NCBI GenBank assembly: GCA_964574525.1
Contig: CAZNOE010000003.1
Location: forward strand, 1 to 45,893
DNA length: 45,893 nucleotides
From: an uncultured Bifidobacteriaceae bacterium
GTDB lineage: Bacteria; Verrucomicrobiota; Verrucomicrobiia; Limisphaerales; JADLHS01
Direction: 5' to 3'
Part shown: in pieces, positions 1 through 45,893 of the stretch
Position numbering within the stretch: position 1 is the first letter of the stretch
How the letters are laid out: each line of letters starts with the position of its first letter
Notes under the pieces: generated by a model
Seen by the model: only the letters and a program-made list of their open reading frames with translations
What the model was told of the DNA's origin: nothing
The model's database searches: none
Translations under genes and position numbers: made by a program

Positions 1-34
1 TCAGTCACTTGCAAACCCATTTTTCAGAAATTAT

Positions 35-421
35 TTAGATGCGTCTGCCCTGGCCGTACACCACCGAGGCATTGCCTGATGCCGGCACTTGGGTCACGAT
101 GATTTTCCCTTTGGCGGCGATGGGGTTGTCGAGCGTCAATCGCAAGGAGCCGCCAAAGACGTCAGCGTAGTTGGCGCGGACGGTGGCCCGGGCAATTACG
201 CCGCCGGCTTCACCCGCAGCGCCAAGACTGGCAGAGTTGGTAAAACCAAAATTCTGTTCGGCTGTTCGGCAGAGCCACTCCCACCAACCGTTGGTGGCGG
301 CGGAGACGGCGGAGTCGAAGGTCTCGGTCTTCGTGATGATCGTTTGACCCGACGTCGAAGGGAGCACGGCGAGGAGCAAGGATGCCGCCGCCAACAGGTG
401 GAGGTTGTTTTTGGTATTCAT
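35..421 (-). CDS. Hypothetical secreted protein with a cleavable signal peptide
   Basis: ORF 35..421(-) with ATG at 419-421. N-terminus MNTKNNLHLLAAASLLLAVLPSTSGQ looks like a Sec signal peptide. The mature part is Gly/Ala/Thr-rich with no motif I recognise. Confidence 0.45.
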   Translation of the reverse strand: MNTKNNLHLLAAASLLLAVLPSTSGQTIITKTETFDSAVSAATNGWWEWLCRTAEQNFGFTNSASLGAAGEAGGVIARATVRANYADVFGGSLRLTLDNPIAAKGKIIVTQVPASGNASVVYGQGRRI

Positions 422-674
422 AGGGTTTTGGTCATGGGTTGTTGGATGGAGACTGGCTCATGGTTGTTTTGGGCTTAATCCTTGTTTCATTGCCTCGTTC
501 AATTCCGCGTGAAAATCCGGAAATCGTCACCTGCCTCGTGCCCTGTGCAGAACGTGGAGCGCGGAATCGGGACGTTATGTCCGTGTTGTGATAAACAACT
601 CAACCGCGCTCGTCATTGGAACGGATCTCATGTTTCGTCTCATGAATCTTCCAACGTTTGGTTAACGGCGATGG

Positions 675-1046
675 TCAATTCTCCGGGTGGATGCGAAAAA
701 ACAAATCCGATGTGGCCTTGTAAAGCTCCGGGCTGTTCAGGTTTGGGTTTTGGGCGATCGCTTCCCTTGTTTGTTTGATTAGGATATCAACCGCCTTCTT
801 TTGCGCCTCATCAACCACCGGCTGGCTTTGAACCACCCGATTCAGCGTGCTGATTGCCTGGGCGTAGTTTTTTGCCTGGAAGGCCTCGCTCGCCTGAACG
901 ACTTGCTGCTTGATCGGCGCATCAGCCTTTTCATAACTCTTCTGCAGTTGTTCGGCCGCGACTTTGTCCGACCCGGCCTTGCTGCCACACCCACCCGCTG
1001 CCACCGCCACGCCCACCACCATTGTTATCCACCCGATCCGTTTCAT
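675..1046 (-). CDS. Small alpha-helical lipoprotein, paralogue 1 of 3, partner of the upstream prepilin-like gene
   Basis: ORF 675..1100(-) trimmed to the ATG at 1044-1046. MKRIGWITMVVGVAVAAGGC is a signal peptide plus lipobox Cys. It lies 35 nt downstream of the prepilin-like gene. C-terminal pattern AIAQNPNLNSPELY..LFF is shared with the ORFs at 4345 and 17625. Confidence 0.6.
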   Translation of the reverse strand: MKRIGWITMVVGVAVAAGGCGSKAGSDKVAAEQLQKSYEKADAPIKQQVVQASEAFQAKNYAQAISTLNRVVQSQPVVDEAQKKAVDILIKQTREAIAQNPNLNSPELYKATSDLFFRIHPEN

Positions 1047-1081
1047 AGGGATTTTCGTCACCGGCCATTTCCAACCCAGCC

Positions 1082-1873
1082 TTAGAATGCCGGGTCCCAA
1101 TGTTTGTCCGTCTGCGCTCGCGTTGGCTCGTAAAGCTCGTCGGGCAGCAGACCAAAATCGCTGCTCCGCAGTTTCCGATATTTCTTGTACTCGGCGTGGC
1201 CATCCACGAAGATCAGGTTGCTGCCTTCCTCATGCACGTTGCAGAGATGTTCACGATAATACGGGGTCAGAAAGGAATCCGATTCGGCCTTGCTGGCCCA
1301 CATGTGCCATTCGTGGTACGTGGTGGACACCAGCCCTTCCATGGCCGCCTCGGAACGGTCGTCCGGCTCCGGTTGATTCCAGATGACGTTGGAAAGGGAC
1401 CAGGCCTCCTGCATGAGAATGATCGCAGCCGGTCGGGTTACCGCCGAAAGCGAGCGGCCTAGCGGAAGCGTGTTGACGGACAAACCGGTGCTGCTATAAC
1501 GCGTCGGCAGATAGGCGATGCCTGGGTTGGGTTTCAACGACGGACAACTGTAAACTGCGGGGGAAGCCAGGCCGCCCTTCGCTCCAACGTAGGGGACCAG
1601 CAGATTCAACACGTTGGGTAGCGCAAAGGGATTGTTGAAGTCCGAAACCGGGTGGCGCTTGGGTGGCAGCTTCTTTCCGTCCGCTTCATACAGGTGCAGG
1701 GCCAGACCCACCTGGCGCATGTTGCTCATGCAGGAAATTCTTTTGCCCTTCTCCTTCGCCTTCGAGAGGGCCGGGAGCAACATGGCCGCGAGGATCGCGA
1801 TAATGGCAATCACCACCAGGAGTTCGATCAGAGTAAAGCCGCGCCGCTCGTCCGTTAAATGCCTTTGGTTCAT
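1082..1873 (-). CDS. Prepilin-type N-terminal cleavage/methylation domain protein, H-X9-DG (DUF1559-like) family, copy 1
   Basis: ORF trimmed to the ATG at 1871-1873. [36 protein letters not shown] carries the G|FTLIE prepilin motif. C-terminal [13 protein letters not shown] fits H-X9-DG. Confidence 0.85.
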
Positions 1874-2242
1874 TCGTAGCAAGTTTGGTTGTTCATTGCA
1901 TGAATTTGGCTCTCCGCCGAATATGACCATATCTATCAAGCTCGAGGAGCGGAATACAAAAACCGACATATGTTGTGCGAAAAACGATTCGCTCGAGACA
2001 TGGTTGGGAGCGGGAATCATTTCGTGCCATGCCCGGCGATTGACATGCGCCCCCGCCGCTTGATCGCCGAGGTCCCCGGGTCCGGCTGCCGTTTGCTTCG
2101 GTGATCAGGAGCAGGGGCCAGGCTCTTCCGTTCAGCGCTCTGCGGTCGCGTTGAGGAAGCCGAGTGGCCCGCCATTGCCATACCCGCAAGCCGGCCACGT
2201 AGCGCGGAATGCCTACAAGTCCCTGCGCTCCGCATTCTGCGC

Positions 2243-3826
2243 CTACGATTCAGGGCCAGCCGGTGACGCCGCTGTACCGAGCCGTCTCCGGTGCAGCCAA
2301 CCCCACAGGGTCAGTTCGCGCAAGCTCCGGTCGGGCGCAGCGAAAAACAGACTAGCCACGGAACCCACCGCCACCAGCACGATATGACCCACGACCCCGA
2401 TCATGATTCCCGGCAGCTTGAAGTTGTAGTCGCCAAGGTCCAAGATACTTTCTTTTCCGCTCGTAAGCGTGGCCCAACCCGTGAAGAGCAAACAGGCAAT
2501 GATCCCGATCCAAACCCCCGGTTTGTTCGCGCGCATGCTGAGGAAGGCGAGGATGAACAAGCCGGCGATGCCGCCCGTGAGAATGGACGAGACGGTGAAG
2601 TAGAGCGAGAGCGCCCGCTCTCCGGCCAGCGTGATGATGATGGCGATGGCCACGGCGGCCAAGCCGCAGATCGCCACGATTAACTTGCCCATGAAGAGGC
2701 GTTGCCGATCCGTCGAGTGGGGCCGCAGCTTGCGATAATAATCCTCCACGCCGACCGCCGAGAGACAGTTCAGGTCCGAAGCCAACGTGGACATTCCAGC
2801 CGCGAACAATGCCGCCATGAACAGACCGGCCAGACCCACCGGGATTTTGGTGGTCAAGAAGTAGGGGAAAACTTTGTCACCCACGACCTTGCCCGCCTTG
2901 TCAAAAAGGTGGGGAGGCAGCGCCTCACCCGAGAGTTGATAGTACGCCCACACCAGCGTACCGATGAGCATGAACAGCACCCAGCACGGCAAGCACATGA
3001 GCGCCCCAAACGCCACGCCTTTCAGTGCGTCGCGGTTGGACTTGGCCACCAAATAGCGCTGCACAATGGTCTGGTCGCCGGTGTATTTCTGCAAGTACCA
3101 GAAGACACCGTAGAGCGACATCACCCAGACGCCTTTCTTCGTGAGGTCGAAGTTCCAGTCGCCAAGACTGAACTTGTTGTTCTCCCAGGCCAGGCTGAAG
3201 GCCGCCGACGCACCGCCCGGCGGGATGGTCAAAAGCACAATCAAGACAACGACAATCCCCACCCACATTATTATGCCTTGCAAGACTTCGGTCCAAATCA
3301 CTGCTTCCAGTCCACCGATGAGCGTGTAAAAGACGGTAACGACTCCCGAGATCAAAATTACACCGATTAGGTTCCAGCCGGTCATGCTGTGAATCGTCAG
3401 CGCCAGCAGGTAAAACACAAAACCCATTTTTGAGAAATGGCCCAGGGAAAATCCCAAGCTACTGTAAAAGCGCGCGCCATAGCCAAACCGCTTGCCAAAA
3501 TACTCGTAGGCGCTCAGCCCCACGGCTTGGCGAAAGAAGGGAATGACCACCAGGCCAATCACCAGCAGCACCCCGACCACCATGAAGCCGGGCACCAGTT
3601 CGTTCCAGTTCGAGGCGTAGGCCGAGCCAGGATAGGCGATGAAAGTGATGCTGCTGATCAACGTGGCAAAAAACGAGAAGCCCATCGCCCAGTGAGGGAT
3701 GGCCCGCTTGGCCACGAAGTAATTTTCAGTCGTGGTCTGCCGTCGCGAGCAGCGCCAGCCGATGTAGGCCACCGCCACCATGTAGAGCAGGATAATGATC
3801 AGGTCCAGCCAGCGTATGTTTGCCAT
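2243..3826 (-). CDS. Sodium:solute symporter (SSS) family transporter
   Basis: Start trimmed to the ATG at 3824-3826 (MANIRWLDLIIILLYMVAVAYIGW...). Many hydrophobic helices run through about 527 aa. The N-terminal ENYFVAKR and following pattern is typical of SSS permeases. Confidence 0.85.
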   Translation of the reverse strand: MANIRWLDLIIILLYMVAVAYIGWRCSRRQTTTENYFVAKRAIPHWAMGFSFFATLISSITFIAYPGSAYASNWNELVPGFMVVGVLLVIGLVVIPFFRQAVGLSAYEYFGKRFGYGARFYSSLGFSLGHFSKMGFVFYLLALTIHSMTGWNLIGVILISGVVTVFYTLIGGLEAVIWTEVLQGIIMWVGIVVVLIVLLTIPPGGASAAFSLAWENNKFSLGDWNFDLTKKGVWVMSLYGVFWYLQKYTGDQTIVQRYLVAKSNRDALKGVAFGALMCLPCWVLFMLIGTLVWAYYQLSGEALPPHLFDKAGKVVGDKVFPYFLTTKIPVGLAGLFMAALFAAGMSTLASDLNCLSAVGVEDYYRKLRPHSTDRQRLFMGKLIVAICGLAAVAIAIIITLAGERALSLYFTVSSILTGGIAGLFILAFLSMRANKPGVWIGIIACLLFTGWATLTSGKESILDLGDYNFKLPGIMIGVVGHIVLVAVGSVASLFFAAPDRSLRELTLWGWLHRRRLGTAASPAGPES

Positions 3827-4240
3827 AAGTGTTATCTTCTTCCTGCCGATCCCATAACCAAAGCCGGGAGCCACGGGACGGAAATCCAGTTTGGAACGAT
3901 TAGGTCGTCAGGCCCGTCGCATTGAATCCCATGTCGAAGCCGATGTGGAGTACGGTGGTTCACCCACAGTTTCTCGTTTGACCAGCGCCTTTCCTCATCT
4001 GGCTGGGAAATCTTTCGTGAATTCTCTAAACACCGGTGTTCAACCGAAGTCACACCTCCAAGCTTTCCCCGGAAAAACCGCTGTGTGCCACCGACGCGCG
4101 ATACGCGCACAAGGGGATCAACGACGTTGTGCGCGCCAAAGCCGGGTTCCAATGCAAAAGCAAGGTCAGGGTACGGTGCAAGAATCTTCATGGGTGTCAA
4201 AGGTGTGACTCTTTCGCCAGCGGCCTATCGGACTGCTTGC

Positions 4241-4271
4241 ACAAAAACCGGAAGGCCATTCCCCGCCTTCC
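4241..4271 (-). terminator. Putative rho-independent terminator after lipoprotein 2
   Basis: Minus-strand RNA forms stem GGAAGGC (4265-4271 rc) / GCCUUCC (4250-4256 rc) with loop GGGGAAUG. It is followed by GGUUUUUGUGCA. It lies about 75 nt downstream of the stop at 4345. Confidence 0.55.
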
Positions 4272-4344
4272 ACTTCTCACACCCATACAGCACAGACTGC
4301 GCTGATCTTGCCTCGATCTCCTAATCCCTGAACCGGCACGTCCC

Positions 4345-4716
4345 TCAGTGACCCTTGCCGTACACCTTAAAGAACATTTTCTGCCGCATTTCGTACATCT
4401 CTTTGGTGTCCAAGCTCGGATTAGCCGCAATAGCATCATTAACCTGCTTGAGAGCGATGCCCACTGCCTGTGTTTGCTCCGGGGTAAGATTCGCGGTGTT
4501 GAGGACCGGGTTCAGTTTCCTGACGGCCTCCACATAGTTTCCTGATTTCAAGTTCGCGGTGGCAGCTTGGACATTTTGCTGCACCTCAGGTGTCGCGGTC
4601 GCAAAACTCTGTTCCAGTGGTTTGGTGGCATCAACTTTGGCTTCCTTTTTGCAGCCGACCAAGGCGACCGCCACGGCTGAGATTAGCAGAGGCGCAATAA
4701 TTGTGAATGATTTCAT
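4345..4716 (-). CDS. Small alpha-helical lipoprotein, paralogue 2 of 3
   Basis: Trimmed to the ATG at 4714-4716. MKSFTIIAPLLISAVAVALVGC is a signal peptide plus lipobox. It lies 28 nt downstream of prepilin-like copy 2. The conserved tail is AIAANPSLDTKEMY..MFF. Confidence 0.6.
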   Translation of the reverse strand: MKSFTIIAPLLISAVAVALVGCKKEAKVDATKPLEQSFATATPEVQQNVQAATANLKSGNYVEAVRKLNPVLNTANLTPEQTQAVGIALKQVNDAIAANPSLDTKEMYEMRQKMFFKVYGKGH

Positions 4717-4744
4717 AATGTGCATGCGTTGACGGTGAGGTGCA

Positions 4745-5524
4745 TCAAGGTGCGAATCTATAGGACGCACGTGAGTGTGCCTCGGTGGGCTGCCAGGGTG
4801 AATCGTTGCCACTGGAGTCCACCAGGCCCCAGTCCATGCTCGAGGTCTTTTTGTTTTTCTTATACTCGGCGTGGCCGTCCGTAAAAATCAGGTTTCCGCC
4901 CTGATTATGGATATTATTGTAATGCTCTCGTGGCCCAACCCACTCAGACCCCCGGCCGTCAATGTAGGAGTGCCACTGCGACCAATTATCACCGCCGCCC
5001 TCCGGTTCAGTCCACATCGTGCCCATGAGCGCATAATGCTCCTGCATCACGACGGTTCTAGCCGGCCGGGGAATCCCCTTGATTCCTTTTTCCAGAACCA
5101 GTCCGCTCACGATGAGGGCAGTTGAGCTAACCCGCGTTGGGGCGTAGGCTATCTTTTCCGGCACGGGAGGGGTCCCCGCAGCCGGGCAGATGAAAACCTG
5201 ACCGGGGTCGCTGACATCATTTTTTATGTTCATGTAGGGCCGGAGCAGCTTGAGAATATTGTCCGAGGAAAACTGACTGTTGAAGTCGAAGATGACCCGT
5301 TGCGTGGGCAGTTTTCCGTTGTTGTCTCCCTCATAAAGCTGGAGGGCGATGCCCACTTGCCGCATATTGCTCAAGCAGGCAGTTAACTTGGCCTTCTGCT
5401 TCGCTTTCGCGAGGGACGGCAGGAGCATGGCGGCCAGGATGGCGATGATGGCGATGACCACGAGCAACTCAATGAGTGTGAAACCCAGCGCACGGCTTGG
5501 TTTTCTGGAAGCTAACTGTTTCAT
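4745..5524 (-). CDS. Prepilin-type N-terminal cleavage/methylation domain protein, H-X9-DG family, copy 2
   Basis: ATG at 5522-5524. N-terminus [39 protein letters not shown]-terminal [13 protein letters not shown] fits H-X9-DG. Confidence 0.85.
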
Positions 5525-5589
5525 AGAATGCTTTTCAGAACTGCGTATGCTTAACCCTTACCCAAGAGCAACTTTCTTGGAAATAGGAA

Positions 5590-5624
5590 AACTGGTAAAA
5601 TCCTTGCGTTTATTGCCAAGGATT
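5590..5624 (-). terminator. Inverted repeat, possibly a weak terminator or operator, between the YhcH-like gene and prepilin copy 2
   Basis: An 8-bp perfect inverted repeat, aatccttg (5599-5606) / caaggatt (5617-5624), with a 10-nt loop. On the minus strand it is followed by UUUUACCAGUUUUCC. The stem is AU-rich, hence the low confidence. Confidence 0.3.
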
Positions 5625-5738
5625 CTGGCGAGCCGCTGAAGCGCTGGACGCATCTGTTCGACCGGCTGGACCATTTGCTTTTCCGCGGATGCCTGCACAA
5701 CCCCACAGTTCTGATCTGCGGAGCGTTCCACATCACCG

Positions 5739-6350
5739 TCAGCGATGAGATAAGTCGGTTGCATGAGACTGGCTCCAAACTGGCATTGATGGCTGGTCGT
5801 TGCTGGAAAGGAGAGCCGGGAATGCTTGGAAACCATCCGTCACGAGCGCATCCTCGACTTTTACCACGATCTTTCGCACCAAGTCGTCACCGCTGCCGTC
5901 CACGCGCAGACAGGGAGCATGGGCGTCGTTGGGAAAGAGCACGGCCAGAACGCCCGATTGCAAGAGCAGGCGACTGTGGTCGCCCGCTTCAAGCGGAAAG
6001 AAGATATTGCCGTCCGTGTCGTACCGGGGGAGATGCCGTTGGGCACGCAGGTCGCAGACTTCGATCCATTCCTGACCGGCGCAAATGTACTGCAGGTCCG
6101 TGTGGCGCTCATGGGCTTCAAATCTTGCCTCCGCTCGCGTCCGGGCGTGGTAACACTGGATGATGACATAAAGGGCGCCGCCTTCGATCACGAGTTTGGT
6201 GCTGTCGCCAGGTTTTTGACTGGCAACAATTTTGGCGATTTCAGGTGCGCGGCCTGCCAGGTAATCCTGGATGAGCGCCAACCCCCGCTCGAGCCGGCTT
6301 TGCGGGCGGACTTGGGCGATCAGGTCTTCAACTTTTCCGAGCATGGCCAT
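5739..6350 (-). CDS. YhcH/YjgK/YiaL (DUF386, EbgC-like) family protein
   Basis: The ORF's first codon at 6363-6365 is TTG, so I trimmed to the ATG at 6348-6350 (MAMLGKVEDL...). The core FEAHERHTDLQYICAGQEWIEV...LAVLFPNDAHAP matches the cupin-like YhcH signature (H-x-x-x-D-hq-y ... P.D.H). Confidence 0.75.
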   Translation of the reverse strand: MAMLGKVEDLIAQVRPQSRLERGLALIQDYLAGRAPEIAKIVASQKPGDSTKLVIEGGALYVIIQCYHARTRAEARFEAHERHTDLQYICAGQEWIEVCDLRAQRHLPRYDTDGNIFFPLEAGDHSRLLLQSGVLAVLFPNDAHAPCLRVDGSGDDLVRKIVVKVEDALVTDGFQAFPALLSSNDQPSMPVWSQSHATDLSHR

Positions 6351-6422
6351 ATTCAATTCCTCCAATCTGGGTGCGTGGCCGACATCGCGCGGTGTGCGCC
6401 TCGCGGTTGTGTGCGGGGGCTT

Positions 6423-9400
6423 TCATTGCGCAAGAAAATCTTGATACGCCGCGCCAAGATCAACGGGTTTATCCACCGGGGACGAATGCAACAGCGCTCC
6501 GAAGCGAATGCGGAAGGTTTCGCCTTTCTTCACTTCTACACTGCTGACTTCGCCCTGCTTCATCGCCTTGCGACCGAAGGAATTTGCGACAAAAACGCCG
6601 TAGTCCCGGTTGTGCCACCAACTGGGCCGGAAGTTTTTCGGGTCTGGCATGATGGTCGCGCCCACCAGCCGGTTGTCCATCGTGCCCGAATAGTCACACC
6701 ACTCGCCGGGCTTGCCCCAGGTTGCCTTCGCTGTAGTCGCACCAGCGCTGTTGCGAATGGTGCCGCCGTTCTTCTCAGTGATCGAAGTGGCGACACGAAT
6801 GCCAAAGCCCATCTCCTCCTGGTCCCCGAAAGCGAAGTCGCTATCATCGGATTTGAAACTCGCCTCCAAAATCAACAGATAGCCAGCCGGTCGGGAAGCC
6901 AGCGTGACGCGGTTGATTAGTTTGCAAAGCAACTTGCCGTCCTTGGTCAGCACGCTGTTCTCGGTCGCAAACCGAAGTTTCCCATCACGCACCGCCGGCG
7001 CTTCGATGAAGCGGTCGTGTTGAATGGCGGCCTTGTTCCGCCAATAATCGTTGCCGCTGATGTCACCGAACCCGAGCCACAGGCCCGGATGCAAATCGGC
7101 GTGATCCGTCGAGTCCTTCCCGGGAATTGGCGGGAAATTGCGCGACACCTGGACGCCGTCCGGCGCGTGCAGATGCGCGAAGAAGGGACGCAGAATTTTT
7201 TCATCCTTCCAAATGTAATGCGCGACGGGCTGGCCGCGGTGCGTGATGATGAGGCGATCGGGTTTCGGTTCGAAGGCAAAGCCGTCGCCGCGAACCGTGG
7301 CCGATTCGCCCGAAGAGCTGGCTTCGGCCGCCGCGAGACTGGAGAAACCATTTCCGCGCCCTTCCCGTTTTCCGTCTCCGACCGAGCGGGCTGCGAGGGT
7401 GACGGCGCCGGGTTTCTGGAGCATCAGCCAGGCGGCCAAATCTGCGACCTGCTCGGGCGCGAGCAACTCGGCAAAGGACGGCATCGGAGAGTTGCGCGAG
7501 GTGGTGTGTTTCTTGATTTTGCTTTTTTCAATCCGAAGCGGTTGGCCGCTGGCCTGCGCCAGGGTGAGAATGAAATCGGTCTCCTCAACCAACGTGCCGG
7601 AATAGTCGCCGTCGCTGGTTTCCACGTCGTGGCCGGAGAAGCCTTCTTTGATGATGGCGTTCGGTTCCAGTATGGACTGAACGATGTAATTGGGGTCATT
7701 CCCGCTGCCGATGTCGGTGAGCTCGGGCCCGAATTTGTTGCCGCGGTCGCTGACGCGATGGCAGTTGAAACACGCCAGCCCGACACCGTTGAAAAAGAGT
7801 TGCTCGCCACGCTCAGGTTTGCCTTTGGCGAGTGCGGTCAGGGCTTGCGCAATAGTCGTGGGCGTCGCCAGTGGTTTCATCCCGACGGGCTGATACAAGA
7901 CCAAGTAAGCGGAGCATCCGCCCTCGCGCCCTTCATCGTTGTTGCCGCCCAGCACGACTTCTCCAGCCGCGAATTCCTTTCGAAACAGACGAAAGGAGGT
8001 GTCCGTCGATTGCACCACCAGATCCGTGGGTGTGAAACCGTCCGGCTGGCCGACTTTCATCCACTGTGGTCGTGCCGACAGCCGCACGTCATGGCCGAGA
8101 TAAATTGTGACTGGGAGGCGTGCCTCGAACTTCAGCAGCGATCCGCCGCTCGAACCGGCGTCGTTGTTGGCCGTCTGAACATAGCGCGCGCCGGCGACCG
8201 CTTCGGGCACTTCCTTGAATGTGATCTGCCGGTCCGTGTAGGTCACCGCGCCTGCTTTGAGGGCGGACGATGGCAGCCGATACCGCTCCTTGCTGTCCGC
8301 GCGAAGGTTTGCAATGAGACCGTCCTTGGCTTGCTCGGCGCCGCGGTTGCTCTCGCTCTTTGTTGTTTCCCGGCTCGGGGATGGGCTGCTGCCATCCAAA
8401 GGTCTTCCTCTCAGTTGTGGTTTCTCGCCACCAGTCGCAGTCTTCGCCAGCCACAACTTCGCCAGTTCGCGGGTGTCCGCATCGGCATCCGCCTCCAAGC
8501 CGGCAACCTCAACCTGCGAGAGTGCGCGCAGATCCAGCAACGCCAGCAACGCCGCCCGGCGCACGCCGTCCTGTTTGTGTTTCAACGATGCCTTTAGGTC
8601 ATTCGTGGACGTCAGATCGCGCAGGGCGTGCCAGACCGTGTAGTACGTCAGCCGGTCGGTTTCGGTGGCGGCGGACTCCTTGAGTGCGGGAACAAACTGC
8701 AACTGCTTGGCCTGCCAGATCGCCTGGGCCGCCTCGAAGCGCAGACGCGGTTCCTTGTGCTTGAGCAATTCCGCAACCGCCTTCGGAAGGGATTGTGGTT
8801 TTCCGCCAAGCTTCGCGCGCTGCCCCAGGATGCGCGCCGACTGCACTCTCAGATTCAAACTCGCGGGGTGACGGTCGTAAAGATTGGTCAGGAAATATTG
8901 ATCAACACCGGGATCTCCGGGCGCGATCCGTCCCAGTGCCCAAGCGGCCCAGGTTTCCTGCGCCTCGCTGAGTTTGCCGCTCAGCAGGGCCTCGCGGAGT
9001 TCCAGTTTTACAGCCGCGCCGCGCCGCACCAACTCATCCTGCGCATTAACCCGCCAGACCGGCAGCGGCCCGGCGAGGTCGGCGATCAACTCGGCCACAG
9101 TCCACTTCGCCACGGGCTTGTCGCGCTTGGCGCCATACCACGTTGAACGTGGAATCAGCGGCGCGATCTTCGACGCGATGCGAAATACCCGGCCTTCGTT
9201 TGCCATCTGCTGGTTGGCGTCCCATTGCACACCATATTCACGTCCCCAGCCAAGGCTGTACAACGCGCCGTCCGGGCCGACCTCGATATCCGTCGGCCGG
9301 AAGAGCGCTTTCGTACCGACAATGAACTCTTCCCATTTACCGTTCTCCGGCTGCAAGAGCGCCCCGTCCCACGTGGGGCGATACACGTACGTCTTCTTAT

Positions 9401-10493
9401 GCAGCCAGTCGTTGATGAAATAAGCATTGCGATAATTTTCCGGGAACTGCGTCGCGTCATAGAAAATCGTCCCGGTACCGGAGCCGGTGAACACCGGTCC
9501 GCTGATCGGCGCCGTCGGCAAATGGCCTTTGCCCGTCCAGTGGGAACTCCACGCGTGGCTCCACCCGAAATCCGCGCCGTAAAACGGCATGAAAATCCGG
9601 TCGCCGTCGTCCTGGTCGTTGTCGGTGCCGATAAAATTAAGGCCGCTGTCGAACGTGATGTCCCATGGATTCCGGAACCCGCGCGAGACGATCTCGAGGT
9701 TCTTCCCCAGATCGTCGCAGCGCAGCACACCGCCGCTGCGACCCCAGTCATCGCTCGGGTTGTGGTACGCGTGTTCGTATTCGCCTTTCTTGAAAACACG
9801 CGGCTCGGGAAAATCCACCGCGCCAGCCGGCGTGGGCATGCCCCAGATTTCGCGGAATGGTTTTGGCGCGTAACGATCCGGCAGGTTGAGACCTTTGGAA
9901 TTGCCCTTGGACATGTAGAGCTTGCCGTCGGGCGCCCAATTCAAACCGTGCAGCGCATGCTCGATGTTGCCCAGATCGGTGTAAACCAATACGTATTCGT
10001 CCGCCTCGTCGTCACCATCGAGATCGCGCACAATCGTGAGGTCGGGTGAATTAGCCACCCACAGGTCGCGTCCGTGCCAGGCCAGTCCCTGGATACAATT
10101 GAAGCCGGTCGCGAAAACCTTTGTTTTGTCGGCAATGCCGTCGCCATCAGTATCGAGCACGATCATCACGCTGTCGGGGGCCGTGTCGGGCTTGGGATTG
10201 CGGTACTGAGGGCCCATGCCAACGAACATCCGCCCCTTAGCGTCGAAGGCCATCGAGCAAGGGTTTCGCACGATTGGCTCTTTCGCGAACAACTTCACCT
10301 CGAAACCCTGCGCAACCTCCGGCAGATCAACCAACCCGGGCGTGTTGTCGGGTTGGGCGAGAACCGACATGCCGGCTGCGAGGGCGAGTGAGAGAATAGT
10401 CAGCGATTGGCGGAGAGGTTTGGGAGACGAGTGTTTCACGATCTTGTCCATGGTTTTTGGTGGGGAACAATTTGCGAACTTTGTCGTGATCAT
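6423..10493 (-). CDS. Giant secreted fusion: PVC-type membrane-bound dehydrogenase beta-propeller, HEAT-like repeats, beta-sandwich, mono-haem cytochrome c domain, PmoA-like DUF6807 domain
   Basis: 1356-aa ORF. The ATG at 10491-10493 overlaps the TGA of the upstream gene (ATGA). An alternative start is at 10451 (MDKIVKH). It has a signal peptide and propeller loops DTDGDGIADK and DLDGDDEADE. There are helical repeats (LRFEAAQAIW, VRRAALLALLDL). The single CFNCH haem motif has a downstream SPMPSF. The C-terminal DHADLHPGLWLGFGDISGNDYW resembles DUF6807. Confidence 0.85.
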   Translation of the reverse strand: MITTKFANCSPPKTMDKIVKHSSPKPLRQSLTILSLALAAGMSVLAQPDNTPGLVDLPEVAQGFEVKLFAKEPIVRNPCSMAFDAKGRMFVGMGPQYRNPKPDTAPDSVMIVLDTDGDGIADKTKVFATGFNCIQGLAWHGRDLWVANSPDLTIVRDLDGDDEADEYVLVYTDLGNIEHALHGLNWAPDGKLYMSKGNSKGLNLPDRYAPKPFREIWGMPTPAGAVDFPEPRVFKKGEYEHAYHNPSDDWGRSGGVLRCDDLGKNLEIVSRGFRNPWDITFDSGLNFIGTDNDQDDGDRIFMPFYGADFGWSHAWSSHWTGKGHLPTAPISGPVFTGSGTGTIFYDATQFPENYRNAYFINDWLHKKTYVYRPTWDGALLQPENGKWEEFIVGTKALFRPTDIEVGPDGALYSLGWGREYGVQWDANQQMANEGRVFRIASKIAPLIPRSTWYGAKRDKPVAKWTVAELIADLAGPLPVWRVNAQDELVRRGAAVKLELREALLSGKLSEAQETWAAWALGRIAPGDPGVDQYFLTNLYDRHPASLNLRVQSARILGQRAKLGGKPQSLPKAVAELLKHKEPRLRFEAAQAIWQAKQLQFVPALKESAATETDRLTYYTVWHALRDLTSTNDLKASLKHKQDGVRRAALLALLDLRALSQVEVAGLEADADADTRELAKLWLAKTATGGEKPQLRGRPLDGSSPSPSRETTKSESNRGAEQAKDGLIANLRADSKERYRLPSSALKAGAVTYTDRQITFKEVPEAVAGARYVQTANNDAGSSGGSLLKFEARLPVTIYLGHDVRLSARPQWMKVGQPDGFTPTDLVVQSTDTSFRLFRKEFAAGEVVLGGNNDEGREGGCSAYLVLYQPVGMKPLATPTTIAQALTALAKGKPERGEQLFFNGVGLACFNCHRVSDRGNKFGPELTDIGSGNDPNYIVQSILEPNAIIKEGFSGHDVETSDGDYSGTLVEETDFILTLAQASGQPLRIEKSKIKKHTTSRNSPMPSFAELLAPEQVADLAAWLMLQKPGAVTLAARSVGDGKREGRGNGFSSLAAAEASSSGESATVRGDGFAFEPKPDRLIITHRGQPVAHYIWKDEKILRPFFAHLHAPDGVQVSRNFPPIPGKDSTDHADLHPGLWLGFGDISGNDYWRNKAAIQHDRFIEAPAVRDGKLRFATENSVLTKDGKLLCKLINRVTLASRPAGYLLILEASFKSDDSDFAFGDQEEMGFGIRVATSITEKNGGTIRNSAGATTAKATWGKPGEWCDYSGTMDNRLVGATIMPDPKNFRPSWWHNRDYGVFVANSFGRKAMKQGEVSSVEVKKGETFRIRFGALLHSSPVDKPVDLGAAYQDFLAQ

Positions 10494-11578
10494 AGGCGAA
10501 AGAGCGCGCGCGCGTTGTCCTTGAAGATTTTGGTTTCGGCAACTGCTGGAAGTTTAAGACTCTGCAAACCATCGCTGATTATTTTCGGGTCCACCCACGG
10601 ATGGTCGCTGGCAAAGAGCAATCGGTCCGCGCCCATGAAGTCGTAGCCGAACTTCATCGCCAACGGCAGCGGCGACACGATGTCGAGCCAGACCTGCCGC
10701 AGATATTCGCTCGGCGCGCGGGTGAGATATTTGGGGCCGCGCTTGAGCACCTGGGTTTGATGATCGAGCCGGCCGATGATGTAAGGCAACGTGCCGCCAA
10801 GATGCGGGCAGACGAGCTTGAGCTTGGGAAACTCGTCGAGAATGCCGGACATGATAATGCGCGTCAGCGCGATGGTGTTGTCAAACATGTTCCCGAGCGA
10901 ACTAGTCATCTCGTAGCCTTTGACCACGTCCGTGGTTAAAGGCTTGGCCGGGTGAAGCAATATGGGCAGATCGAGTTCCGCTGCGCGCGCGAAGAGCGGA
11001 CGGAATTCCGGTTCGTCAGAGAAACGGCCCGCCAGATTTGTGTAAAGCAGAATGCCCTTCATGCCCAAGCGCTGCACGCAGCGATCCAATTCGGTCAGTG
11101 CGGCTTTCATGTTCTGCAACGGCAGCACACACAGACCGAAGAACCGCGTCGGATGTTTGCGCACGATGCCGGCCACAAAATCGTTGGACATCTGAGCGAC
11201 CGCCGGGCCGTCCTCGCCAAACCATTCCGGGCCGGGGTCGTTGATGCTCAAGGCGGTCAGGGCAATGCCGATGGCGTCCATGGTTGCCAGCTTGGCGTCC
11301 AGGTCCAGGTAAAGCGGCAGTATCTTGCGCAGCCAATCGCCCATCCGCAGATAACGCACGCCCTCCTTCGTGAACACCGCCGGATCGGTCTTGCGCTTTT
11401 CCATGAGCGCGACGAGTTCGGGCGCGAAGAGGTGGCTTTGGCAATCAATCTTGAAAGCGCCACGATCATCTTTCGTGGATTGGGCGGAGGCCTTGCCCTT
11501 GAGGGCGAGCGGCGCTGCGGCGACCGCGGTGCCGGTGGCAGAGAGAAATTTTCTTCGGTTCATGACGACCGGATTCAT
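10490..11578 (-). CDS. Amidohydrolase_2-family metal hydrolase with a twin-arginine signal, possibly a periplasmic lactonase or decarboxylase-type enzyme
   Basis: Trimmed to the ATG at 11576-11578 (alternative at 11563). MNPVVMNRRKFLSATGTAVAAAPLALKGKASA is Tat-like. IDCQSHLF near the mature N-terminus and FASDHPW near the C-terminus are typical amidohydrolase_2 metal ligands. Confidence 0.8.
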   Translation of the reverse strand: MNPVVMNRRKFLSATGTAVAAAPLALKGKASAQSTKDDRGAFKIDCQSHLFAPELVALMEKRKTDPAVFTKEGVRYLRMGDWLRKILPLYLDLDAKLATMDAIGIALTALSINDPGPEWFGEDGPAVAQMSNDFVAGIVRKHPTRFFGLCVLPLQNMKAALTELDRCVQRLGMKGILLYTNLAGRFSDEPEFRPLFARAAELDLPILLHPAKPLTTDVVKGYEMTSSLGNMFDNTIALTRIIMSGILDEFPKLKLVCPHLGGTLPYIIGRLDHQTQVLKRGPKYLTRAPSEYLRQVWLDIVSPLPLAMKFGYDFMGADRLLFASDHPWVDPKIISDGLQSLKLPAVAETKIFKDNARALFRL

Positions 11579-11606
11579 TCGATTGATCAGCGAAGGCTCG
11601 TTGAGT

Positions 11607-12485
11607 TCACTTCTGACGCGCCTTCTGTTCGGGTTGTTCATAGACCCGGATGACGGCGCTGTTGTCGAGTTGGCCGAGCCCGGCCGCCTCCGCGCGCTCA
11701 AGCAGTTCCCGATGCGCTTCGCTCAGGATCAATTTAATGCCCGCTCGCGAAGCCGCCTCCAGCATGAGGCGCACGTCTTTCAAATGTTGTGAGAGCCGGG
11801 CCTGCGGCGCAAAGTCGCCGGCAATCAACTTGGCGCCTTTGACATCTATAGCCCGTGAATAGGCCGGGCTTTCCCGCAAGACCTCGAGCGTCTGCGCGAG
11901 GTCGAGCCCTACAGCCTTGGCCAGCGCCAGTCCTTCGGCGAGCGTGGCGCGATTCAATCCAAGCACGAGGTTGGTCACGAGTTTCATCTTCGCTCCCGCG
12001 CCGCACGGGCCGACGTGAAATGTCTGCCTCGCAAAACAACGAAACAAATCCAGGCATTTATCAAATGCCTCCCTCGGTCCGCCCACCATCACCGTCACGT
12101 CACCTGCGGCGACCTGGGCGCTGTTGCCAGAGATGGTCGCGTCGAGATAGCTGACGCCGCGTTTGGCCAATTCGCGTCCGACCGCCTCGGTCTGCTCTGG
12201 GTCGCCGGTCGAGGTGTCAATAATGATTTGCCCTTCGCGGAATCCCGCTTCCGCACCGTGCAACACCTGGCTGACCACATCCAGGTTTGGCAAACTGAGC
12301 AAGACCCGCCCTTGACCGGCCACTACTTCCGTCGAGTCGCCCGCCGCGTGGCCGCTCAGCATGGCGAGCGCCGCGCCTTGGGCGGCGTCAATGTCATAAC
12401 CGGTGACCCCGAAGCCGGCGCGCATGAGACGTCCAGCCAAGGCGCTGCCCATCAAGCCGAGGCCGATGAGTCCAACGGTTTCCAT
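11607..12485 (-). CDS. NAD(P)-dependent oxidoreductase, 3-hydroxyisobutyrate / 6-phosphogluconate dehydrogenase-like (HIBADH family)
   Basis: Trimmed to the ATG at 12483-12485. METVGLIGLGLMGSALAGRLMRAGFGVTGYDID is an N-terminal Rossmann GxGxxG motif. The downstream GDVTVMVGG and all-helical C-terminal half fit HIBADH. Confidence 0.8.
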   Translation of the reverse strand: METVGLIGLGLMGSALAGRLMRAGFGVTGYDIDAAQGAALAMLSGHAAGDSTEVVAGQGRVLLSLPNLDVVSQVLHGAEAGFREGQIIIDTSTGDPEQTEAVGRELAKRGVSYLDATISGNSAQVAAGDVTVMVGGPREAFDKCLDLFRCFARQTFHVGPCGAGAKMKLVTNLVLGLNRATLAEGLALAKAVGLDLAQTLEVLRESPAYSRAIDVKGAKLIAGDFAPQARLSQHLKDVRLMLEAASRAGIKLILSEAHRELLERAEAAGLGQLDNSAVIRVYEQPEQKARQK

Positions 12486-12553
12486 CACCCCGGCGCGAGG
12501 CGAAGTTGTTTCGGAATTCGGGAGTGTGCTGATCACTCAATCAAATGACGCAG

Positions 12554-13852
12554 TCAACCCTGGTAAGCAAGCTCATACCCTTTGCGATAGGTCCGCCGGA
12601 GGAGCGCATTGGCTTCGGATTCGCGCCCGCCACATTTGGTGATTTTGGCGGAGTTCGGATTGTACTCCAACCGCTGACCGCCCAGACGCGTGCCGATGTT
12701 TCCAAGGTGGCAAAGGTTGGTCGAGATGGCGCCAATTTCAATGGGAGCATCCAGTTTCGATGGGTCGTTGGCCCGCACCGCGGCGATAAAGTTTTCCATG
12801 ATGCCGGTGTCGCTGCCGCCTTCGATTTTCTTTGGCGTGCCGTCCTTAAGCGTCACGGTGGGACCGCCGCGCCCGATGTCCATTCGCCCGTCTGTTCCGT
12901 AGAACACGTTGCCATTTCCATGGCCGTCCATGTTGTACGGCGTGAAGAGGCGCATTTCGTAGATGATCTGGTACTTGTCATATTCGTAAATGACCGTCTG
13001 GGTGTCGGGCGTTTCATGGTCGTCATCGTAGAAGAGCTGGCCGCCGGAGCAGACGATGCTCTTGGGGTAACCCGCATCCATGCCCCACAAGGAAACATCA
13101 AATTGATGGACGCCATCGTTGACAATGTCGCCGCCGCCGTAATCCCAAAACCAATGCCAGTTGTAGTGCCAACGGTTCTTGGTGAACGGATGCAACGGCG
13201 CCGGACCGAGCCACAAATCGTAGTTCACTCCCGGCGGCGGATCGCCGACGGGCGCGCGGCCAATGGGGCCGCGCCTTTGGTGGTTGATGGCTTTGGCGAC
13301 CAGGACTTTTCCGATGACGCCATCGCGCAACGCCTGCACCGCGGCCTTGATTTGTCCCGAGCTGCGCCGCTGGGTGCCGTGTTGGACGCATTTCTTGTAT
13401 TGCTTCGCTGCCTTCACCAGCAGGTTGGCTTCATGCACGTTGTGGCTGCAGGGCTTCTCGACATAAACGTGCTTGCCCGCGACGATGGCCGCCAGCGCAA
13501 CCGGCGTATGCCAGTGATCGCAAGTGGCGATGCTGATCGTGTCAATGGATTTGTCCTCGAGCAATTTTCGGTAATCGTCGTACTTCTTGACGCGCTCGGC
13601 ATTCGGCAGCGCCGCGGCGGACTTGGCGGCCCGTTCCGGATCCACGTCGCACACCGCCACGACTTCGCAGCCCGGCATTTTGGCGAAGGAGGAAACATGG
13701 CCGCCGCCACGACCGCCGGTGCCGATGACGGCGTGACGGATGAGCGCGTTGGGAGAATCCTGTCCCCACGCGGGGAGAATTTGAAACGAAGCGGCGGCGG
13801 CCACGGTGGCGCCCGCTGTTTTCACGAAATCCCGTCTGGTCCAGTTATTCAT
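12554..13852 (-). CDS. Gfo/Idh/MocA-family oxidoreductase with a twin-arginine signal (periplasmic)
   Basis: The ORF's first codon is TTG, so I trimmed to the ATG at 13850-13852. MNNWTRRDFVKTAGATVAAAASF is a Tat motif. Also present are the IGTGGRGGGH Rossmann motif and the YVEKP motif. Confidence 0.9.
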   Translation of the reverse strand: MNNWTRRDFVKTAGATVAAAASFQILPAWGQDSPNALIRHAVIGTGGRGGGHVSSFAKMPGCEVVAVCDVDPERAAKSAAALPNAERVKKYDDYRKLLEDKSIDTISIATCDHWHTPVALAAIVAGKHVYVEKPCSHNVHEANLLVKAAKQYKKCVQHGTQRRSSGQIKAAVQALRDGVIGKVLVAKAINHQRRGPIGRAPVGDPPPGVNYDLWLGPAPLHPFTKNRWHYNWHWFWDYGGGDIVNDGVHQFDVSLWGMDAGYPKSIVCSGGQLFYDDDHETPDTQTVIYEYDKYQIIYEMRLFTPYNMDGHGNGNVFYGTDGRMDIGRGGPTVTLKDGTPKKIEGGSDTGIMENFIAAVRANDPSKLDAPIEIGAISTNLCHLGNIGTRLGGQRLEYNPNSAKITKCGGRESEANALLRRTYRKGYELAYQG

Positions 13853-14067
13853 AATCAAGGCCTTTCATTCAGTTTCTTTTTGCGCAAGGATCGCGCTCGA
13901 CCGCAGGTTCACCAGGGCGCGTTTTATCAAAAGACTAAGGCGTCAACTTTGAATTGGGGATGCTAAAAGCGCCAAATCACTTGTCGAAAATGAAAGCGCA
14001 CAGGTCGCGCCCGGGATGATTTTTGAACGGAGTCCTGGCGTGGGGGCCTGCTCACCAGCCGGTTTCG

Positions 14068-15109
14068 TCACTGACGAGTTTCTCGATCGGGGAACATTTT
14101 TCCGGGCCATTGCCAATTCTTCAGATCGTCACTCCACGCCAACCCGAGGCTCGCAAAATTGTCGAAGCCGCCGCGCGCATCCTTCTCGGGAAACTCCGAG
14201 CCGTGGAAGAACATGATTGCCTTGCCCAGGCCCGGAGCATTGCGCAGATCGAGAACAAAGCCCGCCGTCAAACGTCCCTGCGCCCAGGGCCAATCCGCCT
14301 GGCCAAGCGTGAGCAAGCCGTCGTCGCGCCAGTCGCGGAGGTCGCGCGAACGCTTGATCCCGATACCGTTGTGCGGTGAGTGGAACAGCACGTACTCGCC
14401 GTTTTCGACGAGCACGCACGGGTTCTCGCCACTGGGGATGCGGTTGAAGTAGGTCCATGTTTTGAGGTCGTCGGAGCAGGACATGTTCGCGGCGTTGTCG
14501 TCGAAAAAACACCACCACTTGCCGGGCTTGTCCTTGTCCTCGACCAAAATAAGGATCAATCAGCCGCCCCATCTTTTCCACCGGCACTTCCGGGCCTTTG
14601 ACCATCAGCCGCTCGGGCGGCCCCCAGTTCTCGAGGTCGTTACTTCGCATGATCCAGACGCGGCAATCTCTGTTGCCGTACTTTTCGCCTTTCGGACGCG
14701 GGTAGGTTTGCAGACAAAGCACCCACTGATCGCGGAAGCGAATGATGTTGCCCGGAGCGCAGAAGTTCAGGCCGTGATCGCGCGGCGTGAAGATTCTCGG
14801 CTCCGTCCAGTGAGCTAAGTTGGCGCTCTTGCTCCAGGCGGTGTAGGAAAAGATTTTCCCGTCAGGTTCTGTCTTCACGAGAGTGAAATATAGATGGAAC
14901 TCCCCCTTGTGATAGACCGCCGCGGGATCGCGATAGGCCGTCACCGCGTCGCCTTTGAACAGGATGGGCGAGGTGAACGCTCCAAAGTTGATGGTGGCAC
15001 CGTTGGTTGCCAGCGGGCTCGCGGGGCCGGTGGTCTGCGCACTCGCCGGTACGATCATCGTGAAATGCAAGGCGCAGATTATTTGGAGGATGCATTTTGT
15101 TTTACTCAT
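14068..15109 (-). pseudogene. GH43-like (clan GH-F five-bladed propeller) glycosidase, copy 1, interrupted by a 1-nt frameshift
   Basis: Two ORFs, 14129..15271 and 14068..14559, join into one protein if one A is removed from the A-run at 14546-14549. The paralogue reads tat ctg gtc gaa where this copy reads tat ttt ggt cga. Motifs YRDPAAVYHKGEFHLYFT, GRLIDPY|LVEDKD and SGENPCVLVENGEYVLFHS match the GH43 Asp/Asp/Glu triad context. The ATG at 15107-15109 overlaps the upstream stop (ATGA). Confidence 0.75.
14509..14986 (-). repeat. Segmental duplication, copy A (core of the GH43-like gene)
   Basis: About 478 bp aligns colinearly with 19118-19594. The offset is 4608-4609. Identity is roughly 85-90% counted by eye on sampled stretches. 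Confidence 0.85.
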
Positions 15110-17523
15110 GGACTCGCCGGGGTTGGCGTCGTGAACTGCAACGCGTAGAGTTTCGTGCCCCGCAGGTTGAAGATCAATTGTACGGTCCGGCCGGCCAAAG
15201 CCGAGACATCCTTGCCTTGCCGCAGCCATTCCACCTCGTATTCGACGGCGTTGCCGTTGATGTAAATGCAATCCTCGGTGGAGAACCCCCGAATCGGCTG
15301 GCCGGCTTCATCCAGGAACCCGACTTGCGCGTACCCGGTCGCGCCCGTGTTGATGTTCAGCTTGAACCGGCTGCCTTGGAACCGGAAGGGTCGGCTAACC
15401 AACTGACCTCCGGTGTACGGCGTATCGGCTGAGACGAAGCCGTCGAGCCGCTGCTGCACTCGATATAGATCCCAGCGGGCATCGCTCTTTGCCTTCGAGC
15501 CGTGGTAATCCGCCTTCCCGAGGAAATATTGCCAGAGCTCTTGTCCGCGGCGCACCAGGTTATAAGTCGTGTAGATCATCTTGAGATCCTGTCCGTCGTG
15601 TTGACCGATCCCGATATAGGCTGGCCGGCGCAGGCGTTTCCAGTTCAACCCGTCGCGACTGACGGCGAGCTGGCACTCGGTGGGGCCATCGCCGCGGAGC
15701 GGCCCCAGGGCGGCGCGCGCCTCAGGCCCCTGATAGTGAAAGAACACCGTCGGGAACGCGACATAAGTGTCCGGAGCCCACGGATACTTGATGGCCTTGG
15801 GCACGTAGATGTCGGTTCCTGGTGGGTCCAACTTGGCATCGGGCGCAAAGGCGAGCGGGTATTCGACACCGAGGCCGCCGGGCGAGAGGGGACCATTGTC
15901 CAAATACCACGGGTCCAATTTTTCGTTCTGGATGGGCAGGGTGCGGGCGATCTCGCGCGTGCGCTGTGGCGATACTGGCTGGAAGGGCCAGGGCTGCATC
16001 AGGTCTTTGATCTCAATCAGCATGAACATGCGGCGGGTTCCCCCGAATGCATCCAGGCCATAATCGCTCCGGTGATGGCCCACATACACCTGGCGCTGGT
16101 CGTCGTAGAAAATCGTGGACTGTGACCCAGCGGCCATCGGGATCACGGTCGCTTCGCTCCGGGTGAACTGCCAGCCGTCGGCCGAGTAATAGAGGTAAAT
16201 GGTCTGGCCGCGGCGGCCGCTCACGTATTTCCAGCGCTCGGCAGGCGGGGCATTGGGATCCAGGAAGACGCTGCCCCAGCCGACGCCATCGCGAATGACC
16301 ACATTGCGCAAGCCCTTAAACTCGCCCCGACCCAGGTCGGGTTGCTCCCAGTTCAAACCGTCGCGAGAGGTTAACACCGCCAGGCTGTCGTCGGGGCCCT
16401 GGCAGTAGATACGCAGCAACCCGTTCTCATCTTCGACGATGCTCGTATGCCCGCTGACATTTTCACGAACCCGGTGTGACGTCGAGGGCGGATTGACCTG
16501 GAATGTCACGTTTTCGGAGCGCGCCACCAAGGCGTCGTCGATGAACAGATGTTTACGCGAGCCGAGTTCCAGCACCCTGGCCTGGCCGGCTTTCGCGGAG
16601 AAGAGCAGGGGCGGACCGGCTTGGAGTGCCATCTCGGGGCGCTTCGTATTCCAAGTCCGGGAAAAGCTGGCCGGCGGGGTGAATGGTCCCGTGTAAACGA
16701 GGCCCGTGGAAAACCGAAGTTCGTCCAGACGCCCCGTCAACGGCCGGCCCCACAATCCGTCCCGCCCAATGGAGAGATAGGCCTCGTCGCCGTGTTCAAG
16801 CGCCTTGATTTGAGCCGGGGCCGGCAGAGTCTGTAACGCGCCGTCCACGTAGTGGCGCAGTTGACCGCCGCCCGCAGCATAAACAAAAGCGAAGTGATGC
16901 CATTGATTCGACTGCAAGCCCGCTGGGTCGGTCGGAATGACGAGTGTCGTACCTGATGCCTGATTGAGGAAGGTGAAGGCAGCCTCGCCCGGCCTAAGGC
17001 TCAAACGGGTCACGTGGTCGTTCTCTCCCCGCGGCCCTGCCCCAAGCTCAAACAACACCCCTTCGCCCGTTGCTCCACTCGGAGTGGCCAGCCAGAACTC
17101 GACCGTCCAGTCAAAAGCCCCCAGGTTCAGCCGCGTATCCGACGCATTGGCGAACTCCATGTGTCGCAAGTGCCTTTCGCCGCTCGTCAGCAGCGCGGCA
17201 AAGTTCGCCGTCTCCCAAGTCAACGGCTCGACGGTCCGACCAGGCTGCCTTGGCGTTGGCTTCAGGCCAAAGAGCGCACTCCCACCCCGGAGCGTGAGCG
17301 GCAACGGCGTCGAAGGCTGGAGCGCCTGGCCGAATTTCCCCTCGACAATTTGTGCCCCTCGCCCGAGCACTATCGTGTAGTCATTGGGACCATTGTCCCC
17401 CAAGGTGGTGCTGGGATAGACGCCGGCTGGTTCGTCGAACATCCACAAGGCCACGGTCTCGGCGCGGCTTGGCATTGCCAGGCAGAGACCCGCAATCGAA
17501 AGGACACATCGAAGGATATGCAT
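15106..17523 (-). CDS. Secreted LamG (concanavalin-A-like lectin) domain protein fused to a propeller-like putative glycosidase and a C-terminal jelly-roll
   Basis: ATG at 17521-17523 with signal peptide MHILRCVLSIAGLCLAMPSRAE. The LamG-type pattern is FDWTVEFWL...WHHFAFVY...LSIGRD...GRLDELRF. The C-terminal 500 aa contain repeated SRDGLNW-type strands. Confidence 0.7.
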   Translation of the reverse strand: MHILRCVLSIAGLCLAMPSRAETVALWMFDEPAGVYPSTTLGDNGPNDYTIVLGRGAQIVEGKFGQALQPSTPLPLTLRGGSALFGLKPTPRQPGRTVEPLTWETANFAALLTSGERHLRHMEFANASDTRLNLGAFDWTVEFWLATPSGATGEGVLFELGAGPRGENDHVTRLSLRPGEAAFTFLNQASGTTLVIPTDPAGLQSNQWHHFAFVYAAGGGQLRHYVDGALQTLPAPAQIKALEHGDEAYLSIGRDGLWGRPLTGRLDELRFSTGLVYTGPFTPPASFSRTWNTKRPEMALQAGPPLLFSAKAGQARVLELGSRKHLFIDDALVARSENVTFQVNPPSTSHRVRENVSGHTSIVEDENGLLRIYCQGPDDSLAVLTSRDGLNWEQPDLGRGEFKGLRNVVIRDGVGWGSVFLDPNAPPAERWKYVSGRRGQTIYLYYSADGWQFTRSEATVIPMAAGSQSTIFYDDQRQVYVGHHRSDYGLDAFGGTRRMFMLIEIKDLMQPWPFQPVSPQRTREIARTLPIQNEKLDPWYLDNGPLSPGGLGVEYPLAFAPDAKLDPPGTDIYVPKAIKYPWAPDTYVAFPTVFFHYQGPEARAALGPLRGDGPTECQLAVSRDGLNWKRLRRPAYIGIGQHDGQDLKMIYTTYNLVRRGQELWQYFLGKADYHGSKAKSDARWDLYRVQQRLDGFVSADTPYTGGQLVSRPFRFQGSRFKLNINTGATGYAQVGFLDEAGQPIRGFSTEDCIYINGNAVEYEVEWLRQGKDVSALAGRTVQLIFNLRGTKLYALQFTTPTPASP

Positions 17524-17624
17524 AGGTACTGTTCTTTACGGCCGGGGTAAACTCGCTCGACAAGCTCCAAGGCGCTGGTCACGGACAATTCCAGCCACAA
17601 CGGTTAGAGGAAAGAACGGCACGC

Positions 17625-18044
17625 TCAAGGCCGCACTCCGGCCCGGTAAAGCTGATTGGCCAAGGCGGCCTGGGCTTGATAAAAATCTTTGTTGTTCAGG
17701 GTTGGGTTTTGCTGCGCCGCCCGGTGTACTTGCAGGAACACCTGATGCACAGCCTTGACCTGTTCTTTGGAGAGGTTGCCTTGCCCAACGACGGTGGCCA
17801 GCGGCTGCATCGCTTGAATGTACTGGGTGCGCCGGGCCCCAATATCCGCGCTGGCCGCCGCTGCATTAATGGCGGCAGCCGCCTGCGCCACGGCCTGTTG
17901 CGCCTGCGGTTCGGCCCCTTTGAAATTTCTCCGCAGCTCCTGGGTAACTTGAACCGTACTGGCCTGTTTCTTACCGCAACCGGTGCTGGCGAGCATGGCC
18001 GCCACCGCTGCGCTTACCAGAATCATCTTCAACAAAAATCGCAT
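17625..18044 (-). CDS. Small alpha-helical lipoprotein, paralogue 3 of 3
   Basis: Trimmed to the ATG at 18042-18044. MRFLLKMILVSAAVAAMLASTGC is a signal peptide plus lipobox. It lies 45 nt downstream of prepilin-like copy 3. The tail is AAQQNPTLNNKDFY. Confidence 0.6.
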   Translation of the reverse strand: MRFLLKMILVSAAVAAMLASTGCGKKQASTVQVTQELRRNFKGAEPQAQQAVAQAAAAINAAAASADIGARRTQYIQAMQPLATVVGQGNLSKEQVKAVHQVFLQVHRAAQQNPTLNNKDFYQAQAALANQLYRAGVRP

Positions 18045-18089
18045 GATATCTATTAGCTTTGCCGCCGTTCGTCCAAAATTCAATTCGCG

Positions 18090-18836
18090 TCAATAGGGTA
18101 TGTACTGATCACGCGAACTGGATTCGGAAGCCATCCACGGCACAGGCTTACCGGTTGATGCGCTCACCAGACCGAAATCCAAGCTGGTGAGGGCTTTGTA
18201 CTTGGAGTATTTCGCATGGCCATCGCAAAACACCAGGTTTCCGCCTTGCTCGTGAGCATTAGACATATATTCGACTTTTGTGGTGTCACCCCACGTGTGC
18301 CACTGGGTGTACCAGTCGCGAGGCGGGTCCGCATAGAGACCGCCTTCCGGTTCGGTCAGGTAGAGCGCGGAGCGGACGTTGGATTCCTGGATGACGACCG
18401 TGCCAGCGGGGTTGCGGATGTTATTCAGCTTCCGGTCGATCACAAACTGACTCGGGAAGAGTCCGGCATCACTGGTTATCGTGGGTGGAAAGTTGTCCGA
18501 GGGTTTCAGTGACGGGCAGGCATACACGCGTGTGCTACTGAGGCCATCCACCTTACTACCGAGGTACGGCATCAAAACCTTCAAGACGTTGTCCGGCGCG
18601 TTTGGATCGCCAAAGTAAGGCACATTATGCGCCGTTGGCAACCGGCCAGCACTGGTGTCGTTGTACATGCTGTACGCAAGTCCAACCTGGCGCATCTGGC
18701 TGAGGCATTGGGTGCGCTTGGCCTTTTCCTTGGCTTTGGCCAAAGCCGGCAGCAGCATGGCGGCAAGCATTGCGATGATGGCGATCACCACCAGCAGTTC
18801 GATCAATGTAAAGCCTTTCTGACACTTCGTTTTCAT
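18090..18836 (-). CDS. Prepilin-type N-terminal cleavage/methylation domain protein, H-X9-DG family, copy 3
   Basis: Trimmed to the ATG at 18834-18836. N-terminus [33 protein letters not shown]-terminal [13 protein letters not shown] fits H-X9-DG. Confidence 0.85.
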
Positions 18837-18866
18837 TTTACTGGAGCCTGGTTTGAATTTCACGTT

Positions 18867-18910
18867 TGCACAAACACAAAGCTGCCGGCGGACGGGATTC
18901 CGCCAGCAGC
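18867..18910 (-). terminator. Rho-independent terminator between the GH43-like remnant and prepilin cassette 3
   Basis: A 12-bp stem (18881-18892 / 18899-18910) with a 6-nt loop. The single non-Watson-Crick pair is G.U on the minus-strand RNA but C.A on the plus strand. The minus-strand tail is UUUGUGUUUGUGCA. Confidence 0.65.
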
Positions 18911-18944
18911 CTGGCAAACCTTGAGTTCGCGCCAAGTCACTGTC

Positions 18945-19693
18945 TCAGCCGTGCGTCCATTGTGCGCCCCCGCTGCCCCACGTTTCCATTCGATTGCCGA
19001 CAAAAACAATGCGATTTTCGCCAAACGTAAGGACCGCTACTCCGGGGCTAAAAGAGCCATTGATCATGCCGCATCGGCATGCGGGGATATTCGCCGTGGA
19101 CGTTCTTCGGTGGACAAACACCACCACTTGCCGGGTTTGTCCTTGTCTTCGACCAGATAGGGATCTATCAGCCGCCCCATTTTTTCCACCGGCACCTCCG
19201 GGCCTTTGACCATCAGCCGTTCGGGCGGCCCCCAGTTCTCGAGGTCGTCACTTCTCATGATCCAGACGCGGCAGTCCTTGTTGCCGTACTTTTCGCCTTT
19301 CGGACGCGGGTAGGTTTGCAGGCAGAGCACCCACTGATTGTTGAAACGGATGACGTTGCCCGGGCTGCAGAAGTTCAGGTTGCGATCGCGCGGCGTGAAG
19401 ATTTTCGGCTCAGTCCAGTGAGCGAGGTTGGTGTTCTTGCTCCAAGCGGTGTAAGAAAAATTTTTCCCGTCCGGCTCGGTCTTCACGAGCGTGAAGTAAA
19501 GATGGAACACCCCATCGTGATAAACCGCAGCAGGATCACGAAACGCCGTGACAGCGTCGCCTTTGAACACGACCGGCGATGAGAAAGCGGAAAAGTCCAC
19601 TCCACCCCATGCGGGGAGTGCGGCCATGCACAGCCCCAAGAAGAAAAGCTGGATTTTCACCGCGACTGCGGTGCTGTGAAACAATCGGATCAT
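18945..19693 (-). pseudogene. GH43-like glycosidase, copy 2, frameshifted and 3'-truncated remnant
   Basis: ORF 19064..19777, with real ATG at 19691-19693 overlapping the sialidase stop (ATGA), is about 85% identical in protein to copy 1 up to ...DKPGKWWC. Then the frame breaks near the A-run at 19116-19118. Weak similarity continues in ORF 18945..19127 (FGENRIVFVGN versus SGENPCVLVEN). That ORF ends about 90 aa short of copy 1. Confidence 0.7.
19118..19594 (-). repeat. Segmental duplication, copy B (core of the GH43-like gene)
   Basis: See copy A at 14509-14986. Confidence 0.85.
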
Positions 19694-20751
19694 TTCGGCC
19701 ACTCGCCGTTTGGCATTGCGCGCAACTTCAGCTTCGTTGGGTCGAGCACCACGTATTTCACGCGCTGACGCTTCCAAGTATAAGTCGTGTGGACGAGGCC
19801 GTCACTCGTCTGGATTACCGCAGGGTAACTGTATTCCCCCGGTTCGCTTTCTAGCACGAGGGCGGCCTGCCATTCCTTGCCGTCGCTTGAAACGGCGACA
19901 TTCAGCGGTGAGCGGCCCTTCGCCGTGTGGTTGTAAACCACCAGATGGTGTCCATCTTTGAGGGTCACGGCATCGGTGCCTGCATTCGGATTGGGTAGCA
20001 TGGTCGCGGTCATTTTGCCCCAAGTCTTGCCACCGTCTTCAGACCAGATCTGAAAGATTTGTTTCTGCCGCGTCCGCCCGATCGCCTGGAGTTTGCCGTT
20101 CTTGTGAAACAGAATGCTTGGCTGGATCGCGCCAAACTCCTTGCCATCGTTCACCGGCTCGGTTTTCTGCCAGGTCTTTCCAGCGTCGGTCGTGCGCTCG
20201 AAATGCACGCGCCAACCGGCGTGCTCGGTGCTCGAACCGGCAAGGATGTCGCCGTTGGCGAGTTGCACCGGTTTGTTCTTGATTGGACCCACGATGCCGT
20301 CGGGCAGTCGGCGGGACTTGGACCAGCTTTTGCCACCATCTTCGGAAGTCATCAACATCCCCCACCAACTCTTGGGATCAGGTCCGACCTTGTAAAACAA
20401 CATCAGTGCTCCGCTCTTCGGCTGGAACAATACCGGATTCCAGCAAGGATAACGCTTTTCCGGCGATTCCACGCCGTTGGCAACTTCCACCGGCGCGGTC
20501 CACTTGCCGTCCTGCTGGCGGGAAAGCCAGATGCCGACATCAGGGTTTCCTTCCCCGGTTCCGCCAAACCACGCGGCGATAAGCCCGCCCTTGGTTTCAG
20601 CGATGGTCGAAGCGTGACAACTGGGGAACGGCGCCGTTTCGTAAATGAATTCGCTGTGGACGATGCCCGGTTCGCCCGCGGAAATTTTTGCGGCAACAAA
20701 CGTCAGCATGCCTGAAGCGATCGCGATGGTTTTGAAGGTCGTTGTTTTCAT
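19690..20751 (-). CDS. BNR/Asp-box repeat sialidase-like protein (GH33-like six-bladed propeller), secreted
   Basis: ATG at 20749-20751 with signal peptide MKTTTFKTIAIASGMLTFVAAKISAG. Four Asp-boxes are present: SEDGGKSW, TTDAGKTW, SEDGGKTW, SSDGKEW. I saw no classic FRIP motif, so specificity is uncertain. Confidence 0.8.
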   Translation of the reverse strand: MKTTTFKTIAIASGMLTFVAAKISAGEPGIVHSEFIYETAPFPSCHASTIAETKGGLIAAWFGGTGEGNPDVGIWLSRQQDGKWTAPVEVANGVESPEKRYPCWNPVLFQPKSGALMLFYKVGPDPKSWWGMLMTSEDGGKSWSKSRRLPDGIVGPIKNKPVQLANGDILAGSSTEHAGWRVHFERTTDAGKTWQKTEPVNDGKEFGAIQPSILFHKNGKLQAIGRTRQKQIFQIWSEDGGKTWGKMTATMLPNPNAGTDAVTLKDGHHLVVYNHTAKGRSPLNVAVSSDGKEWQAALVLESEPGEYSYPAVIQTSDGLVHTTYTWKRQRVKYVVLDPTKLKLRAMPNGEWPK

Positions 20752-20814
20752 GTATAATTCAGAGGTTTTTCCGTAAGCGTTTTTGGGCTCACGGCCATGG
20801 AGTCTCGGAGTCGG

Positions 20815-23800
20815 TCAGGGTGAACTTTTTTGGGGATTATCCGGCACCGCTTGCAGGTAGTGCCAGATCGCATCGAATTGTTTGCGCGCGTCGCCGTCGA
20901 GCACGGTCGCGATGGGCGTGGTGGTTTGGTCGGCGGAGAACTGCGGCATCTTCGAACCAGGCTCGACGCGAAGGGGATTCAGTACCCAGCGCTGATAATA
21001 CTCGTAGCGCAACCGGTCTTTCACCATGGCGAAGTTGACGCCCTGATTGTCGAACGCGGCGACCGGTGCTTGCGTGCCAACGCCGTGACACTGGATGCAG
21101 TTGAAGCCGTTCTCAGCGAGCGTGAGACGGTGACCGATCTCGGTCAGTGGCGAATCCGGCGGCGGCTCGACGGCAGTGTTCCAAACGACGCCGTGTTCGG
21201 CGGCCAAGCCTCTGGCCAACGGCGCGGCCCGGGAAGCAAATACCGGCATGCGTTGCTTCATCCAAGGACGCGAGCGCGCCGGCAGTTCGCCGGCGAAAAG
21301 TTTCTGCAGCCATTGGCCCTTGAGCTTTTCCCCGGCCCAGGTAAGCGAAGGGACGGGGGCAGGGACGGACTTGCCAGGCTCATCCTCCTGGTTCGCGGCT
21401 TGCAGACGCTCATCGGATTGCCACCGGCTGTTTTGTCCGTCGCGGCTGTGGCAGACGGTGCAATTCAAGGTTGCGATTGTTCGTTGCGCAAATTCCGTCC
21501 GCGCGTCCTGCTTCAGGGAATCTCCACCTGTGCCGAGAAACGCAAGCAACGCCTGCTGCTCGGCTGGCGAAAACCTGAAATCCGGGGCGGCACTCTTGTC
21601 ATGTTCACCAAGACACCCCGCGCTTCGAGGATTCTTGAAAATGTTCACCGCGATTTTCTGATCGCTGGCGGGTTGGTCGGCGCCCGAGTGACAGTTCGCG
21701 CAACGCAACTCGCCGAACAATGCCGCACCGCGCCGGGCATCCGCATGACTGAGTTCCGTCGCCTGCGCGAGGCGGCCGGCGGCGTTTGCGCCCAGATACG
21801 ACGCGAGCGCGGCAGCTTCGTCGTCCGTCAGCCGGAAATCCGGCATGCGAGTCCATGCGTAGTGCTGCGCCGGCGCGCGAAGAAATTCCTTCAGCGCGCC
21901 CGGCTGAAACTTTGCGTTCACGAAATGCAGCGAGGTCCGGCCTTCGGCATCCTTGCCCGCCGGTGTGTCGAGGGTGTGGCAACCGACGCAGCCCAGGCTC
22001 GAAAACAGCGCTTGTCCTTCCGTCACGTTGTTTTCGAGCTTAGGCTGCGTCGCATCGCCGCCCGTCAAAGTTCCGAGATACGCCGCGAGGTCCGCCGCGG
22101 CCTGGCGGTTGGTCGCTCCACCGCTTTCATGCAGCAGGCGTGGCATGGTCACCTGGCTGCGCACACGCGCTGGCTCCAGCAACCAGTGGAAAATCCACTC
22201 GCGCGTCAACCGACTTCCCACGCCCGTCAACAACGGCACGTCGCGCTGAAGTTCCGGCATGACATCGTGTTCACCCTTCTTGATCGGAACCTGGTGACAT
22301 TTGGCGCAGTTGCGCTCGGAAAAAAGCTCGCGTCCGAGCCGCAGCGATTCCCGCGCGCGAACCAAACCATCGGGGTTGCAGAAGAGATTCGCTGGCGGAA
22401 CGGGTTCGGCCGTGAAGTCGTTGCCCTCCCAGTAGAGGCGGACGGCAGCGTCGCCGTTTGTCGGTGAATCGTATTGCAGGTCAATCCGGTTGTAACCTTG
22501 TCGCAGTGAGGCAGGCGTGGGCGAAATCTGTGAAAGCTCGCCTTCGCCGGCCAGCACGAGCTCGCCGTTGATGGTCAACTTCACGCGCCCGTTTCCGCGG
22601 ACACTGAACTTGAATTCGGAACTCAACGGCGTGCGCAACAACCCGTCGAACGCGGCGCTGAACGGCCCTCGCTTCAGAAACGCGGTGGCCGGTTCGCCGG
22701 ACTGGACTTGCAGGGCGACCATGCGGTCGCGACGCGCATCGAGAAATTCTGGCTGGCCGGTGGACGTGAAGCGGACATTGACGCCCGGCAGGAAGCGGCT
22801 CTCCGCAGTTTTGTTCACGCGGCCAATGCCGGCCCCCTTGGGCAGATTCTTCGGCACCAAACGATCCGGCCCAATCGCGTTGATGGTGTTGAAAATGGTT
22901 GATTGAATCAGTTTGCCGTCCGCAGCTTTGAGCGAAATCTGGATCTGCATTTGCATGACGGGCTTGAGGTCCTTGATGGCGAGAAAAACGGTGCGGCCAT
23001 CATCGAGCAACATGGCGGATTCGACCAGCAGGGCATCGTGGCCGATCTGCCCGGGTTGCGAGGGCTTGTAATCCTTGGAGCCATAGGGCTCGTGATAATC
23101 ATAGTTCCACTGCTCGATGGCATAGTTGCCGAAGTCCTCGGCGGAGGCTTTGTCCAGGGGTTCGGCAAACGTGACGGCGATACCTTGTTTTTCGATGTGG
23201 AAATCGCGCGGCAGATAAATTTTCTGGCCCGTGTAGCGCACGCGGTAAAACGCGCCCGGCAGCGATTTGTTGGAACTCCAGCCAAACAAACCGCACACGT
23301 ATAACTGGCCGTCGCGAGGATGAAAGCGTGACCGCATGATGCCCGTTGGAAAGTCCAACGGAAATTTCACCACGCCGCCCTGCGGGACGCCGTTGATCAT
23401 TTCGTACGGCACGAGGTACAAGGCGCCCATGCCATACGACGAGGAGATCATCTGATCCTTGAACGGTCCCCACTTGTCGCTCGTCACCCACAATTGCTCG
23501 GCGGGTGAACGATCGGTCTTCGGCCAGATCCAACAGAGCGGCGGATCGTACGTCGTGGGCTGCGGGCCGCGGTGGTAAGACCACATGTAACCGTAAAAGC
23601 CGCCCGGCTGCACGAGGTTGATGCGATTGGCCGGTGTCCAATGTCCTTCCTGGTCGCTGACGGCGATCTCACCCTTCGGACTCAAGCCCACTCCGTTCGG
23701 CGCGCGAAATCCGTTGCAGACAAACTCGGTGGTTTTGCCGTCCGGCGAGACTTTCAACAGCGTTCCGTGCTGGGGGACCACCGAGTCCAGCGCATGACGG

Positions 23801-25266
23801 CCGCCTTTGGCGTAGTAGAAATTCCCGGCCGGGTCGGTCTGGAGGTCCATGGCGAACTCATGGAAATGTTCCGTGACTTGATGGTCGTTGTTGAAGTTTT
23901 CGTAAAAGTCGGTTTCACCGTCACCGTTCAAATCGTGCAGACGCGTGATCTGGTCGCGGCCGCAGACATAAATCTCGCCGCGAACAATTTTCAATCCCAA
24001 CGGCTGGAACAAGCCTGTGGCGATGCGTTGCCAGGAGAGTTGTCCCAGCGAATCGTCGAGGCCATCAACCACCCACACATCGCCGTCCCACGTGCAAATC
24101 GCCGCCCGCCGCCCGCCCTCGAAGAAATCAAAGCCGCCGAAGCGCATCCGTGCTTTCCACGGGTTATCGGTTGGGGCCGTGATCTGATCAATCACATAGG
24201 CGGCGGTATTTTTGCCGGCTTCGCCCTTGGTCACGAGTTTCTCCGGCCAGCGCCCCGGGCCGCCACGAGTCAACGGCTGAAGGTTTGTCGGCGCGGCGCT
24301 ACGTGCTGCCATCGCGGCGAATTTGGGCAGGTCTGCTTTAGTTCCACGCCAGAGCAGCAGCTTGCGGCGGGTGGTTTTAGAAGCGGGGGCCAGCTTGAGA
24401 CGGATATTTCCGGCGCCATCGAGCGCGAATTGATCGCCCGCCAATGCGCCCGCGCAAGCCACGACGGTGATTTCGGGCGAGGCATCCGAACTCAGCAGCG
24501 CGATGTTGCCCGACGCGGCGGGCCCCCCGGCCACTGCGCGCAGCGACTTGGCGTTAAGCAGTGTACTGGAGGATCCCTCCTGCGCGCAGACTTGGAGAAG
24601 GAGCGGGCTTGCCGAAGGATCAATTTCCAAAGTTCGGGTGAAGGCCCACAAGTCCTGGCCCGTTTCCCCGCCCGGTAATTCCAACACGCCCGTGTCCCCG
24701 ACTTTGTAGGAAAGGACCACCTGATGGCCGTGAAGATAGAGGCCACGATAACGAGCGTTGTCGTGCGCGAGCGGTCCGTACGGAAGTGCTCGTGGGTCGT
24801 CGAAGTTGCCGCTCTTGGCCCAGCCCGGTTTGGGAGGGTTGGCCAACAGTTGCGTGCCGACAATGGAGGAATGTTTGCCGTGCTTGCCGTCGAAGAGAAT
24901 GTTGTTCCAATTAATTGCCCCTCCAGTCCATACCGCAGAAAAACGCAACAGGTCCGTGTCGAAGAGCGCGTAGGTCTGGGAATTGGTATCCAGACAAATC
25001 ATCAGGCCCTTCATGGTCAGGTTGGCCTTGGGCTGTGGCGCTTCAATCGTGGCGGTGAGAAACGGGCCGTAATTCATTTCGCGCCACGGCTCGGCGGGTG
25101 GAATCTTGGTTTCAGCGAGCTTCCGCCCCGCGTCACTCGGCTGCGGGGCGGCGGGATTCGCCGGCGCCGCCCGGCTCGGGGCTGGCAGCGCTGCGAGCAA
25201 GAGTATCAAGGTCAGCCCGCGGACGAAGGGTTGCATAGCAGGCTGAGTTAAGTTCGGAGTCGCCAT
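20815..25266 (-). CDS. Giant secreted penta-haem c-type cytochrome fused to a beta-propeller (PVC membrane-bound-dehydrogenase type) and a PA14-like beta-sandwich
   Basis: The ORF's first codon at 25323 is TTG. The first ATGs are at 25266 (MATPNL) and 25236 (MQPFVRGLTLILLLAALPAPSRA, a signal peptide). Five CxxCH motifs are present: CAKCH, CVGCH, CANCH, CTVCH, CIQCH. The propeller segment is DVWVVDGL...HDLNGDGETDFYENF. Confidence 0.8.
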   Translation of the reverse strand: MATPNLTQPAMQPFVRGLTLILLLAALPAPSRAAPANPAAPQPSDAGRKLAETKIPPAEPWREMNYGPFLTATIEAPQPKANLTMKGLMICLDTNSQTYALFDTDLLRFSAVWTGGAINWNNILFDGKHGKHSSIVGTQLLANPPKPGWAKSGNFDDPRALPYGPLAHDNARYRGLYLHGHQVVLSYKVGDTGVLELPGGETGQDLWAFTRTLEIDPSASPLLLQVCAQEGSSSTLLNAKSLRAVAGGPAASGNIALLSSDASPEITVVACAGALAGDQFALDGAGNIRLKLAPASKTTRRKLLLWRGTKADLPKFAAMAARSAAPTNLQPLTRGGPGRWPEKLVTKGEAGKNTAAYVIDQITAPTDNPWKARMRFGGFDFFEGGRRAAICTWDGDVWVVDGLDDSLGQLSWQRIATGLFQPLGLKIVRGEIYVCGRDQITRLHDLNGDGETDFYENFNNDHQVTEHFHEFAMDLQTDPAGNFYYAKGGRHALDSVVPQHGTLLKVSPDGKTTEFVCNGFRAPNGVGLSPKGEIAVSDQEGHWTPANRINLVQPGGFYGYMWSYHRGPQPTTYDPPLCWIWPKTDRSPAEQLWVTSDKWGPFKDQMISSSYGMGALYLVPYEMINGVPQGGVVKFPLDFPTGIMRSRFHPRDGQLYVCGLFGWSSNKSLPGAFYRVRYTGQKIYLPRDFHIEKQGIAVTFAEPLDKASAEDFGNYAIEQWNYDYHEPYGSKDYKPSQPGQIGHDALLVESAMLLDDGRTVFLAIKDLKPVMQMQIQISLKAADGKLIQSTIFNTINAIGPDRLVPKNLPKGAGIGRVNKTAESRFLPGVNVRFTSTGQPEFLDARRDRMVALQVQSGEPATAFLKRGPFSAAFDGLLRTPLSSEFKFSVRGNGRVKLTINGELVLAGEGELSQISPTPASLRQGYNRIDLQYDSPTNGDAAVRLYWEGNDFTAEPVPPANLFCNPDGLVRARESLRLGRELFSERNCAKCHQVPIKKGEHDVMPELQRDVPLLTGVGSRLTREWIFHWLLEPARVRSQVTMPRLLHESGGATNRQAAADLAAYLGTLTGGDATQPKLENNVTEGQALFSSLGCVGCHTLDTPAGKDAEGRTSLHFVNAKFQPGALKEFLRAPAQHYAWTRMPDFRLTDDEAAALASYLGANAAGRLAQATELSHADARRGAALFGELRCANCHSGADQPASDQKIAVNIFKNPRSAGCLGEHDKSAAPDFRFSPAEQQALLAFLGTGGDSLKQDARTEFAQRTIATLNCTVCHSRDGQNSRWQSDERLQAANQEDEPGKSVPAPVPSLTWAGEKLKGQWLQKLFAGELPARSRPWMKQRMPVFASRAAPLARGLAAEHGVVWNTAVEPPPDSPLTEIGHRLTLAENGFNCIQCHGVGTQAPVAAFDNQGVNFAMVKDRLRYEYYQRWVLNPLRVEPGSKMPQFSADQTTTPIATVLDGDARKQFDAIWHYLQAVPDNPQKSSP

Positions 25267-25457
25267 GTTATTCAGGTAATTAAACCGGTTTGCAGTCCAG
25301 CAGTTCTCCCGTTCACTTGTCAAGAACCCGCAGGCTTCTAATCACTTTCCGCAAAGGATTTGCCGCTTTTCCCATGTTGCCCGGGGACTGATGGGATTAG
25401 TTTCTTCGCCATGCAAGCAGCCATTGGCTGGTTAAAGCCAGGTGGGTGCATGAATTT

Positions 25458-26576
25458 ATGTCAGCCAATAAACAGTTACTTAGCTACATCGCGCACGCCG
25501 CGCCGGCCACGCGGCGGCCCGCCACGGGCAACGAGCCGTTTCTCCGTCCGGAGATCGGCTTCACGCCACGATGGTATAACGACGCGGTGGGAGTCACGTT
25601 TGGAGACCAATGGCACACCGATCCGGCTCACCGCCGCGACACCATCGTCGCCATGGACAAGGAAACCAAACGGCGGTTCGGCAATCGCGCGGACATGGGA
25701 ATCCTTCAGGACTCCGATCAACCGCTCGATCTCCTGACCGGAACCTACGGCGCGCTGCTCATTCCCGGCGTTTACGGCGTGCCGATCAAATTTCAAGAGA
25801 TTGATTGGCCGTGGAGCCAGCACGGTCAGTTTCTCAGCGACGATATGGCTGGCAAACTTCAGCCGCCGGATCTGGACAAGAATCCATACTGGGATCAGTT
25901 CATGAATCAGGTCGAATGGATCGCGAAAGAGAATGGGAAGATCGTTGGCTTTATGAACTGGCAGGGCGTGGTCAACAACTCCTATCGCTTGCGCGGAGAA
26001 GAATTGTTCCCCGACATGATCAGCGAACCCGACCGCGTTAAACACATCTTCGAATGCGTGACGCAGACGATGATTGACGGCATTCACCGGCTCTATGAGC
26101 GGCAAAAGGCGTCAGGAGTGGAATTGACCCATGTGACGATCAGCAACTGCCTGGTCAACCTCCTTTCGCCCGGCCAGTACGAGGAATTCGTGCTGCCTTA
26201 TGACAGCCGCCTCGCCGAAGCCTTCAGCATGATCGGCGTCCACAACTGCGCGTGGAACGCGGATCCCTACGTCGAGCATTACGCCAAACTGCGCGATGTG
26301 GCCTATGTTGACATGGGGTTGGAATCGGATCTCGTCCAGGCGCGGGCGGCGTTCCCCAACGCGCGCCGTGCGTTGATGTACACGCCGATGGAGGTGAAGG
26401 AGAAAACCCTCGAACAGCTCACCAACGATCTTGATCGCGTCGCCCGTGAATACGGCCCTTGCGATATGGTGTTCGCCGACATTGACCGGGGCGTGCCGGA
26501 TCAACGCATCCACGAGTTGATTGATCTGTGCGAAAAGATCTCCGACAAGTACGCAGCCAATCCAGTACAGCCATGA
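25458..26576 (+). CDS. Uroporphyrinogen-decarboxylase-fold (URO-D-like, MtaA/MT-I-type) methyltransferase
   Basis: The ORF opens at GTG 25446 and the first ATG is at 25458. Length is about 372 aa. The pattern TYGALLIPGVYGVPIKFQE, NLLSPGQYEEFVLPYD and IGVHNCAWN matches the URO-D/methylcobamide methyltransferase layout. H266-x-C268 plus C339 resemble the MtaA zinc triad. Confidence 0.7.
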   Translation: MSANKQLLSYIAHAAPATRRPATGNEPFLRPEIGFTPRWYNDAVGVTFGDQWHTDPAHRRDTIVAMDKETKRRFGNRADMGILQDSDQPLDLLTGTYGALLIPGVYGVPIKFQEIDWPWSQHGQFLSDDMAGKLQPPDLDKNPYWDQFMNQVEWIAKENGKIVGFMNWQGVVNNSYRLRGEELFPDMISEPDRVKHIFECVTQTMIDGIHRLYERQKASGVELTHVTISNCLVNLLSPGQYEEFVLPYDSRLAEAFSMIGVHNCAWNADPYVEHYAKLRDVAYVDMGLESDLVQARAAFPNARRALMYTPMEVKEKTLEQLTNDLDRVAREYGPCDMVFADIDRGVPDQRIHELIDLCEKISDKYAANPVQP

Positions 26577-26606
26577 ATTCGCGTCACCCTATGAAAGGAC
26601 TAAATC

Positions 26607-27275
26607 ATGCCTGATTACGCTTTGATGAACCAGTTGCTCTACGAGGGCAAGGCCAAGGAGATTCTGGAAATGACCGAGAAGGCAATCGCGGACGGTTTCC
26701 CCGTGGAGGAAGTGCTGAACGAAGGTTTGATCGCCGGCATGAGTGTCGTGGGCGAGGACTTCAAACGCATGGTGCTCTACGTGCCCGAGGTGCTGATTGC
26801 CGCGCGGGCAATGAAAGCGGGCCTCGCGGTATTGAAGCCGCTGTTGACGGCCGGCGGCAACACCTCTTCCGCCGGCGTGCTGGTCATGGGCACCGTGAAG
26901 GGTGATTTGCACGACATTGGCAAGAACCTCGTGTGCATGATGTCGGAAGGCGCGGGCTTCAAAGTCGTTGATCTGGGAGTGGATCAACCGGTGGAAAACT
27001 TTCTCGCCGCCGCGAAGGAACACAATGCGGACATCGTCGGCATGAGCGCGCTGCTGACCACCACGATGGGCTATATGAAAAATGTGATTGATGGTTTCAA
27101 AGCAGCCCAGTTGGATCACGTGGCGATGGCGGTCGGCGGCGCCCCTGTGAGCCAGATGTTCGCCGATGAAATTGGTGCGGATGCGTACGGTTCAGACGCG
27201 TCATCAGCAGTTGGTAAATTCAAGGAACTCGTCGAGCAGAAAAAGACGCCACCAGCCCAGATTGCGGCTGCTTAA
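26607..27275 (+). CDS. Corrinoid (cobalamin-binding) protein: B12-binding cap helix bundle plus Rossmann B12-binding domain
   Basis: ATG at 26607 is preceded by AAGGA with an 8-nt spacer. The DxHxxG motif appears as GDLHDIGKNLV, followed by GMSALLTTT and AVGGAP. Length is 222 aa, typical of MtaC/MtbC/MetH-Cob modules. Confidence 0.9.
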   Translation: MPDYALMNQLLYEGKAKEILEMTEKAIADGFPVEEVLNEGLIAGMSVVGEDFKRMVLYVPEVLIAARAMKAGLAVLKPLLTAGGNTSSAGVLVMGTVKGDLHDIGKNLVCMMSEGAGFKVVDLGVDQPVENFLAAAKEHNADIVGMSALLTTTMGYMKNVIDGFKAAQLDHVAMAVGGAPVSQMFADEIGADAYGSDASSAVGKFKELVEQKKTPPAQIAAA

Positions 27276-27282
27276 ACCAGCC

Positions 27283-27543
27283 ATGGCCACTTATCAAATC
27301 CTGTCATGGAAGTCGTTGCCGGCCCAGGTGCGCGTCGAACACGGGGGAGATGAGGTCAGCCTGGAGTTGGATCGGCGCGCGCAGGAACTCATTGACGCTG
27401 CGGCCGTGAAAGACGGCCTGACGGATCCCGATGCCTACCTGCAACAGTGGCATTGGAGCGAACCGCAGGAACGCGCGGGTTCGGCCCAGGAAGTGGCCGC
27501 CGCACTAAAGCGGGAATTGGAAGCCCAACTCGGTTTGTGCTGA
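27283..27543 (+). CDS. Small conserved-looking protein (86 aa), possibly of the 'virulence factor' PF13769-type family that accompanies MTHFR_C genes
   Basis: ATG at 27283 lies 7 nt after the upstream stop and ends 6 nt before the next start. MATYQILSWKSLPAQVRVEHGG...DPDAYLQQW resembles, from memory, the ...YWRDIPAQV...DAYL..W pattern. The family assignment is recall only. Confidence 0.5.
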   Translation: MATYQILSWKSLPAQVRVEHGGDEVSLELDRRAQELIDAAAVKDGLTDPDAYLQQWHWSEPQERAGSAQEVAAALKRELEAQLGLC

Positions 27544-27549
27544 AGCAAT

Positions 27550-29238
27550 ATGCAATCGCTAGCGGAAAAAATGCTCCGCGACGGGCAGTTCCTCTACGGG
27601 GTTGAACTGGTTTCGACGCGCGGCACGATGGCCGAGGAGTCGGCGCTGCGAGTCCGCCGATTTGCGCAAGACCTCGTGGACTGCCCGTGGGTGGACTGGG
27701 TTTCCATCACCGACAATGCCGGCGGCAATCCAATGATGGGCCCAATGGCGCTGGGCAAGCCGAGCATCTACGCGGGAAAAGAGGTGGTCATTCATCTTTC
27801 TTGCAAGGATTTCAACCGCAACGGTCTTGAGCGCGAAGCCTGGCAGCTCGCCAGTGAGGGCTTTCACAACATTCTGGCGCTGACCGGCGATTATCCCGTT
27901 GCCGGTCACGAAGGCCAGGCCAAGCCGGTGTTCGACATTGATTCGGTGGCGTTGCTCTCGATGCTCCGCGAGATGAACAACGGACTGGGCGTGCGGAAAA
28001 ACTGCGGCGAAAACCCGTCGCGCCAGCTCGGCAAGACCCAGTTCTTCCTCGGTGCGGTCGTCACCAATTTCAAGCTCCACGAAAACGAGGTCGTCCCCCA
28101 ATATCTGAAGCTGGAGAAAAAGATCGCGAACGGCGCCCGCTTCATCATCAATCAGATCGGCTTTGATTCGCGCAAAATCCACGAGTTGCTGCTTTACCTG
28201 CGGCGACGCGAACTGGCCCACGTGCCCCTGATCGGCAACGTCTATCTGCTCAACCATCGCGTGGTGGAATTTTTTCACCAACAGAAAATTCCCGGCGTTG
28301 TCATTTCGGCGGAACTCGCCGCGCTTTGCCGGCGACGGGCGCAGTCGCCCGACCGGGGCCGGGCCTTCTTCCTCGAACTGGCGGCCAAGCAGAGTGCCGT
28401 TTATCGGGGGTTGGGTTATCGGGGAGTCTATTTTGGCGGCGTTCATTGTTTGGGTGATTTGGAATTGATTTCTGAAATCGAGAAAACATTTGCGATGGAT
28501 GATTGGAAACAGTTCGCCAAAGAAATCCGCTTTTCGCGGCCTGGCGAGTTTTTCCTTCTGGCCGAAGACCCGGCGACCGGCCTGGCGGACCCGCTCCGTT
28601 TGAATCCGGAGTACGAGCAATCGCTGCGCGACCGTCGCCCTTCCCGGCATGTGACAGTCAACTATCGCCTTTCCAAGTGGATGCACGATCGGCTGTTCAC
28701 GCCGGGCCGGGGTTTGCACAACGTCGGAGTGAAGATTTTTCAGAACGCTTCGGACACCACCCAAGGACCGAAACTCCTGCGCATGATCGAGCACGCGAGC
28801 AAAGCCGCGATGTTCGGTTGCAAGGACTGCGGGGATTGCTCCCTGCCCGAAATCGGCTATTTGTGTCCGGAGTCCGCCTGCGCGAAAAATCAACGCAACG
28901 GTCCGTGCGGTGGCACGCGCGACGGCAAATGCGAGGTGGATGACTTTGATTGCATCTGGAGTCGCGCCTACGACCGGAGCAAATACGAAGGCACCGAGCA
29001 GGAGTTGCTCGCCCACGCCCCCGTCATTCAGGATCAAGGACTGCGCGGAACGTCGAGTTGGGCCAACACCTACCTGCAAAGAGATCACCTTGCCCGGCCA
29101 CGCGCGAATGGGGGCAACCCACCCGAACCAAAACAACCATCGCCGAACCAGCCGGAGAATCCTCGACTGCGGAAGGAAGCTGCTCAACGTCAGAAAGCAA
29201 AGCTCGATGAGGAAGCCCAAGTCTGTTTGAAAGATTAG
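27550..29238 (+). CDS. Methylenetetrahydrofolate reductase (MetF-like) fused to an MTHFR C-terminal Cys-rich (MetV-like) domain
   Basis: ATG at 27550. N-terminal TIM-barrel pattern YGVELVSTRG...HLSCKD...LALTGDY. The C-terminal Cys cluster is GCKDCGDCSLPEIGYLCPESACAKNQRNGPCGG...CEVDDFDCIW. Confidence 0.8.
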   Translation: MQSLAEKMLRDGQFLYGVELVSTRGTMAEESALRVRRFAQDLVDCPWVDWVSITDNAGGNPMMGPMALGKPSIYAGKEVVIHLSCKDFNRNGLEREAWQLASEGFHNILALTGDYPVAGHEGQAKPVFDIDSVALLSMLREMNNGLGVRKNCGENPSRQLGKTQFFLGAVVTNFKLHENEVVPQYLKLEKKIANGARFIINQIGFDSRKIHELLLYLRRRELAHVPLIGNVYLLNHRVVEFFHQQKIPGVVISAELAALCRRRAQSPDRGRAFFLELAAKQSAVYRGLGYRGVYFGGVHCLGDLELISEIEKTFAMDDWKQFAKEIRFSRPGEFFLLAEDPATGLADPLRLNPEYEQSLRDRRPSRHVTVNYRLSKWMHDRLFTPGRGLHNVGVKIFQNASDTTQGPKLLRMIEHASKAAMFGCKDCGDCSLPEIGYLCPESACAKNQRNGPCGGTRDGKCEVDDFDCIWSRAYDRSKYEGTEQELLAHAPVIQDQGLRGTSSWANTYLQRDHLARPRANGGNPPEPKQPSPNQPENPRLRKEAAQRQKAKLDEEAQVCLKD

Positions 29239-29242
29239 AACC

Positions 29243-30163
29243 ATGCCGGCACCCCGAATACAAATCATCGGCGAATTGATGAACCACTCCTTTGCCCGCG
29301 CCCGGCGCGCGTGGCTCGATCGCGACATCAAGGGCTACCAGAAGCTGGCCCGGGTGCAGGTTGATCTGGGCGCGAGCTTTCTGACGCTGAATCTGGACGG
29401 CACCCAAAATCTTCAGGTTCGACCGGAGGAGATGCTGGCCTTCCTGCCCGAATTGATCCCTGGAATTCAGGCGGAAGTTTCCGTGCCGCTCTCGTTTGAC
29501 AATCCGTGGGTCGGCTACCACAAAGTCGCCTTGCAGCATTATGATCGTTCGATTGGCGGTCCGCCGATCATCAACTCGCTGGCCGCCTCGCGCAAGGAAC
29601 TCAACGAGATGATTGAGCTGGTTGGCGAATTCGACACGTGGGTGATCGTGATGGCGTCGGAGCGGTTCACTCCCACCGGCACGGCGCAATGCCTCAGCGC
29701 ACCGCACGCCTATGAAGCCACGCGCCAGATGGTGGAACTCTTGCGAAAACAAACCGGTCGTCGCAATGACCAGATCATCGTTGACCCCGGACTCGCGCCT
29801 GTCGGCGCGGACACTTACGGCTTGGTGAACATCGGGCTGGATACGATCCGCCTGATCCGGAAGGACCCGGACCTTGCCGGAATCCACATTTCCGTCGGGC
29901 TGACCAATTTCTCCTGGGGCACGCCGATGGAACTGCGGGTGCGGCTGGAGCGCGCCTACCTGACGCTCGCCGCGGAGGCGGGACTCGACATGGCGCTCGC
30001 AAATCCGGAAAAAAATCCCCAACCGCTGGAACCGGAGGATCCTCTCGTCGCGCAATTGCGTCGCGCCTTGGAAACCGGCCGGCCGCAGGACGGCGAGACG
30101 CAGGAACATGCGGGCTATCGGCAGGCCGAAGGCATCATGGAGATCTGTAACGATGCTCTCTGA
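29243..30163 (+). CDS. Pterin-binding (dihydropteroate-synthase-like) methyltetrahydrofolate:corrinoid methyltransferase
   Basis: ATG at 29243 lies 4 nt after the upstream stop. IIGELMN, FLTLNLDG, LSFDNP, IINSL, IVDPGL and SVGLTNFSWG match the MeTr/AcsE/MetH-folate-module barrel pattern. Confidence 0.8.
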   Translation: MPAPRIQIIGELMNHSFARARRAWLDRDIKGYQKLARVQVDLGASFLTLNLDGTQNLQVRPEEMLAFLPELIPGIQAEVSVPLSFDNPWVGYHKVALQHYDRSIGGPPIINSLAASRKELNEMIELVGEFDTWVIVMASERFTPTGTAQCLSAPHAYEATRQMVELLRKQTGRRNDQIIVDPGLAPVGADTYGLVNIGLDTIRLIRKDPDLAGIHISVGLTNFSWGTPMELRVRLERAYLTLAAEAGLDMALANPEKNPQPLEPEDPLVAQLRRALETGRPQDGETQEHAGYRQAEGIMEICNDAL

Positions 30164-31481
30164 AGCAGCCACTCAAATCTCCGAGCACGAACTTTCCCGC
30201 AAGCTGTCTTCCGCGCGCGGGCCGGTGTGGCTTCGCGTGGGCACGCTCCTAGACGGCGTCAGTTCAACACCAATGCGCAGCGCGCATCTCGTTTACGATG
30301 ACAATGGGATCCTTCATGTCGGCGATGAAGCAACGCCTCCACCGACGGATTTCTTGAAGCCCGGCCAGCTTGCGCCGGACCACGATCTGCCGGAGTTCAC
30401 GGTGTTGCCCGGCTTGGTTGAAGCTCACGCTCATCTGTTTCTGGAGGGCGGCGAACTTGATTTTGTGAAGCGGAAACTTTACCTGGCCAAATCTGCCGAC
30501 GACCTGCTGGCGCTCGCTCAGCCGCGTCTTGCAACACTTGTTCGCTTGGGAGTCATGGCGGTACGAGACGCCGGCGACCGCCACGGCGTTGGCCTACGGC
30601 TCACTGAACTTTTTCGTGACTCAGCGCAAGCAACCCGCGCAGAGGCGTCCGCCTACATTGACAGCCCCGGGGCCGCGATTCATCACCGGGGCCGCTACGG
30701 TGGCTTCATGTCGCGCGCGATCGAGGACTACGCTTCCGCCGAAGCCTGCGTGGAGGAACGCATCGCGGCCGGCGCCCACCGCATCAAACTTATTGTCTCC
30801 GGCATCATCAATTTCAAACTGGGCTGCGTGACCGATCCGCCGCAGATGCCGCTCGCCGAAGTCGCTGCCCTCGTAAAAGCGTCCCGCAGCCGCGGCCGGC
30901 AGACCTTCGCTCATGCCTCGGGAACGGAGGGGATTGAAAATGCGCTGAACGGCGGGGTGGATTCTGTGGAGCACGGATTCTTCATCACCCGCGATCAACT
31001 TGCGCGGATGCGCGACCAAGGTATCGCGTGGGTGCCGACCTTCGCGCCGGTGCACGCACAAGTGGATCACGCGCAGCGAATGGGCTGGGATGAAGTGGTC
31101 GTGGGCCATCTGCGGCGCATTCTGGACGAGCACGCGCGCAGTCTTTCGCTCGCTGCGGCGATGGGTGTGCAAGTCATCGCTGGCAGCGATGCCGGCTCGT
31201 GCGGTGTGCCGCACGGCCTGGGATTACTTTACGAATTGGAATTGATGGAACGCGCAGGTATGTCGAGCCTGGCCGTCCTCAACGCGGCCACCGGCGTCAG
31301 CGCGCAGCGTCTGGGGTTCGACGAGCCGTTCGGCATCCTGGAGCCGGGCCGCAAGCTGCGCCTGATCCTGACGCGACACGATCCTCGGGAAACCGTGACC
31401 AATCTCCGGCGCGAAAAGATTTGCGTGTTCGATGGCCAGGTGTTCGCCGCGCCGGCGGCGGCGCCCATCGCGGGGCTTTGA
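30153..31481 (+). CDS. Amidohydrolase-superfamily metallohydrolase, substrate unknown
   Basis: ATG at 30153 gives an 11-nt overlap with the upstream gene. An alternative ATG is at 30108. LPGLVEAHAHLF (HxH), FAHASG, SVEHG and AGSDAG are the canonical metal and catalytic strand motifs. Confidence 0.75.
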   Translation: MLSEAATQISEHELSRKLSSARGPVWLRVGTLLDGVSSTPMRSAHLVYDDNGILHVGDEATPPPTDFLKPGQLAPDHDLPEFTVLPGLVEAHAHLFLEGGELDFVKRKLYLAKSADDLLALAQPRLATLVRLGVMAVRDAGDRHGVGLRLTELFRDSAQATRAEASAYIDSPGAAIHHRGRYGGFMSRAIEDYASAEACVEERIAAGAHRIKLIVSGIINFKLGCVTDPPQMPLAEVAALVKASRSRGRQTFAHASGTEGIENALNGGVDSVEHGFFITRDQLARMRDQGIAWVPTFAPVHAQVDHAQRMGWDEVVVGHLRRILDEHARSLSLAAAMGVQVIAGSDAGSCGVPHGLGLLYELELMERAGMSSLAVLNAATGVSAQRLGFDEPFGILEPGRKLRLILTRHDPRETVTNLRREKICVFDGQVFAAPAAAPIAGL

Positions 31482-31529
31482 GAATGATGATGCATCTCCG
31501 CACGGTTCGGCCATATACTTGAGTCAAGC

Positions 31530-33179
31530 ATGCCTGTCCAACTCACCATCAACTCACAGACTCTCGAGGTTGCTGCCGGGCCATCGCTCTTCGACTGCGC
31601 CGAGCAGTTGGGCGTTCATGTGCCAACTTCCTGCCACAAACAGGGCAAGTGTCGTGAATGTCTGGTGGAAGTGGTCGAGGGGATGAATTTGCTCTCGCCA
31701 CTTTCTCCGGAGGAAAAATATCTCAAGGAAAATTTCCGGCTCTCGTGTCGCTGTCACATCAAAGCCGATGCCGGGGCGGTGCACTGTCACACGATGCGGC
31801 GCGGTCGGATGCAGATCGAGGAACATGCCAGCGGCCTGCGGGACACGACTGCCATCGCACCCGATCCCTCGGTGACGCGCGACGGCGAATGGATTCTGCT
31901 CGACGGCGAGCCGCTCACGCGCGCCACTGGGCCAATCCACGGCCTGGCGATGGATCTGGGCACGACGACGGTGGCGTTGCGGCTCATGAATCTGGAGTCG
32001 GGTGAACTGGTGGCGCGGAGCGCGTTTGAAAACCCGCAGCGCTTTGGCGGCTCGGACATCATGGCGCGGATTCATTTCGATACGCACAACCCGGGCCGGC
32101 TGCTGCAACGCACGCTGCTCGGCTACCTTCAGCACGCCATCGAGGAATTTCCGGTTGATCCGCAAACGATTTACGAACTGGTTGTGTCGGGCAATTCCAC
32201 AATGCGTGATCTGTTCTTCGGACTGAATGTTCACAGCATCGGCCAGAAGCCTTACCATTCGTTGACTCAAGTGGAGTTGCTCGCGGGCCAACGAACCTCC
32301 ACCAGCCTGTCAACCAAAGCGCGCCAGTTGCGTCTGCCGATCCATCCCGACGCGCGCGTCTATGGCCTGCCGCTCATCAGCGGTCACGTGGGTGCGGACG
32401 CCGCCGCCTGCCTGTTGGCGATGGACCTGGCGAACGAAGAACGGCTCGTGGCGCTGATGGACATCGGCACAAACACCGAACTCATTCTCGGCAACAAGCA
32501 CAAGATCATGGTGGCCTCCTGTCCCGCCGGACCCGCGTTCGAGGGCGGCGGAGTGGCGTGCGGGATGCCGGCCTTGCCGGGCGCCATCGAGCGGATCACC
32601 CTCCTCGACGATGGCCGGATTGAAACCCGCGTCATCGGGGACGCGCCACCCGAAGGCATCTGCGGCTCCGGTCTGGTGGATCTGTTGAGCGAACTGCTGC
32701 GCACCGATCGGATGAATGCGCTCGGCCGTTTCGAGCACGGTGAGGACGGCTTCGTCGTGGATGCGAAACATCAAATCATCTTCCGCGAGCGGGACGTGAG
32801 CGAGCTGGCGCAGGCGAAAGGCGCAAACGTGGCGGGCTTGCACATCCTGTTCAAGAACTACGGCGTGCGGTTTGAGGATGTGGAAGTGTTTTATCTTGCG
32901 GGCGGCTTTGCGCGGCATCTGGATATTGAGGCGACGCGGCGAATCGGTTTGGTGCCGGCCATCGAACCGTCACGCATCGTGCAGGCGGGCAACATGTCGG
33001 CGCAAGGCGCGATGCTGGCGCTGCTTTCGCAAACCCGCCGCGAGCAACTGGAACGCTTGGTCCGGGCCGCAGTTCATGTGGAACTGGAAACGGACCTGGC
33101 TTTCTTTGATTACTTTGTCGCCGGCTGTCAGTTCCAGCCGGTGGAGTCGCTCGGTCAATTCAGTTCCGCCATTTCTTAG
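31530..33179 (+). CDS. RACo-like corrinoid reductive activase: N-terminal plant-type [2Fe-2S] ferredoxin plus an ASKHA ATPase domain
   Basis: ATG at 31530. SCHKQGKCRECLV...LSCRC gives the Cys4 ferredoxin pattern. GLAMDLGTTTVALRL and LMDIGTNTELILG are ASKHA phosphate-1/2 motifs. ICGSGLVDLL is typical of RACo/DUF4445 proteins. Confidence 0.85.
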   Translation: MPVQLTINSQTLEVAAGPSLFDCAEQLGVHVPTSCHKQGKCRECLVEVVEGMNLLSPLSPEEKYLKENFRLSCRCHIKADAGAVHCHTMRRGRMQIEEHASGLRDTTAIAPDPSVTRDGEWILLDGEPLTRATGPIHGLAMDLGTTTVALRLMNLESGELVARSAFENPQRFGGSDIMARIHFDTHNPGRLLQRTLLGYLQHAIEEFPVDPQTIYELVVSGNSTMRDLFFGLNVHSIGQKPYHSLTQVELLAGQRTSTSLSTKARQLRLPIHPDARVYGLPLISGHVGADAAACLLAMDLANEERLVALMDIGTNTELILGNKHKIMVASCPAGPAFEGGGVACGMPALPGAIERITLLDDGRIETRVIGDAPPEGICGSGLVDLLSELLRTDRMNALGRFEHGEDGFVVDAKHQIIFRERDVSELAQAKGANVAGLHILFKNYGVRFEDVEVFYLAGGFARHLDIEATRRIGLVPAIEPSRIVQAGNMSAQGAMLALLSQTRREQLERLVRAAVHVELETDLAFFDYFVAGCQFQPVESLGQFSSAIS

Positions 33180-33180
33180 C

Positions 33181-34437
33181 GTGAAAATTTTCGACCCCAA
33201 TCCAAAAGTCACCGTGACCGATAGTGAGTTTGGCCGGCTCCTGGGTTTTCCTCCCGGTCAGGAATGGGGAGAACGGGTGATCGAACTCGCCGCCTGGGCG
33301 CGTGAGTGGTACGCCGCGCACGGAAAACCCTGGGTCCATACGCACGAGGCGGAAGCCATTGAGGTCGGCGAAAATTCTGTGCGGGTGGAGAATATTGAAT
33401 TCAAGAGCCGGGAACTGCGCGACCGCTTGACGAAGGCCAAGGCCGCGGGCGCGGTGCTGGTCGCAGCGGGTGCCGGCGTCGAGGCTGAGGAAGAGGCGCA
33501 GCAACGATGGAAGACAGACCGTCCGGATGAATATTTTTTTCTGGAGGTCTATGCTTCCGCCGTCGTGGAGCATTTGATCACCACGACCGGCGCGCGTTTG
33601 TGTGACTGGGCCGATCATCAGAAAATGGTCGTGCTCCCGCACTACAGTCCGGGTTATCCGGGGTGGGAATTGGAGGATCAACACGCGTTGTTGACGCTGC
33701 TCCGCCGCAGCCGCGAGCCGTTTCCGTTGCATCTCGAAGTGCTGGCTTCGGGCCAGTTGCGACCCAAGAAATCGCAGTTGGCGTTGTTCGGCCTGGCGGC
33801 GAAAAATTCAGCGACGCCGCAACCGGCGGAATTGATTCCGTGTCACCATTGCAGCTACACGCCCTGCGCTTATCGCCGCGCTTCGTATCGGGAAACGGCT
33901 TATTGCGTTGATGGTTCACCGGTGCCAGACGGCGCCCCGCTCAGGCGCAATGGCATCCCCAAACCCGTCGTGCCTTTGAAACGGGGCTTTCGGTATTCGA
34001 TCGGCGAAAAGGCTCTCCGCCGGTGGGCCGAGGAATATTTGCAAATCGAACCGGCTGCGAATGGCGACCTTCGCGCGCGGTTTCGTTATCACGGCAGCAC
34101 TTGCAGCAACATGGGCACGCCATTGGCGTACGATTTCTCGGTTTGGTTGGGTTGCGCCGCGGGCGGGTATCGCATCACAAAAACCGCTTGCGCGCCTGCG
34201 GTGGAAGATAGTGGCGTTGAAGCCACCTGCAGCTCTATTGAAAGTCCGGAGCGGCATCTCGCGGAGGTCGCGAACCAACCGCCAATCATCGGCCGCCATC
34301 TGGACGATGCGGTGCAATGGTCGCCGGACATTCTTCCCTCCGGTTGCCTGTGCAAGGAAACGGATCGTAATCACAAATGGAAACTCGTTCTCCAAACCCT
34401 CCATTACCGGCTGGCTCACCATGAAGAAAACGCTTAA
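33181..34437 (+). CDS. MetH-type activation (AdoMet-binding reactivation) domain fused to an unknown Cys-rich C-terminal domain
   Basis: There is no in-frame ATG until about aa 130. GTG at 33181 lies 1 nt after the RACo stop. The N-terminal ~200 aa (DSEFGRLLGFP...EYFFLEVYASAVVEHL...LPHYSPGYPGWELEDQ..L) match the Met_synt_B12 pattern. After that come CHHCSYTPC and about 190 aa with several conserved-looking Cys (HGSTCSNMG, SGCLCKE) that I cannot place. Confidence 0.65.
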   Translation: MKIFDPNPKVTVTDSEFGRLLGFPPGQEWGERVIELAAWAREWYAAHGKPWVHTHEAEAIEVGENSVRVENIEFKSRELRDRLTKAKAAGAVLVAAGAGVEAEEEAQQRWKTDRPDEYFFLEVYASAVVEHLITTTGARLCDWADHQKMVVLPHYSPGYPGWELEDQHALLTLLRRSREPFPLHLEVLASGQLRPKKSQLALFGLAAKNSATPQPAELIPCHHCSYTPCAYRRASYRETAYCVDGSPVPDGAPLRRNGIPKPVVPLKRGFRYSIGEKALRRWAEEYLQIEPAANGDLRARFRYHGSTCSNMGTPLAYDFSVWLGCAAGGYRITKTACAPAVEDSGVEATCSSIESPERHLAEVANQPPIIGRHLDDAVQWSPDILPSGCLCKETDRNHKWKLVLQTLHYRLAHHEENA

Positions 34438-35326
34438 GGAAGCGCTCAAAGAACGACGCCTCGTGTGCGATGGCGCGATGGGCACGCAGTTGATGCTCGC
34501 CGGCCTGGAGCAGGGCGCGTGCGGCGAGATGTGGAATCTCACGCACCCCGAACGCGTGCTGGCAATCCAACGCAACTACGTGGGAGCCGGTGCGGATTGT
34601 CTCATCACAAACACTTTCGGCGGAAACCGGCTCATGCTGACGCGCCATCGTCATGCACAAGACCTGGCCGAACTCAACCGCGCCAGTGCAAGGATCGCGC
34701 GCGCCGCTTTTGGCGACAAAGAGGGCTTCGTCCTCGGAGACATCGGGCCGGCGGGCGGGGTTTTGGAACCCTACGGTGATTTGAAGGCGGAAGATGTGGG
34801 CGCCGCATTCCTGGAACAGGCGAAAGCGCTCGTCGAAGGCGGAGTGGACGCGATCATCATTGAAACGCAGACCGCGCTGGAAGAATTGGGACTGGCCATT
34901 GATGCGGCCAAGGCGGCGGGCGCACCGTGCATTATCGGCTCCCTCGCTTACGACCGTTCGCCCGACGGAACTTTTTTTCGGACGATGATGGGTGTTTCAC
35001 CGGAGCAAGCGGCGGAATACGTCCAGGAAAAAGGCGTGGCCGTTGTGGCGCTGAACTGCGGCACCGGCATGGACATGGATGGGGCCGAACAGGTCATCCG
35101 CCATTACCGGGCGAATTCCAGTTTGTTCACGATGGCCCAGCCCAACGCCGGACTCCCTGTTTTGGAAAATCTCAAGGCGGTTTACAAGCAGACGCCGGAC
35201 GAGATGGTGGAACGCCTCCCGGACGTTTTGACCGCCGGCGCCAACATCGTCGGCTCCTGCTGCGGCAGTACGCCCGACCACACGCGAGCCATCCGTCGCA
35301 TCGTCAATCAATACAACCACCGTTAA
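34421..35326 (+). CDS. Homocysteine-binding S-methyltransferase domain protein (MetH Hcy-module / BHMT-like, zinc-dependent)
   Basis: ATG at 34421 gives a 17-nt overlap with the upstream gene. CDGAMGTQL, ITNTFGGN, IIETQ, ALNCG and GSCCGSTPDH include the three Zn-ligand cysteines of Pfam S-methyl_trans. Confidence 0.85.
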   Translation: MKKTLKEALKERRLVCDGAMGTQLMLAGLEQGACGEMWNLTHPERVLAIQRNYVGAGADCLITNTFGGNRLMLTRHRHAQDLAELNRASARIARAAFGDKEGFVLGDIGPAGGVLEPYGDLKAEDVGAAFLEQAKALVEGGVDAIIIETQTALEELGLAIDAAKAAGAPCIIGSLAYDRSPDGTFFRTMMGVSPEQAAEYVQEKGVAVVALNCGTGMDMDGAEQVIRHYRANSSLFTMAQPNAGLPVLENLKAVYKQTPDEMVERLPDVLTAGANIVGSCCGSTPDHTRAIRRIVNQYNHR

Positions 35327-35342
35327 TCACAAACCCAGGAAT

Positions 35343-35672
35343 ATGAAATTGAAAATCTGCCAGGAAAGCGTTGCCGCCGAAGAAAAACTGCCGCCAAAAT
35401 TCGCCGACCGGTCCCGCATCGGCGTTCATTACGTTGATGCCTACATCAAGCCGATGAACGTGACGCTCGCGGATGGCACCAAAGTCAGTTGCAAGCGCCG
35501 CGGGCTGAAGCTGACGCTGACCGTCGGCGACAAAAAGGGCGAAGGCCTGATGCGCCGGCTCGAGGTCAGTCCCGATCCGAAAGTGATGCTGCGCGCCGCG
35601 CTCCATGAAGCCGCCAAAGGAGCCGGGCTTAAATTCGAGGTCGAGGACGGGGATGTCTATCTGGAGGCGTGA
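35343..35672 (+). CDS. Hypothetical 109-aa protein, last gene of the corrinoid operon
   Basis: ATG at 35343 lies 16 nt after the upstream stop. The sequence is Lys/Glu-rich and soluble-looking with no recognisable motif. It is called coding mainly from operon position and an unbroken frame. Confidence 0.45.
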   Translation: MKLKICQESVAAEEKLPPKFADRSRIGVHYVDAYIKPMNVTLADGTKVSCKRRGLKLTLTVGDKKGEGLMRRLEVSPDPKVMLRAALHEAAKGAGLKFEVEDGDVYLEA

Positions 35673-35827
35673 CCTCGACCGGGGATTTCGGCGGACGCCT
35701 ACACGTCACATGCGCGCATCAGCGTTTCCTGCACCAGCTGGTCAGCGTCCGTGCCGACTGAGGTCTGCTTTTCCCCACGAACGGCGGTGGCGTTGAGCAA
35801 TCAATCGTCCACGCTCGTCCAGTTTGG

Positions 35828-36769
35828 TTATGACAATGCCTCCCGGCTCGCCACCGTTACGAACGGGACCGGCAACGAACCGAACCGCACGGGATCCGTT
35901 CCAAAGAACCGGTAAACGACCCCGTCCTGATCGTAATTAGAGCCAAAGCGGTAATACGGCACGCCGATCCATGGCGTCATGACCTGCTGGAAGCCCCAGA
36001 CGAACCCGTAGTCATCCTCGAGGTTCGTCCCGTCAATCTCGTGAGCATCAGCGGTCCCGTTGTCGATATACCACCGCTCGCCGCCGGTGTGGTAAATGAG
36101 ATCGCTGGAGTCGCGTTGCCGGATGCCCCGAGTGATGCCGGCCAGAAAGCCCCGGCCGGCGATGTTCGCCAAGGTGTAGGTTCCCTTGGCTTGCGCCGGC
36201 TTGGCCTCACTGTAAGCCGCGTGCAACCGGTAGGGCGACACGTTGGTCTCCGCCGCGTACTGCTGCCAGTCCACCATGCAGGCGCCGGCAATGGGCCCGT
36301 TGGTTGCCTCGATGGTGATACGGCACGACGTCCGGAACGGCATTGGGAGATAGCAATTGTAACCCGCGCCAAGCGAATTCGTCAGGTGCTCGAAAGGGGC
36401 ACTGTCCAGGCGGTACGGGTCCAGGCCGAGGAGGACACCGAAGAATTTCTGCATGCTCATCGCGACGCGCGGCGTGGCCGCGTCATCGGCATAGATGCGC
36501 AGCACGGGGCTCGCGGTTTTCGGGTCGGGCTTGAGCCAGAGGTGACGCACGCAGCCCGGACCTTGCGCGTTGAAGAGGTCCAGGCTCTGGCTCGGGGCAA
36601 GGTTGAACGTGGTGGTGTTGCGTTGCGCCTTGAACTGTGCGGGGAGCTGGATCAGCGCAAAATTCGGGTCCTGGAATGTCGTCGGTTCGGCCGCCGACAA
36701 GTTGCCCAGGGCGGCAACCAACAGCAACGCGAGTGCGTGCGGCACATGGTTAACACGTTTCATAATCAT
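35828..36769 (-). CDS. DUF2961 / GH172-family glycoside hydrolase (short form), secreted
   Basis: ATG at 36767-36769 with a signal peptide ending ...ALGNLSAAEP. GPGCVRHLWL, YNCYLPMPF, VDWQQY, GRGFLAGI and EDDYGFVWGF follow the DUF2961 jelly-roll pattern. It is a paralogue of 39167..40702. Confidence 0.75.
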   Translation of the reverse strand: MIMKRVNHVPHALALLLVAALGNLSAAEPTTFQDPNFALIQLPAQFKAQRNTTTFNLAPSQSLDLFNAQGPGCVRHLWLKPDPKTASPVLRIYADDAATPRVAMSMQKFFGVLLGLDPYRLDSAPFEHLTNSLGAGYNCYLPMPFRTSCRITIEATNGPIAGACMVDWQQYAAETNVSPYRLHAAYSEAKPAQAKGTYTLANIAGRGFLAGITRGIRQRDSSDLIYHTGGERWYIDNGTADAHEIDGTNLEDDYGFVWGFQQVMTPWIGVPYYRFGSNYDQDGVVYRFFGTDPVRFGSLPVPFVTVASREALS

Positions 36770-36842
36770 CGACTGTCAATGTCCGCATCCGGAATACGGA
36801 ACGGCTCGGCCAACGCAAAGGCTCCCATAAGCCGGGGCTCCT

Positions 36843-36886
36843 GGCAATCCGACCCTGCGCAGCAAACATCCGGGTTTGCGCAAAAG
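36843..36886 (-). promoter_or_regulatory. Conserved 44-nt intergenic element, copy A (contains the palindrome TTTGCGCAAA), upstream of the short GH172 gene
   Basis: 38 of 44 positions are identical to 44409-44452, in blocks ggcaatccga / gcgcag / aaacatccg / gtttgcgcaaaag with fixed spacing. It lies 74-117 nt upstream of the ATG at 36769. Confidence 0.6.
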
Positions 36887-36970
36887 TCCGCCCCGGGTTC
36901 GACGGGTTACGCAGAGTCGCCAGCGCCTTCAATTCAAAGACAGAGGTACGAGGGCTAAACCGAGCCGCGA

Positions 36971-39109
36971 TTACGGCCTGCTCCACTCGTGAGCCTCTTC
37001 CCCAACCCCAATGACCGGGAAGGAGCTGATGCGCAAGCGGGCGGCCCCCATCGGGATCAACGTGATCGTCTCCTCCTTCTCGTTGGACTTGACCGGGCTG
37101 TCCTGCAGCACCGCGCACAGGCCATACTGGTCCAGCGTCCATTGCGGAATGGTCCGGGCCTGCATTTCAAGTTGGATCGGGGTGCCCTTTTGAGTCCAGG
37201 GCATGTCGTCGACCGGCCAGTCACGCTGATGCACCTTGAGGCGGGAATCTTCGGGTTTCTCCCGGTCGAGCACCAATCCGTAGTTCCAGGGTGTGGTGGG
37301 GTAAATCTCCGTTGCGGGCCACCTGTCGCTGCCGCCAAACCGCACGTAGTTCTCGCCGATCTTCAGCGAGTAAGTCAATGGCCCGCGGTCCACCGACACG
37401 CTGTGGTGATTCTTCTCCCAGACACGAAATCGAACCTTCATGGGCAGCGTCAGCTCCAGCTTGTCCCCGTTGTTCCACTTGCGCGTGATCACGATGAACT
37501 GGCGTGGCTTCGCCTCCACGGTCACCGGCTTGCCGTTGATTGCCACAGCGGGCCGCTCACACCAGCCGGGCACACGCAGGTAGAGCGGAAACGTGGCCGC
37601 CGCCTGGGCTTGAATCGTGAGCGTCACTTTCTCATCGAATGGATAATGAGTAGCCTGGTCGAGGGTGACCGTCTTCCCGTCGGCCACCTTCGCGGTGACG
37701 GTGCAATCGTTATAGAACATGGCGGCCAGTCCGTTGTCCGGCGTGGCGTACCAGAGGTGCTCGGCGAAATAGGGCCAGCCCTGCCCACAGTTATGCTGGC
37801 AGCAACGGTGGCTCCAGGGGTTCATGTCGAACTTCGACCCAACGTTGTTGATACCTGGATTGTGATTCTGCCTATCGGAAACAACCTGGTTGGGGGCCGT
37901 CAGGTAGCGCACGCCCGTGAAGTCGGCCGTGAGCGCCGCGGGCAGCATGTTGTACGCCGCGTCCTCGCAGCCGTCGGCCCAGAGCAAGTCGCCGGTGATG
38001 GCGATCAGCTTTTCGTCGGAATGCATCTTCTCCACGATGCCGCAGGTTTCGATACATTGCCGCGGATCGTCGTAGCCCTTCCGGCAGCCCTCGTCTCCGC
38101 CGAACATCCCGCCGGGCACCTGGCCGTAAGTATCGCGCACCTTCTCCCAGTTGCGGTAGGCCGATTGCAGATCCTTGGGCTCATGCGATTGGAGCCACCA
38201 CGTGGCACCCTCGCCGAAGCACTGGGAGATGTTCACGTTGTGCCAATCGTAGATGATATCCTCATCCCAACGCGCGGTGCGCCGGTGGTTCTTTTCGGCC
38301 AGCTCGAGCAGCCACTTGTCGCCAGTGCGGTTGTAGAGCCAATAGATGCTGGAGAGGTTGTCCCCGCCGCGCATCTTCGGCCACCAGCCGAGCAGGTACT
38401 TGTCCTCGAGCACGCCGTGCAGGTACTTGAAGTATCGGGTCATCAACTCGATGACGCGCTTGTCACCGGTAGCGCTGTAGTAGTCTTGCAGGCAGCAGAG
38501 CATGATCATGTTAGGCCACAGGTCATCGCGACCCGCCACGTCCGACTCGATGCCCTTGCGCCCCTCGTCCGGGCCAAACCACCCATCCGGCTTCTGGCTG
38601 GCTATCGCCCCATCGATCCACACCTTCGCTTCGGAGATCATCTTCTCATCGCCAAGCACGTAGGCGCAGTTCAGATAGCCCTTGAGCCAGTATGGCGATT
38701 CTTCCCAGCCGTGGTCGCCCCGGCCCTGCGGATCGAGCCACGAGTTGCCTTCCTTCTTGAGATACCCGCTGATCTCGCCGAGGTGGCCGTGAAAACCGTC
38801 GGCCTGCAACCGGAGCTGCTTGCGCAGCCAGCCGCGCGGCCGGATCGAACCCACTGGCAGTTTCAGCAAAGCGTCGGGCTGCAGCGGTGCGCGGTTGCCG
38901 ACGTAGTGGTCATTGTGCTCCCCCGTCGGCGGCCGGTCCACGACTGTCGCTGGTCCCCTCCGCTCCTTCTCTTCCACACCGTAGGCGGGGCACAGGGTCG
39001 CCGTGGCCATACTCCAAACCGCCGCCACCCATGCCATCTGGCGCAGCCCTTTCGCTGCCGCTCCGCACCGGTCGCGGAACCTGGCCATCAGCTTGTTGTC
39101 CCGCCTCAT
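36971..39109 (-). CDS. GH127-family (DUF1680, HypBA1-like) beta-L-arabinofuranosidase-type glycoside hydrolase
   Basis: ATG at 39107-39109; the start and signal region are uncertain. CIETCG and HRCCQHNCG match the Glu/Cys3 zinc site and Cys-nucleophile region of GH127. An (alpha/alpha)6-like N-terminal half is followed by beta-sandwich tails. Confidence 0.85.
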   Translation of the reverse strand: MRRDNKLMARFRDRCGAAAKGLRQMAWVAAVWSMATATLCPAYGVEEKERRGPATVVDRPPTGEHNDHYVGNRAPLQPDALLKLPVGSIRPRGWLRKQLRLQADGFHGHLGEISGYLKKEGNSWLDPQGRGDHGWEESPYWLKGYLNCAYVLGDEKMISEAKVWIDGAIASQKPDGWFGPDEGRKGIESDVAGRDDLWPNMIMLCCLQDYYSATGDKRVIELMTRYFKYLHGVLEDKYLLGWWPKMRGGDNLSSIYWLYNRTGDKWLLELAEKNHRRTARWDEDIIYDWHNVNISQCFGEGATWWLQSHEPKDLQSAYRNWEKVRDTYGQVPGGMFGGDEGCRKGYDDPRQCIETCGIVEKMHSDEKLIAITGDLLWADGCEDAAYNMLPAALTADFTGVRYLTAPNQVVSDRQNHNPGINNVGSKFDMNPWSHRCCQHNCGQGWPYFAEHLWYATPDNGLAAMFYNDCTVTAKVADGKTVTLDQATHYPFDEKVTLTIQAQAAATFPLYLRVPGWCERPAVAINGKPVTVEAKPRQFIVITRKWNNGDKLELTLPMKVRFRVWEKNHHSVSVDRGPLTYSLKIGENYVRFGGSDRWPATEIYPTTPWNYGLVLDREKPEDSRLKVHQRDWPVDDMPWTQKGTPIQLEMQARTIPQWTLDQYGLCAVLQDSPVKSNEKEETITLIPMGAARLRISSFPVIGVGEEAHEWSRP

Positions 39110-39166
39110 TCGCTATTCACTTTTCCTGGTTTGTGAATCAATGCCCTTCGCGCAGGAACGCCGCCT

Positions 39167-40702
39167 TTACTCGACCACGCAATTGATCGCCCAGATCAGC
39201 GCATCGCGGTTCTTCTGGTTGTTCGTCTTGATGACCAGCGGGTTCGCGCCCTTTTTCAGAGTGATGGGAATGCTTGCCGTCTTGAACTCGGCGGCGTGGT
39301 CGAGGGTGGCGATCTTTTGGCCGTTCAGGTAAATGATGGCCCAGTTGTCCAGGCCGAGTCGTAGGGAGGCGGTTCGGTCGGTTTCACTTTGAAGAGTGCT
39401 GCGGAGGTAGGCGGAGTGGGCATCCATCGGAACGCCGGGGCGCTGGACGTAGGTGTTGTCGAGACGGACCCAGCCATACTGGCTCTTGAATGTGCGGACT
39501 TCATAGTCTGTGCCGCCGTAGCCGAGCTTATCCGGCAGGGACGCTGCGGATAGCTGCTTCACGAGGTCATCAGCAGGCGCCTGAAAGACATCGAATTGAT
39601 GGCCGTCGCGGAACAAACCGATGGCTTGCCATTCCCCGGGGCTGGTTACTTGCGGAGCCCTCGAGCCGGGAACCTTGTAGAAATAGGAAACCGCCTCGTA
39701 GTCATCGTGCCGGCTATTGGAGGTGAAGAGCAGTGACGAGCGGAACAGGATCGGGTCCGGGCCGAAGAATCGGTAGTAAACGCCGTCCTGATCATTCGGG
39801 CTGCGGTTCACCTGATAGGGACAGCCGGCCCAGCGGGTCTGATAGTCATTGAAGCCCCACGAGAAGCCAAAGTCATCCTCCACGTTCCACCCGCAGATCA
39901 TATGCGGGTCAGTCTGGCCATCTATCAGCAGGCGCACGCCGCTGTTGTGGAACACCATGTCGCTATGGTCCTGCTGCCGCCAGCCCATGATGTAACCAGC
40001 CAGAAAGCCGGTTCCCTCGGTCGTTGCGATGGGGAACGGTGCAGCCGGTGGTGCGGGCAGCGCGATATTCCGCTGCGCATGAAACCGCAGCGGCGTCAGT
40101 TCCACAGGCCCCCGATACTGCTGCCAATCCACCGTCCCGGCACCACGTCTTTCATTTTCACTGTAGATCGTGATCCGGCAGCTTTTGGAAAAGGGAATCG
40201 GCAGATAGGAGTTCCAGCCGGGTGACGCCTTCTGCGAAATGTTTGCGTTGTTCTTTACCGTGAAGTTCGGAAACGTCGCCAGGCCCGCGCTGTCGATGTG
40301 ATAGTCCGGAAAGCCCAGCAGCACGCCGAAAAACGAGCGGAAAGGCATGCGGACTTGCGGCTCAGCGGTATCGTCCACGAGGATTTCGATATCCATGCCC
40401 GCCAAGTCATACTGCTGGCCAAAGACGAACCAGAGATGCCGCACACAGCCTGCGCCTTGCACATTGAAAACTTCGACGGGATGTCCCTTCGTTGCCGTAA
40501 TATCCGAATTGGTCCGCCGGGCGCGAAAGTTCGTCGGCAGTTGCAGCAGCGGCACCGCCGGATCGGCGAAAGTCGCCGGGAACGGTTCGACCGCCACTCC
40601 CGGGCCGGCATTCTGGGCGGGTGCCCGATGCACGAGAATCCAAAGGGACGCCACGATTACTCCCGTCAACATGAAGCATTGTTTCCAAGTTCTCTTCATC
40701 AT
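39167..40702 (-). CDS. DUF2961 / GH172-family glycoside hydrolase (long form) with an extra C-terminal beta-sandwich domain
   Basis: Signal peptide MMKRTWKQCFMLTGVIVASLWILVHRAPAQ. GAGCVRHLWF, WNSYLPIPF, VDWQQY, GTGFLAGY and EDDFGFSWGF are present. About 150 extra aa end ...IYLNGQKI...LKKGANPLVIK. Confidence 0.8.
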   Translation of the reverse strand: MMKRTWKQCFMLTGVIVASLWILVHRAPAQNAGPGVAVEPFPATFADPAVPLLQLPTNFRARRTNSDITATKGHPVEVFNVQGAGCVRHLWFVFGQQYDLAGMDIEILVDDTAEPQVRMPFRSFFGVLLGFPDYHIDSAGLATFPNFTVKNNANISQKASPGWNSYLPIPFSKSCRITIYSENERRGAGTVDWQQYRGPVELTPLRFHAQRNIALPAPPAAPFPIATTEGTGFLAGYIMGWRQQDHSDMVFHNSGVRLLIDGQTDPHMICGWNVEDDFGFSWGFNDYQTRWAGCPYQVNRSPNDQDGVYYRFFGPDPILFRSSLLFTSNSRHDDYEAVSYFYKVPGSRAPQVTSPGEWQAIGLFRDGHQFDVFQAPADDLVKQLSAASLPDKLGYGGTDYEVRTFKSQYGWVRLDNTYVQRPGVPMDAHSAYLRSTLQSETDRTASLRLGLDNWAIIYLNGQKIATLDHAAEFKTASIPITLKKGANPLVIKTNNQKNRDALIWAINCVVE

Positions 40703-40727
40703 CTGATTCCTTTTGGTAAGTATTAGG

Positions 40728-43700
40728 CTATCGGTGAGCCACCCTGGTCCCGGCCGGGACGATCGACACGGCCTCGTCCGGTGGCAGCGAAAGCGTCAAC
40801 CTGCCGGTGGCCGCTTCGACGCCTTTCTTCATAGGAACGCACCCCTCCATGGTGACCCTGTAGGTATCCACTCCTTTGATGTCGCGCCAGTCCTCGGGCA
40901 GCAGCCAGGACTTGTTCTCATAACCTTCACGGCTATAGGCAATGATCTCCTTCTCCATCCGCCAGAGGGCGGGCACGAACAGGTTGTCGTTCTCGCGCAA
41001 CACGAAATCGCCTTTGCGGATGATGTTCTTGCCGTCTTCAGTCCGCGCCACGACTCCGTCGCTGTAATAGAGCGCCTCGTTCTCGAACTTCACCCGTTCG
41101 TGACGACTGAGGAAATACCACGGCAGGGTGGTGCGGCAGAACATCCCGAGAAACCCGGGCATCCGCTCCTTGTCTTCCTTCCAGATTTCCTCTCCGTGCA
41201 TGCTGGAACCGAAACGGAAGTCGCCGTCGCCGTCGCGACTGGTGCGGCCTCTCGCCCCCAGGCATTCCGGAATCGCCATCTGGTTCCATGAATACCACCA
41301 CGACATCGGCTGCAAGCCGACGAAGTGTTCTCCGGGCGGGTGGGCCCAACCGGTTCCCTCGCCGGTGACATCGAACCCGCGCTCGCGCCAGTAATGGAAG
41401 ATCTTGCGCTGGGTCTCCACCAGCCTCTCCGGACTGTATCCGCCGTTCTCGGGTTTGGCGTGCCACGGGCTGAGCGGCTTGGCTCCCTCGTCCTGGGCGA
41501 TGAAGACATCAACGTGGATGGTGTGCCCCTCCTTCAACTCGGGGATCATCGCGATGAGCTTGTCAATCCGCCGCTGGGCCAGTCCGGCCGCCCATTCGTT
41601 GGGATAGACCACCGTGTAAACCGGCTCTCCCTTGATCTGGCTGGTGCGGGAGTAGGGCTTGCCGTTTTCATCCTTGGAAATGCAATCCTTCGCCAGGTAT
41701 TCGTCCCACACCGGACTCTGCTCGTAGGCGTCCGTCATGTTGATATGCAGACTGACGGTTGTGTTGTATTTCCGGCCCTCGCGGATGAGCCAGCGCAGGC
41801 TGTCCAGTGCGGTGGCATCCTGAGGTCGTTTGAGTTTGGGGTTCACCTCGTCCCACGCCGGATAGCCGTGGTCGTGCCCACCCTTCTGCCAGCCGACGAG
41901 ATAGATGATCTTGGGAATCCCGCGCGTCAGGTTGTCGGTCTTCCGGATCACTTCGAGGGCTTGCTCCAAGGTGCACATGACGCGGTCTTCCGTCCGGAAC
42001 TCGGGCAGGTTCAACTTGGCCAGGCGCTCGACGGGCTCCCCCTCCATGCCCAGGAAAAGCTTCATCACCAGATTCTGGTGATATTCCCGGTAGAACGGCC
42101 TCACCACCACCTCCGTGGCGGCAACAAGTCGCTTGCCCGGCAGACGGATGGCCGCTTCAATCGTCGCGAGCCCTCCTTCGCGAGCAACCACCCGGTCGCC
42201 TTCGATCGCGACCACCTGCACACCGCCGCTGGCATCCATGGTCCGAGCTTCGAGCACCGCTTGGGAATGCTTGAGGACGCGTCGGGAGCCGTCCGCGTAG
42301 ATGCCGGTGAGTGTGAGCTTCCCATGGACCTTCGGCTCCAGCACGGGGTTGAGCACCTTCGGCGAAACCGAGATTTCGATCCGCTCCAACTCTTGCAGTC
42401 CCGTCGCCGACGGTGGCAGGGGCGCTGTGATCACCTTGGCCTCGACCACAGGCAGCCATTTGAAAACTGCCGCTTCTTCAACTGTCGCAATGCCAGGTGG
42501 CATCACTTCAAACTCGGCGACACAATACTCGCGGTCGCCGCGCAGGCGGTCGGCGTTGTCAAACTGCACGCGTTCCCCACCGGACGAGAACATGCCCACC
42601 CACACTTCGTACTTACCCGGCTGCGCGTCCGCCGGCACCGCTATGGGGAACGGTCCTTCGCGGACGAATGCGCCCTCCGGCCATTCACTGGTCGGCAGGT
42701 CCGGTTCAAAATCCGCGCCGATGTGGCGCCCGTCGGGGCGGACAACGTGGACGAAGGTCTGCAGATCTTGCGCCGCGGGGCCACTGCTGTGGAAGGTGTA
42801 GGTGGCTTGCACGGTATCACCGGCGGACACCCGGCTTCGGTCCAGCGTCACCTGCGCAACTGCCGGCTTGAAACCGGCTCCCGCCATCTTCACGTCCACC
42901 GGCGGAATGTCGAGCGCCTTGCCATCCACCGTAAGCTCAATCACGCTGGCAATGTCACGGCGGCCCTCCTTGGGCACCGTGATGGAGATTCCTTCATCCG
43001 ACTGATCCAGCTTTAGCTCGCCGCCGCTTAATAGAGTGGAACTTCTGACTTTCACCGGCAGCGGCGGCAGCTTCAGCGCGCCCTTCTTCGGCCATTGCAT
43101 GACGAAGATAAATATCCGGTTGTCCTTGCAGGTCGAGACACCCCAGTGACCAGGCTTGAACGGCCCGCCCCGGGTGCCATAGATACCTCTGCCGTACATC
43201 TTCAGCCAGGCGCCCATTTCCTTCAGCTCTTCCACCTGCCGGGGTTCGATGCGCCCGTCGGCCATGGGCCCTATGTTCAAGAGCAGATTTCCGTCGCCGC
43301 CCACCGTGTGCAGCAGCATCTGGAGGCACTGCTTGACCGATTTCAATTGGTCGTTTGGTTTCCAGGACCACTGGGTGCCGATGGTGATGCAGGATTCCCA
43401 GGGGCGTTCCCGCTCAAAGTCACCGATGAACTGCTCGGGGGTGCTGTAGTCGCCCACCGTCCGCTGCAGGGTTAGTTCGCGCCCGCCCGGCGCGCCGTCC
43501 GAATACAGGCGGTTGTTGATCAAAATATTCGGCTGCAGCGCGCGCAGGCCTAGCATCACCGGAAAACCTTGCGCCTTCTTGATGTAATCCGAGCCATCAA
43601 ACCACATCGTCAGCAGCGGTCCGTAGTTCGTAACCAACTCCTCGAGCTGATTCCGCATATAAACCATGTAGCGTTCATGGTTGGCATTCGGCTTTGCGTC

Positions 43701-44276
43701 TCCGGCTCCGACGTCGAGCGCCGCGCGGTGATACCAATCCCCCGCGCTGTAGTAGGTGCTGAACGCCACGTCGTGCCGCGGACAGGCCGCTGCCAGTTCC
43801 TTGAGCACATCCCGCTTGAAAGGCGTGTTGCCGATATGGTGGTCCGTGTACTTGGATGGCCACAGGCAGAACCCGTCATGGTGCTTGGTCGTGATGATCA
43901 GGTACTTCATGCCGGCGTCACTGGCCGTCTGCGCCCAGGCGTCGGCGTTGAAATTCGTGGGATTGAATCGCTGGTAGATCTGGTCGTATTCCTCGATCGG
44001 CGTCTTCGTGCCGCGCGACCAACTGAGTTCCTGCCCCGTCAACGTCACCGGCCCCCAGTGGATGAACATGCCGAAACGCATGTCCTGCCATGCCTTCACC
44101 GCTTTGGGATCCGCCTTGGGCCAGATTCGGTCATCCCCCTTGCTGCCCTGCGCTAGAGACGAGATGCCCTTCACCCCCGCGCCGATCGGGGCCGAACCTG
44201 GTTCTTCCGCACCGTACGCGTGAAGGAGGGTGGTCATTGCAAGAATGACGGCTATTGCATGTTTAATAGTGAGCAT
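40728..44276 (-). CDS. Secreted fusion of a GH29 alpha-L-fucosidase (N-terminal) and a GH101/GH129-like (endo-alpha-N-acetylgalactosaminidase-like) barrel (C-terminal)
   Basis: ATG at 44274-44276 with signal peptide MLTIKHAIAVILAMTTLLHAYGA. GH29 motifs are RFGMFIHWGP, TTKHHDGFCLWPS and TMWFDGS. The C-terminal ~600 aa carry IIYLVGWQKGGHDHGYPAW, SLHINMTDAY, TIHVDVF and VTGEG, which I recall as GH101-type. That half is less certain. Confidence 0.75.
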   Translation of the reverse strand: MLTIKHAIAVILAMTTLLHAYGAEEPGSAPIGAGVKGISSLAQGSKGDDRIWPKADPKAVKAWQDMRFGMFIHWGPVTLTGQELSWSRGTKTPIEEYDQIYQRFNPTNFNADAWAQTASDAGMKYLIITTKHHDGFCLWPSKYTDHHIGNTPFKRDVLKELAAACPRHDVAFSTYYSAGDWYHRAALDVGAGDAKPNANHERYMVYMRNQLEELVTNYGPLLTMWFDGSDYIKKAQGFPVMLGLRALQPNILINNRLYSDGAPGGRELTLQRTVGDYSTPEQFIGDFERERPWESCITIGTQWSWKPNDQLKSVKQCLQMLLHTVGGDGNLLLNIGPMADGRIEPRQVEELKEMGAWLKMYGRGIYGTRGGPFKPGHWGVSTCKDNRIFIFVMQWPKKGALKLPPLPVKVRSSTLLSGGELKLDQSDEGISITVPKEGRRDIASVIELTVDGKALDIPPVDVKMAGAGFKPAVAQVTLDRSRVSAGDTVQATYTFHSSGPAAQDLQTFVHVVRPDGRHIGADFEPDLPTSEWPEGAFVREGPFPIAVPADAQPGKYEVWVGMFSSGGERVQFDNADRLRGDREYCVAEFEVMPPGIATVEEAAVFKWLPVVEAKVITAPLPPSATGLQELERIEISVSPKVLNPVLEPKVHGKLTLTGIYADGSRRVLKHSQAVLEARTMDASGGVQVVAIEGDRVVAREGGLATIEAAIRLPGKRLVAATEVVVRPFYREYHQNLVMKLFLGMEGEPVERLAKLNLPEFRTEDRVMCTLEQALEVIRKTDNLTRGIPKIIYLVGWQKGGHDHGYPAWDEVNPKLKRPQDATALDSLRWLIREGRKYNTTVSLHINMTDAYEQSPVWDEYLAKDCISKDENGKPYSRTSQIKGEPVYTVVYPNEWAAGLAQRRIDKLIAMIPELKEGHTIHVDVFIAQDEGAKPLSPWHAKPENGGYSPERLVETQRKIFHYWRERGFDVTGEGTGWAHPPGEHFVGLQPMSWWYSWNQMAIPECLGARGRTSRDGDGDFRFGSSMHGEEIWKEDKERMPGFLGMFCRTTLPWYFLSRHERVKFENEALYYSDGVVARTEDGKNIIRKGDFVLRENDNLFVPALWRMEKEIIAYSREGYENKSWLLPEDWRDIKGVDTYRVTMEGCVPMKKGVEAATGRLTLSLPPDEAVSIVPAGTRVAHR

Positions 44277-44408
44277 GTTCTCTTCGTTTTATTCTACGCT
44301 TTTCGACATTTACGATGGCTTGGTCGCGGGGTGCGCCGGAGGCCAACCTCTGATTCCCAGACCAGCACCAGCCACAGGAGCGACACGATCCCGGAATCCA
44401 CCTCTCCC

Positions 44409-44452
44409 GGCAATCCGATTAGGCGCAGAAAACATCCGCGTTTGCGCAAAAG
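44409..44452 (-). promoter_or_regulatory. Conserved 44-nt intergenic element, copy B, upstream of the GH29-fusion operon and just downstream of the regulator gene
   Basis: See copy A. It lies 133-176 nt upstream of the ATG at 44276 and 49 nt downstream of the regulator stop at 44501. Confidence 0.6.
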
Positions 44453-44500
44453 GATGAAGTCCTGATGGTGCGGGTGCTCCGTGCGTTGCGGGAACCAGGC

Positions 44501-45658
44501 TCAGGCCTTCGGTTCTTTGGACGCCGGGAGGTGATTTCGGCGGTAACTCGTCGGCGACCTTCCCTCCAACCTCCGGAAAAGGGCATGCAATTGCTGAAGG
44601 TGCTCGATGCCCAGGATTTCGGCGATCCGTTCCAGCGGGTAGTCGGTATGAAGCAACAGGTGCTTGATCGAGTCCACCATCCGCCGTCGGAGGAAAGCCG
44701 CCACGGAAGTCTGGAAATGCTCACGGAACCGGTGCTCCAGCGCCCGGCGGCAAACTCCGGCGGTGCGGGCCACTTCCTCCACCGTGATTCGCCTGCCGGC
44801 CGTGTTCCGAATGAACGACAGCGCCTTGATCATATGAGGATCGGTCACGGCTTCCCAGGCGGTGGACACCCGCTCGACCACGCCCAGCGGCTGAATGCGA
44901 GGCGCGGCTCCGGGATCGCGTCCGCGCATCAACTGGTCGAGCCGCTCAGCCAGGGCCGTCCCGATGCCCACCGCATCGGTATCGATGCTCGAGAGCGAGG
45001 GATGGGCGAGCTGGCAAAGCAGCGAATCGTTGTCAACGCCCAGAATGGAGAGTTGCTCGGGAACGGTGCGGCCGCATTCGCGGGCGGGTCCGAGGATCTG
45101 GGCCGCCCGCTCGTCGGTGGCGCACAGGACGGCGCAGGGGGTGGGAAGGGAAAGCAGGAACTGCCGTTCGGCTTCCTCGCCCTCCCCGCAGCGACCGCCT
45201 GCCCGGGTGGTGTCGAGGACGCGGGCGGGCTTGTGGCCGGCCCGCGCTAGCGCCGCCTGGAATCCGTGTTCCCGTTCAACGGAATAGACTGCATCACGGA
45301 AGCCGATGAAGGCGAAATGGGGGAAGCCCTTGCCGATGAAATACTGCGCCGCGAGCACGCCGACAGCCTTGTTGTCAGTGTCGGGAACGTCGTCCGGAGT
45401 CGGCCTGCCGGGCTCGTTGGCGCAGCCGACGACCGCGATCCCCTTTGCCGCCAACTTGGGCGAGAAACGCAGCCTGCCCGCCCGGGTGATCACCCCGTCT
45501 CCGTTCCAATCGCGCAGCCATGCGGGCTCCGCGCGATTCAGCCCACCCTGCTCGTAACGCAACCGCCAGCCGGCGAGCTGCGCGTAGCGCGCAATACCCT
45601 GCAGCAGGTCCCGCCCATACTGGGTCGAGCTTTCAACGAGAACCGCAACGATGCGCAT
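44501..45658 (-). CDS. XylR-like transcriptional regulator: periplasmic-binding-protein-type sugar sensor domain plus an AraC-family HTH
   Basis: Trimmed to the ATG at 45656-45658 (MRIVAVLVESSTQYGRDLLQGIARYA...). The C-terminal part has two AraC HTH units: ITVEEVARTAGVCRRALEHRFREH and LERIAEILGIEHLQQLHALFRRLEGRSPTSYRR. Confidence 0.85.
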   Translation of the reverse strand: MRIVAVLVESSTQYGRDLLQGIARYAQLAGWRLRYEQGGLNRAEPAWLRDWNGDGVITRAGRLRFSPKLAAKGIAVVGCANEPGRPTPDDVPDTDNKAVGVLAAQYFIGKGFPHFAFIGFRDAVYSVEREHGFQAALARAGHKPARVLDTTRAGGRCGEGEEAERQFLLSLPTPCAVLCATDERAAQILGPARECGRTVPEQLSILGVDNDSLLCQLAHPSLSSIDTDAVGIGTALAERLDQLMRGRDPGAAPRIQPLGVVERVSTAWEAVTDPHMIKALSFIRNTAGRRITVEEVARTAGVCRRALEHRFREHFQTSVAAFLRRRMVDSIKHLLLHTDYPLERIAEILGIEHLQQLHALFRRLEGRSPTSYRRNHLPASKEPKA

Positions 45659-45893
45659 AGTGAGAATATGCCAGCCTATTGAAGGCGCGGGTGAAAGCAA
45701 AGCAGGTTTGTTCACTGTGAGCCAGCCCCAGCCCGCCCGCCGCCTTGTATCCCGGCACTGCCCCGGAGCGCCGATTTTCAGTCGGTTTAGCCCGCGGCGC
45801 GCCCAGCCCGCCCTTGAGAATCGCGCCAATTGGTCAAACGTCACTATTCACGGCTTTCCGATTAACTGGCAGGAATGATGAGGGATTGGAGGT

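Follow-up and report, generated by a model that had tools for sequence, protein, structure and literature searches.

A ten-gene corrinoid locus interpreted as a split B12-dependent methionine synthase with a pluggable methyl-donor enzyme

Organization of the locus

The window (the whole stretch of DNA analyzed, 45,893 nucleotides) contains ten consecutive genes on the plus strand at positions 25446-35672, designated here g1 to g10:

g1, 25446..26576, + strand: remote URO-D/MtaA-fold methyltransferase, probably Zn-dependent, proposed donor-side (MT-I) enzyme (Pfam URO-D, fold model)
g2, 26607..27275, + strand: corrinoid (B12) carrier protein (PF02607 + PF02310)
g3, 27283..27543, + strand: small PF13769 protein, conserved cassette member (PF13769, 54 bits)
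g4, 27550..29238, + strand: MTHFR (MetF-like) fused to a Cys-rich MetV-like PF12225 domain (PF02219 + PF12225)
g5, 29243..30163, + strand: pterin-binding methyltransferase, putatively exchanging methyl between methyl-THF and the corrinoid protein (PF00809)
g6, 30153..31481, + strand: amidohydrolase of the prolidase/carboxypeptidase type (PF01979, Amidohydro_1)
g7, 31530..33179, + strand: RACo/RamA-type ATP-dependent reductive activase with an N-terminal [2Fe-2S] ferredoxin domain (Fer2 + Raco_middle + RACo_C_ter)
g8, 33181..34437, + strand: predicted TM0269/MetH-type (AdoMet-binding) activation domain, Cys-rich linker and tail (AF2 + Foldseek)
g9, 34421..35326, + strand: homocysteine S-methyltransferase, MetH Hcy module/MtgE-like (PF02574, 198 bits)
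g10, 35343..35672, + strand: conserved protein of ~110 aa (identity across cassettes)

The successive gaps from g1 to g10 are +30, +7, +6, +4, -11, +48, +1, -17 and +16 nt, just as the first-pass annotation had it (ten co-directional ORFs, gaps of -17 to +48 nt), and the genes probably form a single operon for corrinoid (B12) methyl transfer. Their grouping is not accidental, because all ten occur together also in an Acidobacteriota MAG (L010) and on the contig of one close relative. Eight of the domain calls made earlier were confirmed by HMMs in a Pfam scan. At the level of domains, the four-component architecture of corrinoid methyltransferase systems (URO-D, corrinoid protein, MT-II, activase) is present, as are both of the proposed methyl sinks, the MTHFR/THF side and the homocysteine side.

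The domain identities, folds and gene order, together with a comparison of about 165 related loci (80 loci for the relatives of g1), reveal a system recombined in modules across genomes. There are three such modules: a constant cassette, an optional folate triad and an interchangeable donor slot.

The constant cassette

The constant cassette comprises the corrinoid protein, the PF13769 protein, RACo, the g8 protein, the homocysteine methyltransferase and the g10 protein; this core accompanied by g1 was found in Planctomycetota (L001/L018) and Acidobacteriota (L002/L014, L015, L022). The carrier, g2, described from the outset as a DxHxxG corrinoid protein, has all the hallmarks of one: the B12-binding cap (B12-binding_2, PF02607, 62 bits), the Rossmann domain (B12-binding, PF02310, 95 bits) and the DxHxxG motif, which reads GDLHDIG in the translation. 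The NCBIfam models place it among MtgC/MtbC-like proteins at 190-200 bits, under the curated cut-offs. The gene g3, initially taken for a mere small ORF, encodes a PF13769 member conserved in most cassettes, and in most of them it is located between the corrinoid protein and RACo/MTHFR. The product of g7 consists of Fer2, Raco_middle (121 bits) and RACo_C_ter (225 bits) domains and is AcsV-like according to NCBIfam (300 bits); it thus has the domains of a RACo/RamA-type activase, and its ATPase function is predicted.

The g8 protein alone has no match in Pfam, NCBIfam or among PDB sequences. Its predicted structure (AF2 + Foldseek), however, matches at residues ~1-210 the TM0269 protein (1j6r; E 7.7e-10, TM 0.83), the next matches being other MetH reactivation domains, and the g8 family profile also finds 1j6r (E 0.004), in an alignment that brings the SPGY and RPKKS motifs into register. 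The MetH-type activation domain with an unknown tail, recognized earlier by eye, is therefore substantiated by structure and not by HMMs, and on the strength of the model we regard the N-terminal domain of g8 as a real MetH activation domain. It is followed by an invariant Cys-rich linker (PCxxCSxxPCxYRR) and, at ~270-418, by a Cys-bearing alpha+beta tail without a recognized relative; the family numbers more than 2,600 protein clusters. The location of RACo and an AdoMet-type activation domain side by side is an unusual pairing.

As for g9, its S-methyl_trans match (198 bits, as listed above) and its Cys3 motif NCG...SCCG agree with the previous assignment to Zn/Cys3 homocysteine methyltransferases; it scores 237 bits with the N-terminal half of PRK08645 and 154 bits with residues 2-316 of MetH. 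The gene g10 does not deserve the label of an orphan ORF: its products share 50-67% identity over dozens of cassettes from several phyla and are always encoded after the homocysteine methyltransferase, and no match to them was found in PDB or by HMMs (Pfam, NCBIfam).

The folate triad

The genes g4, g5 and g6 (MTHFR, pterin methyltransferase, amidohydrolase) constitute a triad that is present or absent independently of the rest, with 53-67% identity between copies. The presence of both PF02219 and PF12225 in g4 bears out its description as an MTHFR fused to a Cys-cluster MTHFR_C domain; it also matches the C-terminal half of PRK08645 (NCBIfam, 106 bits) and is 57-67% identical to the copies in L010, L093, L110, L116, L143 and L166. 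The g5 protein scores 91 bits with PRK07535 and 54 bits with the folate module of MetH. It has an alternative start at 29279, which may be the true one rather than 29243; the gene call in a relative is 294 aa long. The PDB sequence matches of g6 are Xaa-Pro dipeptidase, Arg carboxypeptidase and ochratoxinase, and the gene co-occurs with those of MTHFR and pterin methyltransferase in L010, L093, L110, L116 and L143 and partly in L125 and L160. In L166, genes of FTHFS and of an FDH-like protein adjoin the triad. Acceptor-side methyltransferases are thus represented, at the domain level, by PF00809 in g5 and PF02574 in g9.

The donor slot and its enzyme g1

Nearly every cassette has a gene of a URO-D-fold protein in the donor slot, and among the cassettes at least three unrelated URO-D/MtaA-fold methyltransferase families occupy it. 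The second of them, u2, is 22% identical to g1, scores 104 bits with MtaA/CmuA and accompanies the cassette in about 35 soil and peat loci; the third, u3, found in L166, scores 140 bits with MtaA (4ay7) and has a clean His-Cys-Cys site.

The Pfam URO-D model recognizes g1 at 31.2 bits (cut-off 23.9), and the curated NCBIfam models of MtaA/MtbA/CmuA do so only weakly (15-18 bits). The best PDB match of its AF2 model (pLDDT 87) is MtaA (4ay7, E 3.6e-11); HemE structures fit nearly as well, so that the fold alone does not discriminate. Among NCBIfam models at E<=0.01 only those of MtbA/MtaA/CmuA surfaced and the hemE model TIGR01464 did not, while reading of the alignment revealed in the N-terminal region of g1 no RQAGR-type motif, which we take to be a hallmark of HemE. 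The possibility of g1 being a true HemE, raised in the first-pass annotation, was rejected on the grounds of the missing hemE match, the best fold match with MtaA and the physical linkage of g1 to corrinoid genes in four phyla. By its fold and genomic linkage g1 looks like a substrate:corrinoid methyltransferase (MT-I), putative in function, and we propose the donor-side role for it.

Comparison of the g1 profile with that of MtaA/u2/u3 by hhalign (overall probability 97.6%, locally weak around the third ligand) aligns H266 and C268 of g1 with the zinc ligands His and Cys of MtaA, and the position of the distal Cys ligand, in a low-confidence stretch, with the invariant D345. The H-x-C motif is invariant, as are C204, C235, C339 and C362; of these, C339 is situated in the AF2 model at the start of the last strand, i.e. 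at the wrong end for the third ligand. We infer a His-Cys-Asp zinc site, its third ligand being predicted from the weak local profile alignment and secondary-structure logic rather than from model coordinates. According to a rule of thumb that ties the zinc-ligand pattern to O-methyl vs S-methyl chemistry (PMC10418091), such a site would point, with some support, to O-methyl rather than S-methyl chemistry.

Genomic surroundings of g1 and the possible methyl donor

The first-pass annotation supposed that the operon may harvest methyl groups from methylated glycans or from other methyl ethers or thioethers. Of the flanking genes on which this was based, those of GH29 (fucosidase), GH127, two DUF2961/GH172 proteins and a sialidase-like BNR_2 protein were confirmed in the window, but the GH43 assignment is weak (25 bits, below the cut-off of 32). 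Two genes outside the operon are of concern for g1:

19690..20751, - strand: secreted sialidase-like BNR_2 protein, possible partner of g1 (BNR_2 320 bits, signal peptide)
2243..3874, - strand: SSF sodium:solute symporter, tentatively linked to g1 (PF00474)

The former is 59% identical to the BNR_2 proteins encoded inside the g1-DHDPS-SSF operons of L034, L049, L050 and L069; the latter is 31-36% identical to SSF proteins encoded a few kb from g1 in 25 loci. In many phyla the relatives of g1 adjoin sugar-acid and glycan genes. In 26 loci a DHDPS-type lyase gene is no farther than 7 kb from g1, and in 19 loci it follows g1 immediately downstream; an SSF symporter gene is near g1 in 21-25 loci and an FGE-sulfatase/BNR_2 gene in 19; at least one gene of a DHDPS-type lyase, SSF, FGE-sulfatase/BNR_2, sulfatase or GFO protein was found in 44 of the 80 g1 loci. 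Tight g1-DHDPS-SSF operons come mostly from one phylum, Planctomycetota, and in the window itself there is no DHDPS-type lyase gene, while 21 kb separate g1 from the SSF gene. Moreover, some of these associations could be background, because the genomes of PVC bacteria and Acidobacteriota are rich in glycan genes. At about 70 of the 80 loci, those of the closest relatives (82-85% identity) included, coupling of g1 to a corrinoid protein is assumed rather than seen, because no corrinoid gene occurs within 7-10 kb.

Our tentative first choice for the donor X-CH3 is a sugar or sugar acid bearing an O-methyl group, which an SSF symporter would import and a DHDPS-type lyase would then cleave. The idea of glycan methyl groups, unproven, thus retains some support, from the neighbours of g1 and its predicted His-Cys-Asp site, and is limited to g1; against it stands the occurrence of the constant cassette irrespective of CAZyme context. 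Nor does the operon as a whole behave as a unit specific for glycan islands, since the cassette is widespread and 37 long loci share no conserved neighbour beyond it.

Alternatively, g1 could resemble MtsA/MtpA/Mlp and take the methyl group from a sulfur or selenium compound (methanethiol, DMS, methylmercaptopropionate or dimethylselenide), to be passed on to homocysteine. Such a donor would agree with MtaA being the best fold match, with the invariant H-x-C motif and four further invariant cysteines, with the S/Se activity of known URO-D relatives (PMC10418091) and with the His-Cys-Cys site of the u3 enzyme. Yet the canonical position of the third Cys aligns with Asp in g1, C339 is misplaced on the last strand, and the conserved neighbours (DHDPS-type lyase, SSF, sialidase-like proteins, sulfatases) are not sulfur-volatile genes, which makes this alternative unlikely.

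Proposed mechanism

In the mechanism that we infer, including its direction of flow, zinc ligands and methyl donor, g2 would be the B12 carrier of methyl groups at the centre of the system; enzymes would load it, and the methyl would then pass to homocysteine, giving methionine, and to folate. The zinc-dependent g1 should transfer the methyl of an external X-CH3 to Co(I) and in this way supply the same carrier with methyl from a second source, like MtgB in MtgBCDE. Methyl exchange between methyl-THF and the corrinoid protein could be performed by g5, probably in both directions, and interconversion of methyl-THF and methylene-THF by g4. The g7 (RACo) and g8 proteins may bring the carrier back into the active cycle when its cobalt has been oxidized to Co(II), and g3 and g10 would be conserved accessories of the cassette. 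In our view the operon most probably encodes a B12 methionine synthase that is split over several genes, has an MTHFR of its own and accepts an exchangeable methyl-donor enzyme.

A split methionine synthase had been listed earlier as a refutation, and for nine of the ten genes this reading largely holds, because the cassette with g4 and g5 contains every module of MetH and MetF: g9, g5 and g2 align with regions 2-316, 345-588 and 651-862 of MetH, and the Act module corresponds, by structure, to the N-terminal domain of g8. One may go further and regard the operon as only a housekeeping enzyme (MetH in pieces plus MetF), to which g1 would be an accessory, structural or regulatory, or simply a neighbour with no part in it. 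In favour of this are the complete set of four MetH modules with MTHFR, the wide and context-independent occurrence of the cassette and the experimental precedent for split MetH (PMC5764234). We consider this improbable. Occupation of the donor slot in nearly every cassette, yet by three different URO-D families, is a pattern typical of substrate-specific MT-I enzymes; in most Acidobacteriota cassettes the pterin module is missing, which leaves the URO-D enzyme as the only locus-encoded input; in L073, a single corrinoid protein gene, with those of RACo and homocysteine methyltransferase, is surrounded by five URO-D genes, one of them g1-type; and the region upstream of the operon yielded neither a SAM nor a B12 riboswitch.

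The flow could also be reversed, g1 being an MT-II that transfers methyl groups, supplied from methyl-THF via g5, to a thiol or some other acceptor. MtaA and MtbA are themselves acceptor-side enzymes, and methyl-THF could come from g4 and g5. Most cassettes, however, keep the URO-D enzyme and the homocysteine methyltransferase without g4 and g5, and no acceptor-related biosynthetic genes are conserved nearby. Because cassettes without g4 and g5 have no folate input, either the URO-D enzyme or the homocysteine methyltransferase must be the donor side in them, and methionine is a poor methyl donor. Reversal is thus very improbable, and we return to g1 as the putative donor-side enzyme of a split methionine synthase.

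Comparison with known systems

As in canonical MetH (Escherichia coli, Thermus thermophilus), the Hcy, Fol, Cob and Act modules are all recognizable here, the g8 N-terminal domain being most like the stand-alone TM0269 activation protein of T. maritima. Unlike in MetH, they are distributed over four polypeptides, and the operon has in addition RACo, a Cys-rich tail on its activation protein and one more methyltransferase, the fifth. Since the parts, located on four proteins, score 54-154 bits and do not reach the cut-off of the MetH equivalog TIGR02082 (1010 bits), the operon is predicted to be MetH-like in working and is not a member of the MetH family.

The O-demethylases OdmABCD and MtvABC of acetogens and Desulfitobacterium and the archaeal MtoABCD (PMC8630106) likewise combine an MT-I from the URO-D superfamily with a corrinoid protein, an MT-II of the pterin type and an activase that depends on ATP, and the genomes of their hosts carry multiple alternative MT-I genes (PMC8630106). 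They transfer methyl only to THF or H4MPT, however, and have neither a homocysteine module nor a MetH activation domain; they act on phenyl methyl ethers, and g1 is remote from them in sequence. With MtaA/MtbA/MtsA and type 1 mlp (PMC10418091) the operon shares the best fold match (MtaA), the retained H-x-C motif and the corrinoid and RACE/RACo partners; it differs from MtaA/MtbA/MtsA in that the third Cys ligand of g1 is apparently Asp and there is no CoM context. It also falls outside type 1 mlp as defined by Kountz and Balskus (at least Mlp2 + Mlp3, hence two or more SCMT-like URO-D genes, together with a corrinoid protein and RACE, no folate/Hcy modules), since its only URO-D gene is very divergent and it encodes Hcy as well as pterin modules.

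Williams et al. (2022) proposed, as a hypothesis, that an uncharacterized gene cluster serves methionine synthesis from an unknown methyl donor. There, too, three MetH modules are encoded by separate genes beside a non-folate methyltransferase, but the donor enzyme is MttB instead of URO-D, and RACo, PF13769, g10 and the folate triad are not mentioned in the description.

In the MtgBCDE/RamA/MetF2 system of Ruegeria pomeroyi and Phaeobacter inhibens (PMC12478193, PMC5764234), a split methionine synthase is combined with a glycine betaine demethylase; the ten-gene operon resembles this recently described marine system in its overall logic. Split MetH is experimentally established, as is its reactivation by RamA-like proteins (PMC5764234), and MtgC and MtgD of Ruegeria take part in methionine synthesis as well as in betaine demethylation (PMC12478193). 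The donor enzyme there has the MttB/MtgB fold (PF06253); the ten-gene operon contains no PF06253 protein according to Pfam and has a URO-D/MtaA-fold protein in the donor slot. The g8 activation-domain protein stands in place of DUF1638, conserved g3, g6 and g10 are added, all the genes are in one operon, and the hosts are PVC bacteria, Acidobacteriota and members of other phyla instead of Alphaproteobacteria. Common to both are a stand-alone corrinoid protein shared by the PF02574 enzyme, a bidirectional PF00809 enzyme and a substrate-specific methyltransferase, as well as a RamA/RACo-type reactivase and a dedicated MTHFR paralogue.

Organization of the operon and its flanks

Ten open reading frames, predicted on the + strand of the window from position 25446 to 35672, follow one another (from g1 to g10) with gaps of +30, +7, +6, +4, -11, +48, +1, -17, and +16 nt. 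The adjacent gene is divergent on the 5' side and convergent on the 3' side, so that g1–g10 make up one transcription-unit-like block, whose G+C content (0.58–0.62) is the same as that of the flanks. The first-pass annotation, according to which this operon plausibly harvests methyl groups from methylated glycans, was confirmed as to the observation of the ten genes and partly supported as to their interpretation; its domain assignments were backed by Pfam for eight of the ten genes (g1–g7 and g9).

Pfam domains of the operon proteins (all genes on the + strand)
g1: URO-D (31 bits vs. a cut-off of 23.9)
g2: B12-binding_2 and B12-binding (corrinoid protein)
g3: PF13769
g4: MTHFR and PF12225
g5: Pterin_bind (pterin methyltransferase)
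g6: Amidohydro_1 (amidohydrolase)
g7: Fer2, Raco_middle, and RACo_C_ter (RACo activase)
g9: S-methyl_trans (homocysteine methyltransferase)

NCBIfam was consistent with Pfam, yet all its matches were under the curated cut-offs; the operon proteins are family-level relatives and not equivalogs. The DxHxxG motif ascribed earlier to g2 and the three-cysteine motif ascribed to g9 can be read in the translations as GDLHDIG and NCG...SCCG. The C-terminus of the MTHFR/MetV-like protein g4 (gene 27550–29238; residues ~500–562) is a low-complexity Pro/Gln/Lys-rich tail, and the g4 homologue in the contig of a close relative is 555 aa long vs. 562 aa in the window.

Promoter and terminator scanning gave matches no more frequent than in shuffled sequence. 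At the gathering threshold no riboswitches were found in the window or in five loci harboring the cassette (g2, g3, g7, g8, g9, and g10), and a permissive search upstream of g1 and of the L083 cassette gave nothing relevant; one sub-threshold sRNA match inside a coding sequence was taken as chance. Being preceded by neither SAM nor cobalamin riboswitch, the operon gives no hint of being controlled purely by methionine or B12, which we consider weak negative evidence.

Among the flanking genes named previously, GH29, GH127, two DUF2961/GH172 genes and a BNR_2 sialidase-like gene were recovered, while GH43 proved to be under the threshold. Further flanking genes code for giant cytochrome c proteins and for DUF1559 proteins of the kind usual in PVC bacteria.

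Selected flanking genes
6423–10493, - strand: giant secreted protein, 1,356 aa
19690–20751: secreted BNR_2 protein, 59% identical to BNR_2 within Planctomycetota/Aegiribacteria operons of the type g1-DHDPS-SSF-KdsB-...-BNR_2
20815–25323, - strand: giant secreted protein, 1,502 aa

The two giant secreted proteins join DUF6797 or DUF7133 to HEAT repeats, cytochrome c domains and DUF6807, and in the contig of the close relative, too, a DUF6797 gene precedes the operon. In this relative, GFO, SSF, and FGE-sulfatase genes follow the operon, replacing GH172, GH127, and GH29. The window SSF gene product is 31–36% identical to symporters adjoining g1 elsewhere, and the GH172 genes of the window have homologues (42%) close to g1 in Armatimonadota. 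The window contains no DHDPS-type lyase, KdsB, or sulfatase gene.

The activation-domain protein g8 and the accessory proteins g10 and g3

Used alone as the query, g8 matched nothing in Pfam (even at E <= 0.1), NCBIfam, or the PDB sequence search, and all named members among its homologues are called hypothetical. The AlphaFold model, built from 53 homologues (pLDDT 79), comprises a well-folded N-terminal domain (residues ~1–210), a disordered linker (215–263) bearing an invariant PCxxCSxxPCxYRR motif, and a C-terminal alpha+beta domain. In Foldseek the N-terminal domain is best matched by Thermotoga TM0269, a MetH activation protein that stands alone (1j6r, E 7.7e-10, TM 0.83); next come the reactivation domains of MetH from T. 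thermophilus, E. coli, and human. At the sequence level, too, the g8 family profile finds 1j6r (E 0.004), and the alignment brings the SPGY and (R/V)P(K/R)K(S/T) motifs together. The fold and profile matches therefore bear out the earlier reading of g8, in which an activation domain of the MetH type precedes an unknown tail. The tail has no significant structural relative; it carries invariant cysteines C308, C337, C350, C389, and C391, and a putative metal or iron-sulfur site is plausible. A protein in which a new Cys-rich domain is joined to a MetH activation domain, encoded beside RACo, represents an undescribed mix of B12 repair devices.

The last gene, g10, had been taken for an orphan, which proved incorrect: homologues of ~110 aa, 50–67% identical, follow the homocysteine methyltransferase in cassettes of several phyla. 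Like g10, g3 is conserved among the cassettes. Comparison of both family profiles with the PDB detected no relative of known function.

Modular structure of the related loci

About 165 loci were compared, L001–L082 retrieved via g1 and L083–L166 via g8. The cassette is constant in its gene set: corrinoid protein – (PF13769) – RACo – g8 – homocysteine methyltransferase – g10. Together with g1 it occurs in the window, in a Planctomycetota chromosome (L001/L018) and in Acidobacteriota (L002/L014, L015, L022), and L010 contains all ten genes. The cassette of ~35 contigs from soil and peat is headed by another URO-D family, u2, which replaces g1, shares 22% identity with it and is a clear member of the MtaA/CmuA family (104 bits); its motif is H-N-D, with Gly at the third-ligand position. 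A further family, u3, accompanies the cassette of L166, which is devoid of the amidohydrolase g6; u3 matches MtaA with 140 bits, and its His-Cys-Cys site is clean. The Hydrogenedentota locus L073, where g8 and g10 are absent, encodes a long RACo (703 aa) with a linker domain, and a GxGYxYP putative glycoside hydrolase gene adjoins its five-URO-D cluster.

Gene content of two related loci
L166, 3033–21281: cassette, with formate-THF ligase directly upstream
L166, downstream of the cassette: unannotated 480-aa membrane protein, MtaA-like URO-D gene (u3), molybdopterin formate-dehydrogenase-like gene
L073, 6568–17973: five URO-D genes, one of them g1-type, round one gene each for a corrinoid protein, RACo, and a homocysteine methyltransferase

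The MTHFR – pterin methyltransferase – amidohydrolase triad is present in some cassettes, being 53–67% identical to that of the window, and missing from most, and among 37 long g8 loci no conserved neighbors were found outside the cassette. A constant cassette, a separable triad and differing URO-D genes are the signature of a modular system, in which a constant unit for carrier, acceptor and repair functions is combined with donor-specific methyltransferases that can be exchanged and with a folate unit that is optional.

Several individual loci deserve mention. Some cassettes of the u2 type adjoin GH115, and others adjoin pectinesterase and arabinofuranosidase genes (L084:3111–6068; L085:13748–19300), an anecdotal association not conserved across loci; GH115 is a family of alpha-glucuronidases that act on 4-O-methylglucuronoxylan. 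In the long-read Acidobacteriota chromosome (L002:7367–9467), RACo (186 aa) and homocysteine methyltransferase (106 aa) are called as short fragments, which could reflect sequencing-error frameshifts or decay of the cassette. Two contigs with g1 homologues of 82 and 54% identity (L005 and L045) are labelled "uncultured Bifidobacteriaceae"; as their gene content is PVC-like, an error of binning or labelling seems likely.

The g1 family and its predicted zinc site

The g1 family comprises more than 1,369 clusters, with 55–68% identity across phyla. A genome scan found it in 217 GTDB species, of which 80, all MAGs, were kept; the hosts belong to Verrucomicrobiota, Planctomycetota, Acidobacteriota, Chloroflexota, Armatimonadota, Bipolaricaulia, Spirochaetia, Poribacteria, Latescibacterota, Hydrogenedentota, Calditrichota, KSB1, and even Hadarchaeota.

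Neither g1 alone nor its family profile gave anything useful against PDB sequences. The model (pLDDT 87, pTM 0.87) is a URO-D-type barrel, whose best PDB structure match is the methylcobalamin:CoM methyltransferase MtaA (4ay7, E 3.6e-11), with HemE decarboxylases and MetE close behind. As for a true HemE identity, a check proposed in the first-pass annotation, g1 did not match the hemE model of NCBIfam and gave only weak matches to MtbA/MtaA/CmuA. Profile-profile comparison of g1 with MtaA and the two other cassette-linked URO-D families gave a probability of 97.6%.

The invariant g1 residues H266 and C268 fall on two zinc ligands of MtaA, its His and a Cys, and the third MtaA ligand (Cys of P-G-C-G past the last strand) aligns with the invariant Asp345. 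Cys339 was also considered as the third ligand (H266-x-C268...C339), giving an MtaA-type His-Cys-Cys site and implying sulfur chemistry; this reading was dropped, since the profile alignment and the strand boundaries of the model put C339 at the wrong, N-terminal end of the last strand and D345 where the ligand is expected. In the superfamily, the His-Cys-Cys site goes with S-/Se-methyl chemistry and replacement of Cys by a carboxylate with O-methyl chemistry (Kountz and Balskus, PMC10418091). By this rule the predicted His-Cys-Asp site, derived from a locally weak alignment, makes g1 look like an O-type enzyme. Residues 1–30 of g1 (window 25446–25540) contain a sequence, SYIAHAAPATRRPATGxEPFLRPE, almost invariant across phyla and modelled at very low confidence (pLDDT 34–62); it may be a conserved flexible segment docking on a partner.

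Proposed mechanism

The four modules of MetH have their counterparts in g9, g5, g2, and g8, and MetF has its counterpart in g4; all the genes but g1 therefore amount to a methionine synthase in pieces, together with its methyl-THF supply and two repair devices. In both Phaeobacter and Desulfovibrio, genetic evidence has established that MetH is split and served by a RamA-like reactivase (PMC5764234), and in the MtgBCDE system the gene for another MTHFR, MetF2, lies downstream of mtgD (PMC12478193). Judging from domain identities and gene linkage, g1 would methylate the carrier (X-CH3 + Co(I) -> CH3-Co(III)), from which g9 would form methionine (CH3-Co(III) + homocysteine -> methionine) and g5 would exchange the methyl group with folate (CH3-Co(III) + THF <-> methyl-THF), g4 interconverting methyl-THF and methylene-THF. 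Carrier oxidized to Co(II) would be rescued by g7 (with ATP and a reductant) and/or by g8 (with AdoMet). We considered whether the URO-D enzyme could act at the acceptor side, as a folate-side MT-II, and rejected this, the MtoA and MtvA-type folate methyltransferases being described as MtrH/pterin-type. The pterin module is missing from most cassettes, in which the homocysteine module and a URO-D gene are nevertheless retained; the donor side is therefore the likelier place of the URO-D enzyme.

The candidate methyl donor

The idea of glycan-derived methyl groups runs, for the cassette as a whole, into a refuting condition set in the first-pass annotation, as the cassette is not tied to CAZyme islands; it gained some support for the g1 family specifically, which has recurrent lyase, SSF, and sialidase-like neighbors. 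Among the 80 g1 loci, 26 have a DHDPS-family lyase gene (not DapA: 169 bits vs. a cut-off of 206) within 7 kb of g1, and in 19 it comes directly downstream, in the same orientation as g1; an SSF symporter gene is found by g1 in 21–25 loci, and FGE-sulfatase/BNR_2 in 19. Sulfatases and Gfo/Idh/MocA oxidoreductases recur as well, at least one of all these neighbors being present in 44 of the 80 loci. The combination of a lyase, an SSF transporter and a sialidase-like protein is that of sialic-acid-type utilization clusters. Three Acidobacteriota loci (L010, L014, and L022) combine the cassette and g1 with SSF and/or the lyase.

The shared neighbors and the predicted His-Cys-Asp site point to an O-methylated sugar or sugar acid as the single most likely donor of g1, an assignment that we nevertheless hold as tentative: the window has no DHDPS-type lyase, most tight g1 operons come from one phylum, the host genomes are rich in glycan genes anyway, and in ~70 of the 80 g1 loci no corrinoid gene was seen nearby. 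The most likely substrate would be an O-methylated ulosonic/sialic-type sugar acid, or another methylated sugar freed by the neighboring glycosidases. Imported by the SSF symporter, it would be demethylated on the B12 carrier and then cut by the DHDPS-type lyase, the methyl group passing straight into methionine and the folate pool. That g1 is thereby the first corrinoid-dependent, oxygen-independent O-demethylase of a methylated carbohydrate is a bolder proposition, and we regard it as rather unlikely.

In the closest relatives (L003–L005) no corrinoid genes occur near g1, whose neighbors there code for an amidohydrolase, a regulator of the LacI type, and a PhyH dioxygenase. A PhyH-family Fe(II)/2-oxoglutarate dioxygenase gene lies directly 5' of g1 in the closest one, an Opitutaceae MAG (L003:8975–9913), and another is located upstream of the cassette in an Acidobacteriota genome (L002:5550–6482); this enzyme could be an oxygen-dependent alternative or partner.

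A QueG-like gene (epoxyqueuosine reductase family, DUF1730 + 4Fe-4S) was observed divergently upstream of the g1-DHDPS-SSF operon in 12 loci, mostly of Planctomycetota:
L034, L044, L048–L052, L057, L058, L062, L063, L069; ~94–218 nt upstream of g1, opposite strand: QueG-like gene
QueG itself is a B12 enzyme, and this adjacency could reflect lineage synteny or a functional link.

Significance and comparison with known systems

The operon belongs to a system that is widespread and has escaped annotation completely: uncultured bacteria of soil, peat, sediment, and the sea carry the cassette in abundance (g8, more than 2,600 protein clusters; g1, 217 GTDB species), and its copies, where named, are called only "hypothetical" or "uroporphyrinogen decarboxylase family". 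If the proposed scheme is true, many Acidobacteriota, PVC, and candidate-phylum bacteria make methionine by a modular B12 system using environmental methyl compounds, which would change genome-based inference of methionine auxotrophy and B12 demand. If the g1 donor is a methylated sugar, the system would show how methylated glycans lose their methyl groups without oxygen.

No paper was found on a URO-D-based cassette, g8, or corrinoid demethylation of sugars, nor on PF13769, in literature whose coverage is incomplete, so that absence is not proof. The concept of modular B12 methyl transfer feeding methionine is already known; new are the donor family g1, the g8 architecture, the accessory proteins g3, g6, and g10, and the link to sugar-acid genes. 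The sole route of carbohydrate demethylation found in the literature searched or named in the first-pass annotation is a P450 monooxygenase (PMC6292453), and the g1 route would be the anaerobic counterpart of this pathway for 6-O-methyl-galactose. The acetogen and archaeal O-demethylases have the same MT-I/corrinoid protein/MT-II/activase plan but lack the homocysteine and activation modules; mlp clusters share the URO-D enzymes, corrinoid protein, and RACE but lack the folate and homocysteine modules. The closest described, uncharacterized system is the cluster of Williams et al. (an MttB homologue, homocysteine methyltransferase, corrinoid protein, and activation protein), proposed by them as a new methionine route from an unknown donor. 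The closest characterized one is MtgBCDE/RamA/MetF2 (PMC12478193): the operon of the window follows the logic of MtgBCDE, with g1 standing where MtgB does.

What the first reader, a model, noticed from the sequence alone, without database searches (positions are those of the whole stretch)
36843..44452. Conserved 44-nt intergenic element occurring twice in the GH29/GH172/GH127 locus
**Seen in the sequence.**
- 36843-36886 and 44409-44452 share 38 of 44 positions, in blocks ggcaatccga-N4-gcgcag-N-aaacatccg-N-gtttgcgcaaaag. By my back-of-envelope estimate this is far beyond chance for a 46-kb window.
- Both copies are intergenic, in the same orientation, and upstream of minus-strand genes. One is 133-176 nt before the GH29-fusion ATG. 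The other is 74-117 nt before the short GH172 ATG.
- The element contains the perfect 10-bp palindrome TTTGCGCAAA.
- As minus-strand RNA it can fold as GCGC-AAAC / loop (CCGGAU or GCGGAU) / GUUU-(3-nt bulge)-GCGC. Of the six differences, two fall in the loop and bulge of this fold and four in the unstructured N4 spacer. None disrupts a proposed base pair.

**Inference.** It is either an operator for the adjacent XylR/AraC-type regulator or a conserved 5'-leader RNA hairpin. Copy A implies an internal promoter or processing site for the last gene of the operon.
Basis: seen in the sequence. Interest (0 to 1): 0.65.

Follow-up and report, generated by a model that had tools for sequence, protein, structure and literature searches.

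The report
Tandem-repeat operator of a XylR-like regulator
The twice-occurring 44-nt element is most likely the DNA binding site, joined to a promoter, of the neighbouring XylR/AraC-type sugar regulator, so it is an ordinary transcriptional switch in front of two glycan-degrading transcription units rather than an RNA hairpin or a mobile repeat.

Summary
36843-36886 and 44409-44452 share 38 of 44 positions, and no shuffle of the window reproduces this.

Read on the coding (minus) strand, the element is two direct repeats of TGCG-N8-GAT spaced 21 bp apart. It is not a palindrome or a hairpin.

The same motif lies 16-71 nt after the stop codon of the orthologous regulator gene in 8 of 9 ortholog lineages. 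These are uncultured Verrucomicrobiales with 56-68% protein identity, and the genes downstream of the site differ between them.

The invariant columns are the two TGCG boxes and the two GAT boxes. The second GAT box lies outside the proposed hairpin. The hairpin shows no covariation and no excess folding stability, and there is no Rfam match.

The regulator is a full-length homologue of E. coli XylR. XylR binds ~37-bp sites made of two direct repeats next to a weak -35 and activates transcription.

The proximal GATTG overlaps a predicted -35. In a Thermoguttaceae site it reads TTGACA-N17-CATAAT.

Verdict: a XylR-family operator plus promoter, present twice, with copy A acting as an internal regulated promoter. 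This is a new member of a known kind. Binding, the inducer and the transcription starts are inferred, not shown.

The parts
44409..44452 (-). Site B: operator of two direct repeats. Minus-strand sequence CTTTTGCGCAAACGCGGATGTTTTCTGCGCCTAATCGGATTGCC. Distal half-site: TGCG 44448-44445, GAT 44436-44434. Proximal half-site: TGCG 44427-44424, GATTG 44415-44411.
   Evidence: PWM 60.2 bits. It starts 50 nt after the stop codon of the regulator gene.
36843..36886 (-). Site A: second copy of the operator. Minus-strand sequence CTTTTGCGCAAACCCGGATGTTTGCTGCGCAGGGTCGGATTGCC. Distal half-site: TGCG 36882-36879, GAT 36870-36868. Proximal half-site: TGCG 36861-36858, GATTG 36849-36845.
   Evidence: PWM 52.0 bits. 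It lies in the 201-nt gap between the GH127 gene and the short GH172 gene.
44385..44413 (-). Predicted core promoter of site B: -35 TTGCCG 44413-44408 (overlaps GATTG), 17-nt spacer, -10 GATCGT 44390-44385. Predicted start near 44378. Inference only.
   Evidence: register taken from L039, TTGACA-N17-CATAAT. (nAnnnT preceded by TGG or CGG at the same offset in other element-bearing contigs). The consensus scan finds no canonical sigma-70 promoter here.
36819..36847 (-). Predicted core promoter of site A: -35 TTGCCA 36847-36842, 17-nt spacer ending in TGG, -10 GAGCCT 36824-36819. Predicted start near 36812. Inference only.
   Evidence: (the similarity to copy B runs on to 36823).
44501..45658 (-). 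Gene of the XylR-type regulator (385 aa): LacI/GalR-type sugar-binding domain plus AraC-type double HTH. Presumed binder of sites A and B.
   Evidence: E. coli XylR 4FE4, E 3e-39 over residues 5-373.
40728..44276 (-). First gene downstream of site B: secreted GH29 alpha-L-fucosidase fused to a GH101-like C-terminal part (1182 aa).
39167..40702 (-). GH172 (DUF2961) gene, 25 nt after the previous gene. Presumed same transcription unit as the GH29 fusion.
36971..39109 (-). GH127-like gene, 57 nt after the GH172 gene. Presumed last gene of the unit driven from site B.
35828..36769 (-). Short GH172 paralogue (313 aa, 43% identical to the long one). The gene downstream of site A.

Best explanation
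The element is the operator of the adjacent XylR-type regulator (44501-45658, minus strand), fused to an activator-dependent promoter. On the coding strand it consists of two 21-bp direct repeats. Each repeat carries a TGCG box and a GAT box about one helical turn apart. This fits one AraC-type DNA-binding domain per repeat, with its two helix-turn-helix motifs in adjacent major grooves, and a dimer covering about 40 bp. The promoter-proximal GATTG overlaps the -35 hexamer (TTGCCn). When the regulator has bound its sugar ligand, it would recruit RNA polymerase to otherwise weak promoters. Site B would drive the GH29-fusion, GH172 and GH127 genes. Site A would be a second, internal regulated promoter for the short GH172 gene. 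Shown here: the repeat, its 21-bp direct-repeat anatomy, its conservation next to orthologous regulator genes, and the homology of the regulator to XylR. Inferred: binding by this protein, activation rather than repression, the identity of the ligand, and the positions of -35, -10 and the transcription start.
For: (1) Only two copies occur in the window, and none in shuffles. (2) Loci were chosen through the regulator protein, not through the motif. On that basis the motif is present 16-71 nt after the regulator's stop codon in the window and in the lineages of P0002, P0003, P0004, P0006/P0007, P0008, P0010 and P0011 (56-68% identity), although the downstream genes differ: GH29 fusion, GH101-like, and various Laminin_G_3 giants. 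(3) In the 9-site alignment the invariant columns are TGCG twice, GA(T) twice, plus an A and TT between them. The six differences between copies A and B fall in variable spacer columns. (4) Self-identity at lag 21 is 0.577, against 0.17-0.35 at every other lag from 5 to 29. (5) The regulator aligns end to end with E. coli XylR (4FE4/4FE7, E 3e-39). Ni et al. 2013 (PMC3561964) state that XylR binds ~37-bp sites of two direct repeats next to the -35 of promoters with poor -35 and -10 elements, and activates them. (6) A motif-found site in a Thermoguttaceae MAG (L039, PWM 40.6 bits) is followed by TTGACA-N17-CATAAT, where TTG is the TTG of GATTG. Relatives show TAGAAT, TATAGA or TATTAC 15-18 nt after TTGnnn. 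(7) More distant paralogues (43-46% identity, L008 and L009) carry a different box sequence (TGTCGCAAA-N3-GGAT, then TGTC 21 bp later) at the same place after their stop codons. The architecture is kept while the specificity changes. (8) The distance from the site to the start codon varies from 59 to 208 nt. That suits a promoter element, not a translation-linked RNA element.
Against: There is no binding or expression experiment. The predicted -10 hexamers in the window (GATCGT, GAGCCT) are poor, and the consensus scan finds no sigma-70 promoter at either site. A metatranscriptome contig of a related strain spans 44142-44597, so the element may be transcribed by read-through from the regulator gene, or the contig may come from DNA carry-over. 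One ortholog lineage (L108/L109, 63% identity) has no site within about 6 kb. L039 has a site but no regulator gene within the DNA held. The box sequence is unlike the E. coli XylR consensus. The rest of the source genome could not be scanned.
Confidence: 0.8

Rival explanations
1. The element is a binding site, but it works as a repressor operator, or it is bound by a transcription factor other than the adjacent XylR-like protein.
For: Without a mapped start, the site's position relative to the promoter is only predicted. L039 carries a good site and a near-consensus promoter that might not need an activator, with no regulator gene in the DNA held. L108/L109 have the regulator but no site nearby.
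Against: The site follows the regulator gene in 8 of 9 lineages while the downstream genes change. The direct-repeat layout at a 21-bp period is that of AraC/XylR-type dimers, and E. coli XylR is an activator that does not bind DNA without xylose. The window's promoters look weak, as activator-dependent promoters do.
Confidence: 0.1
2. The element is a conserved 5'-leader RNA hairpin (GCGC-AAAC / loop / GUUU-bulge-GCGC) that acts in the transcript, for example in processing, stability or attenuation.
For: The hairpin can be drawn in both window copies, and 87.5% of pair cells are standard pairs across nine sites. A metatranscriptome contig covers site B.
Against: Pairing and covariation are no better than column shuffles (275 of 500). 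The closing C-G pair is present in only 2 of 9 sites. The single double change is at that pair. The RNAalifold covariation term is +0.42, with 0 compensated pairs. MFE z-scores run from -0.85 to +1.24, and each sequence gives a different MFE structure. There is no Rfam hit even at E<=1. The invariant GAT in the loop and the invariant GATTG 3' of the hairpin are unexplained by this reading. The predicted -35 overlaps the 3' end of the element, so it would lie upstream of the start.
Confidence: 0.03
3. The element is a REP/MITE-like dispersed repeat, or a chance remnant of a segmental duplication, with no regulatory role.
For: In the source-like metagenomes, further contigs with unlike flanks match only the 44-48 nt element. 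More than two copies therefore exist in that population.
Against: Only two copies occur in 45.9 kb. The next PWM score is 8.9 bits, against 52 and 60 for the two copies. There is one copy per orthologous locus in about 210 kb of related DNA, always at the same place relative to the regulator gene. A strict-pattern scan of 185,579 species genomes found no genome with many copies, apart from unrelated Nostoc 21-nt tandem arrays. The conservation is box-like, spread over 56-68%-identical lineages, and not that of a recently spread repeat. The extra contigs share the same downstream promoter-like layout.
Confidence: 0.02

Closest known systems
E. coli XylR operators IA and IF (xylAB / xylFGH promoters), with the XylR structures PDB 4FE4 and 4FE7
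   Same: The regulator has the same two-domain build and aligns over its full length. Both kinds of site are ~37-40 bp, made of two direct repeats, placed next to or over the -35 of promoters with weak core elements, and present at two promoters of one sugar-utilisation locus.
   Different: The box sequence is unrelated: TGCG-N8-GAT here, against gaAa-a-a-AAT in E. coli. The two sites here are 7.5 kb apart in the same orientation, not 360 bp apart and divergent. The target genes are secreted GH29/GH101-like, GH172 and GH127 enzymes, not xylose isomerase, kinase and transporter. The organism is an uncultured Verrucomicrobiales bacterium. The ligand is unknown. Protein identity to XylR is low although the alignment is significant.
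AraC araI (I1-I2) and other AraC/XylS-family class II activator sites (RhaS, RhaR, MelR, XylS)
   Same: Two ~17-bp half-sites lie in direct repeat at a 21-bp centre-to-centre distance. Each half-site has two conserved boxes one helical turn apart, and the proximal half-site overlaps the -35. This comparison rests on established knowledge of the family and on the remarks in PMC3561964.
   Different: The ligand and dimerisation domain here is a LacI/GalR-type periplasmic-binding-protein fold, not the AraC cupin. No distal O2-like looping site was looked for or found.

Membership tests
XylR-type operator (site of an AraC-DBD + LacI/GalR-domain regulator) | A cognate regulator with an N-terminal periplasmic-binding-protein-like sugar domain and a C-terminal AraC-type double HTH is encoded nearby | tested here: met
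   Pfam Peripla_BP_3 (8e-33) plus HTH_18 (3e-17). Full-length match to E. coli XylR 4FE4/4FE7, E 3e-39. The gene ends 50 nt from site B.
XylR-type operator (site of an AraC-DBD + LacI/GalR-domain regulator) | The site is about 37-40 bp and made of two direct repeats | tested here: met
   TGCG-N8-GAT occurs twice at a 21-bp period in all 9 sites. Lag-21 identity is 0.577, against at most 0.35 at other lags.
XylR-type operator (site of an AraC-DBD + LacI/GalR-domain regulator) | The site co-occurs with the regulator across genomes (phylogenetic footprint) | tested here: met
   8 of 9 ortholog lineages, chosen by protein, carry it 16-71 nt after the regulator's stop codon. It is absent near L108/L109.
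XylR-type operator (site of an AraC-DBD + LacI/GalR-domain regulator) | The site adjoins or overlaps the -35 of the regulated promoter | tested here: inconclusive
   L039 has TTGACA-N17-CATAAT with TTG inside GATTG. Relatives have good -10 hexamers 15-18 nt after TTGnnn. The window's hexamers are weak, the consensus scan finds no promoter, and no transcription-start data are available.
XylR-type operator (site of an AraC-DBD + LacI/GalR-domain regulator) | Ligand-dependent binding of the regulator to the site | not testable with these tools
   Needs EMSA or footprinting with purified protein and candidate sugars.
XylR-type operator (site of an AraC-DBD + LacI/GalR-domain regulator) | Sequence matches the E. 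coli XylR consensus (gaAa-a-a-AAT twice), meaning the same specificity | tested here: not met
   The consensus here is tTGCGc.aAa.cgGAtgtTT..TGCG....a...GATtG, against the published XylR consensus. It is the same kind of site with a different specificity, so it is not a xylose-XylR box.
cis-regulatory RNA (leader hairpin or riboswitch) | A conserved secondary structure supported by covariation or by excess stability | tested here: not met
   shuffles reach the observed value 275 of 500 times; 0 compensated pairs; z from -0.85 to +1.24.
cis-regulatory RNA (leader hairpin or riboswitch) | A match to a described RNA family | tested here: not met
   Rfam 15 at gathering thresholds on the whole window, and at E<=1 on both intergenic regions: no match.
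REP/MITE-like dispersed repeat | Many copies per genome, irrespective of gene context | tested here: not met
   Two copies in the window, and one per orthologous locus. No multi-copy genome was found in the GTDB scan. Caveats: the full source genome was not available, and two to three further element-bearing contigs exist in the same samples.

The most novel reading that the evidence does not exclude
As reported for E. coli XylR, where one dimer can hold two separate operator duplexes, a single regulator dimer might bridge sites A and B, which lie 7.5 kb apart. That would loop out the whole GH29-GH172-GH127 unit and couple the two promoters. More broadly, the regulator gene with its operator-promoter may behave as a portable cassette. 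It would have been placed in front of unrelated secreted glycan-binding or glycan-degrading genes across Verrucomicrobiales, and its operator-promoter would have been copied here to wire in an extra gene.
Probability: 0.1. Interest if true: 0.4.

Novelty: new member of a known kind. Interest (0 to 1): 0.3.

Why it matters
The work gives a concrete, testable operator motif, tTGCGc-N7-GAT-N6-TGCG-N8-GATTG. It also gives a predicted promoter layout for a XylR-like regulator family in uncultured, sediment-dwelling and marine Verrucomicrobiales, a group with almost no described transcription-factor sites. With a complete genome, the position weight matrix would define the regulon. That regulon seems to comprise secreted fucosidase, GH101-like, GH172, GH127 and LamG-type proteins, and its members could help identify the inducing glycan. 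Mechanistically this is what one expects of an AraC/XylR-type activator, so it is useful annotation rather than a surprise.

Tried and rejected
1. RNA hairpin. I counted pairs on nine independent sites, ran RNAalifold, and folded each site against shuffles. There is no covariation or stability signal, so this reading was rejected.

2. Known RNA family. Rfam at gathering thresholds on the window, and at E<=1 on both intergenic regions, gave nothing.

3. Palindrome as an inverted-repeat operator. TTTGCGCAAA is perfect only in the window and in L112. It is broken in L001, L007, L011, L113 and L114, while the TGCG-to-GAT spacing is kept. Rejected.

4. REP-like repeat. A PWM scan of the window and of about 210 kb of related loci, and a strict-pattern scan of the GTDB species genomes, were run. 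Most of the 95 genome hits were chance matches in coding sequence or Nostoc 21-nt tandem arrays. Rejected.

5. Terminator of the regulator gene. The scan lists a weak stem at 44450-44435, but the number of terminator-like sites equals the shuffle expectation and no proper U-tract follows. Rejected.

6. Sigma-54 promoter. I tried to read GGCA...GC on the plus strand. The spacing is wrong and the strand is opposite to the genes. Rejected by eye.

7. Transcription-start mapping. Only assembled metatranscriptome contigs of related strains exist, with no raw reads. Uninformative.

8. Canonical sigma-70 scan. No promoter was found at either site. The promoter assignment therefore rests on comparison with L039 and the orthologues.

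9. Literature search for XylR-type sites in Verrucomicrobia. Nothing relevant is in the library.

10. Linking recognition-helix changes to box changes in the P0014 and P0015 paralogues. HTH1 is conserved and HTH2 differs, but this cannot be assigned to a box without a structure.


Full report
**Observation**

The two stretches are as described. The plus-strand sequences are 36843-36886 (GGCAATCCGACCCTGCGCAGCAAACATCCGGGTTTGCGCAAAAG) and 44409-44452 (GGCAATCCGATTAGGCGCAGAAAACATCCGCGTTTGCGCAAAAG). They agree at 38 of 44 positions. A search allowing 3 mismatches finds only these two in the 45.9-kb window, and none in 100 dinucleotide-preserving shuffles. The similarity runs on at lower identity to 64 nt (36823-36886 / 44389-44452, 78%).

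**Gene context**

All neighbouring genes are on the minus strand:
- A 385-aa regulator at 44501-45658, with a Peripla_BP_3 domain and an AraC-type HTH_18 domain.
- A 1182-aa GH29 fusion with a GH101-like C-terminal part, at 40728-44276.
- A GH172 gene at 39167-40702.
- A GH127-like gene at 36971-39109.
- A short GH172 paralogue at 35828-36769.

Copy B lies between the regulator gene and the GH29 fusion. Copy A lies in the 201-nt gap before the short GH172 gene.

**Anatomy on the coding strand**

Read in the direction of transcription, the element is CTTTTGCGCAAAC-n-CGGATGTTT-n-CTGCGC-nnnn-TCGGATTGCC. It contains TGCG-N8-GAT twice, with the two units exactly 21 bp apart. Within a unit the TGCG and GAT boxes are about one helical turn apart. 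The six differences between the copies fall in the spacers within and between the units.

**Related loci chosen by protein, not by motif**

The regulator has orthologues of 56-68% identity in metagenomes and MAGs labelled Verrucomicrobiales or Verrucomicrobiaceae. I fetched their contigs.

- In the lineages of P0002, P0003, P0004, P0006/P0007, P0008, P0010 and P0011, the same motif lies 16-71 nt after the regulator's stop codon and upstream of the next gene on the same strand.
- That next gene differs between lineages. It is a Laminin_G_3 giant of 1165-1966 aa, a GH101-like protein, or the GH29 fusion here.
- One lineage (L108/L109) has a convergent gene after the regulator gene and no site within about 6 kb.
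- A position weight matrix built from nine independent sites finds exactly one site per orthologous locus in about 210 kb. In the window it finds only the two copies (60.2 and 52.0 bits). The next best score is 8.9 bits, and the shuffle maximum is 5.9.

**What is conserved**

In the gap-free alignment of nine sites, the invariant columns are T-G-C-G, one A, G-A, T-T, T-G-C-G, G-A-T and G. These are both TGCG boxes, both GA(T) boxes, and part of the A/T tract between the boxes of the first unit.

Mean self-identity at a shift of 21 nt is 0.577. At every other shift from 5 to 29 it is 0.17-0.35.

The 10-bp palindrome is perfect only in the window and in L112. Elsewhere it is broken while the box spacing is kept.

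More distant paralogues (43-46% identity, L008 and L009) carry a different box sequence at the same place after their stop codons: TGTCGCAAA-N3-GGAT, then TGTC 21 bp later. The architecture is a family trait and the boxes are specificity determinants.

**The RNA hairpin**

The closing C-G pair exists in only 2 of 9 sites, and no helix shows compensatory change. RNAalifold gives an unfavourable covariation term (+0.42) with 0 compensated pairs.

Folding energies of 61-nt segments are no better than shuffles (z from -0.85 to +1.24), and the minimum-energy structure differs from site to site. Rfam has no match at gathering thresholds or at E<=1.

The pairing potential follows from the conserved columns themselves. 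GCG is nearly self-complementary, and an A tract faces a T tract. The hairpin also cannot explain the invariant GAT in its loop or the invariant GATTG outside it.

**The regulator and its known relatives**

The protein aligns from residue 5 to 373 with E. coli XylR (PDB 4FE4/4FE7, E 3e-39). Ni et al. 2013 (PMC3561964) report the following for XylR:
- It binds ~37-bp sites, IA and IF.
- Each site is composed of two direct repeats.
- The sites lie next to the -35 of promoters whose -35 and -10 match the consensus poorly.
- Binding needs xylose.
- XylR probably activates by recruiting RNA polymerase, and it can loop DNA between two sites.

The element here has the same size, the same internal organisation, and the same duplication at two promoters of one locus. 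Its sequence is unrelated to the XylR consensus.

**Promoter position (inference)**

A strict-pattern scan of 185,579 species genomes gave 95 stretches. Almost all are chance matches in coding sequence or Nostoc 21-nt tandem arrays. No genome has many copies.

Two hits are real:
- L080 is a Verrucomicrobiales MAG with the orthologous regulator gene adjacent.
- L039 is a Thermoguttaceae MAG, scoring 40.6 bits on the PWM.

In L039 the site is followed by TTGACA-N17-CATAAT, and the TTG is that of the conserved GATTG.

In the same register the orthologues show TAGAAT, TATAGA or TATTAC 15-18 nt after TTGnnn. The window shows TTGCCG-N17-GATCGT for site B and TTGCCA-N17-GAGCCT for site A.

Other element-bearing contigs from the same samples have TGG followed by CAGTGT or CAGGCT at that offset. 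This pattern is nAnnnT preceded by TGn, which looks like an extended -10.

It also explains why the similarity between the copies extends 20 nt beyond the 44-mer. The predicted starts are near 44378 and 36812.

A plain sigma-70 consensus scan finds no promoter at either site. That would fit activator dependence, but it leaves the assignment unproven.

**Transcript data**

The source is a sediment metagenome. Only assembled metatranscriptome contigs of related strains are available. One of them spans 44142-44597, across site B and into the regulator gene. That could be read-through transcription or DNA carry-over. No start sites can be read from it.

**More copies in the population**

In the runs closest to the source (coded X1 and X2) and in X3, further contigs match only the 44-48-nt element and have unlike flanks. 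Their depths are similar to that of the operon. The regulon therefore probably has more than two promoters. I could not show that these contigs come from the same genome.

**Conclusion**

The element is best explained as the tandem direct-repeat operator of the adjacent XylR-family regulator, joined to an activator-dependent promoter. It is present once before the GH29-fusion/GH172/GH127 unit and once as an internal promoter before the short GH172 gene.

It works like the E. coli XylR sites IA and IF and the AraC I1-I2 site. It belongs to that kind by architecture and by its cognate protein, but it has a new box sequence and new target genes. It is a new member of a known kind. Binding, the inducer, the sign of regulation and the start sites remain to be tested.

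Noticed in passing
window 44404-44454, as matched by contigs of the runs coded X1, X2 and X3: At least two further contigs carry the element with different flanks. 'Locus C' has flanks TGCTGTTAACACTGCCATGAACTACGCCTT and GCCACCAGGGCTGGCGGCACAAAAAAACCA. 'Locus D' has one flank that resembles a shortened 3' end of the regulator gene. Their depths are similar to the operon's, so the regulon is probably larger than two promoters.
   Followed up: partly
window 36694-36953, in the related strain of runs X3 and X4: In a related strain the gap between the GH127 gene and the short GH172 gene is about 670 nt longer (record positions 3168 to 4095, against 259 nt here). Its copy of site A resembles copy B more closely...CGCAGAAAACATCCGCGTTTGCGC.
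   Followed up: partly
L039 1-420 (Thermoguttaceae MAG JAVBLI010000036.1): A high-scoring site of the same motif sits directly after a transposase remnant. A near-consensus promoter (TTGACA-N17-CATAAT) follows, and then genes for an SDR, an aldolase-like protein, a second SDR and an FGGY-type kinase. No regulator gene lies in the 8 kb held.
   Followed up: partly
window 25446-35326, plus strand: A cluster resembling a corrinoid-dependent methyl-transfer system is convergent with the glycoside-hydrolase genes. It comprises a URO-D-like protein, an MTHFR-like protein, a pterin-binding protein, an amidohydrolase, a RACo-type corrinoid activator and a homocysteine S-methyltransferase domain protein. 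A possible link to demethylation of methylated sugars was not examined.
   Followed up: no
window 18984-19025, minus strand: This is the only other PWM hit above the shuffle range (8.9 bits): TTTGGCGAAAATCGCATTGTTTTTGTCGGCAATCGAATGGAA. It lies in the gap upstream of a DUF1559/N_methyl gene (18090-18935). It is too weak to call, and it resembles the TGTCGC variant of the paralogues.
   Followed up: partly
window 1082-2020, 4745-5524, 18090-18935; also 14498-14848 and 19107-19456: There are three paralogous genes for prepilin-like N_methyl/DUF1559 proteins. There is also a ~350-nt duplication at 88-89% identity between the gene at 14129-15271 and the gene at 19064-19777.
   Followed up: no
L108/L109 6001-7909: One orthologous regulator (63% identity) is followed by a convergent gene (a 250-aa minus-strand ORF at 7157-7909; its product was not checked) and has no recognisable site within about 6 kb. 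Its target promoter must lie elsewhere or has been lost.
   Followed up: partly
L012, L060, L069, L101 (Nostoc genomes): Tandem arrays of a 21-nt unit (TGCGTYGGCTTGGATTGTTAA) matched the search pattern by chance. They are unrelated to the finding.
   Followed up: no
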